Shown one piece after another: positions 1 through 33,546 of a stretch of 33,546 nt of DNA (position 1 is its first letter; each line of letters starts with the position of its first letter). The position numbers were made by a program, and so were the translations under genes. A model generated the notes under the pieces. That model worked only from the letters and a program-made list of their open reading frames with translations. It searched no databases and was not told where the DNA came from. Origin of the DNA: Nanobdellota archaeon (GTDB lineage Archaea; Nanobdellota; Nanobdellia; Woesearchaeales; GW2011-AR9); assembly GCA_018812765.1 (NCBI GenBank), contig JAHJDB010000013.1, positions 1 through 33,546 of the forward strand, read 5' to 3'.

Positions 1-32
1 AATTTTAGTTATTTTTAATTATTTTAAACAAT

Positions 33-48
33 AATTTTATAAAAGAGC
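33..48 (+). promoter_or_regulatory. Archaeal TATA-type promoter motif (AATTTTATAAAAGAGC) upstream of tRNA-Leu
   Basis: A/T-rich TATA-like box followed by GAGC, ending 33 nt before the tRNA 5' end. Near-identical motifs occur at 1899-1914 and 2727-2742. Confidence 0.5.
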
Positions 49-80
49 TATAGATATTTTCCCTTATTCATCCCATTAAC

Positions 81-218
81 GTGCGCGTGCCGGAGTGGTC
101 AAACGGGATGGACTCAAGGCATTGGAGTGATGAGTGCTCATCAGAGTGCGATGACTAAACTCTTTGTAAGTCATCCATTGGCTTAGTGCCTACGCAGGTT
201 CGAGCCCTGCCGCGCACA
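81..218 (+). tRNA. tRNA-Leu (anticodon CAA), class II, with a 54-nt intron at the canonical 37/38 position
   Basis: Manual cloverleaf. Acceptor 81-87 GTGCGCG pairs with 211-217 CGCGCAC. D-stem 90-92/104-106, with A14 and G18G19. Anticodon stem 108-112 ATGGA / 174-178 TCCAT. Loop CTCAAG+A with CAA at 115-117. Long variable arm 179-193. T-arm GCAGG-TTCGAGC-CCTGC at 194-210. Discriminator A218, no encoded CCA. Confidence 0.85.
119..172 (+). other. tRNA intron with relaxed bulge-helix-bulge geometry
   Basis: Removing 119-172 restores a 7-nt anticodon loop. Central helix 113-116 CTCA vs 167-170 TAAG gives 3 of 4 pairs with one C:A mismatch, flanked by 3-nt bulges 117-119 and 171-173. An internal hairpin lies at 128-143. 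Confidence 0.65.
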
Positions 219-219
219 C

Positions 220-226
220 TTTTTTT
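220..226 (+). terminator. Oligo-T tract (T7) after tRNA-Leu, archaeal-type terminator
   Basis: TTTTTTT begins 2 nt after the discriminator base. Confidence 0.5.
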
Positions 227-247
227 GTTAGTTGTAAAATTTCAGGC

Positions 248-447
248 AATAAACGAGAAATCCTGAAAACCGACTACCCAACGGAGCAAGCTCTGGGGTA
301 TACAAAATGGGAAAGAACATCCCCTTTGTACGCAAAAGGAATCTTTGTTCCTTTTCGCGTTCGCCGGTTTTCTAATCGGATTTCTGGTCATTCCTCGCTA
401 AATACCGCAGCAAGCTGCAGGGTATTAGACCCAGCGAGGAATAAACC
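248..447 (+). repeat. 200-nt structured repeat, copy 1 (unclassified; candidate ncRNA or MITE-like element)
   Basis: Co-linear with 7190-7389 (offset 6942), differing at 5 positions (294, 324, 419, 420, 422). Manual folding gives seven helices. The element begins and ends with AATAAAC. Confidence 0.8.
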
Positions 448-537
448 AGTTTATAGTAAGTGGTCTTAATTTTAGGAAGCAGATTTTAGGAAGTGGATTT
501 CAGGTATATTTTTAAATTCAAAAGAAATACTCTTCTT

Positions 538-1872
538 ATGCCTATCGAAGTATGTTCCATCAGTGGCTTTACTAAAACGGAAGGAAACAGTGTAGCCATT
601 AAGGTTGATGATGAAGTGATTCTTCTAGACATGGGCCTTAGTATGCAGGATTACATCAAATTTACAGAAGATTTGGAAGATGTCAGTTCTAAAACTTATA
701 AATCCCTCTTAAAAGCAAGTGCCGTTCCAGATTATGGATTTATTGAAGATTGGAAAGATAAGGTTATAGCTATCGTTCCCAGCCATGGACATCTTGATCA
801 TGTTGGAGCAATCCCTTTTGCTGCACCCTTATTTCCAAACGCTACAATTGTAGGCACCCCTTACACTATAGAAATCTTAAAAAGTATTCTTAGCGACGAG
901 CATATTGACTTTTCTAATCGCTTAATATCTATGAATCTTAGTTCTTCTTACAAGATTTCTGAAAAGATCACGGTGGAATTTGTAAATGTAACTCATTCTA
1001 TCCCTCAGACAGCCATCGTAATCTTGCACACACCTTATGGGAAAATTATGTATGCTAACGACTTTAAGCTTGATAATCAGCCCGTATTAGGGAAGAAGCC
1101 AGATTATGAAAGATTAAAAAAATTAGGGGAAGAAGGAATCAAATTATTAATCATAAATTGTCTTTATGCTCATTCACATACAAAATGTCCTTCTGAATCA
1201 GTAGCTAGAGAAATGTTAAAGGACACTATGCTGGGAGTTAATAGCAAGGGAAAGGCAATGATCGTAACAACTTTTTCATCGCATCTAGCTAGATTAAAAA
1301 GTATCATTGCCTTAGGAAAACAGCTGAATAGAAAAATTATCTTCTTAGGAAGAAGTTTAGATAAGTACGTAAAAGCAGGAGAGAACATCAACATCATCAA
1401 TTTCAGTAAGGATATTAAGATTTTTAGGCATCGGGACAAAGTAGAAAAAATATTGCATAAAATAGCGAAAGAAGGAAGAGATAAATACCTTATTGTCTGC
1501 ACTGGACATCAAGGCGAACCAAGAGCGATCTTATCTAGGATTACTAAAGGAGAATTAGAGTTTAAGTTCAAGAATGGAGACATAGTGATCTTCAGCTGTC
1601 AAGTAATTCCAGTAGATATTAATCGTGAAAACAGAGAAAAGTTAGAAAAAACACTGCGGAAAGATGGTGTCCGTATCTTTAAAGATGTACACGTTTCAGG
1701 CCATGGGGCCCGAGAAGATCATCGGGATCTGATTGAAATGGTTACTCCAGATCATATCATGCCTATTCACGCCGAACCTGAAAAAGGCAAGATGATGGCT
1801 GAACTAGCTGCTTCTTTAGGTTATAAAAATACCCACGTTATGCAGGATGGGAAAAGGCTAGTTCTTAAATAA
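538..1872 (+). CDS. rnj: Archaeal RNase J (metallo-beta-lactamase / beta-CASP ribonuclease)
   Basis: SHGHLDHVGAIP (HxHxDH) and THSIPQTAIVILHTPYGKIMYANDFKLD match RNase J signatures. C-terminal HVSGH and PIHAEP are also present. Start moved to ATG 538 (MPIEV...) because a TATA-like TATATTTTTAAA at ~505-516 implies a leaderless mRNA; the track ORF begins at a GTG at 493. Confidence 0.8.
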   Translation: MPIEVCSISGFTKTEGNSVAIKVDDEVILLDMGLSMQDYIKFTEDLEDVSSKTYKSLLKASAVPDYGFIEDWKDKVIAIVPSHGHLDHVGAIPFAAPLFPNATIVGTPYTIEILKSILSDEHIDFSNRLISMNLSSSYKISEKITVEFVNVTHSIPQTAIVILHTPYGKIMYANDFKLDNQPVLGKKPDYERLKKLGEEGIKLLIINCLYAHSHTKCPSESVAREMLKDTMLGVNSKGKAMIVTTFSSHLARLKSIIALGKQLNRKIIFLGRSLDKYVKAGENINIINFSKDIKIFRHRDKVEKILHKIAKEGRDKYLIVCTGHQGEPRAILSRITKGELEFKFKNGDIVIFSCQVIPVDINRENREKLEKTLRKDGVRIFKDVHVSGHGAREDHRDLIEMVTPDHIMPIHAEPEKGKMMAELAASLGYKNTHVMQDGKRLVLK

Positions 1873-1898
1873 GTTTATTAATACTACTTCATAACAAC

Positions 1899-1914
1899 AA
1901 ATTTTATAAAGAGC
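1899..1914 (+). promoter_or_regulatory. Promoter motif AAATTTTATAAAGAGC upstream of the PCNA gene
   Basis: Same motif as 33-48. It ends 30 nt before ATG 1944, and an SD-like GAGGGGT lies at 1933-1939. Confidence 0.5.
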
Positions 1915-1943
1915 TGTTTGTTGGAACATTCTGAGGGGTAATC

Positions 1944-2690
1944 ATGAAACTAGTCTTAGCTGAACCAAAATATTTTAAAGATAGCATCTCAATAATTTCT
2001 GAACTCGTTACAGAAGCAAAATTCAAGGCTACTAGCATAGGCTTAGAGATGGTAGCAATGGATCCTGCTAACGTAGCAATGGTAGTCTTTAAGCTATTAA
2101 GTAGCAGTTTCACTGAATACCAAGTAGAGGGCTCTGAGGAGATTTCTATTAATTTAAATAATCTAAAACAAATCTTACGAAGGATTAAGGGAGATGATAT
2201 CCTGACCTTAGAGACTACTGAAGATAATAAATTAAAAATAGTGATGAAAAGCAATACAACCAGATCCTTTTCTATTCCTACCTTAGAGATAGAAGATAAA
2301 GAACAAAAAGTTCCAGAATTAACTTTTCCCATAATGATTGAGACTTATTCAGAAGTTTTAAGTGAAGCGATAGAAGACGTCAGCGTAGTGGCGGAATCGG
2401 TAACTTTCTTGGGAGAAAAAAACCAGCTTTCTGTCAAGGCAGAAGGAGATCTTTCTAAAGCGTTTATTGAAATAAAGCCTAATGAAGGAACTTCTATAAA
2501 AGCTGAGACAGACGATAAGTTCAAGGCAAAATATTCCTTAGAATATCTCAAGAAAATGATCGCTGGTGGAAAGCTTTCTGAAAAAGGGTCTTTATATTTC
2601 AATACGGATTATCCTATGAAACTAGAATATAAAGTAAAGGACAAATTGCTGTTAAGTTTTATTCTTGCTCCAAGAGTAGATAACGATTAA
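1944..2690 (+). CDS. pcn: DNA polymerase sliding clamp PCNA
   Basis: 248 aa, with the typical archaeal PCNA length and sequence pattern (MKLVLAEPKYFKDSISIISELV...AMDPANVAMV...LEYKV...FILAPRV). Confidence 0.85.
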   Translation: MKLVLAEPKYFKDSISIISELVTEAKFKATSIGLEMVAMDPANVAMVVFKLLSSSFTEYQVEGSEEISINLNNLKQILRRIKGDDILTLETTEDNKLKIVMKSNTTRSFSIPTLEIEDKEQKVPELTFPIMIETYSEVLSEAIEDVSVVAESVTFLGEKNQLSVKAEGDLSKAFIEIKPNEGTSIKAETDDKFKAKYSLEYLKKMIAGGKLSEKGSLYFNTDYPMKLEYKVKDKLLLSFILAPRVDND

Positions 2691-2726
2691 TTTTCTGTTT
2701 TCTTTTATCACTATTTTTTCTCATTA

Positions 2727-2742
2727 AATTTTTAAAAGAGCT
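2727..2742 (+). promoter_or_regulatory. Promoter motif AAATTTTTAAAAGAGC upstream of the U32 gene
   Basis: Third copy of the TATA+GAGC motif. It ends 25 nt before ATG 2767, implying a leaderless or very short leader. Confidence 0.45.
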
Positions 2743-2766
2743 ATTAAATTAGATGTATTGTTGAAA

Positions 2767-4002
2767 ATGGATAATAAAACTGTAGAAATCATGGCTCCAG
2801 CAGGAAACTTTGAATCATTAAGAGCGGCGATCAAAGCAAGGGCTAATTCTGTTTATTTTGGTGTTGGGCAATTAAACATGCGGGCTAGAGCGGCTAATAA
2901 CTTTTCAATTGATGACCTGAAAGAGATTGTAACCATCTGTAAAGAACATGAAGTTAAGACCTATCTTACCCTTAACATAGTCCTTTATGATGAAGACCTT
3001 GCTTCCATGAAAAAGATCTGCCAAGAAGCAAAAAAATCAGGAGTTACGGCAGTAATCGCTTCTGATCTGGCAGCCATACAATATGCTCATTCGATCGGTC
3101 TAGAGGTGCACCTCTCTACCCAAGCAAATATCAGCAATATTGAAGCGGTAAGATTCTATGCTCAATTTGCAGATGTAGTAATACTAGCAAGAGAACTTAA
3201 CCTTGAACAGATCAAGACAATTGTCAAAGAAATTGAAACCCAAGACCTCAGAGGCCCTAAAGGGAACTTGATAGAGATAGAATTATTTATACATGGGGCT
3301 TTATGCGTATCAATCTCGGGGAAATGTTACATGAGCCTAGCATCTTACAATTTCTCTGCCAACCGGGGAGAATGTCTGCAATCCTGCCGAAGAGCTTATA
3401 GAATTATTGATGAAGAAACAGGAGACGAATTAAAGATAGAAAATAAATATGTCATGTCTCCGAAAGATCTTTGTACCATCTCCGTCTTAGATCAGTTATT
3501 AGATACAGGAATAAAAATTCTTAAGATCGAAGGGAGAGGAAGATCGCCAGAATATGTTTATACGGTTGTGAAAACTTACCGAGAGGCGGTTGATAAATAT
3601 CTTGCCGGAACTTATAACCAGAAGAAAGTTAAAGGGTGGGTGAAAGAATTGGAAACTGTATTCAACCGAGGATTCTGGCAAGGTGGTTACTATTTAGGAA
3701 ATAAGCTTGGAGAATGGTCCGGCACTTATGGTTCAAAAGCGACCAAGAAAAAAATACAAGTAGGAATCGTAAAAAATTATTTCAGTAAAAAAGGGGTGGG
3801 AGAATTTCAGATTGAAGCAGGAGAGATAAAAGTAGGTGACGAAATCTCAATCACCGGGCCAACCACAGGAGTAATAATTATAAAAGTTGAAAGTATTTTT
3901 TTAAATGAAAGAAGTGTTGGTTTGGCAAAAAAAGGAGTTAGGATCACTATTCCAGTTCCAGAAAAAATAAGGCCTAACGATAAACTATTTGTTTTAGTTT
4001 AG
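2767..4002 (+). CDS. Peptidase U32 family protein (Fe-S type; possibly an RNA/quinone hydroxylase-like member)
   Basis: N-terminal MAPAGN...LRAAI..ANSVYFG and KIEGR are typical of U32. A four-Cys cluster C-x6-C-x15-C-x3-C is encoded at 3304-3387. Start placed at ATG 2767; the track starts at a TTG at 2758. Confidence 0.75.
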   Translation: MDNKTVEIMAPAGNFESLRAAIKARANSVYFGVGQLNMRARAANNFSIDDLKEIVTICKEHEVKTYLTLNIVLYDEDLASMKKICQEAKKSGVTAVIASDLAAIQYAHSIGLEVHLSTQANISNIEAVRFYAQFADVVILARELNLEQIKTIVKEIETQDLRGPKGNLIEIELFIHGALCVSISGKCYMSLASYNFSANRGECLQSCRRAYRIIDEETGDELKIENKYVMSPKDLCTISVLDQLLDTGIKILKIEGRGRSPEYVYTVVKTYREAVDKYLAGTYNQKKVKGWVKELETVFNRGFWQGGYYLGNKLGEWSGTYGSKATKKKIQVGIVKNYFSKKGVGEFQIEAGEIKVGDEISITGPTTGVIIIKVESIFLNERSVGLAKKGVRITIPVPEKIRPNDKLFVLV

Positions 4003-4085
4003 AATTGCCATCAATAATATTGGTATCTGAAAGTAAATTCCAGAAGTCCGGAAATCTTATAAATGAAGAAAAGAGGAGACAATTT

Positions 4086-5720
4086 ATGTCTAAAAAAAAT
4101 CCTTCAGATATTAAATTTATCATCGTTACAGGGGGAGTTCTTTCTGGTTTAGGAAAAGGGGTGGCTGCCGCTTCCATCGGAAGATTACTTTCTTCTAACC
4201 TTAACCTTGTACCCATGAAATTAGACGGTTACTTGAATGTGGATCCGGGCACGATGAACCCTATCGAACATGGAGAAGTTTTTGTCTTAGATGACGGCGG
4301 GGAAGTAGACATGGACTTTGGACATTATGAAAGATTTCTTGATACTACCTGTAAGTTTGAATGGAACCTGACCATGGGAAAAGTGTTTTCAGAGATTAGG
4401 GAAAAAGAAAGGAGGGGAGATTTCTTAGGAAAGACCGTGCAGTATATTCCTCATGTTACAGATCTGATCAAAAAGAAATTCTTTGAAGTAGCAAAAAAAG
4501 AAGAAGCGGACGTGATGTTGATAGAAGTAGGTGGAACCGTCGGAGATTTAGAGAATGAACTTTATCTAGAAGCGGTAAGACAGTTGAAAAAAGATGCTGG
4601 CGAAAATAATGTCCTTTATGTTCATTTGACTTATATTCCGGTTCCTTACGGAGTTAACGAACAAAAAACTAAGCCCACCCAACAGAGTGTGAAGATGTTA
4701 AGGGAAAGGGGAATCCAGCCGGATGTAATCATCGGAAGGTCAGGAGAATTGCTCAGCGAGAAATCAAAAGAAAAAATAGCCATGTTTTCTGGGGTAGATG
4801 AAAAAGCAGTCATCAGCGGAGTCGACGTTGATAGTGTCTACAAGATTCCTTTAATCTTTGATAAAGAAGGATTAAGTGAAATTCTCCATAAAAAATTACA
4901 GATCTATAGTCCTCCTCAGTTAGACTGTTGGAAAAATTTAGTGGAAAATCTTGATAACCTCGAAAACAAGATTACAACGGCAATCTGCGGTAAATATACT
5001 GCTTTAGAAGATAGTTACGCCAGCATCAACGAAGCTTTAAAGCATTGCAGCGCTCATCTAAAAACAGCTATCAAGCTAAAATTTATCGATACAGCCAAGA
5101 TAGAAAAAGGGAAGTTATCATTAGAAAAAGCTCTCAAAGATGTTGATAGTGTCATCATTCCGGGGGGATTTGGGGATCGAGGAATAGAAGGAAAAATTGA
5201 AGTGATCAAATATTGCCGGGAAAATAATTTGCCTTTCTTAGGGATCTGTTTAGGGATGCAATTAGCAGTAGTTGAATATGCCCGAAATGTTTGCGGCCTT
5301 GAAAATGCTAATAGTACTGAGATTGACCCACACACACCACATCCAGTGATCGATTTTCTGCCAGGACAAAGCGATATCCAAAACAAAGGCGGAACCATGA
5401 GACTAGGCGCTTATGAAGCCCTGCTTAAAGAAGGAAGTTTAGCAAAAAAGCTTTATGGTTCTGAAAGAGTCTCTGAAAGGCACCGGCATAGGTACGAGAT
5501 TAATCCGCAATATCATCAAACTTTACAAGAGCAAGGATTGAGCCTTTCTGGTCTTTCTCCAGATGGAAAATTAGCAGAATTTGTAGAATTGCCTGTGCAT
5601 CCTTACTTTATTGCAACTCAAGCACATCCAGAATTAAAAAGTAAATTGACCTCTCCAGCTCCTTTGTTTCTAGGGTTGGTGAAAGCGGCTATTGAAAAGA
5701 GAATTAAAACCAAAGATTAG
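4086..5720 (+). CDS. pyrG: CTP synthase
   Basis: FIIVTGGVLSGLGKG N-terminus and GATase domain with GICLGMQ and HRHRYE. Start placed at ATG 4086, preceded by GGAG at 4075-4078; the track starts at a TTG at 4005. Confidence 0.92.
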   Translation: MSKKNPSDIKFIIVTGGVLSGLGKGVAAASIGRLLSSNLNLVPMKLDGYLNVDPGTMNPIEHGEVFVLDDGGEVDMDFGHYERFLDTTCKFEWNLTMGKVFSEIREKERRGDFLGKTVQYIPHVTDLIKKKFFEVAKKEEADVMLIEVGGTVGDLENELYLEAVRQLKKDAGENNVLYVHLTYIPVPYGVNEQKTKPTQQSVKMLRERGIQPDVIIGRSGELLSEKSKEKIAMFSGVDEKAVISGVDVDSVYKIPLIFDKEGLSEILHKKLQIYSPPQLDCWKNLVENLDNLENKITTAICGKYTALEDSYASINEALKHCSAHLKTAIKLKFIDTAKIEKGKLSLEKALKDVDSVIIPGGFGDRGIEGKIEVIKYCRENNLPFLGICLGMQLAVVEYARNVCGLENANSTEIDPHTPHPVIDFLPGQSDIQNKGGTMRLGAYEALLKEGSLAKKLYGSERVSERHRHRYEINPQYHQTLQEQGLSLSGLSPDGKLAEFVELPVHPYFIATQAHPELKSKLTSPAPLFLGLVKAAIEKRIKTKD

Positions 5721-5751
5721 AAAAAAGTTGAAAAAAATAAAAGATTTGTAT

Positions 5752-7122
5752 TTAATAATTTTTCTCAAGATGGTCCACCAGACTTTTATAATCTAGCATC
5801 TTAAATTTGTAAGATTCTTCTTTTGAATCAGACAACACGATGGTACTAGATTCTGGCCTGGAAGAATCAATAATGATTTTATATGCTTCTTCATAAGTAA
5901 AATTATGGTTGTGTTTCTTGCCATAATCAACAACAACAGCTAAAGCAGCCGCTACAAACGGACCACTAAAAGATGTCCCGCTCCAAAACTGGTTTTCGCT
6001 GGCGCTTTTAGTAGAATAAACAAAATGTCCTGGAGCAAAGACCGGAGCATCAAGATCAGAAAAATCAGCAATTTCTCCTCTAATAGTAGTAGCTCCAACG
6101 CTAATTACGTAAGGGCTGCCACAAGGAAGTTGTTCTGGATCCATCTTGTGAGTATAATAACTGTCATTTCCTGAAGAAGCTTCAATAAGGATGCCTTTTT
6201 TAGCGACTCTTTCCAGAGCCTCACCTAAAACTTTGTTGGCGTCATTCCAGGACATACCTTCCACCTCCTTTGGTTCAGAAAGGCCCCAGCTGTTATTAAG
6301 TACATCCAGATTATCGGCTATTGCCTGATCAAATCCTTCTAAGATATTAGTAAGAGAATTGAAACCTTCTAAATCATGGATTTTATAGACAAAAATTTCC
6401 GCCTCGGGAACAACCTTGTTGATTATGCCTGTAACAAATGTTCCATGACCAAAATCATCGTAAACTTTCTTCTGATTGTAAACGAAATCATGAAATCCTT
6501 TAATCTGGCTTTTAAATTGAGTCACTTCTGGATCTACACCAGTGTCAAGAACACCTATCCTGACTCCTTTTCCAGTGAGACCTTTCGATTTTGGAGCCTC
6601 AGCATGAGTAACTCGATGAGCCCAATAATCTTTCATCTCTGGAACGGGATCCTGGTCATCATCTTTTGCATAAAAGAAAGTTGGAAATTTTCTCTTTTCC
6701 GGATTAGAGCCCCCATGACGAACATAACACTTTAATTTCCCTTCTGTGACTAATTTATCGAGAGTAAAACTACAGGCATTTACTCGAGAAGCTTCCAAAT
6801 AATCAAAATCTTGGACTAAATTCAAAGAGTTATTTTGGAGATTAGAAAGAGAAGTAAATATTTTCTTTGAATCTTGTCCTTCAGCGGCAAAGGTAAGATA
6901 ATCTTTTTTCTCGCAATTTTGAAGAATCTCTTCTTCAATTTTAGAGCTAATCCTTTCTACTACTTCCTTGATACCTTTTTTCGCTGACAAAGGATAATCT
7001 GAAGAAGCTTTATTTTTATTCTTTGACTGAGTTTCAACCGTAAGAGGGATTAAGGTAAGATATGCTGCTGCCGCTCCACCTAATATTGAAGTCAAAACCA
7101 AACCTGTTTTTTTAATAATCAT
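5752..7122 (-). CDS. Secreted or membrane-anchored subtilisin-like serine protease (S8 family)
   Basis: Catalytic triad motifs VLDTGVD, HGTFVTG and GTSFSGPFVAA. N-terminal hydrophobic segment. Perfect SD AGGTGAT (reverse complement of 7127-7133) lies 4 nt upstream of the ATG. Confidence 0.85.
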   Translation of the reverse strand: MIIKKTGLVLTSILGGAAAAYLTLIPLTVETQSKNKNKASSDYPLSAKKGIKEVVERISSKIEEEILQNCEKKDYLTFAAEGQDSKKIFTSLSNLQNNSLNLVQDFDYLEASRVNACSFTLDKLVTEGKLKCYVRHGGSNPEKRKFPTFFYAKDDDQDPVPEMKDYWAHRVTHAEAPKSKGLTGKGVRIGVLDTGVDPEVTQFKSQIKGFHDFVYNQKKVYDDFGHGTFVTGIINKVVPEAEIFVYKIHDLEGFNSLTNILEGFDQAIADNLDVLNNSWGLSEPKEVEGMSWNDANKVLGEALERVAKKGILIEASSGNDSYYTHKMDPEQLPCGSPYVISVGATTIRGEIADFSDLDAPVFAPGHFVYSTKSASENQFWSGTSFSGPFVAAALAVVVDYGKKHNHNFTYEEAYKIIIDSSRPESSTIVLSDSKEESYKFKMLDYKSLVDHLEKNY

Positions 7123-7189
7123 TTAAATCACCTTTATTGAAGAACAGTTTTAAATTATTTAAATAATTATGTTATATACAGTATAAAAA

Positions 7190-7389
7190 AATAAACGAGA
7201 AATCCTGAAAACCGACTACCCAACGGAGCAAGCTCCGGGGTATACAAAATGGGAAAGAACATCCCATTTGTACGCAAAAGGAATCTTTGTTCCTTTTCGC
7301 GTTCGCCGGTTTTCTAATCGGATTTCTGGTCATTCCTCGCTAAATACCGCAGCAAGCTGCGAGATATTAGACCCAGCGAGGAATAAACC
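7190..7389 (+). repeat. 200-nt structured repeat, copy 2
   Basis: 195/200 identical to 248-447, in the same orientation. It lies between the start of the S8 protease gene and the stop of ribL, both on the minus strand. Confidence 0.8.
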
Positions 7390-7446
7390 TTCTGTTTTTA
7401 AGAAATGTAACAATATTTAAGCAACGGAAATTGATGTCTTTAAAAT

Positions 7447-7866
7447 CTAAAGTTCAAAAATATTTTTTCGGATTAAAGTTGACTTGTATTTTTCAGCGTG
7501 ATAAGGCTTCATCCTTCTTATTTCAGGATCAAGGTTAAGTTCATTCAGCCTTTCTTTTAATTCCTCTTCCTTGATTTTATGATCATAACCTAGACAGATC
7601 AAATCAGGTTTTTTCTCTAAAATTATTTTGAAATGGTTCTCCAAAGAACCTAAAACGGCTTCATCAACCATCTTCAGACTTTGAATGATTTCCAGCCTTT
7701 CTCCTTCAGAAAAGATTAATTTTTTACTCTCCTTTTCTTTGGTTTTGTCTCTAGCAATTACAACGATTAAATAATGGCCTAGTTTCTTAGCCTCTTTTAA
7801 GTAATTTAAATGACCTAAATGGAGAAGATCAAAAGTACCAAAACACATCACTTTATTTTTTTTCAT
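7447..7866 (-). CDS. ribL: Cytidylyltransferase-fold nucleotidyltransferase, most like archaeal FAD synthetase RibL
   Basis: 139 aa. GTFDLLHLGHLNYL (HxGH) and IVVIARD match M. jannaschii RibL as I recall it. A TagD-like enzyme cannot be excluded. Confidence 0.6.
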   Translation of the reverse strand: MKKNKVMCFGTFDLLHLGHLNYLKEAKKLGHYLIVVIARDKTKEKESKKLIFSEGERLEIIQSLKMVDEAVLGSLENHFKIILEKKPDLICLGYDHKIKEEELKERLNELNLDPEIRRMKPYHAEKYKSTLIRKNIFEL

Positions 7867-7927
7867 GTTACTTTTTTAATTCCAATTAAAGGTTATTTTC
7901 TTTTTTGTGTTAAATTACTTCTCTATT

Positions 7928-10087
7928 TTATTTATCTATCAAATGAGCTTTTTTTATGATTAATCTAGCAGTATTCTGGTCTTCTTCAAGAACCTCTACT
8001 TTTTCAAGAACCAGAGCTTTTTTGAATAAAGGGCAGTCCAACACTAAAGATTCGAATTCCCCACCTTCGCCAGCCTGATGGAAGCCAAATTTTTTGTTTA
8101 GTTTTTTTAGTTCCTCCAATTCTTTCTGGGTGATTATCTTGTTTAACCAGGATTTATCTAAACCTTCTGCTGCCACTGAAGTCATCATAAATTTAAAATC
8201 GTGATCTAATAATTCCTGCATCAACTGTTCTTGAGGTTTATGCCATAAAGGAGAAAAGATTTTCAGACCTAATTGGTCACCTGTTTTTTCAATCCGGTCT
8301 CTTTGATAGGTTGAAAAAACTGCTCCGGTGATGAGGCCGTTAATCTGATGTTTTTTCTTGGCTGTAAGGAGAGCTTGTTCCAGGTCTTTCAATTCAACTT
8401 CTTTTTTTCCTTCTGTTTCCTGGATGATGATGGGAAGCTGCAGGGCTTCTGCCTGTAACTCTGCTAACTCTATAGCGGGAGTGTGGAACAGGTAAGAATC
8501 AGGATTCTTGGATTTGAGAGTAATAAGACAAGAAAGCTGATAATTCTGTTTCTGCATAATGTAAGCAGAATAAGTTGAATCTTTCCCACCAGAAAAAAGG
8601 ACCCCTAACCGGAGATTATGTTCAGGATAGAAAGTCTTAAGATAAGATGATTTAGAAGAAAAACCAGTTTGTTTAGCTAATCTTCCTAAAGCATAATCAA
8701 ACCTAGATCCATACTGGGCAGCAGTCTTTTTTCGGAAAGAAAATTCTTCTGGAATTTTTTTTGATAAAGAAATCTCACGAAGAATAAATTTTGAAACATT
8801 GTCTTTAACCTTATACTTCTCAGGAATCTTTAGAGCATAATCAACTAGCCTCTTATCTAAAAAAGGAAGACGCAGCTCTAAGTTATTGTCCATGGTAAGC
8901 ACATCATCTCGATAAAGATCTCTTTCATACATCTTTCTTAATCCAGAAAGACATTCTTGGTTAATGTTAGAAGAATTTTTATGACGTTCATAGCCGGCAA
9001 AAATCTCCTCGCTCCCTAGTCCTGAAAAAATAATTTTACAGCCATCTTCTTTAGCTAATTCGCAAGCAAGGTAAAACGTTAAAGCTACCCCTACCTTGAC
9101 AACATTAGAATCTTCTATCAAGGGAATTATTTTTTTCAGATATATGGGTAAATCTTGCACTTTGATTTTTTTTATTTTTAAGTCTAAACCAAATTCTTCT
9201 GAAGCTTTTTTAGCATAAACTAAATCTGAAGGAAGAACAGTAGAAAGACTTTCCTCCGTTTCCAAGACAGCAGTATAACAAGTAAAATCATATCTCTGAT
9301 CCTTAAAATATTTGGCTAAATAAGTAGAGTCTATTCCTCCTGAAAACAATAAGCCGAATTTCTTGGAGGGAATTCTTTTTCTGATTGCTTCGTCTAAAAG
9401 AGCTTGAGTTTTTTTTTTAAATTCTACATAACTGTCTTTATGTTCAGGCAGATAACTAAAAAAACCTCTTAATAAAAATTGGATCTCTCTCTTCTTCAGA
9501 TCATAAACTATCATCTGTCTAGGGTTAAGTTCTTGAATATCCAAATACCCTATCTTCTCTAAAGCTTTCCTCTCTGAAGCGAAAGCAAAATTATCTGAGC
9601 CCTGAGAAAACCATAAAGGCTTTACTCCCATCAGGTCCCTCGCTAAATAAACCCGGTCATCGTCCCAATAAGCAAAAGCATAAACTCCATCAAGTTCATC
9701 AAGTTTCTGCAGTTTAAATTTATCTAAAAACTGTAATAACAGTTCAGCATCATTTTTAGAATTAAAACCGTATTTCTCATTAAGCTCTTTCCAGTTATAA
9801 ATTTCACAATTAGCCGTAAGTGTTCCTTTGCCTTTAATGGGCTGAGGAATATGGTCAACAATTGCATGTAAGGAATGTCCTAAAAAGTTTGGAGGGGTTT
9901 CTGTTGTTTCCTTTGATTCTTTTTTTTCTTTTGGTTCTTTAAAGTTTTTTAAGTCCTGATCATGTTGAAGATAGCTTAAAGAAGAAATACCAAAACCGTC
10001 TTTTCCGCGATTCTTTAAAACAGCTAAAGCTGTCTTTACTTGCTTAAACGCGTCCTGGTTGTTGAAAACTCCAACTATTCCACACAT
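7928..10087 (-). CDS. Fusion: class-II glutamine amidotransferase + asparagine-synthase-type PP-loop domain + second PP-loop ATP-pyrophosphatase domain (MJ0570/Dph6-like)
   Basis: MCGIVG with catalytic Cys2, and NCEIYN. First PP-loop LLFSGGIDST is encoded near 9325-9355. AsnB-like LRLPFLD is present. Second PP-loop VLFSGGKDST is encoded near 8575-8600. The C-terminal ~230 aa contain EGGEFES. Confidence 0.75.
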   Translation of the reverse strand: MCGIVGVFNNQDAFKQVKTALAVLKNRGKDGFGISSLSYLQHDQDLKNFKEPKEKKESKETTETPPNFLGHSLHAIVDHIPQPIKGKGTLTANCEIYNWKELNEKYGFNSKNDAELLLQFLDKFKLQKLDELDGVYAFAYWDDDRVYLARDLMGVKPLWFSQGSDNFAFASERKALEKIGYLDIQELNPRQMIVYDLKKREIQFLLRGFFSYLPEHKDSYVEFKKKTQALLDEAIRKRIPSKKFGLLFSGGIDSTYLAKYFKDQRYDFTCYTAVLETEESLSTVLPSDLVYAKKASEEFGLDLKIKKIKVQDLPIYLKKIIPLIEDSNVVKVGVALTFYLACELAKEDGCKIIFSGLGSEEIFAGYERHKNSSNINQECLSGLRKMYERDLYRDDVLTMDNNLELRLPFLDKRLVDYALKIPEKYKVKDNVSKFILREISLSKKIPEEFSFRKKTAAQYGSRFDYALGRLAKQTGFSSKSSYLKTFYPEHNLRLGVLFSGGKDSTYSAYIMQKQNYQLSCLITLKSKNPDSYLFHTPAIELAELQAEALQLPIIIQETEGKKEVELKDLEQALLTAKKKHQINGLITGAVFSTYQRDRIEKTGDQLGLKIFSPLWHKPQEQLMQELLDHDFKFMMTSVAAEGLDKSWLNKIITQKELEELKKLNKKFGFHQAGEGGEFESLVLDCPLFKKALVLEKVEVLEEDQNTARLIIKKAHLIDK

Positions 10088-10437
10088 GGGTTGGTTTTGG
10101 GGTGTATTTTTATAAAGTTTTACTTCTTTTTTATGACAAGAGGAAAATATGTTTTAAAGAACAATAATCCTAAAAAAACAATTTCTAGAAACAAGAAACA
10201 ATAAGGCTTAGATTAAAGGTAGGTTAATAATGATTTTAAGGACACAAAAAAGTGAAAAAAATATGAAAAACAGGAAAAACGTTTGCGGGACTAATAATAA
10301 AGATAAAGAATTTTTTAAACTTATCTACTAAAAAAACAGCTGTATCAATATTTATTCTTGGTAACAGTAATGTTTATATTTGAAGTTGCATTCTTTTATC
10401 TTATTAGAATCTATAGAATCTTTAAAGGGGTGTATAC

Positions 10438-13212
10438 ATGGGGAAAAAAAAGACTGATGTTAGGGTTCTAAACAAAAATGGAACCCTCTTAGATATAATT
10501 AAAGAATTCACCGGCTACAAAGGAACAGCAACCACTCGTCTTTTTCTTTCTGAATTAGGTTATGGCACCAGATTTTCTGATCCTAGAATCGCTGAAGGGC
10601 TTAACACCTGGCTGAATGTTAATGGATATAGTAACCAGATTAATCATTTGATTATCAGCGGAGGAATCTTCCCAGAATTCCCCCCTCTTTATAGCGTAGG
10701 TAATGCCGAAAGGATGCGGCTTCTTGATCAAGACCCAGAGAAAAAAGAAACTCCTACCTCCCCGAGAATTGAAAACTTATTTGAACACTTATTAGGCCCT
10801 AAAGATGCCGCCAATTTTGCTGAATATCGAAAGAAATGGTTGACTGGAAAAATTAATACTTGGGAAGATTGTAAGCAGATGGCTAGCAAACAACTAGAGA
10901 CTACCCTTTCAGGAATGGAAATCTCCCGGATAGATTATTGCCACGGTGATGAAGATAGATTTAACATGAGGTACGAGGAAGAATTAAAAGTTAATCGCTT
11001 GGCAAAAGAAGCAAGAGGATACATTAAAAGCCTTAAGGATCAGTTGAAAGAACTAGAAAAAGAAGTAGTTGTTTACAGCAGAGAAAGGGCCGACGAAAGT
11101 GTAAAATTTGCTAAGATTAATGTGGAACTTAGCGTCCTTAAATCTATTAAACCCAAGCTTACTAAACACTTAAGATCTAAAAAACCAAAAGTGAAAGAAT
11201 TCATTAATCGCTTGATCTCAGAAAATGAAGACGGACTTTTCCAAGATTTAAATCAAAAACAGAAAGACGATCTTAGACGCAGATTAAAGACAATAGAAGA
11301 TGAAACTTCTTTCAATGTACTTTACCAAGATAAGGCAGACGTAACGAAAAATTCAGAGACCAAACGTAAAGAAGCGGGTAAAAACCTTAATGATACAAAT
11401 AAAAAGATAAAACCTTTAGAAGAAGAGATTTCGGTAATTGAAAGACAGCTTGAACAAGGTGATGCTATAACTATCTTCACTAAAAGAGCAAGAATCAGCC
11501 CTATTGAAGCGGAATGGATGTATAAAAGTGTTAAAGATCAATATATCAAGGATCTCTTTGATTGTTTTCCTGAAAAATACCGTGATCGTTTAACAACGCA
11601 TGTAAGTGGATCTGCAAAATTGATTAATATTACTTATGGAGAAGGGAAAGATGACATCCTTAAAGAAGCAGATTTAAATGTGATTAATGGAAATATCCTC
11701 GTTATGCATAATACTCGCTTCAGCAGTAATGCAACCTCCCTTAACGGGTTAAGTGATGCTCAGCAAGAATTACTATGGAGAAAAGCATTGGAAAAAATAG
11801 TCCATGAATCAAAAGGCCTTATCCCTGAAACAATTGTTATCGCTCATGGAGCCGGAGGTTTAGGTGTCACTAGAGTGAATGCCTCTCCAGAGTTTAAAGC
11901 TCTTGATGGAAGTTACCGGGAAGAACCTGCCATAGTTACAATCATGACTTTACCAACTATGCATTCTACAGATAAGTTGTTGAAGTTTTATGATAAAGGA
12001 ATGAACAAAAATTGGGGTACAAAACGGTTTGCAAAAAAAATGCATGGAACTGGACCGGTAATAGAAACTATTCTTGAAGACGGAAGCATCATCCCTTTTA
12101 CTATTGATGATTCAAGTTTGATGAAGATTGCTGATCAGAAACGCAAGATGGAAACATTTAAAAAAGAAAGTCCAAAATATAAAGCTGAAGAAGAAAAACT
12201 TCGCCAGATGTGTTCGTTGATGCCAAAAATTAAGGCCATGCTTTCTGATATCCATATCGGCGCCCCTAATTTTGCGGGTACTCCTTCCAATTATGAACGA
12301 TTCAATAGATCCATCAATTATTTAGCTACAAATTATAATAATCTTGATGAATTGATCTTGTCAGAAGTTCCTGACGGAGTTTTGCCTCATACAGAATCAG
12401 ATCGAAAGTTTATGGGAACTCCTTTACCAAAGTTAAGAGAAGAGATTACTGATTATTTGAAAAAAAATCTTCTTGCAAAAGGAGATCAAGTAAGCACAGA
12501 AGATTATTCGGCAGCTCTTGATAGGGTGATCGATTTATTCACCAATTCTTTATCCCAAAACGCTTTGCCTAACCTAGATCAGCAATACGAAGCGATTCGC
12601 CCTTATATTGAAAGAATGGTGAAAGAAATTGCTCCTAACCAAACTACTTTAATGTCCGGAAACCACGCTCGTTCAAGAGAGGGAGCTGATGAAGGGACAA
12701 GATTAGCAGGAATTGTCCGAGAGTATGACAATGAGAATAAAATAAAGATTGTTGTTTCTGATGCTATCGGCCATAAGTTTGGAGGACAAGGAGGAGTAAA
12801 AGAACAAGGTACAGGAAAATTTATCGGGTATCATCATGAACCAGAAGGCGGAAAAAATGCTCTTCCTAGAACTCTTAGCCATCTCTTGTCAAGCAACTAT
12901 GGTTATGATGAATTCTTTACAGGACACATCCATACCCCTTATGTGGGATATGCTAACGGCGTTGCTGTAACTATTGCTCCGGCTTGTGAAGGGCCTACTG
13001 ATTATTCAATCAAACTTCCGGTCGCTTCCTCACCTTACGGAACGATAATTAAGTTCTCTAACGCTGCTCCCATCGGACATCCTGCTAATGAAATTATTTG
13101 GCATGCTTGGCATTTTGTAAATGATAATACTTTAGAAAGAGCAGAGTATAAAAACGATAAGCTTGATAACTTATTAGAGAAACTGGCTGCTCCAGGAAAA
13201 AAGAAACTATAA
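10438..13212 (+). CDS. 924-aa protein with a C-terminal calcineurin-like metallophosphoesterase domain, a degenerate N-terminal copy and a coiled-coil insert; function unknown
   Basis: Motifs LSDIHIG (D at 12247), SGNHA (12658-12669) and TGHIHTP (12922-12933). The N-terminal half aligns by eye but with motif loss (LSELGYG, IAHGAGG). A K/E-rich heptad-like region spans about aa 175-345 (10960-11473). SD AGGGGTG lies at 10426-10432. Confidence 0.55.
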   Translation: MGKKKTDVRVLNKNGTLLDIIKEFTGYKGTATTRLFLSELGYGTRFSDPRIAEGLNTWLNVNGYSNQINHLIISGGIFPEFPPLYSVGNAERMRLLDQDPEKKETPTSPRIENLFEHLLGPKDAANFAEYRKKWLTGKINTWEDCKQMASKQLETTLSGMEISRIDYCHGDEDRFNMRYEEELKVNRLAKEARGYIKSLKDQLKELEKEVVVYSRERADESVKFAKINVELSVLKSIKPKLTKHLRSKKPKVKEFINRLISENEDGLFQDLNQKQKDDLRRRLKTIEDETSFNVLYQDKADVTKNSETKRKEAGKNLNDTNKKIKPLEEEISVIERQLEQGDAITIFTKRARISPIEAEWMYKSVKDQYIKDLFDCFPEKYRDRLTTHVSGSAKLINITYGEGKDDILKEADLNVINGNILVMHNTRFSSNATSLNGLSDAQQELLWRKALEKIVHESKGLIPETIVIAHGAGGLGVTRVNASPEFKALDGSYREEPAIVTIMTLPTMHSTDKLLKFYDKGMNKNWGTKRFAKKMHGTGPVIETILEDGSIIPFTIDDSSLMKIADQKRKMETFKKESPKYKAEEEKLRQMCSLMPKIKAMLSDIHIGAPNFAGTPSNYERFNRSINYLATNYNNLDELILSEVPDGVLPHTESDRKFMGTPLPKLREEITDYLKKNLLAKGDQVSTEDYSAALDRVIDLFTNSLSQNALPNLDQQYEAIRPYIERMVKEIAPNQTTLMSGNHARSREGADEGTRLAGIVREYDNENKIKIVVSDAIGHKFGGQGGVKEQGTGKFIGYHHEPEGGKNALPRTLSHLLSSNYGYDEFFTGHIHTPYVGYANGVAVTIAPACEGPTDYSIKLPVASSPYGTIIKFSNAAPIGHPANEIIWHAWHFVNDNTLERAEYKNDKLDNLLEKLAAPGKKKL

Positions 13213-13255
13213 AACAAAACCAAAACACTAAAGTTGATAGGTAAATTTGGTAGAT

Positions 13256-14353
13256 TTAGGTTATATGAATCTCTAAAACGTCTGTGTCTGTTAATTTATG
13301 GCCGAGCATCAATTTCTGGCCAGGAAATTTTACAGAAGGCCCCCAGACCCTTGCAAATTTGAATTTCTTGACAAAGTCCTTATGTAATTTATTACATACA
13401 TCTCTGATAGTAGAATTGCGCTTGATAATCAAAGGTTTATTTAAATCGGCTTCTTTTTTTGGTTCTTTCAAGTAGACTCTGATAAAGTCAAGTTTTCGAA
13501 AGATCACTTCTTTTAAAGCCTCAATATTAAGGTCTTGTTCAGCAGAGATTACAATATCTGCATTGGTCTCTTTCTTCACTTTAGAGATTGTTGAAGCGTC
13601 TGCAAGATCGGCTTTCGTTATGCAAGTGATTGCGGGAAGATATTTTTTGTTTCCTTCAATACAGTCTATTAAATCGTCTACGTCAATAGGACTTCTAATC
13701 AAGACTTCAGCACTAACAATCTTAAATTCTCTCAAAACCTGTTGAATGGTCTTATCTTCAATGCTTAAAGGAACAGTTTTTCCTACTTGGATCCCCCCTT
13801 TAGATTTTTTCTTGATAAAAACTTCAGGTTTAGTCTTGTTCATCCTAATCCGGGACTCCCAAACTTCTTTAAGGATGGCGGGGTAATGCTCAGGATGGTT
13901 TACATCGATAACCATCAAAACCAAATCAGCATTATGAATTACTGCTAAAACTTCCTTACCTCTTCCCTTGCCAGAAGCTGCTCCGGAAACAATGCCGGGA
14001 ACATCAAGGATCTGAATTTTAGCTTGTTTATAGTCCATCATTCCAGGAATCACAGTAAGAGTAGTAAAAGCATATGCAGCAACCTCGGAATTTGTCCCAG
14101 CAAGCTTGTTCAATAAAGTAGATTTACCGGCAGAAGGAAAACCTAATAATAAAACTGTTCCATCTCCTGATCTTCTTACAGCATAACCATAATCAGACCT
14201 TCCGGTCTTTTGTTGTGAACGAGATTCTTGTCTCTCTTTTAACTGGGCAATCTTAGCTTTGACTATCCCGATATGTCCCTGGGTAGCCTTATTATATTTA
14301 GTTTTCTTCAGCTCATCTTCCAGTTCCTTAATTTTGTTGTTATAATCAACCAT
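13256..14353 (-). CDS. DRG-family (Obg-like) GTP-binding protein with C-terminal TGS domain
   Basis: G1 motif GFPSAGKST, G3 motif DVPG, TKAD motif, and N-terminal coiled KATQGH segment. The 365-aa length is typical of archaeal DRG. Confidence 0.85.
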   Translation of the reverse strand: MVDYNNKIKELEDELKKTKYNKATQGHIGIVKAKIAQLKERQESRSQQKTGRSDYGYAVRRSGDGTVLLLGFPSAGKSTLLNKLAGTNSEVAAYAFTTLTVIPGMMDYKQAKIQILDVPGIVSGAASGKGRGKEVLAVIHNADLVLMVIDVNHPEHYPAILKEVWESRIRMNKTKPEVFIKKKSKGGIQVGKTVPLSIEDKTIQQVLREFKIVSAEVLIRSPIDVDDLIDCIEGNKKYLPAITCITKADLADASTISKVKKETNADIVISAEQDLNIEALKEVIFRKLDFIRVYLKEPKKEADLNKPLIIKRNSTIRDVCNKLHKDFVKKFKFARVWGPSVKFPGQKLMLGHKLTDTDVLEIHIT

Positions 14354-14542
14354 ATTATTTCTGTTGTATTTTTTTGAATATTTGGGATATATTTGTTGTA
14401 TTTCTGTTGTGGGTGTTTATTTAAAGGAGAGTTCTTTTCTTGGTTTTTAATTGTTTTTAATTATTTCTGTACAATTGAGAGGGATATACTTAGGCTATTA
14501 ATTTCCGTAATACTTATAAATAAAACCCCCTGTTTTGCAGTT

Positions 14543-15082
14543 ATGGTTAATGGAGTTGTAGAAACTGCAAATACTTACCTACAAAAGGTTGCAGTAGGTA
14601 TAGTTATCCTTTTAGGTGGATTTGCCTTAGGAATATTAACAAAAAAACTGCTACATAAAATTCTCAAAGAAATAGAACTTAATAAAATAATGGGTAAAGT
14701 AGGTGTGACCATAGACCTTGAAAGATGGGTTAGCAGCATTATTTCTTATGTCATCTATTTTTTCACGATTGTCTGGGTTTTAGATCACTTCCTGATAAGG
14801 TCTATTGTCTTATGGCTGGTAGCGGGAGCGGTATTGATGCTAGTCATCCTTACTTTCTTGGTAGGATTAAAAGACGTCATCCCTAACTTTATTGCTTGGC
14901 TGATCCTGCAAAAATCCGGCAACATTAAACCGGGAAGAAGAGTTGAAGTTAAAGAGATTTATGGGATGGTAGAAAAAGTAGGTTATCTAGAAACAGAAAT
15001 CAAGACAGAGAATGGCGATGTTCTTTACGTTCCTAACGCCTTATTCTTAAAATCAAAATTTAAAGTTAAGAAACATAATTGA
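14543..15082 (+). CDS. Small MscS-like mechanosensitive channel family membrane protein
   Basis: Three predicted TM helices followed by a beta-domain pattern GRRVEVKEIYGMVEKVGYLETEIKTENGDVLYVPN. ATG 14543 chosen as start; the track ORF begins at a TTG at 14393. Confidence 0.55.
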   Translation: MVNGVVETANTYLQKVAVGIVILLGGFALGILTKKLLHKILKEIELNKIMGKVGVTIDLERWVSSIISYVIYFFTIVWVLDHFLIRSIVLWLVAGAVLMLVILTFLVGLKDVIPNFIAWLILQKSGNIKPGRRVEVKEIYGMVEKVGYLETEIKTENGDVLYVPNALFLKSKFKVKKHN

Positions 15083-15119
15083 TGCGGCTTATTGAAACGG
15101 GGGATTTGTTTTTTATGAT

Positions 15120-15437
15120 TTATTTTTTATTTTTAAGTTCTTCAACCACTTCTTTTTGAAGAGTTTCAATGTCCACTTTAATCTTCTCTTCTTGTTTTGA
15201 AAAATTCTTTAAACGAATATCACAGATCTCTTTCTTATCGCTCAAATCTTTAGAAAGTTCTTCTCCATCGGCAGAAACCATAATATGCCCCATAATCTTG
15301 TAAGAATTAGTTGCTCCTTTCAAAGCTAACAAAGCAGACTCTAACTCAATCAGTTGATTTTGAATCTGTTGCCGCTGAGTTAAAACTGCTTGTAGATTCT
15401 GTTGTAATAACTGCAACTGATTTATTTTAGTGCTCAT
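15120..15437 (-). CDS. pfdB: Prefoldin beta subunit
   Basis: 105-aa two-coiled-coil protein (QLQLLQQNLQAV...IMV...IETLQKEV). It lies in the conserved archaeal rpl37ae-rpoP-pfdB neighbourhood. Confidence 0.8.
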   Translation of the reverse strand: MSTKINQLQLLQQNLQAVLTQRQQIQNQLIELESALLALKGATNSYKIMGHIMVSADGEELSKDLSDKKEICDIRLKNFSKQEEKIKVDIETLQKEVVEELKNKK

Positions 15438-15464
15438 TTTTAATTTTAATAATTTAAAAAAGAT

Positions 15465-15599
15465 TTACCTTGCTTTTACAGTCACTGTCTTACGGCGGTC
15501 TTTATATAAAACTTTTCCTCCGCAATAAGGGCAACGAATCTTTACTTTAGTGTACTCGTCTTCAACTTTTTTTCCACAATCAAAACAGATATAATACAT
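15465..15599 (-). CDS. rpoP: DNA-directed RNA polymerase subunit P (Rpo12)
   Basis: Not in the ORF track because it is below the length cutoff. My translation gives 44 aa: MYYICFDCGKKVEDEYTKVKIRCPYCGGKVLYKDRRKTVTVKAR. It has a CxxC...CxxC zinc ribbon and sits between rpl37ae and pfdB. Confidence 0.8.
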   Translation of the reverse strand: MYYICFDCGKKVEDEYTKVKIRCPYCGGKVLYKDRRKTVTVKAR

Positions 15600-15609
15600 T
15601 TTTCAAACC

Positions 15610-15813
15610 TCAAATAGAATAGGCCTTACCGGCAAATTTTGAATCGCATTTACGACATTGCCAGATACCTAAAGCTACCCGCTTTACGCCGTCTTTGTTA
15701 CAATAAGGACATTTATGCTTAGCCCTTTGTTGTGTTTCAATCAGAGAAAACTTATTTTTAAGGCTTCTACCATACCTTGGCCCGAACCTTTTAGTTGATG
15801 TTTTGGTTGACAT
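15610..15813 (-). CDS. rpl37ae: 50S ribosomal protein L37Ae (eL43)
   Basis: 67 aa with GPRYG, CPYC...CRKC zinc ribbon and FAGKAY. Confidence 0.9.
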   Translation of the reverse strand: MSTKTSTKRFGPRYGRSLKNKFSLIETQQRAKHKCPYCNKDGVKRVALGIWQCRKCDSKFAGKAYSI

Positions 15814-15872
15814 TTTTGGTTATTTATCTTGTTTATTTCCTATTTTTATTTTGTTTTTTGTTTAAGTATAAA

Positions 15873-15946
15873 TGGGGCTGCCCGGATTCGAACCGGGGTT
15901 CAATGGTCCCAAACCATTAGTGATAGCCAAGCTACACTACAGCCCC
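15873..15946 (-). tRNA. tRNA-Pro (anticodon UGG)
   Basis: The reverse complement folds as a 74-nt cloverleaf. Acceptor GGGGCTG/CAGCCCC, anticodon arm AATGG-TTTGGGA-CCATT, T-arm CCCGG-TTCGAAT-CCGGG, discriminator A, no encoded CCA. Confidence 0.88.
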
Positions 15947-16020
15947 AAAGGGGTATTTATAAAGCTTTTGTTATTTTTATTAAATTCGCCCCATTTTAAA
16001 AGGTTTATGGTGAAAATCAC

Positions 16021-17058
16021 TTATTTCAGTCGAATAAGGTTTTTGGGAGATTTGGTGAGGAGTTTTATTTTCTTGTCGTAAAGAAGGGTGTCTTCAATCC
16101 TTAGACCATATTTATGAGGGAAATAAATCCCAGGCTCAATAGTAAATACCTGGTTGTTGCTTATTTTTTGCTTTTCGTCTTCATTAAAAGAAGGTTGTTC
16201 ATGGATATCGATGCCTACTCCATGGCCCAGGGAATGGATAAAATAAGAGGAATATTTTCCCAAGCTGTTTCGAGCATACTTCTCCAGAGAAAAATAATAT
16301 TCTTCTTTAGGCACTTGATGGATTGTATCAATTTGGGTCTGCAATAACAGCTCATAATTTTCTTTTTCTCCTTTAGTTATTTTGCCTAAATAAAGAACTC
16401 TGGACATGTCGGCACAATAATTTTGATAACAAGCGCCAAAATCCAATTGTATAAATCCTTTGCTCAATTTTGCTGAAGAAGTTTTATGATGAGGAATTGA
16501 AGAATTTTTCGAGCTGGAAACAATAGTTGGAAAAGCCAGCTCCGCCCCAGTTTTCCTGATGTATCTTTCTAAAAAAAAGGCTACTTCTGCTTCAGTTTTA
16601 AATTTTTTAAGAGAATAGTTCTCTATTAAGGCCTGAAATGCTTTCGAAGTTAAGTTACAGGCAGCAGTTATTTTTTTTATTTCTTCTGTAGTTTTTTGGG
16701 AACGCAACTGTTTAAGCTGATCAGAAATGTTAACTAATTCCGCCCGAGGAAAGATTTTTTTTAATTCTTGATATTTATGGTAAGTTAATTTTTCTTCGTT
16801 GACGCCTATCCTTCTTACTTTTTCATTTGAAAGGTCTTTTTTCCAGTCTTTCTTTAATTCTTCAACAGAGATTCCTCTTTTTTGAGGAGATTGATCCAAT
16901 TTAGAGAGATGAAAGTGCGCTTCTTTTGGATTTATCACCAAAATAGCTTGAGAAGGCTTTACTTGAGTGAAATAGGTGATGTTGGAATCAGAAGAGAATA
17001 GGATAGTTTGGTCGACCTCTTCCTTTTCCAGCAGGTTTTGAAATTGTTTTAGTTTCAC
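16021..17058 (-). CDS. M24 family Xaa-Pro aminopeptidase/dipeptidase
   Basis: HSLGHGVGIDIHEQP, FTIEPGIY and RIED metal-ligand motifs, plus an N-terminal creatinase-like domain. Confidence 0.85.
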   Translation of the reverse strand: MKLKQFQNLLEKEEVDQTILFSSDSNITYFTQVKPSQAILVINPKEAHFHLSKLDQSPQKRGISVEELKKDWKKDLSNEKVRRIGVNEEKLTYHKYQELKKIFPRAELVNISDQLKQLRSQKTTEEIKKITAACNLTSKAFQALIENYSLKKFKTEAEVAFFLERYIRKTGAELAFPTIVSSSKNSSIPHHKTSSAKLSKGFIQLDFGACYQNYCADMSRVLYLGKITKGEKENYELLLQTQIDTIHQVPKEEYYFSLEKYARNSLGKYSSYFIHSLGHGVGIDIHEQPSFNEDEKQKISNNQVFTIEPGIYFPHKYGLRIEDTLLYDKKIKLLTKSPKNLIRLK

Positions 17059-17127
17059 GATTCAAGGGAGGTTTATGTTCTTAAAAAATCTTCCCAAAAC
17101 ATTATAAACCCTAAAAATAACATTTTA

Positions 17128-18333
17128 ATGATGGAAAAAGTAATCCTGCCTAACGGACTGACAATCATTTTTGAGAAAAAAGAAAGTAACTCTGTAGTCG
17201 TAGAAGTGATGATAAAGGTTGGAAGCAACCATGAACCAGAAGAAGAAAGAGGTTTGGCCCATTTTATGGAGCATATCCTTTTTGAAGGGACGGAAAAAAG
17301 ACCCACTAATAAAGATATCAGCAACGAAATCGAAAAGGTAGGGGGAGACTTTAATGCTTACACCACTAATGAAAGAACCTGTTTCCATGTTAAGGTCCTG
17401 AAGAAACATTTCCATGTCGCCGTTGATGTATTAGCAGACATCCTACAAAACCCTCTATTTGATGAAAAAATTCTAGAGAAAGAAAAAAAAGTGGTCCTTA
17501 AAGAAATAGACATGGTCAATGATGAACCGCGATATTATCAATGGATTCTGTTAAATAAAACTCTTTTTCAAAAACATCCCTGCCGGAACCCTACTTATGG
17601 GGATAAAAAAATAATCCAAAATCTAACTAGAAAGAAAGCAATTAATTTTTTTAAGAATAAATATGTTCCCAAAAACATGGTCATTTCCATAGTGGGAGAT
17701 GTGAAAGATTGGAAGAGCGAAGTGAAAAAGAACTTTTTATTAAAAGGAGGGAAAGAAGCAAAGCTTCCTGCAATTGTAGAACCTTCCCAAAAAAAGAACC
17801 TTGTTAAAAAAGCCCGGAGAAAAATTATTAACACTTACTTAGTGTTAGGTTATAAGACCGTACCTAGAAGACATAAAAACTCTTATGTTCTTGATGTCAT
17901 CGATGGAATCCTGGGAAGGGGGCAAAGCGGAAATATTTTTACTGAAATTAGAAGCAAAAGAGGGCTGGCTTATGATGTTGGAACTGAAAGTGTAGCCGAA
18001 AAAAGCTTTGGTTTTTTTGCTGTCCATGCCACCATCGACAAAAAGAATGTTGAAGTGGTGAAAGAATTGATGTTGAAAGAACTGGAGAAATTAAAGACTA
18101 TCTCTGTCAAGGATCTTCGGGAAGCTAAGGATTATATTGAGGGGGATTATTTGTTAGAATTAGAAGACTCGCAAAAGATGGCTGACCAGCTCCTGTTTTG
18201 GGAATTAACCAAAGATTATAGATTGATGAAAGAATACTTGAAGAATATCAAGAAAGTTACTTCTGCAGACATAAAAAGAGTCATAGAAACTTATTTTAAG
18301 CATTACGCCATGATTGTGATTGAAGGGAAATAA
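17128..18333 (+). CDS. M16 (insulinase/pitrilysin) family zinc peptidase
   Basis: Inverted zinc motif HFMEHILFEG (HxxEH) and 401-aa two-lobed architecture. Confidence 0.85.
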   Translation: MMEKVILPNGLTIIFEKKESNSVVVEVMIKVGSNHEPEEERGLAHFMEHILFEGTEKRPTNKDISNEIEKVGGDFNAYTTNERTCFHVKVLKKHFHVAVDVLADILQNPLFDEKILEKEKKVVLKEIDMVNDEPRYYQWILLNKTLFQKHPCRNPTYGDKKIIQNLTRKKAINFFKNKYVPKNMVISIVGDVKDWKSEVKKNFLLKGGKEAKLPAIVEPSQKKNLVKKARRKIINTYLVLGYKTVPRRHKNSYVLDVIDGILGRGQSGNIFTEIRSKRGLAYDVGTESVAEKSFGFFAVHATIDKKNVEVVKELMLKELEKLKTISVKDLREAKDYIEGDYLLELEDSQKMADQLLFWELTKDYRLMKEYLKNIKKVTSADIKRVIETYFKHYAMIVIEGK

Positions 18334-18388
18334 GCCTGAAAAGAATTAAGAAAAAATCAGAAAAAAATATTTTTGTTTCTCTTTTTAT

Positions 18389-19408
18389 TTAAACATAAGC
18401 TTCTCCATCAAGCTTGTTTAGTTTATCCTTATTCTTTTGGAAAACAGACAACAAAATGTTAATTTCTCTTGCTAATCCGTTCTTTAAGTCAAGAGGGTGC
18501 AGTTCTTTTTTTACAAACGCTGCTTCAATCTCTTCATAAGAAGAAAATTCTATGTTGCCGCCGAATTTTTCAGGACGTTCGATAATAAACTTTTCTCCCC
18601 TATCCATTTTTATAGTCATGATGACATGTTTAAGAAATGCTAAAATCCCATTGTCTTCAATAACTCCGGCTTCGCAATAAGCTTTCTTAATCTTATCAAT
18701 TACAGTCTTCTCGTCATCTAAAAGGTCTACCTTGGATTTGGGGTCTGAGGCAGACATCTTCTTGCCGGTTAGTCCAGGAATAATAGGAGTCATCACTTCT
18801 ACCCTTGCCTTGTAACCTAGCTTAGGTAAATTCTCCCGAGCATACATTAAAATTTTTCTTTGGTCTGCTCCACCATATTGTACATCCACACCCAGATATT
18901 CTTCATCAAGAGCCTGCATTAAAGGATAGATTAAACCACTTAATTTAGGATTATCACCAAACTTGACCACATCAGAAGCAGCTTTAGTTGCATCATGAAT
19001 AGTAGTCATGGTCGAAAGTTTCAAAGTGTCGATAATGTAGTCTTTCTTTAGTTGAAAATCGGTTCCTTTAATAATCTCAAAATTGTTGATGTCGGCCCCT
19101 ATTGCCTTAAACATCAAAGGAATAACAACGGAATAATACTTGTATCTTTTCTCTAAGACATCCCAGGGACAATTGTCCAACGCTCCGTGAAGGTCTGCTA
19201 AAAGAAGTTTTACCTTAAAACCAGCTTTAAGGAAATCAGCTAATTTAAGCACCCAGGTAAAGTAAGCTATGTGTGGTTTACCAGTCACTGCCGTTCCGAT
19301 ATAAACTAGGGGCTGTTTTTTTTTCTTTAATAATTCTAAAAGTTCTTCTTCTGTTACTATTTCTTGACAATTTCTCTTAATTAATTCCAGCTTTTCTTCC
19401 GGCTTCAT
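18389..19408 (-). CDS. tyrS: Tyrosine--tRNA ligase (archaeal type)
   Basis: Strong similarity along its length to M. jannaschii TyrRS as I recall it (IKRN..EI..EEEL, LLADLH, YPLMQ, GVDVQ.GG.DQRKI, KMSAS, IKKAYC, RPEKFGG, ELHP.DLKN). Confidence 0.88.
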   Translation of the reverse strand: MKPEEKLELIKRNCQEIVTEEELLELLKKKKQPLVYIGTAVTGKPHIAYFTWVLKLADFLKAGFKVKLLLADLHGALDNCPWDVLEKRYKYYSVVIPLMFKAIGADINNFEIIKGTDFQLKKDYIIDTLKLSTMTTIHDATKAASDVVKFGDNPKLSGLIYPLMQALDEEYLGVDVQYGGADQRKILMYARENLPKLGYKARVEVMTPIIPGLTGKKMSASDPKSKVDLLDDEKTVIDKIKKAYCEAGVIEDNGILAFLKHVIMTIKMDRGEKFIIERPEKFGGNIEFSSYEEIEAAFVKKELHPLDLKNGLAREINILLSVFQKNKDKLNKLDGEAYV

Positions 19409-19546
19409 TTTAATTCTAAAAAGAGAGATGGTTTAAATATTTAATGGGTGTTAAGGTTGAAAACTTATAAAAACAGTGATTTATCAGAAAAAGAGAGGAA
19501 AAGTATAAAAAAAGCGCTTACAATCAAGGCTTTAGGGGGATGAAAT

Positions 19547-20179
19547 ATGGTAAAAGCAATCTTGTTTGACTTTTGGGGAACTTTAGTAGAAAATGGGGTC
19601 TGGAGCCCCATAAAACAGGTAAAAGACATTTTGGGTATTAGAATCCCTTTTTCAGAATATGTTGTCAGAATGGAAAAGGCAATGATGACTACTAAGTTTG
19701 AATCGTTGAAAGAGGCCTTCAAATCCTTGTGTCAAGAGTTCCAGATCGAATGCAGTGAAGAAAAATTAGAGCAATTGATTGGTCTGTGGAACAAATCCTG
19801 GATGTTGGCTCGGCCTTATGAAGAAGTTGCAGAAGAATTGATAAAATTAAAAAAAGATTACCAAATCATTTTAGTTTCCAACACGGACTGTTTTTCAGTC
19901 AATCGGGTCATGGAAAAATTTAATCTGCGAGGGCTTTTTGATAAAACTTATCTTTCCTATGAAATTAATCTGATCAAGACCGATGAAAAGTTTTTGATGA
20001 TGGTTCTAAAAGATCTGAAATTGAAAGTAGAAGATTGTGTTTTGGTAGGAGACAGTATTCAAAGTGATATCATGGCGGCAAAAGCTTTAGGGATGAAAGC
20101 TGTCCTGATTGACAGAAAAAATACTCGGGAATATCATCCTAAAATCAAAAACCTTAAAGAGTTGGAGAACGTTCTATAA
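19547..20179 (+). CDS. HAD-superfamily hydrolase
   Basis: Motif I ILFDFWGTL, motif II VSNT and motif IV VGDSIQSDI. TATAAAAAAAGCGC at ~19503-19516 lies about 30 nt upstream of the ATG. Confidence 0.75.
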   Translation: MVKAILFDFWGTLVENGVWSPIKQVKDILGIRIPFSEYVVRMEKAMMTTKFESLKEAFKSLCQEFQIECSEEKLEQLIGLWNKSWMLARPYEEVAEELIKLKKDYQIILVSNTDCFSVNRVMEKFNLRGLFDKTYLSYEINLIKTDEKFLMMVLKDLKLKVEDCVLVGDSIQSDIMAAKALGMKAVLIDRKNTREYHPKIKNLKELENVL

Positions 20180-20183
20180 GACT

Positions 20184-21074
20184 ATGGCTGAAATAACTTT
20201 TTTAGGAACTGGATGTATGCAACCTACTAAAACTAGGAATCATTCCGGGTTTCTGCTCAGTTTTGGTAAAGAGAATATCCTGTTTGATTGTGGAGAAGGG
20301 ATCCAAAGACAGATGCGGATTACCGGCATTAAGCCAGCAAAAGTGACCCGCTTATGCATCAGCCACTGGCATGGAGACCATGTTTTTGGCATCCCGGGGT
20401 TGATTAGTTCCATGGGGGCAGATCAAGCAACCCATACCTTGCATATTTATGGACCGAAAGGAAGCAAGAAATACTTTGACCATATGTTAAAATCCTTTTC
20501 TTCAAAAGATATCATGAAACATGAGATCCATGAAGTCTCTTCAGGAACGATCTTTGAAAACGAAGAATTCAAATTAGTTGCTGAACCTCTAAAACATTCT
20601 ACTGAGTGTGTGGGTTATAGTTTTATTGAGAAAGACCGGCTGAGGATTAATGTAGCCAAAGCAGAAAAATTAGGGTTGGCAGGACCAATCTTAGGTAAAT
20701 TACAGCAAGGAGAAGAAGTTATGCACAAAGGCAGGAAGATTAAATCTTCCGAAGTAACCTACCAAGTTAAAGGTAAAAAGATCTCTTATGTTGCTGATAC
20801 CATCATATGTAAGGGAGCTAACAATCTAGCCAAAAATGCTGACTTGTTGATTTCTGAAGGAACTCATCTTTCAGACATTAAAGAGAAAACAGAGAAATAT
20901 ATGCACTTGACAATCATGGATGCGGCCTTATTAGCTTCAGAAAATAATGCTAAAAGGTTAGTGATAACCCATATCAGCCAAAGATATAAAAGTATCTCTG
21001 AAATCGTTTCCGAAGCAAGAACTTATTTTGATGATACAGTTGTGGCAGAAGATTTTATGAAAATCAAGGTTTAG
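20184..21074 (+). CDS. rnz: Ribonuclease Z (tRNA 3' endonuclease)
   Basis: ITFLGTG, ISHWHGDH (HxHxDH) and ITHIS. Start at ATG 20184, 4 nt after the HAD stop; the upstream part of the track ORF overlaps the HAD gene. Confidence 0.85.
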   Translation: MAEITFLGTGCMQPTKTRNHSGFLLSFGKENILFDCGEGIQRQMRITGIKPAKVTRLCISHWHGDHVFGIPGLISSMGADQATHTLHIYGPKGSKKYFDHMLKSFSSKDIMKHEIHEVSSGTIFENEEFKLVAEPLKHSTECVGYSFIEKDRLRINVAKAEKLGLAGPILGKLQQGEEVMHKGRKIKSSEVTYQVKGKKISYVADTIICKGANNLAKNADLLISEGTHLSDIKEKTEKYMHLTIMDAALLASENNAKRLVITHISQRYKSISEIVSEARTYFDDTVVAEDFMKIKV

Positions 21075-21099
21075 AATTATTGTTAAGATGGTAATCTTG

Positions 21100-21123
21100 A
21101 TTAACTTAAAATATTAAGTTAAT
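21100..21123 (+). terminator. Perfect 10-bp hairpin (ATTAACTTAA-AATA-TTAAGTTAAT) downstream of rnz
   Basis: Read directly from the sequence. It starts 26 nt after the rnz stop. An exact tandem TTTATAGTAA x2 follows at 21131-21150, probably the TATA region for hjc. Confidence 0.35.
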
Positions 21124-21184
21124 TGGTATGTTTATAGTAATTTATAGTAATGTTATAATAATTTAAGCAATTAAAATTTAAGCG

Positions 21185-21580
21185 ATGAACACCAAAGCTA
21201 AAGGAACAAAAGGAGAAAGGGAGTTAGTCAAATTCTTTAATGAGAATAATTGGGCTTGCATAAGGGTTGCGGGAAGCGGCAGCAGTAAATATCCCAGTCC
21301 AGATATTTTAGCAGCAAATGCAGTAAGAAGGCTGGCTATTGAATGTAAGGTTACTAAGGATAAAAAAAAATACTTTACTAGTGAAGAAATCGAACAATTA
21401 AGATTTTTTTCTCGACGGTTTGGTGCCGAAAGTTGGGTGGGAGTGAGGTTTCCTGACCACCCGTGGTATTTTTTCATGTTAGAAGATATCGAAGAGACTG
21501 GTAAGTGCTGGGCAGTTTCTTTAGAAACAGCAAAGATAAAAGGGTTAAAGATTGAAGAATTAATGAATTTTGGGCTCTAA
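21185..21580 (+). CDS. hjc: Holliday junction resolvase Hjc
   Basis: 131 aa with KGTKGERELV...IRVAGSG...PDILA...AIECK, the archaeal Hjc nuclease motifs. Confidence 0.85.
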   Translation: MNTKAKGTKGERELVKFFNENNWACIRVAGSGSSKYPSPDILAANAVRRLAIECKVTKDKKKYFTSEEIEQLRFFSRRFGAESWVGVRFPDHPWYFFMLEDIEETGKCWAVSLETAKIKGLKIEELMNFGL

Positions 21581-21706
21581 AAAAAGATTATTGCATCTCT
21601 ATTTCAGATAAATTCTAATGTAGATATTGTGTTAAATGAGCGAAAGTTATATAAAAGATTCTTTCTTAAATATAAAATATATTAAAATGGGGGCATTTTG
21701 GTGTTT

Positions 21707-23404
21707 ATGAAAAAATTAATCTTACTATCGTTACTGTTAGTTTTAATTATACCAGTTGTCATTGCAGAAGATCAAGTAGTGATTAACTCTAAGAATTGGC
21801 AGGATGTTTATTCTGGACAATTGTATGCCAGCCTTAACGATCTTGAAGTTCATTATGTGGCAGAAGAAACACAAGGGTTGCAATTAGTCAATGAAGTTCT
21901 TCCAAGAGACAAGAAAGGAGTATTATTAATTGAATCTGATAAAGAACCCTTCACCTTTGGTTATAAAGCTAAGTTAGAGGGGGTTGGTTTTGAAGTAGAA
22001 GAGTTTATCTCCACCGATGCCAAAAAAACTAATCTAGAACTGGCAAAACTTACTCTCGAAAAGCAAAGTGTCTCCGGCTTTATCATCTTAGATGGTTCTT
22101 TAGGGTATAGTGCTCTTTCCGTGGCTCCTTATGCTATCTTAACTAAATCTTTGGTCCTTTTTGTCGACCGAAATAATATTGATGAAGTTTACCAATTCCT
22201 TCAAGAAAATACTAGGGATATTCTCATTTATGGTAGCGTTGATAGAACAGTTAAAGATAGATTAGCTCCTTTTAGTCCAGAAATAATAAACAATGGTGAC
22301 CGTTACAAAGATAACTTGGAGATGGTCAGAAAGTTCCTAGACCTAAAAGACTCAAAACAAGTCACTTTTACCAACGGAGAATTTATCGAACCGGGCTTAT
22401 TTAACAGTGAATTTCCTTCTATGTTCATTGGTACCAGCAACGTCCCAGACTTTATCATTGATTTTATTAAAGAAACAGATGTCAAAGCAGGAGTGGTCAT
22501 CGGTTATGATCTTTTTCAAAACGCTAAGAAGATCAGAGAACAGACTGGAATAAAAATATTGCTCAAATATGGTCAAGGCCGGAATTCTCAACTTTATGCT
22601 TTAGATGTTTTCCCGATCCCTAGTTTCCAGCCCAGCGTGGATATCAAGGAAGTACGTTATAATGCCTTAACTAAACAGTTAGAAGTTGTCTATGAAAACA
22701 CCGGAGAAGTCTTTTCTTATGTACAAGCCTTATCGATAGATTTACTTGTTAACGATGAATCTGTTGCCCAGGTTGGAGACGAAGAGGCCTTTTTTCTTCA
22801 AGCTAAGGACATCTCAACGGTAACTTACGAGGTGGATTTAAGTAGGTATGTTGATGACGAGGAAACTATTTTTGCTGACAGCAAGATTATTTTAGGAGAC
22901 ACTCCCGGATCATTAGTAAAGTTAATCACAAAAAAAATGGAAGTGGCCGTAATCTCAGTAGAAGATAATTCAGAAATAGAAATTGCCGGTCTAGTTTATA
23001 ATAAAGGAACGCAAAGGTTTGAAATAACAATAAAAAATATCGGAAAAGAGGATGTTTATGCTAATCTTGAATTGATAGACTTAATGATTGCTGGTGAAAA
23101 GGTAAGCTTAGGGGCTGAACAACAAAAAATCAAGCCGGGAAGCTCAGGATTATTTAAGATAAAAGCAACCTTAGAAGAAGTTGATTTTGAAGATAATCCT
23201 CAGGTAACCGTCCATGCTCGTTATGGAGCGAGAGAAGATGCCCTGATTAAGCATTTGACTCAAGAAATGAAATTAGTGGTAAAAAGCAGAGATTATAAGC
23301 CAATCCTTGTTGTAGTGATGGTCTTAGTGATTGTCTGGCTATTGGTCTCATTGTTTAAGAAAAAAAAGAGAGAAGCGGCCCATCACCACCATCATCAATG
23401 GTAA
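21707..23404 (+). CDS. Secreted, C-terminally membrane-anchored surface protein with a CWB2-like alpha/beta repeat region and Ig/CARDB-like domains; ends in a His5 tail
   Basis: Sec-type signal peptide MKKLILLSLLLVLIIPVVIAED. Segments such as GYSALSVAPYAILTKSLVLFV...ILIYGSVDRTVKDRL resemble cell-wall-binding repeat 2. FEITIKNIGKEDVYANLEL is CARDB-like. A TM helix is followed by KKKKREAAHHHHHQW (His codons at 23381-23395). Confidence 0.6.
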   Translation: MKKLILLSLLLVLIIPVVIAEDQVVINSKNWQDVYSGQLYASLNDLEVHYVAEETQGLQLVNEVLPRDKKGVLLIESDKEPFTFGYKAKLEGVGFEVEEFISTDAKKTNLELAKLTLEKQSVSGFIILDGSLGYSALSVAPYAILTKSLVLFVDRNNIDEVYQFLQENTRDILIYGSVDRTVKDRLAPFSPEIINNGDRYKDNLEMVRKFLDLKDSKQVTFTNGEFIEPGLFNSEFPSMFIGTSNVPDFIIDFIKETDVKAGVVIGYDLFQNAKKIREQTGIKILLKYGQGRNSQLYALDVFPIPSFQPSVDIKEVRYNALTKQLEVVYENTGEVFSYVQALSIDLLVNDESVAQVGDEEAFFLQAKDISTVTYEVDLSRYVDDEETIFADSKIILGDTPGSLVKLITKKMEVAVISVEDNSEIEIAGLVYNKGTQRFEITIKNIGKEDVYANLELIDLMIAGEKVSLGAEQQKIKPGSSGLFKIKATLEEVDFEDNPQVTVHARYGAREDALIKHLTQEMKLVVKSRDYKPILVVVMVLVIVWLLVSLFKKKKREAAHHHHHQW

Positions 23405-23416
23405 TAGGGAAATAAG

Positions 23417-24064
23417 ATGGGAGTTAAGAAAATAAAAAGAGCTGTTTTTCTTTTAGGGATAATCGTATTTAGTCTTTTTTTAATTTCTTGTTCTAATAGC
23501 AGTAAACCAAGTAAAGTTCTTGCGGAAATAAATGGAAATTCCTTGACTTTAGATGAATTTAATCAAGAATACTACCTTTTTGGAAACCAAAGGGAGAAGT
23601 ATTTGTTTCTGAATGACGTGGTCATCCCTAACGAGATTCTTCTTTCAGAAGCTCAAAGGCAAGGCTTAGAAGCATCAGAAAAAGAGATTGAGTCAGCCTT
23701 GAACGTCTTTTTAGAAAAAGTAAATATGGAAAAGAAAGATTTCTTTGAAAAAGTGAAAAAAGAACAAGGACTAAGTAAATCAGATATCAATCGCTTGATG
23801 GAAAAAAAAGTTTTGATCTCTAAAATTGTAAAAGATATCATCCCTTCTGAAATTGTTACTGAAGAAGAGATAGAAAAAACTTACCAAGATAATATCAAAT
23901 CCTTTGAAGTTGAAGGAGAAGTCCTGCCTTTAGAAAAAGTTAAAGATAAGATTGAAGACATGCTGATGAAAGTTAATAAAGAAAAAGCAGTCAGAGAATA
24001 CGTTATGGAATTAGCTGAGAAAGGAAATGTTGTAGTTCATACTGAATTTAGTACCTTAAGTTGA
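23417..24064 (+). CDS. Putative lipoprotein with a SurA/PrsA N-terminal-like chaperone domain (no PPIase domain)
   Basis: The signal peptide ends in the lipobox-like LISC. LAEINGNSLTLDEFNQEY and the helical K/E-rich remainder resemble the SurA_N domain. Confidence 0.45.
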   Translation: MGVKKIKRAVFLLGIIVFSLFLISCSNSSKPSKVLAEINGNSLTLDEFNQEYYLFGNQREKYLFLNDVVIPNEILLSEAQRQGLEASEKEIESALNVFLEKVNMEKKDFFEKVKKEQGLSKSDINRLMEKKVLISKIVKDIIPSEIVTEEEIEKTYQDNIKSFEVEGEVLPLEKVKDKIEDMLMKVNKEKAVREYVMELAEKGNVVVHTEFSTLS

Positions 24065-24143
24065 GTGTTGGTTGATAATTTCTTTTAAAAGATATATTAA
24101 AAAAAACGAAGCATTTTAATAACCTCAAATATTTATTATTACT

Positions 24144-25703
24144 ATGAAAGGAAGGTGGATAGAAGTAATGATCACTTCAGTATGCATGCTTTTCTTAACT
24201 ACGGTTGTTTTATACATTTATCCTCCGGGGGGAATTACCGGTTATATCATTGCTCAAGGAGGAAATGTTACAGAAGCGAATTTATCTAGCGCAAAAAGTT
24301 CTGATTATTGGCATGGTTTTTATGGACAGATCTTAGTTGATCCTGGTACAACTAGCACTCCTACTTCTTTAGCAACAGGGGGCTCGATGACTGAATTTAA
24401 CTTAACTTTCTCTTGCAGTCCACCTCATATTTATGCTTCAGCAGAATATCCTTCTAACTTAAATCCAATTACTAAAGGAAATGTAACTGCTCTTGACAAT
24501 TATCTCGGATTAAATGCAAGCCATCCCGAATCTGGGACAAGCATCTTTACTAATCTAACAGATAACTTTATTATTAATGGAACTGTTCTTCTGAATGTTC
24601 CTGTTGCTTATACTTTAGTCAATAATCTTTCCAACACTACTTTTGATCTAGGTTTGATGGATTCGGAAGAAACTTTATATTTTACAACACATAATGTAAG
24701 TGATAAACCTGGATTTAACAGCCAACTTTTAGATTATCAAATGATGGTTCCGGTAAATCAAAGCAGCCTCACTTATTATTTTTATTCCGACTGTCCTGTT
24801 TCAAACTGTTCAGCCCCAAGTGGTTTTGTAGGAAGTTTGAATGCCTTTTTACATGACGATAATAAAAGTGTTGATCTGAATTGGAGCGGAACAAGCGACT
24901 CTTTTAGAGTTTATTATTCAACTAACATTTCCGCCATAGTTAATCTCGATACTAACAATGTTCATTCTTCGGTCACAGTTGTAAATGGAATTACAGATAA
25001 TAATTGGACAGACTATAATGCTTCCCTAGATCAAAAAAGATACTATACTGTCGCAGCAGTCTCAGGTAGTTGTATCAGTGCTATCAATGATACTTGGGGC
25101 AAATTTACTTATTATTATGAAGCGCCAGTTTCCTCTATTTTTGGATCTTTATCTTCTGACAGAATTGCTATCTACCTAAATGTCAGCTATGACGCGGAAA
25201 CTTTTTTACAAGGTATTCCTGATTCTTTTAACCCGACCATCTCCAGATTAGATAAATCTAATGTTTCCGGAGAATTCTTTACTACCCATGTTAAAGGACT
25301 AAACGATGGAAATAATTTTGATTTGGAGATTATTAAAGGATATCAATTAACTGTAGATGGTTATTTTAACCAGACTATTGTAGGAAGAATCATGCCCACA
25401 CCATACATCTTAAATTATGAAACTCCTTATTCCAGTTTTTATGGAACTTTGGCCACCAATTGGAATGGAATATATGATTTTAATAGAACTTATTCAGCGG
25501 AAAGCTTCCTTCAAGATATCCCCCCTTCCTTAAACCCGACCATCTCAAGATTAGATAAATCCGATGCCTCCGGAGAATTCCTAACCACTCATGTCAGAGG
25601 ACTGAACGATGGGAATAATTTTAATATAGACTTAGGAATTGGATATGCTATTACTGTAGATGATAATTTCAATCACACCCTTTGTACAAACTGTTTTGAT
25701 TAA
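24144..25703 (+). CDS. Secreted or anchored sequon-rich protein with a C-terminal tandem ~101-aa duplication; function unknown
   Basis: N-terminal hydrophobic helix and many N-x-S/T sites. Units at 25110-25412 and 25413-25700 share NPTISRLDKS..SGEF.TTHV.GLNDGNNF. ATG 24168 is an alternative start, preceded by AAGGTGGA at 24152-24159. Confidence 0.55.
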   Translation: MKGRWIEVMITSVCMLFLTTVVLYIYPPGGITGYIIAQGGNVTEANLSSAKSSDYWHGFYGQILVDPGTTSTPTSLATGGSMTEFNLTFSCSPPHIYASAEYPSNLNPITKGNVTALDNYLGLNASHPESGTSIFTNLTDNFIINGTVLLNVPVAYTLVNNLSNTTFDLGLMDSEETLYFTTHNVSDKPGFNSQLLDYQMMVPVNQSSLTYYFYSDCPVSNCSAPSGFVGSLNAFLHDDNKSVDLNWSGTSDSFRVYYSTNISAIVNLDTNNVHSSVTVVNGITDNNWTDYNASLDQKRYYTVAAVSGSCISAINDTWGKFTYYYEAPVSSIFGSLSSDRIAIYLNVSYDAETFLQGIPDSFNPTISRLDKSNVSGEFFTTHVKGLNDGNNFDLEIIKGYQLTVDGYFNQTIVGRIMPTPYILNYETPYSSFYGTLATNWNGIYDFNRTYSAESFLQDIPPSLNPTISRLDKSDASGEFLTTHVRGLNDGNNFNIDLGIGYAITVDDNFNHTLCTNCFD

Positions 25704-25718
25704 AAAGGAAAACAAAAA

Positions 25719-26756
25719 ATGAAAACCAAAAAAATAACCGGAATGATATTGTTAATATCTTTAGCCTTATTATTTCTTCCTTCAGGCTTGGCCTTATCTA
25801 AACCTGTTGCTGGGATATTAATTTTTGATAAAGAGATACAATCTTTAGAAGTTAATGTTTATGTAAAAGTTAATTCTCCTTTAAACGGAAAACAAGTCTG
25901 TAAAGTAAATCCTTCCGTCACTAACGGACCCGACGGCAGTTTTGCTTCTAATCTGAATAATCTAGTTTTAAGAGATTTTCCTACCACCAACTGTAATTCT
26001 TTCTGGAAAGGAGGAGATCCAATCTGGTATGAAGCTGAATTTAAAGGACAACAATATTCTTCTTCTGCAGAAAAAATAAAACTAGGCACGGGATTACAAT
26101 TTCTAGAGAATCTAAAATTAGAAGAGGTTGCTTTAGATACAGAAACTCCTGCTAGTGCAGGAAGTGGTTCTGGTGGGAGCGGAGGTTCTGCAGAAATACC
26201 TTCAGAAGCTCAGGAATCTAAGCTAGTCTTACCGGAAATTTCCGCTGTGCTTTCTTTAACACAAGATGATAATTCCATAGAATCAACAGTGAATTTAGAA
26301 TTACTTAATGATGTAAAAAGTGAAATTACTGTAAAAGTGATCTTGTTTTCCTTGCCGGATGAAAAGATTGCTTCTTCTTTAGAAAAAAACTTATTTATTA
26401 AATCTAAAATCAAAGAGAAATTTGTTTTTGATTCTTTTAACCTTAGCCCAGGAAGATATCAGGCTCAGGCCTTGGTATATTTTCAAAAAAAAATGGTGGC
26501 GGCTTCAAATATAGAAAAATTCTTTATCAGAACAGAACAGATGATTGAAGATATAAAACAAGAAAATCTCGCCGGAAAGGCCGCGAAACAGACTTTTAGA
26601 GAATCAAGTTTAAATCTTACCCTGTTCTTATTACTGTTGATAATCATAATCTTAGTTATCCTTCTGCTGTTTAAAAAATACCGCAAGGTCAAGATGATTA
26701 AGAAAATGATCAAAAAAATTGAAAATTTAGGAAACTTGGAAAATAAGAAGAACTGA
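25719..26756 (+). CDS. Secreted, C-terminally anchored protein sharing its N-terminal domain with the 1853-aa protein
   Basis: The signal peptide ends in GLALSKPVAG. About aa 24-135 aligns with aa 23-137 of the 27306 gene product. A Gly/Ser linker SAGSGSGGSGGS is present, followed by a TM helix and basic tail. Confidence 0.6.
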   Translation: MKTKKITGMILLISLALLFLPSGLALSKPVAGILIFDKEIQSLEVNVYVKVNSPLNGKQVCKVNPSVTNGPDGSFASNLNNLVLRDFPTTNCNSFWKGGDPIWYEAEFKGQQYSSSAEKIKLGTGLQFLENLKLEEVALDTETPASAGSGSGGSGGSAEIPSEAQESKLVLPEISAVLSLTQDDNSIESTVNLELLNDVKSEITVKVILFSLPDEKIASSLEKNLFIKSKIKEKFVFDSFNLSPGRYQAQALVYFQKKMVAASNIEKFFIRTEQMIEDIKQENLAGKAAKQTFRESSLNLTLFLLLLIIIILVILLLFKKYRKVKMIKKMIKKIENLGNLENKKN

Positions 26757-26992
26757 GAAAAAGCTAAACTAAGATTAGTTAAGATACTAAAAAAAAGTAG
26801 TTTTCTTTATGTGAAAAATAGCCAACGCATTTTTATGATTTTAAGAATATTTTCGATAAATACTTTAAATAGAATAATATAATTTTTATTGAAACTTCAA
26901 CTGTACTTAAAAAAAATATTCAAATCAGACCTTTTTTAGTTCTTTTTCTAACTATCCAAAATTATTTTTAAAGCTCTTTTTCTAAAAAGAAA

Positions 26993-27022
26993 CCATTTTT
27001 GGTATATTTATCCCAAAAACGG
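26993..27022 (+). promoter_or_regulatory. Imperfect inverted repeat CCATTTTTGG-N10-CCAAAAACGG, a candidate operator next to the TATA box of the wHTH/giant-gene operon
   Basis: The arms match at 9 of 10 positions. The right arm ends 2-3 nt before TATA-like AAGTTTAAAAAG (27024-27035), which is ~25 nt upstream of ATG 27058. Confidence 0.4.
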
Positions 27023-27057
27023 TAAGTTTAAAAAGACATTTAGTCTTATTTTAAAAT

Positions 27058-27309
27058 ATGCTGGCGTACTTGGAAGGCCTTGTTGATAGAAAGACTTTAG
27101 CTATTATTACTGCCCTTCATAGTAAACCAGACCAATTATTTCATCTAAATTCTTTAGCGCAAGAAGCAAAGGTACCAGTCACTTCTACAGCGAGAATCAT
27201 CAAGAAACTTGTAGCAAAATCTTTTGCAGAAGAAATCAAAGTAGGGAAACTTTCCCTCTATAAATTAGCTGATAACAACAAAAATAAGGAGATCGGTAAA
27301 TTAATATGA
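27058..27309 (+). CDS. Small winged-helix (MarR/ArsR-like) DNA-binding protein
   Basis: 83 aa. LAIITALHSKPDQLFHLNSLAQEAKVPVTSTARIIKKLVAKSFAEEIKVGKLSLYKL fits a helix-turn-helix plus wing. The stop overlaps the next ATG (ATGA at 27306-27309). Confidence 0.6.
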   Translation: MLAYLEGLVDRKTLAIITALHSKPDQLFHLNSLAQEAKVPVTSTARIIKKLVAKSFAEEIKVGKLSLYKLADNNKNKEIGKLI

Positions 27310-30300
27310 ATAAAAAGAAAATGATGTTATTCCTGTATCTCTTCTTCCTAGTTTTATCAGCTAGTTTTACCCTTGCTCTCACCAAACCTATTGCTGGGTT
27401 TGTCTTCCAGAATGATTCTTCTATTGCCCAAAATGCCACCATGACTGTTTATGTTAATATTTCCATTATGGCCGGTAATTTTACTTGCCACATTGTACCG
27501 AGTGTGTTTAGTGGAGGAGACGGTTCCTTCTCCACAAACTTAGCTAACTTAAAATTTTCTGATAACAGTGATTGTAGTGGATCCTGGGAAACAGGAGACC
27601 TTATCTGGGCGGAAGGAAATGGATCTACAGTGATTCCTAGTATACAAGGAAATGGAATTAGCACACCAGAAGGAATAGAATCGGGAACTGGATTGCAATA
27701 TATAGGTAATGTCACTTTAGCTCCTGGACCAGATCTTACTGCGCCGATAGTACAGCTAATCTCTCCAGCAAACGGTTCTGTAACAACTACCGGAAATGTT
27801 ATCTTTAGCTATAATGTTACAGATAATTCATCCATCGCTAATTGCAGCTTGATCTTCAACGGAGTAATCAATGAAACTGACACGACTGTCACGAAAGATA
27901 TCACTCAAGACTTTACCAAAACTAATTTGCCTGACGGATTGTTAAATTGGTCCATTAATTGTACGGATAGTTCCGGAAATAGGAATGGAACAGAAACATG
28001 GATCTTAAATATCTCCAAGATTGGAATCTTGCAAGCAACTCTAATCAATCCTACTACTGATATTTCTGTCCTCAAGAATCAATTCTTCACTTTTATCGCT
28101 CAAGTAACCTGTGTAGGGGGAAGCTGTGGAAATGTTAACGCTACTCTTGATCCTATCACTTTTGAAAAGAAGAAAGTTTCCTTCTTTACTAAAATTCTTT
28201 ATTTACTGAAAGATATCTTCAATGGAAATCTGATCACCGGAATGGTGACCGGAGGGGTAGTGCCTACCACTCCTTCCACTCCTTTCTGGACCAATTCTTC
28301 TAATCCGGCTAACTCTGCAGATTTCCCCTGCCTTGCTAATATGCTAGAGGGTTCCAGTTGTAACACAACCTGGTATGTTAATGCCACAGGAGGAGTGGAA
28401 ACTGTCCACGAATTCTTTGCTTTCTTCAATTCTACGACTTATCTAGATGTAAGTAATGAAACTGCCCATGTCAATATTACCATCACCGAACAGAATAACC
28501 CTCTGGTTTTTGATCTGATACCTTTAGCGAACACAAGTTTCAACATCTCCACAGGTATAGAAATTGGAGCAAATGTTACAGATGATAACAATGTTTCTGT
28601 AGTTCTAGCGAACATAACTTTCCCGAACGGGACAAGACAACAGATAACTTTATCTAACACCTTAGGTGATAAGTATAATGGCACTTTTACCATACCTAAC
28701 TTGAAAGGCCAATTTAATGTTGTTTTTATCGCCAATGATACTTCTAATAATATCAACAATACTGAAACGACTTTCTTTGTAGGAGTAGATAATAATAATC
28801 CATCTATATTTAATCTTATACCTACAGCAGGAAGCTCATTTAACATCTCCACCAGTATCCAAATTGCTGCTGACGTTACTGATGATGTGGGAGTGAGTGT
28901 AGTCACAGCTAATATTACTTTCCCGAATGGAACGGTACAACAAATAACTTTAAGTTCAGCTATAGGTGCAAAATATAACAATTCCTTCGCTATTCCTCTC
29001 TTGTTAGGGCAATATAACATCACCTTTAGGGCTAACGATACCAGCAACAACATCAATGATACAGAAAGCACTTACTTCCTAGCCGTCGATAATGTAGCTC
29101 CCGTGTTCTCCAACATTGTAGAGTCTCCTACTGACCCGACCACTTATAGTCCAGGAAGAGTTTACTTCTTTAACATTACCTGGACAGATAACATTGCGAT
29201 GGGAACAGTAATCATCCAATTTAACGGAACAAATTTCACTTCAGAAGTACAGAACATCAGCAGTGTCTATATGTTCAACAGGACGGATTTGGCCGTAGGA
29301 ACTTATAATTACACTTGGTTTGCCAATGACACTTCTGGAAACCTTAACCAAACTACTCAGACTTATACCATCAACAAAGCGGTCTCGGAAGTGAACCTAA
29401 CCTTGAACGGAGCTGACGCCAACATTAACGTAGAAGTAGGGTCGATAGTAAATATTACGGGTACAAGAGTTACCGGCGAAGGAGAGATCCAACTATACAG
29501 GAATGGTACTTTGATCAATTCGGGAGCACCAATTATTTCAAATTTGTCGACGTTCAGCTCTTTAGGTGTGTTTAACATCACTGTAATTTATACGGCTACA
29601 CAGAATTATACTGCCAGCCAGGAAACACATCTTGTTACCGTTGGAGATGCTACGCCGCCAAACGTAACTAACGTAACCGCTAATCCTAATATCATCAACC
29701 AAACACAAGTTACAGAAATCAATGCCACGGTTGTGGATAATGTAGAAGTGGATGTAGTCATCGCCCAGATCACTTTCCCGAACGGAACAAAGATCAATCA
29801 GACCATGACTAACGTCTCTGCTCAGTATTCTACTACATTTAATACCACGTTGACTTCTCCGATCGGAATTTATAATGTTTCAATCTTCGCCAACGATACC
29901 AGCAATAACAAAAATTATACAGAAACAACTACCTTTACAGTAATTGATGATACTCCGCCAAACGTAACGGCCTTAAGGCCATTGAACGGAACAGTCTTTA
30001 ATGTCTCAAACGTGATTGAAATTGCCGCAAATGTGACTGATAATATCGGAGTAAGTGTTGTTACGGCTAATATCACTATGCCGAATGGAACTGTGCAACA
30101 GCTAACTTTAAATCATACTATCGGTGCAAAATATAACAATTCTTTTACTATCCCTTTGGTAATAGGACAATATAACATTACAATCATTGCTAATGATACC
30201 AGCAACAATATCAATGATACAGAAAAAACTTCTTTTGTTGCCAACGATACTGGTTTCCTTTACGTGAGGATCATTAACCCTCTCTCTTTTAGTAACTTTG

Positions 30301-32867
30301 CTCAAAACACAGGAGTATTAATCACAGCTCTGGTTGAAGATAATGTTGCTGTTGATACTGTACTTGCTAATGTTACCACCCCTAATTCTTCCAGTTTCCT
30401 GTTAGAACTTGGTTATCACGGTGTAGACGATATCTATAATGTAACTTTCACCCATACCGAAATTACCGGCATTTATAATGTCAGGATTATCGCCAATGAT
30501 ACTTCCAATAATATTAACGACACTGTAACTAGAAACTTTAATGTCCAGGCTGCTGATATTCCTTTAGTAAGTTTAGTCTCTCCTGCCAACGGAGCTGCTT
30601 CCAATAATAACACCGTCATCTTTACTTGTAATGCCAGCGATGATGAACGCATAATCAATATAACCCTTTACCACAATATAAGCGGTTCTTTTGCAGCAAA
30701 CCAAACCGTTAATGTTTCAGGAGCATCTAACCAGACTAGTTTCATCGTAGATAATGTAGTTGAAGGAACCTATGCCTGGAACTGTTTAGCTGTAGATAAC
30801 CAAAGCCATTCTGTCTTTGCCCTGGTTAATTTCACCTTTACTATCGATCAGAAACCGCCGAATGTTACAAATCTCTCTCCGATCCAAAATAGTACTTTTA
30901 CAATCGGCTCTTCCCTGAACATTAATGCTACAGTCAAGGATGATGTTTCTGTGGATACAGTTTTAGCGAACATAACTCTTCCTAACGGAACAGTACAACA
31001 ATTAATCTTAACGGATGATAATTCCGACGATATCTATAACTCTTCGTTTACAATACCTTTGCTAACTGGAACTTACAACATTACATTCATCGCTAATGAT
31101 ACAGCTGGAAATATCAATAACACTGAAAAAACTAATTTCATCGCCCCAGGGATTGATACCTCTCCTAATATTACCCTAGTCTCACCAGCCAACGGCGCTT
31201 CTTTTGAAACTAGTACCACTACTGACGTTATTTTCTTCTGTAATGCTACCGACGATTCATCACTAATCAACTTGTCTTTATATATAACCAGCTCAAGCAA
31301 CACTAATTTTAATTTAAGTCAGACCTTTAATGTCAGTGGAACTTCTAACAGCAGCAATTGGACCTTAACCTTAACTCAAGGAAGCTATACCTGGAACTGT
31401 CTTGCTTACGATAATTCCTCTCAGTCCTCTTTCGCTAGCTCGAACCGAACCTTAACCGTTAGTGCTCCTGCACCTGCTCCCTCTCCTGGAGGCGGAGGAG
31501 GAGGTGGGGGAGGAGGAGGAGGCGGTGGCTTCATAGCTCCATGTACAGAAGATTGGGAGTGTGGGGATTGGTCTCCTCAAGAATGTCCTCCTTCAGAGAT
31601 ACAGACTAGAACCTGTACTGATCTAAATGGATGTGGGGCGACAGATGATAAACCTCCTGAAACAAGGACTTGTGAGTACAAAAAATTGAAAAAAATAGAT
31701 TTAGCCATCATTGATTACCCTCAAAGCATAGGCCTAAAAGAAAAGCCTACTGTTAAAATAAAAGTGAGCAATACTGGCAGTGAGCAATTGAAAGAGCTAG
31801 TATTAAATTTTGAAATCAGTCCAGGCTGGTCAAAACCTCAAAATGTTTCTATCCCAGTTTTAGACGTTGGAGAAACTACAACTATTGATGTGGAGATCGA
31901 GAATGAAATCTGTACTTCAGAAGAAGAATTGATCCTCCCTCCAAAGATGGAATTGACTGCTGCTGTTGAAGGAAACGGAGTAAAAGACCAGGATTCAATC
32001 TTACTTCCACTGAATGTTTCTTCTGGCTTAAGTGTATCGACAGATAAAAACAGTTATTTTAGCGGAGAAAACATGAGAGTTTGCATCTTCTATTACAATG
32101 ACGGCCAAGAAGATTTGGACGAGCTGGAATTTGATGTCTTGATCCAGTCGCTTAAAGATGGGGACTTTTTAAAAGTGGACCATGTCTTCTCTTTCCAATC
32201 CTCTAAGAATGAACTATTAGCGGTAAGAAAAAATATCCTACTGGATAAAGTTTTTGCAACTGCTGATTATAACCTGATAATAGAAATGTTTAACGGTGAA
32301 AGATTCTCCAAAGAAGATAAAATTGATGAAGCAGAAACAAAGGTATTCATAAATGGATTTATCGAACAGAAGATTTTAGGAGAACCGGGCCTAAATTATA
32401 CCACCCTGTATAATTTAGAAGAACATACCTTAACTGTGAATGGTTTTGATGATACTTTTGCTTATATCACCTTCCAGTCATCCCCACAGAATTATACTTT
32501 GATATTACTAGAAGAAAAAACTCTCCTGGACAGCTTAAGTGCAATTTATCTGGGCGAAAAAGAAGAATATGAAGAAGGCAAGTTAATTAAAAAAGCTGAT
32601 ATCAGATTAAGATGGAAAGAAAGAAAAGAAGAAGCGGTGGCTGGTTCAGATTATCAAATAATTGATTTAGATAAAGGAACTGAAGCAGTTGGCTTGAAAA
32701 AAGGAAGTTCTTTCCCAATTATATTACTCTGGGTAATCATAACTTTAATAATCGCATTGATCATGGCCATAATTTCCTGGATCCATCACCATTGGATCCT
32801 TGAAGGAAGAAAAATAAAAGTTGAGAAGATCAGCAAATTAAAAATTTTCCAGAAGAAAAGGGAATAG
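27306..32867 (+). CDS. 1853-aa surface protein: signal peptide, shared head domain, ~100-aa Ig-like repeat array, Gly14 linker, Cys-rich module, CARDB-like region, C-terminal TM anchor
   Basis: The signal peptide ends in FTLALTKPIAG. ANITFPNGT-type units sit at aa 435, 535, 820, 921, 1021 and 1221. SPANG...CNA(S/T)DD...WNC units sit at aa 153, 1092 and 1293. Gly14 lies at 31489-31530, the six-Cys module at 31531-31680, and the TM helix at 32712-32783, followed by HHH. Confidence 0.8.
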   Translation: MNKKKMMLFLYLFFLVLSASFTLALTKPIAGFVFQNDSSIAQNATMTVYVNISIMAGNFTCHIVPSVFSGGDGSFSTNLANLKFSDNSDCSGSWETGDLIWAEGNGSTVIPSIQGNGISTPEGIESGTGLQYIGNVTLAPGPDLTAPIVQLISPANGSVTTTGNVIFSYNVTDNSSIANCSLIFNGVINETDTTVTKDITQDFTKTNLPDGLLNWSINCTDSSGNRNGTETWILNISKIGILQATLINPTTDISVLKNQFFTFIAQVTCVGGSCGNVNATLDPITFEKKKVSFFTKILYLLKDIFNGNLITGMVTGGVVPTTPSTPFWTNSSNPANSADFPCLANMLEGSSCNTTWYVNATGGVETVHEFFAFFNSTTYLDVSNETAHVNITITEQNNPLVFDLIPLANTSFNISTGIEIGANVTDDNNVSVVLANITFPNGTRQQITLSNTLGDKYNGTFTIPNLKGQFNVVFIANDTSNNINNTETTFFVGVDNNNPSIFNLIPTAGSSFNISTSIQIAADVTDDVGVSVVTANITFPNGTVQQITLSSAIGAKYNNSFAIPLLLGQYNITFRANDTSNNINDTESTYFLAVDNVAPVFSNIVESPTDPTTYSPGRVYFFNITWTDNIAMGTVIIQFNGTNFTSEVQNISSVYMFNRTDLAVGTYNYTWFANDTSGNLNQTTQTYTINKAVSEVNLTLNGADANINVEVGSIVNITGTRVTGEGEIQLYRNGTLINSGAPIISNLSTFSSLGVFNITVIYTATQNYTASQETHLVTVGDATPPNVTNVTANPNIINQTQVTEINATVVDNVEVDVVIAQITFPNGTKINQTMTNVSAQYSTTFNTTLTSPIGIYNVSIFANDTSNNKNYTETTTFTVIDDTPPNVTALRPLNGTVFNVSNVIEIAANVTDNIGVSVVTANITMPNGTVQQLTLNHTIGAKYNNSFTIPLVIGQYNITIIANDTSNNINDTEKTSFVANDTGFLYVRIINPLSFSNFAQNTGVLITALVEDNVAVDTVLANVTTPNSSSFLLELGYHGVDDIYNVTFTHTEITGIYNVRIIANDTSNNINDTVTRNFNVQAADIPLVSLVSPANGAASNNNTVIFTCNASDDERIINITLYHNISGSFAANQTVNVSGASNQTSFIVDNVVEGTYAWNCLAVDNQSHSVFALVNFTFTIDQKPPNVTNLSPIQNSTFTIGSSLNINATVKDDVSVDTVLANITLPNGTVQQLILTDDNSDDIYNSSFTIPLLTGTYNITFIANDTAGNINNTEKTNFIAPGIDTSPNITLVSPANGASFETSTTTDVIFFCNATDDSSLINLSLYITSSSNTNFNLSQTFNVSGTSNSSNWTLTLTQGSYTWNCLAYDNSSQSSFASSNRTLTVSAPAPAPSPGGGGGGGGGGGGGGFIAPCTEDWECGDWSPQECPPSEIQTRTCTDLNGCGATDDKPPETRTCEYKKLKKIDLAIIDYPQSIGLKEKPTVKIKVSNTGSEQLKELVLNFEISPGWSKPQNVSIPVLDVGETTTIDVEIENEICTSEEELILPPKMELTAAVEGNGVKDQDSILLPLNVSSGLSVSTDKNSYFSGENMRVCIFYYNDGQEDLDELEFDVLIQSLKDGDFLKVDHVFSFQSSKNELLAVRKNILLDKVFATADYNLIIEMFNGERFSKEDKIDEAETKVFINGFIEQKILGEPGLNYTTLYNLEEHTLTVNGFDDTFAYITFQSSPQNYTLILLEEKTLLDSLSAIYLGEKEEYEEGKLIKKADIRLRWKERKEEAVAGSDYQIIDLDKGTEAVGLKKGSSFPIILLWVIITLIIALIMAIISWIHHHWILEGRKIKVEKISKLKIFQKKRE
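28500..31488 (+). repeat. In-frame array of ~300-nt (100-aa) domain repeats inside the giant gene
   Basis: The GC(G/T)AA(C/T)AT(A/T/C)ACT...CC(G/T)AA(C/T)GG anchor starts at 28608, 28908, 29763, 30066, 30366 and 30966. The spacings are 300, 855, 303, 300 and 600 nt. Units at 28800-29099 and ~29960-30260 remain clearly similar at the DNA level. Confidence 0.8.
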
Positions 32868-32915
32868 ATTTAAATATATTTAAATGATTAAAATAACTTT
32901 AAAGAGGTGTGAAAG

Positions 32916-33209
32916 ATGGTTTTCATCTTTGGAATAGACATACTTTTGGTAGAAATTATTTTTGTACTGACCATTACACTAATTGTTCTTCTTGGATTAC
33001 TGATCTATTTGGTAATCGGCCAAGTTAAATTAAAAAGAGAATTAAAGAAAGTAATCAGCAAAGAAAATGTAGAATTAAATGCTCTAAGAAAAATTGAAGA
33101 AGAAGAAAAAGATAATATCAATTTAGCGAGAACTATCAAATCAGAACTTGACAAACTGCTTTACTCCAGGCTGCAAAGAGCACCTAAAAAAGTTAAGAAA
33201 AAGAACTAA
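32916..33209 (+). CDS. Small single-pass membrane protein with a coiled-coil, basic C-terminus; function unknown
   Basis: 97 aa with N-terminal TM helix ILLVEIIFVLTITLIVLLGLLIYLVIG. SD AGAGGTG at 32901-32907 precedes the ATG. Same strand as the giant gene and 48 nt downstream of it. Confidence 0.5.
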   Translation: MVFIFGIDILLVEIIFVLTITLIVLLGLLIYLVIGQVKLKRELKKVISKENVELNALRKIEEEEKDNINLARTIKSELDKLLYSRLQRAPKKVKKKN

Positions 33210-33351
33210 GAAAAAAAGAAAGTAAACGTTTAAGATCATTGAAATCTTTTAAAATTAGTTGAGAAAAAAGAAGTAAACCCATGTTTAAAACAGATTTCTT
33301 AAAAATGAAGATAGAGATTTAAGCTTGATATTTTAATGGCATAGTAGAAAA

Positions 33352-33491
33352 GTCGTCGTCATGGCCTCAAAGAGGTAAAATCTGCTAAGAGATAATTTAG
33401 TCATAATTAAGTTCCGAGCCAATAATAATTGAGAAAAGGTATTTTTCCTATTTCCCTTTCAGGCTCGGGAGATTTTACTGGCCAAGATGAC
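33352..33491 (+). ncRNA. Candidate ~140-nt structured RNA or long imperfect hairpin (unclassified)
   Basis: Nested helices: 33355-33366/33480-33491 (11 bp, one A:A mismatch), 33375-33383/33470-33478 (9 bp) and 33414-33420/33462-33468 (7 bp). TATA-like ATATTTTAAT at ~33328-33337 lies ~25 nt upstream. A T7 run follows at 33492-33498, but it may belong to another TATA+GAGC promoter (33493-33505). Confidence 0.3.
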
Positions 33492-33546
33492 TTTTTTTAT
33501 AGAGCCAATTTTAACAAAAGTTTTTTTATAATTTACTCTATATCCA

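Follow-up and report, generated by a model that had tools for sequence, protein, structure and literature searches.

The two 200-base elements in the DNA analysed here (a stretch of 33,546 nucleotides, called the window) belong to a previously undescribed repeat family of DPANN archaea. With a probability of roughly 0.6, we consider the element to be an interspersed, non-coding, modular palindromic repeat of Woesearchaeota/Nanoarchaeota, which persists and spreads as DNA rather than as an RNA gene. By analogy, the family would behave like selfish or mobile DNA, comparable to the REP, BOX and RPE repeats of bacteria. Our literature searches returned no repeat family of this kind for Woesearchaeota or DPANN. 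The original prediction had left two options, a structured non-autonomous mobile element and a functional ncRNA family. In general terms, the mobile element is supported by the dispersed family, the turnover of modules, the identity of 95-98% within genomes, shifted positions between syntenic genomes, an unfixed orientation, two overlaps with ORFs, and assembly breaks.

As originally described, the two copies are co-linear and in the same orientation, and a gapless pairwise alignment matches them at 195 of 200 positions (window 248-447 and 7190-7389; Table 1). They differ at 295 (T/C), at 326 (C/A) and at three positions within 421-424. Their flanks are unrelated and the match drops off sharply at either border. 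Since identity stops abruptly at both ends, the copies are not part of a larger recent segmental duplication, which had been named as one outcome that would speak against the element. Both copies are indeed intergenic. Copy A lies about 30 nt 3' of an intron-containing tRNA (81-218) and 90 nt 5' of the RNase J gene (538-1872). The tRNA carries a 57-nt intron and is detected by Infernal in E-value mode only (42 bits). From the letters of the window, a T7 run just 3' of the tRNA, upstream of copy A, is read as the tRNA terminator, and a TATA-like box downstream of copy A, some 26 nt ahead of the RNase J ATG, as the putative RNase J promoter. Copy B occupies a spacer flanked by two minus-strand genes, with the start of the S8 peptidase gene (7122) on one side and the stop of the cytidylyltransferase gene (7447) on the other. 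The window encodes archaeal housekeeping functions, among them PCNA, RNase J, diphthamide synthase, DRG GTPase and TyrRS, and the source labels of RNase J homologues are Woesearchaeota or Nanoarchaeota. A Pfam scan of the 20 window ORFs found no transposase, TnpB, IscB or nuclease domain, in agreement with the earlier statement that transposase, TnpB and IscB genes are missing from the window.

The heptamer AATAAAC is present at both predicted positions, 248-254 and 440-446. Terminal inverted repeats are missing, as had been claimed: AATAAACGAGAAATCC at the 5' end is unrelated to GTTTATTCCTCGC, which is the 3' end in reverse complement. Two further claims need correction. Target-site duplications specific to a copy are indeed not seen, but the AATAAA(C) direct repeat is found family-wide and is a candidate target or duplication sequence. 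The longest ORFs had been given as 22 aa (+) and about 48 aa (-), yet one plus-strand frame is stop-free across the whole element; it contains no start codon.

Table 1. The two element copies in the window and the features of copy A
Feature	Position	Strand	Description	Search or family data
Copy A	248..447	+	full-length form: core, inner helix, GCAAGC hairpin, 59-nt two-hairpin module, second domain	nhmmer E 6.6e-39
Copy B	7190..7389	+	195/200 match to copy A	nhmmer E 4.2e-38
5' AATAAAC	248..254	+		(A)ATAAAC in 18/19 members read; ATAAAT in L024
P1 5' arm AGAAATCC	256..263	+	partner 378-385	100% paired, never varies in family
Inner helix P1b 5' arm GAAAACCG	265..272	+	partner 365-372	6/10 pairs changed on both sides
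Unit 1	282..300	+	palindrome CGGAG-CAAG-CTCTG, then GGGTA(T) tag	
59-nt two-hairpin module	302..360	+		missing in GCA_043813405.1 copy-B allele; related modules in other members and outside family
Core junction GGATTTCTGG-TCA-TTCCTCGC	378..399	+	P1 3' arm, linker, P2 5' arm	in every canonical member; also search pattern
Unit 2	407..432	+	palindrome GCAG-CAAG-CTGC, then GGGTATTAGACCC	4/6 pairs changed on both sides
P2 3' arm AGCGAGGAAT	433..446	+	overlaps 3' AATAAAC direct repeat	3 pairs changed on both sides, 97% paired

The minimum free energy (MFE) fold of the plus strand of copy A yields the same helices as the earlier manual fold to within a base or two. These are 256-263/378-385, 265-272/365-372, a hairpin 282-286/291-295 with a CAAG loop, two more hairpins in 301-359, and a second domain in which 390-399/433-442 surrounds 407-410/415-418. 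The predicted RNA fold of this strand is stable (-76.4 kcal/mol, z -7.49, 0/200 shuffles), as had been assumed when the plus strand was folded by hand, but the minus strand is equally stable (-82.0 kcal/mol, z -7.41), and so are both strands as DNA (-43.8 kcal/mol for either, z -7.2 and -7.3). The scaffold consists of two adjacent stem-loops, P1 (AGAAATCC/GGATTTCT) and P2 (TTCCTCGC/GCGAGGAA), with AATAAA borders on both sides. The loops of P1 and P2 hold a variable set of smaller hairpins of two kinds, namely a REP-like palindrome-plus-tag unit and a two-hairpin module of about 60 nt.

The homologue search that had been suggested for the element recovered a dispersed multi-copy family with the same architecture at unrelated positions. 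Scans of sequence collections and one protein-database look-up brought at least 17 additional, distinct members to light in contigs of Woesearchaeota/Nanoarchaeota, with diverged members in at least 8 other genomes or metagenomes. The metagenome scan with the central 20-mer contributed 10 true loci, of which 9 are distinct since L015 and L008 are the same sequence. The genome scan with an 18-mer added 7 true loci, all from MAGs labelled Woesearchaeota, Nanoarchaeota or 'archaeon', besides chance matches in bacteria. A protein-database search with the peptides that the element would encode produced one match, in one further genome; this count is not a measure of abundance, and the word index also missed ORF P0121, which contains an element. 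A first genome scan with the 23-mer CGGTTTTCTAATCGGATTTCTGG found nothing because this pattern spans the variable inner helix. Among viral contigs, three patterns retrieved no member; the 14-base pattern gave chance matches only, which nhmmer rejected. Altogether at least 20 copies, small and non-coding, are located at unrelated loci, as is expected of dispersed, multi-copy elements such as MITEs.

All canonical members share one layout: (A)ATAAAC, GAGAAATCC, a variable insert, GGATTTCTGG, TCA, TTCCTCGC, variable hairpins and GCGAGGAATAAA, where the piece after (A)ATAAAC reads [G/CA]AGAAATCC. The invariance of the central 18-mer is partly circular, because the 18-mer was the search pattern. 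The 5' ATAAAC-AGAAATCC and the 3' GAGGAATAAA lie outside this pattern and are conserved nonetheless, and conserved unpaired motifs are found in GGGGTATTAGACCC and in the AATAAA ends. Copies are 95-98% identical within a genome or sample (copies A and B; L025/L032; L013/L011/L014) and 84-94% identical across genomes. Their density reaches 4 copies in 10.5 kb with two subfamilies: in GCA_053532315.1 a second subfamily, which retains the units and the AATAAA borders and is devoid of P1, occurs three times beside one canonical copy.

The length of the element ranges from about 70 nt (L027) to about 260 nt (L015, 259 nt), because hairpin modules come and go, even between near-identical copies; L024 has 90 nt. 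The first insert alone is no more than a 5-nt loop in L027 but reaches about 135 nt in L011. Each element carries one or two palindrome-plus-tag units, in which a GC-rich palindrome (5-6 bp, loop AA or AGA) is directly followed by GGGGTAT(T)/GGGTATT. Such units occur practically nowhere else in the fetched DNA, and the unit of the left half is missing in L024 and L027. The module of about 60 nt distinguishes L011 from L013 by its presence in domain 1, whereas L015 and L010 carry it in domain 2. Related modules are found outside the family at L009:6920-6985 and L012:3230-3300. The copy-B locus of GCA_043813405.1, an assembly of the same strain, has no 59-nt module, and over 10 kb of flank it matches the window at 99.99%. 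At this locus the apex of hairpin 1 holds an IS-like insertion that has a perfect terminal inverted repeat of at least 62 nt (CAATGTCATTAAG...) and a 10-bp duplication (CGGAGCAAGC); REPs are known targets for IS as well (PMC3733652). A TA duplication fits the modules of L011, L015 and L010 but fails as a general rule, for both the window module and L009:6920-6985.

The positions of the element are not fixed between related genomes. In a relative whose RNase J is 78% identical, the orthologous spacer between tRNA and RNase J gene is 62 nt long and element-free, and a profile search of about 100 kb from relatives found no member. L008/L015 is syntenic with the window (MS channel, GTPase, diphthamide synthase and cytidylyltransferase genes) at about 70% nucleotide identity. 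Its element adjoins the GTPase gene on the 3' side; the window spacer at that place is 43 nt long and empty. Its spacer after the cytidylyltransferase gene, the site of copy B, is empty with 55 nt. Independent assemblies of the window strain (NCBI, ENA, JGI, Logan) carry both loci, and copy B is present in each of them. A precise empty site, i.e. the same high-identity flanks with and without the element, was not found among the assemblies of the strain and the relatives, because all of the former carry copy B and the latter, which are only about 70% identical in nucleotides, are too diverged for the junction to be aligned. Assemblies from short reads are interrupted within the element; the contigs of the same strain in GCA_043813405.1 and in several Logan and ENA assemblies terminate within it, and an attempt to extend beyond the window showed that the contigs of the strain end at the same place as the window itself.

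Contacts with genes are frequent. In L015, L025 and L027 the stop codon of the upstream gene is the TAA within the 5' AATAAAC. In L009 and L010 an ATG directly follows the 3' AATAAA, with GAGG about 6 nt before the start codons. Of 15 loci, 10 have the element in the direction of the downstream gene, and with the four copies of L048 the count is about 13 of 18. Relative to the neighbours the element has no uniform orientation; copy B and L011 run antisense to the genes on either side. Two NCBI-annotated ORFs, P0121 and P0131, contain an element that is read in the same frame. P0121 is a LamG protein of 1061 aa in which 52 codons, located after MASKNNRTKKGSV and ahead of the membrane anchor, come from the 156-nt element; its ortholog P0122 (69% identical) lacks these 52 residues. 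Since in-frame TTG codons, inside the element in P0121 and about 13 nt downstream of it in P0131, could be the true starts, both cases are only suggestive. Bases outside the AATAAA borders are not repeated, except for a 10-nt match in L011 that may be due to chance. A target-site duplication of fixed length that varies from copy to copy was not found; all copies have the same AATAAA at both ends.

The hairpins themselves are maintained. In curated sub-alignments, 7 of 16 pairs of the second domain (A4) and 8 of 28 pairs of the first domain (A5) are changed on both sides, while 93% of cells are paired in each. The score was reached by none of 500 shuffles in either case, and the best slid register pairs at most 56% (A4) and 52% (A5) of cells. 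Because of the paired changes, the level of pairing and the shuffle results, the hairpins must be kept by selection or by a templating process. The most serious alternative to a DNA-level repeat is a functional structured RNA; the stem covariation and the conserved unpaired motifs would suit such an RNA too. It could be a small RNA gene in multiple copies, or else an mRNA element that acts in cis (a stabiliser, a processing site or a translation regulator) and in which P2 hides a GAGG ribosome-binding sequence. The strong fold (z -7.5), significant covariation in four helices and a conserved core with a variable periphery, as in many RNAs, are in line with this view. So are the ATG codons directly after AATAAA in L009 and L010 and the modest bias towards the direction of the downstream gene. 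This bias and the several copies that abut start codons count against the DNA-level reading.

A transcribed functional strand normally tolerates G-U and avoids A-C. In the plus-strand register, G.T mismatches (n=12) and A.C mismatches (n=17) show no such asymmetry, and the second domain has zero G-U intermediates. The RNA MFE is lower on the minus strand in 13 of 17 members, but fold energy favours neither strand consistently. Thus, neither the comparison of G.T with A.C mismatches nor that of plus- with minus-strand fold energies gave a signal for the strand of action, and the mismatch pattern suits palindromic DNA better than a transcribed functional strand. In the loci read, no TATA-like box occurs at a fixed upstream distance, and no archaeal promoter is conserved. 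Copy A sits between the T7 run and the TATA-like box, read as terminator and promoter of its neighbours. Several features of the family are likewise difficult to reconcile with an RNA gene: the antisense position of copy B and L011, the empty orthologous spacers in relatives and the occupation of different spacers in syntenic genomes, four copies per 10.5 kb, and modules of about 60 nt that are present or absent among near-identical copies. The Rfam search that had been proposed gave no confident match for the window, either at the gathering threshold or in E-value mode (best sub-threshold match on the element E 0.13, 17.9 bits, gathering score 60), and four other members matched no family at the gathering threshold. 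The ncRNA family of the original prediction is not supported: its stems covary, but they show none of the G-U over A-C excess that a transcribed strand should leave. We still grant a functional RNA a minor but real chance, given that stems covary, unpaired motifs are conserved and the orientation is mildly biased.

As specific examples of a mobile element, the original prediction had named an IS200/IS605-type PATE and an orphan guide-RNA scaffold. We regard both as improbable, the scaffold being taken here as a TnpB/IscB guide RNA (omega-RNA) that such a transposon would have left. In favour of this reading are the missing terminal inverted repeats, the hairpins near both ends and two similar palindrome-plus-tag units in the same orientation, one in the left and one in the right half. 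PATEs insert 3' of a fixed target of 4-6 nt and leave no target duplication. The (A)ATAAA immediately left of every copy, which also forms the right end, fits identical cleavage sites, although it is equally compatible with a specific 6-bp duplication. On the other hand, TnpA, TnpB and IscB are found neither in the window nor in any fetched locus, and the Rfam models IS605-orfB and HEARO have no match. The basal hairpins P1 and P2 are unlike one another, and L027 (70 nt) and L024 (90 nt), both without the left unit, are too small for an omega-RNA scaffold.

Among described repeats, the bacterial REP/BIME systems, mobilised by RAYT (Y1 HUH transposases), are one of the closest parallels to the element. 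They share short GC-rich palindromes with a conserved flanking tag, intergenic multi-copy occurrence, mosaic composites, stem covariation between subfamilies, and the role of IS insertion target. A classified REP carries a conserved GTAG or CGTC tag at one palindrome end (PMC3733652), and the element with its GGGGTAT tag is consequently not one. Moreover, its tag lies 3' of the palindrome, its two units are direct rather than inverted, and they are set into a larger conserved scaffold of two hairpins with AATAAA at its borders. Its host is archaeal, and a RAYT gene, which in REP systems shares the genome with the repeats and usually has them on its flanks, was not found in the fetched loci. 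BOX from Streptococcus pneumoniae (boxA, repeated boxB, boxC) and ERIC/IRU with their internal insertions resemble the element in their conserved terminal and variable internal modules, their strong predicted fold and their size classes, which arise from presence or absence of internal segments. In contrast to the element, they occur in bacterial hosts, the ends of BOX and ERIC are inverted repeats of each other, and the sequences, compared by eye only, have no resemblance. Rickettsia palindromic elements (RPE) are palindromic repeats of about 100-150 nt that can sit in frame within protein genes, and the element is likewise stop-free in P0121 and P0131; its copies are, however, mostly intergenic, and an alternative start inside or after the element is possible in both ORFs.

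In archaea, PATEs derived from IS200/IS605 (e.g. in Haloquadratum walsbyi) and MITEs (SM1-4 of Sulfolobus) are comparable as non-autonomous, non-coding and dispersed elements. PATEs also combine palindromes with missing terminal inverted repeats, but the element is much smaller and more modular than those described, and we know of no parent IS whose ends match. A classical MITE derives by deletion from a DDE insertion sequence and is marked by terminal inverted repeats and by target duplications that vary. Since the element has neither terminal inverted repeats nor copy-specific duplications, it is not a classical MITE. A review of prokaryotic MITEs lists archaeal ones only for Sulfolobus, Halobacterium, Haloquadratum and Desulfurococcus (PMC10969869).

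If the element is a DNA-level repeat, as we prefer, new copies would arise at AT-rich intergenic sites that contain AATAAA, often exactly at gene ends. Copying would be carried out by a trans-acting enzyme, probably one that recognises hairpins in single-stranded DNA. Candidates are HUH/Y1 transposases like TnpA(IS200/IS605) or RAYT, and other recombinases that act at AATAAA. Complementarity of the hairpins may be kept because this enzyme, or hairpin-templated repair, needs it. Modules could be gained and lost by nested insertion and by slippage across hairpins. Effects on neighbouring genes, such as termination, mRNA stability or occlusion of GAGG upstream of some starts, would be by-products. 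We only infer that a hairpin-recognising single-strand transposase of the HUH type mobilises the family, because a HUH/Y1-type enzyme cutting at AATAAA would account for the missing terminal inverted repeats, the fixed AATAAA borders with variable bases outside, and the freely spaced hairpins. A tblastn search with approximate queries for IS608 TnpA and E. coli RAYT detected no Y1 transposase in the fetched loci. The missing terminal inverted repeats and copy-specific target duplications, the usual marks of transposition, also count against the DNA-level reading as such, and so does the failure to recover a precise empty site.

A more speculative option, to which we assign little weight, is a new type of archaeal mobile element that moves via a small circular, rod-like single-stranded intermediate of DNA or, conceivably, RNA. 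The genomic copy looks like an opened rod-shaped circle, because joining of its ends at AATAAAC would fuse P2 and P1. If the 3' and 5' ends were joined at their common AATAAAC, P2 plus P1 would form one continuous duplex with two variable arms, in which GCGAGGAAUAAACGAGAAAUCC is paired with GGAUUUCUGGUCAUUCCUCGC, and the junction of the circle would read ...GCGAGGAATAAACGAGAAATCC.... A genomic copy would then be a circle opened at AATAAAC by a site-specific enzyme with no link so far to a known transposon family. In a weaker variant, the scaffold would be a functional RNA domain recruited by the host.

Independent assemblies and the existence of diverged members refute an assembly artefact or a simple recent segmental duplication, which the fragmentation of short-read assemblies at the element might suggest; identity that stops exactly at the element borders and the five differences between the copies argue against it as well.

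Several known identities were rejected. C/D and H/ACA sRNAs are dismissed since the boxes are missing and there is no pseudouridylation pocket, and a K-turn since the 3-nt bulge is followed by A-U pairs instead of G.A. RNase P and SRP RNA have other conserved regions, and the element is multi-copy with members down to 70 nt. For an integron attC site, the ends are direct rather than inverted and the RYYYAAC/GTTRRRY pair is missing. The arm spacing of 5-135 nt does not allow a tyrosine-recombinase core site, and the flanks are unable to pair as in a BHB intron. Core motifs of the hammerhead, twister and HDV ribozymes are missing, without any Rfam match to them.

Little work has been done on the mobile DNA of DPANN archaea, whose genomes are very small. 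The repeat is useful for annotation, because several copies can occur per 10 kb, sit at gene boundaries, possibly enter coding regions, attract IS and break assemblies. Knowledge of it aids binning, assembly and annotation, so that spurious or extended ORFs such as P0121 and P0131 become recognisable. A new functional RNA is probably not what the family represents. Should the DNA-level repeat turn out to be an ordinary PATE or a REP analogue, it would be a useful but unsurprising addition to these groups. The combination of missing terminal inverted repeats, fixed AATAAA borders and nested hairpin modules may point to a hairpin-recognising single-strand mobilisation system in DPANN archaea.

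An IS-like insertion interrupts hairpin 1, the CAAG-loop palindrome, in the counterpart of copy B (the second copy of the family in the window) in assembly GCA_043813405.1. The insertion ends in a perfect terminal inverted repeat of at least 62 nt (CAATGTCATTAAGTTAAGC...) and is flanked by a 10-bp target duplication, CGGAGCAAGC. From its end the terminal part of an ORF (...RKKHYMNQRRAM, stop) runs inward. Since the window assembly lacks the insertion, this is a polymorphism in a population otherwise 99.99% identical.

Features at the repeat loci and in the window
Feature	Location	Strand	Remarks
IS-like insertion, hairpin 1 apex of copy B	L001:16697-16817 and L004:10585-10646		GCA_043813405.1
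tRNA-Leu, anticodon CAA, long variable arm	window 81-218	+	Rfam, E-value mode
519-aa ORF, neighbour of 1853-aa ORF	window 24144-25703	+
1853-aa ORF, Big_7 / Ig-like domains	window 27306-32867	+
Long nested hairpin, then T7 run	window 33339-33503	+	-47.2 kcal/mol, z -3.2
Related-subfamily copy	L048:9892-9998	+
Related-subfamily copy	L048:3058-3151	-
Related-subfamily copy	L048:1-82	-
Two-hairpin module, ~60 nt, as in window 302-360	L009:6920-6985	+	intergenic
Two-hairpin module, ~60 nt, as in window 302-360	L012:3230-3300	-	intergenic

Upstream of copy A, a tRNA-Leu gene is split by a 57-nt intron. It was detected only by Rfam in E-value mode (42.3 bits), and neither by ARAGORN nor by Rfam at the gathering threshold. 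The intron may code for a C/D sRNA, as it contains a C-box-like GUGAUGA and a C'-box-like CGAUGAC and weakly matches the C/D-box family sR7 (E 1.7). At locus L043, the ortholog carries an additional, second intron in the D-loop region.

Near the window end, the predicted hairpin may represent a structured RNA or a terminator. Several assemblies stop at this site, and all of its Rfam matches have E values of at least 0.4. In the larger of the tabulated ORFs the Ig-like domains are repeated in tandem every 300 nt, with divergence between the repeats; its neighbour holds a 303-nt duplication.

Members and relatives of the family occur at other loci. The three subfamily copies within 10.5 kb of GCA_053532315.1 (L048) share the palindrome-plus-GGGGTATT units and AAATAAA borders of the family and lack the core of the basal helix P1; one forms a tandem pair with a canonical copy, and ~500 nt away is a tyrosine recombinase gene (L048:8571-9371). 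Canonical members are also present on three MAG contigs titled 'uncultured Methanosarcinales archaeon' (L020, L025 and L032). Their GC content of 35-39% is similar to that of Woesearchaeota loci, and their taxonomic label or binning may be wrong.

The L009 and L012 modules stand alone in different intergenic settings, bordered by GGT(A)...(G)TATGG-like sequence. Such two-hairpin modules may constitute an independent tiny unit, either mobile or structural.

Follow-up and report, generated by a model that had tools for sequence, protein, structure and literature searches.

Seven consecutive plus-strand genes (g1 to g7) of a Woesearchaeales-type (GTDB Nanoarchaeota) DPANN archaeon form what is probably a composite cell-envelope gene island, made of two conserved cassettes that are joined by one fusion protein; we put the probability of this reading at roughly 0.55. 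Cassette A comprises g1 and the N-terminal domain of g3 (g3N), and cassette B comprises the C-terminal domain of g3 (g3C) together with g4, g5, and g6. An earlier, sequence-only reading had proposed one coordinated surface-display or adhesion system, which is partly supported. The genes lie in a window of 33,546 nt, the whole stretch of DNA that was analyzed, and the gaps of 12, 79, 15, 301, -4, and 48 nt that this reading had listed between them match the open reading frame (ORF) coordinates exactly (Table 1).

Table 1. Features of the seven-gene island, in nucleotide positions of the window and residues of each protein
Feature	Position	Strand	Description
g1, 565 aa	21707..23404	+	type-I membrane protein (predicted)
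g1 signal peptide	aa 1-22	+	from hydropathy
g1 three ~95-aa CWB2-like beta/alpha repeats	aa 23-290, nt 21773-22576	+	AF2 model
g1 two beta-sandwiches	aa 311-526, nt 22637-23284	+	AF2 model
g1 TM helix, then KKKKR...HHHHH cytoplasmic tail	aa ~532-550, nt 23300-23356	+	
g2, 215 aa	23417..24064	+	SurA-N/PrsA-like chaperone domain, predicted membrane-tethered
g3, whole	24144-25703	+	
g3N	g3 aa 1-226, 24144..24821	+	N-terminal TM/signal segment and beta-rich core
g3N invariant G-N-x-T (GN(V/I)T) sequon	nt 24261-24272	+	
g3C	g3 aa 227-519, 24822..25703	+	~95-aa domain, then duplicated ~90-aa unit
g3C duplicated units	nt 25116-25382 and 25416-25685	+	
g4, 345 aa, short head protein	25719..26756	+	signal peptide, head, G/S linker, ~130-aa domain, TM, basic tail
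g4 head	aa 24-134, nt 25788-26120	+	
Candidate g5-g6 promoter	26996..27035	+	inverted repeat, then TATA-like box
Inverted repeat TTTTTGG-N10-CCAAAAA	26996-27019	+	8 nt upstream of TATA-like box
TATA-like TTTAAAAAG	27027-27035	+	31 nt before g5 ATG
g5, 83 aa	27058..27309	+	winged-helix protein, putative DNA-binding; stop overlaps g6 start (ATGA)
g6, 1853 aa, giant head protein	27306..32867	+	signal peptide at N-terminus
g6 head	aa 23-138, nt 27372-27719	+	
g6 ~10 Ig-like repeats	aa 138-1390	+	followed by Gly14 run
g6 Cys-rich module	aa 1413-1458, nt 31542-31679	+	followed by beta-sandwich-like domains
g6 TM helix	aa 1805-1823, nt 32718-32774	+	followed by basic tail
g7, 97 aa	32916..33209	+	TM plus coiled-coil protein

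Signal peptides were called from Kyte-Doolittle hydropathy only, by which g1, g2, g3, g4, g6, and g7 have strongly hydrophobic N termini. This feature was found in six of the seven island genes and in none of the 18 upstream genes (Fisher P = 4e-5). The sequence-only reading had counted N-terminal signals or anchors in four genes, a number that rises to six, and its count of three proteins with a C-terminal transmembrane (TM) helix and basic tail (g1, g4, and g6) holds. The clustering of putatively exported or anchored proteins is nonrandom and evolutionarily conserved, and no enzyme domains occur among them. The plus-strand run begins three genes before g1, with a HAD hydrolase, an MBL-fold hydrolase, and Hjc; thus, the left border of the island is not defined by strand alone. 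When read directly, the sequences before the C-terminal TM helices of g1, g4, and g6 (...DYKPILVV, ...SSLNLTLF, and ...GSSFPIILL, respectively) contain no PGF-type motif of the kind expected in substrates of PGF-CTERM/archaeosortase processing.

The arrangement of the genes was compared with that in 24 loci (L numbers below). In all 12 close relatives (48-58% g1 identity), g1 is adjacent to a g3N gene, and the pair is also adjacent in two distant loci, L023 (33% g1 identity) and L017 (with the order reversed). In L006 and L024, the two are nonadjacent and lie within 7 kb of each other, and on the P0045 contig g1 is not beside g3N, as judged solely from the sizes of the genes and their Pfam matches. 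The order g3C, g4, g5, g6 is kept on two metagenome contigs (L019 and L020) that have no g1 within 10 kb. In L003 to L014, cassette A is accompanied by different large surface genes, and the head family of g4 and g6 is absent. The large genes beside g1-g3N vary by lineage, being of LamG, CARDB/Big, or head-family type. Cassette A would be core to the clade and cassette B accessory and patchy. Lack of synteny had been named beforehand as grounds for abandoning the idea of a coordinated system; when relatives were checked, conserved clustering was found. The idea of one indivisible seven-gene system does not survive, as the two cassettes occur apart.

Because the cassettes occur apart, their juxtaposition in the window could be incidental. 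A chance neighborhood of seven unrelated secreted-protein genes without functional coupling would also fit the dispensable or unique nature of g2 and g7 and the differences among lineages in the large genes. However, synteny within each cassette is strong, and a cassette A domain is fused to a cassette B domain in g3 of both the window and L015. In L015, g1, g3, a short-head gene, a small ORF, and a long-head gene follow one another just as in the window despite identities of 29-50%, the two heads of this locus being 37% identical to each other, and in L021 a g3N gene abuts g5-g6. We consider a chance neighborhood very improbable.

The sequence-only reading had described g1 as a CWB2-like, CARDB-like anchored protein, and the likeness to CWB2 holds for the repeat architecture. 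The AF2 model (pLDDT, 89.8; pTM, 0.82) contains three alpha/beta repeats at aa 23-119, 124-213, and 218-290 (pLDDT, ~90), with helices at residues 2-13 and 531-564. Residues 26-213 align with the CWB2 triads of Cwp8 (5j6q) and Cwp6 (5j72) over 178 columns (hhalign probability, 77.7%; E = 1.9e-5), and the top Foldseek matches cover the Ig-like half only. Similarity to Pfam CW_binding_2 (PF04122) is subthreshold: the window copy has no match, and 9 of 37 homologues match below the gathering score (best, 20.0 bits versus a cutoff of 24.9). Two homologues were named "cell wall-binding repeat-containing" by PGAP, and the g1 family has no Pfam family assigned. The CARDB identity (PF07705) was rejected, since no Pfam match was obtained at E ≤ 1 and the likeness is limited to beta-sandwich folds. 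An identity as archaellum stator ArlF/ArlG was also rejected (NCBIfam, 23.8 and 17.7 bits versus a cutoff of 110), and no archaellum (arl) genes are present in the window. All 52 full-length g1 homologues are from DPANN archaea. The family is depleted in N-glycosylation sequons, with 37 observed versus 138.8 expected (3.8-fold). From the CWB2-like triad, the two sandwiches, and the TM anchor in the AF2 model, g1 does look like the anchored scaffold it had been taken for; it would be a Sec-exported type-I protein whose ectodomain carries the triad on two Ig-like sandwiches.

The partner domain g3N shows the opposite bias: its family is sequon rich (721 versus 338 expected), and g3 itself has 23 sequons versus 9.9 expected, in line with its earlier description as sequon rich. 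The internal duplication reported for g3 was recovered as well (residues 325-413 versus 425-514; 61-66% identity; E = 2e-31). In its AF2 model, g3N has a core with a pLDDT of ~90 and a helix at g3 residues 4-24; aa 27-49, a stretch conserved near the N terminus, has no structure in this model of the monomer. Searches for the family gave more than 151 matches, mostly stand-alone proteins of ~230 aa without a Pfam domain; elsewhere, g3N is the C-terminal module of LamG, CARDB, fn3, and Ig passenger proteins. There are several paralogues per locus. Foldseek gave no significant match for g3N against PDB and BFVD (best E = 0.26). This predicted secreted domain is new by sequence and by Foldseek in these two databases; it would be a DPANN-specific, beta-rich module with heavy predicted N-glycosylation. 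The window g3 lacks a C-terminal TM helix, which most g1-adjacent g3N proteins have. The other half of the fusion, g3C, is 55% identical to the gene directly upstream of the g4-like gene in L019 and was found only in loci with a g6-type gene (L015, L019, and L020).

These features of g1 and g3N could also belong to ordinary structural envelope genes, with g1 as a SlaB-like stalk of the S-layer and the g3N proteins and/or g6 as a glycosylated lattice. The g1 family is conserved, full length, and apparently core, with a C-terminal anchor, and its g3N partner is sequon rich and predicted to be secreted. The S-layer proteins of archaea are typically glycosylated and built of Ig folds, and DPANN candidates have no homology to known ones (bioRxiv 10.1101/2023.10.27.564410); in Woesearchaeota, genes for the S-layer rank among those with the highest expression (PMC11606122). 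In contrast to a single lattice protein, g3N has several paralogues at a locus and also forms the tail of diverse passenger proteins, g1 itself is sequon depleted, and g4, g5, and g6 are patchy (54 clusters) and absent from most g1-bearing relatives. This explanation is unlikely.

A second alternative is a donor-strand, tafi-like fimbria, in which the ~230-aa g3N paralogues would be the shaft, passenger-g3N fusions such as LamG-g3N the tip adhesins, g3N-TM proteins and/or g1 the membrane base, and g2 a holding chaperone. The positions of the domains resemble those in pili: a putative adhesin precedes the subunit domain in L010, L016, and L017, and a TM helix comes after g3N in L003, L005, and L009. 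Tandem paralogue arrays lie beside an HTH gene in L006 and L016. The unstructured state of the conserved stretch at aa 27-49, the presence of FimA among the nonsignificant fold matches, and the like composition of haloarchaeal tafi (PMC11821415) also agree with such a fimbria. However, none of 86 g3N family members matches the NCBIfam model of TafC or any model of TafA or TafE that this library may contain, no pilin was matched significantly by structure (best Foldseek E = 0.26), and the window contains no dedicated signal peptidase (no peptidase S26, or signal peptidase I, gene). Moreover, the GN(V/I)T motif is retained where g3N is internal, and a glycosylation sequon is awkward for a donor strand. 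We regard a fimbria as clearly improbable.

Of the genes outside the cassettes, g2 was confirmed as SurA-N-like (PF13624/PF13623), with 29.9 bits for SurA_N_3 (cutoff, 27.2) and 29.8 bits for SurA_N_2 (cutoff, 28.5); SurA_N_3 matches all four g2 family members (best E = 7e-10). It has no complete parvulin domain, with a partial, weak match to positions 1-58 of 121 of Rotamase_2 (E = 0.025), and no match among PDB sequences. The proposed lipobox was not borne out: LISC occurs in the window copy only, and the cysteine is absent from the three homologues (L007, L008, and L010), the subclade to which the position of g2 between g1 and g3 is restricted. Membership of g7 in the module is doubtful; no homologue was found in any of the 24 loci, and matches in Pfam and NCBIfam are at noise level. 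In L018, L019, and L020, the g6-like gene is followed, as the next gene of appreciable size, by an ORF of ~200 aa, presumably ribosomal protein uS2 from its N terminus as read by eye; in L018, a 95-aa ORF without a TM segment sits between the two.

In cassette B, g4 and g6 share a head domain (38% identity over 121 aa; E = 3e-17) that belongs to no Pfam family. The 1853-aa g6 is a repeat protein, as had been stated, with six stretches matching Big_7 (PF17957; 69.1 bits versus a cutoff of 24.1; 5e-19) and 112 sequons versus 39 expected. The pairing of a short with a very long stalk under paralogous heads, seen earlier in these two genes, proved to be family-wide. An exhaustive search of 1.84 billion representatives gave 54 head-family clusters at 50% identity with bimodal lengths, the short forms having 297-382 aa and the long forms 1126-2481 aa, and the head was always N-terminal. 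Homologues of g6 in L018 to L020 have 1157-1908 aa (E = 1e-197 to 1e-239), and L019 and L020 have g4-like genes at the corresponding position (E = 1e-47 to 2e-48). Because the C termini of g4 and g6 are anchored, the heads should be distal. From the number of its domains, we estimate that g6 would project tens of nanometers, while g4 would present a head of this type close to the membrane. The idea of g6 as the single conserved, dominant S-layer protein of the lineage was rejected on the patchiness of its family. The likeliest role of cassette B is variable surface display or adhesion. Attachment to a host is a possible function of the island in this putatively episymbiotic lineage.

The small gene g5 was examined together with its promoter. 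HTH_IclR matches all five g5 family members (best E = 8e-6; window copy, 17.5 bits versus a cutoff of 22), the family also matches TrmB and MarR, and a profile search of PDB gave weak winged-helix matches (E = 0.01-0.4; 3r0a at 0.0099, TubR, and MarR). In L019, L020, L021, and L022, a g5 homologue directly precedes the giant gene that carries a head, and in L006 one lies upstream of genes for other secreted proteins. In the window, L019, L020, and L021, the box TTTAAAAAG precedes the g5 start by 29-31 nt. The window contains a single copy of the inverted repeat (0.06 expected); among the 24 loci, the repeat was found upstream of g5 only, in L019 and in L002, whose sequence is that of the window. 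It lies 8 nt upstream of the TATA-like box both in the window and in L019; other loci have different palindromes. Seven T-runs precede the candidate promoter in the 301-nt spacer, and this T-rich spacer with its own conserved promoter indicates at least two transcription units, rather than one throughout. With the overlap and promoter conserved in four or five loci, the comparison of sequences suggests that g5 is a winged-helix protein dedicated to g6, as had been proposed. It would be translationally coupled to g6 and may autoregulate the g5-g6 unit via the inverted repeat beside the conserved TATA box.

For the composite island, we infer that g1 acts as a membrane scaffold that binds g3N and so holds g3N-bearing proteins at the surface, and that g2, where present, may serve as a membrane-tethered foldase for these substrates. 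A more specific proposal is an undescribed noncovalent DPANN display system of g1 and g3N combined with a two-tier g4/g6 contact device, which is speculative and quite unlikely in this full form. The CWB2-like triad of g1, kept free of N-glycans, would act as a lectin-like membrane receptor whose ligand is the N-glycosylated GN(V/I)T site of g3N, and passengers of g3N (LamG lectins, CARDB/Ig stalks, and g3C) would be docked and exchanged on the surface, so that the archaeal system would be analogous to display by CWB2-PSII or cohesin-dockerin. The fused g3C would recruit the coevolving g4/g6 head pair, of which the long form might capture a partner and the short form hold it close, and each giant gene would be switched by its own small DNA-binding protein.

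Nearly all candidate surface proteins by which DPANN archaea might recognize and hold partner cells are unannotated "hypotheticals." The island gives defined, testable units: a clade-wide g1/g3N pair with a confident structural model and possible glycan-based docking, and a recurrent cassette of short head, regulator, and giant head with a conserved promoter and a candidate operator. The family definitions could annotate hundreds of nameless DPANN proteins. Should the genes turn out to be ordinary parts of the envelope, the region would keep its use as a set of markers for the cell wall of the lineage.

Finally, we compared the island with known systems. The Clostridioides difficile Cwp/SlpA CWB2 triads resemble g1 in their three tandem ~95-aa beta/alpha repeats, and by analogy with Cwp proteins, anchoring within a surface protein system would fall to the g1 triad. 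They differ in that g1 is itself TM anchored, scores below the Pfam cutoff, and occurs in an archaeon without a known PSII-type wall polymer. Like SurA, PpiD, and PrsA, g2 has a SurA-like N-domain, and PrsA and PpiD are membrane tethered as g2 is predicted to be, whereas g2 has no complete parvulin domain, PDB match, or conserved lipobox cysteine and is found in an archaeal setting. Bacterial cohesin-dockerin and SLH display is alike only in how it works, g3N being a recurrent terminal module and g1 a scaffold encoded beside it, with no sequence or fold relationship to g1/g3N. The cluster for haloarchaeal Tat-fimbriae (tafi; TafA-G), which has taf-like counterparts in other archaea, includes LamG-tipped TafC, small Ig-like TafA and TafE, the membrane anchor TafF, and the small regulator TafB (PMC11821415), a composition like that of the island, whose relatives encode LamG-g3N fusions. 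In contrast, g3N has no match to the NCBIfam TafC model or to any other Taf model that this library may contain and no fold match, and the N termini in the window show no twin-arginine motif by eye. In the literature searched, no description was found of an operon-level g1/g3N pair with short and long heads and a winged-helix gene. A further likeness is to glycosylated Ig-fold surface proteins of DPANN archaea, which are predicted to mediate surface interactions (bioRxiv 10.1101/2023.10.27.564410). The Nanobdella aerobiophila MJ1 set, NEQ300 of N. equitans, and Micr_00292 of Micrarchaeum likewise have a signal peptide, many N-glycosylation sequons, multiple Ig-like folds, and lectin-like passengers. 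Like the island proteins, these predicted surface proteins have no homology to characterized S-layer proteins, and a role in symbiont-host contact has been proposed for them (bioRxiv 10.1101/2023.10.27.564410). They belong to different families, and in the island a conserved g1/g3N pair, a pair of short and long heads, and a dedicated winged-helix gene make up an organization at the operon level.

The seven plus-strand open reading frames of the cluster (g1 to g7) were separated by gaps of 12, 79, 15, 301, -4, and 48 nt, in exact agreement with the sequence-only reading, and none of the seven products matched an enzyme family, as that reading had held. The same-strand run is real, and it starts three genes upstream of g1. 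An N-terminal signal or anchor had been assigned to four genes; hydropathy analysis showed one in six instead (g1, g2, g3, g4, g6, and g7). A strongly hydrophobic N terminus was found in 6 of the 7 cluster genes versus 0 of the 18 upstream genes (Fisher p = 4e-5). The C-terminal transmembrane (TM) helix followed by a Lys/Arg-rich tail was confirmed in g1, g4, and g6.

Coordinates of the cluster genes, their domains, and related features (g3N, N-domain of g3; g3C, C-terminal half of g3; L numbers, compared loci)
Feature	Locus	Position	Strand	Remark
g1	window	21707-23404	+	
g1 signal helix	window	N-terminal	+	AF2
g1 beta/alpha repeats, three	window	aa 23-119, 124-213, 218-290	+	AF2
g1 beta-sandwiches, two	window	aa 311-416, 424-526	+	AF2
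g1 long helix	window	C-terminal	+	AF2
g1 cytoplasmic tail	window	23366-23401	+	
g2	window	23417-24064	+	
g3	window	24144-25703	+	g3N 24144-24821; g3C 24822-25703
g3N sequon G-N-x-T	window	24261-24272	+	
g4	window	25719-26756	+	short head
g4 G/S-rich linker	window	26130-26200	+	
Candidate promoter/operator region	window	26996-27035		TTTAAAAAG box
Candidate promoter/operator region	L019	9582-9640		TTTAAAAAG box
Candidate promoter/operator region	L020	~9610-9620		TTTAAAAAG box
Candidate promoter/operator region	L021	~1510-1520		TTTAAAAAG box
g5	window	27058-27309	+	winged-helix
g6	window	27306-32867	+	giant head
g6 14-glycine run	window	31488-31528	+	GGA/GGT repeat in DNA
g6 Cys-rich module	window	31542-31679	+	aa 1413-1458
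g7	window	32916-33209	+	
Subtilase	window	5752-7122	-	
924-aa ORF	window	10438-13212	+	
tRNA-Pro	window	15872-15947		
Small DNA-binding gene before giant surface gene	L019	374-613		Sigma70_r4_2 HTH (3e-9)
Small DNA-binding gene before giant surface gene	L020	6736-6945		Sigma70_r4_2 HTH (3e-9)
Small DNA-binding gene before giant surface gene	L005	17277-17498		RHH-like (weak HicB/ParG)
Small DNA-binding gene before giant surface gene	L013	16633-16953		RHH-like (weak HicB/ParG)
Small gene before giant surface gene	L015	5393-5563		56-aa ORF without assigned family
g3N as extreme C terminus	L010			LamG protein
g3N as extreme C terminus	L016			602-aa Ig-type protein
g3N as extreme C terminus	L017			1459-aa fn3/CARDB protein
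g3N as extreme C terminus	L023			600-aa CARDB protein
g3N paralogues beside ArsR-type gene	L006	1155-3961		
g3N paralogues beside ArsR-type gene	L016	7331-9540		
752-aa secreted TPR protein	L006	17057-19315		

The window carried archaeal genes for PCNA, Hjc resolvase, ribosomal protein L37ae, prefoldin, and an RNase J-like beta-CASP protein, and its G+C content was 32 to 41% per 1-kb interval, mostly about 35%. The identical sequence was present in MAG GCA_043813405.1 and run SRR2540949. Because all named homologues of the cluster proteins came from Nanoarchaeota, Woesearchaeota, or Pacearchaeota MAGs, the source organism is a Woesearchaeales-type DPANN archaeon; an episymbiotic lifestyle is an assumption made at the level of the lineage. 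Scans of the region for tRNA, Rfam families, and tandem repeats returned just a tRNA-Pro gene and a Gly-run repeat. The 924-aa ORF, an unannotated large cytoplasmic protein, showed no Pfam match, TM segment, or signal-like N terminus and was also found in the NCBI MAG contig (L001). The subtilase gene (Peptidase_S8, 3.5e-32) lies a few kb away from the surface cluster; its product has a moderately hydrophobic N terminus (KD 1.83) and may be a secreted protease.

Next, we examined gene order in related loci, using a search seeded with 10 of the closer g1 sequences. The cluster had been expected to be syntenic in relatives, and in 12 of 12 relatives with 48 to 58% g1 identity, the gene next after g1 encoded a g3N protein; in many cases, the stop codon of one gene overlapped the start codon of the other. 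The two genes still adjoined at 33% g1 identity (L023) and adjoined in reversed order in L017, and g3N paralogues lay within 7 kb of g1 in L006 and L024. This adjacency indicates that g1 and g3N (cassette A) are a conserved gene pair, and this conservation is the strongest evidence of functional coupling in the region. The upstream neighbours of g1 were different in every lineage. The cargo genes beside the pair also varied by lineage, encoding the head family described below, LamG lectin proteins, or Big/CARDB proteins, which fits an accessory, interaction-oriented role over a housekeeping one. A homologue of g2 (36 to 40% identity) was located between g1 and g3N in L007, L008, and L010, as in the window. 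The g2 product passed the Pfam thresholds for SurA-like N-terminal domains, consistent with the earlier assignment, but the cysteine of its proposed lipobox was not conserved; PDB sequence and profile searches with g2 returned nothing useful. Six species-representative MAGs with g1-g3N (L007, L008, L010, L011, L012, and L014) are titled "uncultured Methanosarcinales archaeon," and their gene content matches DPANN relatives; these titles may reflect mislabelling or co-binning with a methanogen.

The g1 family comprised at least 52 members of 540 to 610 aa, which aligned end to end at 33 to 64% identity and contained no Pfam domain. PDB sequence and profile searches with g1 gave nothing useful. 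The AF2 model, built on 37 homologues, was confident (pLDDT 89.8, pTM 0.82). With full-length g1, Foldseek matched just the sandwiches, to generic tandem Ig-like structures such as transglutaminase C-domains, RbmA, and FimA; the N-terminal triad of repeats was not addressed by this search. Matches of the triad to the cell-wall-binding repeat CWB2 (Pfam CW_binding_2) were sub-threshold, in 9 of 37 members, and hhalign against the CWB2 triads of Cwp8 and Cwp6, with sequences taken from the PDB, gave a probability of 77.7% (E 1.9e-5, 178 columns). Therefore, g1 is termed "CWB2-like," a probable remote homologue whose family membership is not established; the "CARDB-like" label is true at the fold level and no further. 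N-glycosylation sites (sequons) were scarce in the g1 family (37 observed versus 138.8 expected; alignment A2, 37 homologues), the opposite of the bias in the neighbouring g3N family. The g1 cytoplasmic tail carried KKKKREAAHHHHHQW at its end, and two distant homologues (P0051 and P0052) showed weak zinc-ribbon matches, below the Pfam cut-off, after the TM helix, which hints at metal binding or signalling by the tail. A domain common to g1 and g6 was rejected, as none appeared in direct comparison. An archaellum stator function, implied by JGI "FlaF" names, was rejected because of the score and the gene context, and a 418-aa protein of L019 was rejected as a g1 analogue (hhalign probability 6%).

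The g3N domain, the first ~226 aa of g3, defines a family with over 151 members, mostly stand-alone secreted proteins of ~230 aa from Woese- and Nanoarchaeota, all annotated as hypothetical and without a Pfam domain. Sequons were enriched in this family (721 versus 337.6 expected; alignment A5, 86 homologues), and one G-N-x-T sequon was invariant or nearly so. AF2 predicted a confident beta-rich core (aa 56 to 215, pLDDT ~90), with low confidence for the conserved motif region (aa 27 to 49). Foldseek searches against the PDB (best E 0.26) and BFVD gave nothing significant, and no sequence match was found in the PDB or NCBIfam. The domain-order logic of the g3N proteins makes it attractive to consider that they form a donor-strand fimbria like the haloarchaeal Tat-fimbriae (tafi; PMC11821415). 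Neither sequence nor fold supports this alternative, and the conserved motif is still present where the domain is internal. Homology of g3N to tafi was rejected on sequence, with no NCBIfam Taf match in 86 family members. A second conserved context was observed in two distant Woesearchaeota contigs, in which two to three stand-alone g3N paralogues lie directly beside an ArsR-type HTH_20 gene. Full-length g3 is sequon rich, as described previously (23 versus ~10 expected). Its internal duplication was also confirmed (aa 325 to 413 versus 425 to 514, 61 to 66% identity, E 2e-31); taking the two halves of g3 as the duplicated units was the wrong register, and both copies fall in the last 200 aa of the protein.

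The N-terminal head domain that g4 and g6 had been said to share was recovered at 38% identity over 121 aa (E 3e-17). An exhaustive profile search identified 54 head clusters, whereas a word-indexed protein search gave no matches. The head was always directly after the signal peptide, in proteins of two length classes (~300 to 380 aa, g4-like, and ~1100 to 2500 aa, g6-like), and its weak antibody V-domain-like matches in the PDB (E 0.013) hint at an Ig-like sandwich. The giant g6 product contained 112 sequons versus 39 expected, about seven repeats of one ~100-aa type, and three Big_7-type repeats. A reading of the genes as S-layer and anchor components would suit g1 and g3N more than g6; the g6 family is too patchily distributed for it. 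Gly or Ser runs were observed just past the extracellular domains of g6 and g4 and in homologues P0175, P0179, and P0182. The Cys-rich module of g6 (C..W.C..WS..C...R.C.D...C), which presumably resembles thrombospondin type-1-like repeats, also occurred in other long-head proteins and, at 52% identity, in the otherwise unrelated TPR protein of L006. The gene of this TPR protein likewise follows a g5 homologue, and a 219-aa gene separates the two.

Two long metagenome contigs (L019 and L020) showed the order g3C protein, g4-like, g5 homologue, and g6-like (cassette B), with no g1 within 10 kb. Their g3C protein was 55% identical to g3 aa 222 to 519, and their g6-like genes encoded 1564 to 1908 aa with 103 to 132 sequons. 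In L021 and L022, a g5 homologue was directly 5' of a head protein gene, and a g3N protein abutted this pair in L021. Since g3C was restricted to loci with a giant head gene, g3 of the window joins a domain of cassette A to one of cassette B in a single fusion protein. L015 keeps the complete order of g1, g3 (N and C), a 379-aa short head, a small ORF (4-nt overlap), and a long head. Its heads were 37% identical to each other and barely recognised by the head profile of the window. These features of L015 argue against an accidental juxtaposition and for short and long heads that diverge in step. Both the g3 fusion and L015 contradict a neighbourhood formed purely by chance. The inclusion of g7 in the module is doubtful, as no compared locus contained a homologue. 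In each of L018, L019, and L020, a ~200-aa ORF was the first sizeable gene 3' of the giant gene, and we take its N terminus, read by eye, to be that of ribosomal protein uS2; L018 also had a 95-aa ORF with no TM segment between the two.

All five g5 homologues matched HTH_IclR (best 8e-6), with further matches to TrmB and MarR, and the g5 profile matched solved winged-helix proteins weakly. The g5 stop codon overlapped or abutted the next start codon in the window, L019, L020, L021, and L006. The 301-nt spacer 5' of g5 contained seven archaeal terminator-like T-runs, and TTTAAAAAG was found 29 to 31 nt 5' of the g5 start codon in four loci. This distance is the expected position of a TATA box in leaderless or short-leader archaeal mRNAs, and TTTAAAAAG would be the TATA box of such a g5-g6 mRNA. 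Eight nt upstream of it, the window and L019 shared an inverted repeat (TTTTTGG-N10-CCAAAAA), which occurred once in the window (expected 0.06) and, among 24 loci, solely upstream of g5; other loci had different palindromes at the same place. The inverted repeat and TTTAAAAAG constitute a candidate leaderless promoter plus operator. From the T-run spacer, the conserved TTTAAAAAG, and the inverted repeat, g5-g6 is most likely a separate, autoregulated transcription unit, with g1-g4 in one or more others. In relatives, unrelated small DNA-binding genes were located 5' of other giant surface genes. A giant gene accompanied by a small regulator is therefore a recurrent design, which suggests one private regulator per giant surface gene.

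Beyond the direct observations of anatomy, domain folds, family distributions, synteny, the g3 fusion, and promoter conservation, the surface proteins would be exported by Sec and N-glycosylated by an AglB-type enzyme, and C-terminal anchoring would place the heads distally. The g1 protein could serve g3N modules as their scaffold or receptor, g2 may act as a foldase, and g5 would regulate its own expression. The whole would take part in variable surface display or in adhesion, a function that we infer for an otherwise well-defined, testable region. Literature searches for these families or this organisation found no description. Glycosylated Ig-fold surface proteins were already predicted to matter for DPANN symbiosis (bioRxiv 10.1101/2023.10.27.564410). 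Altogether, the region belongs to a known kind, the archaeal surface-protein and adhesin clusters, and its new elements are the g3N domain without a sequence or Foldseek match, the g1/g3N pair, and the cassette that combines a short head, a regulator, and a long head.
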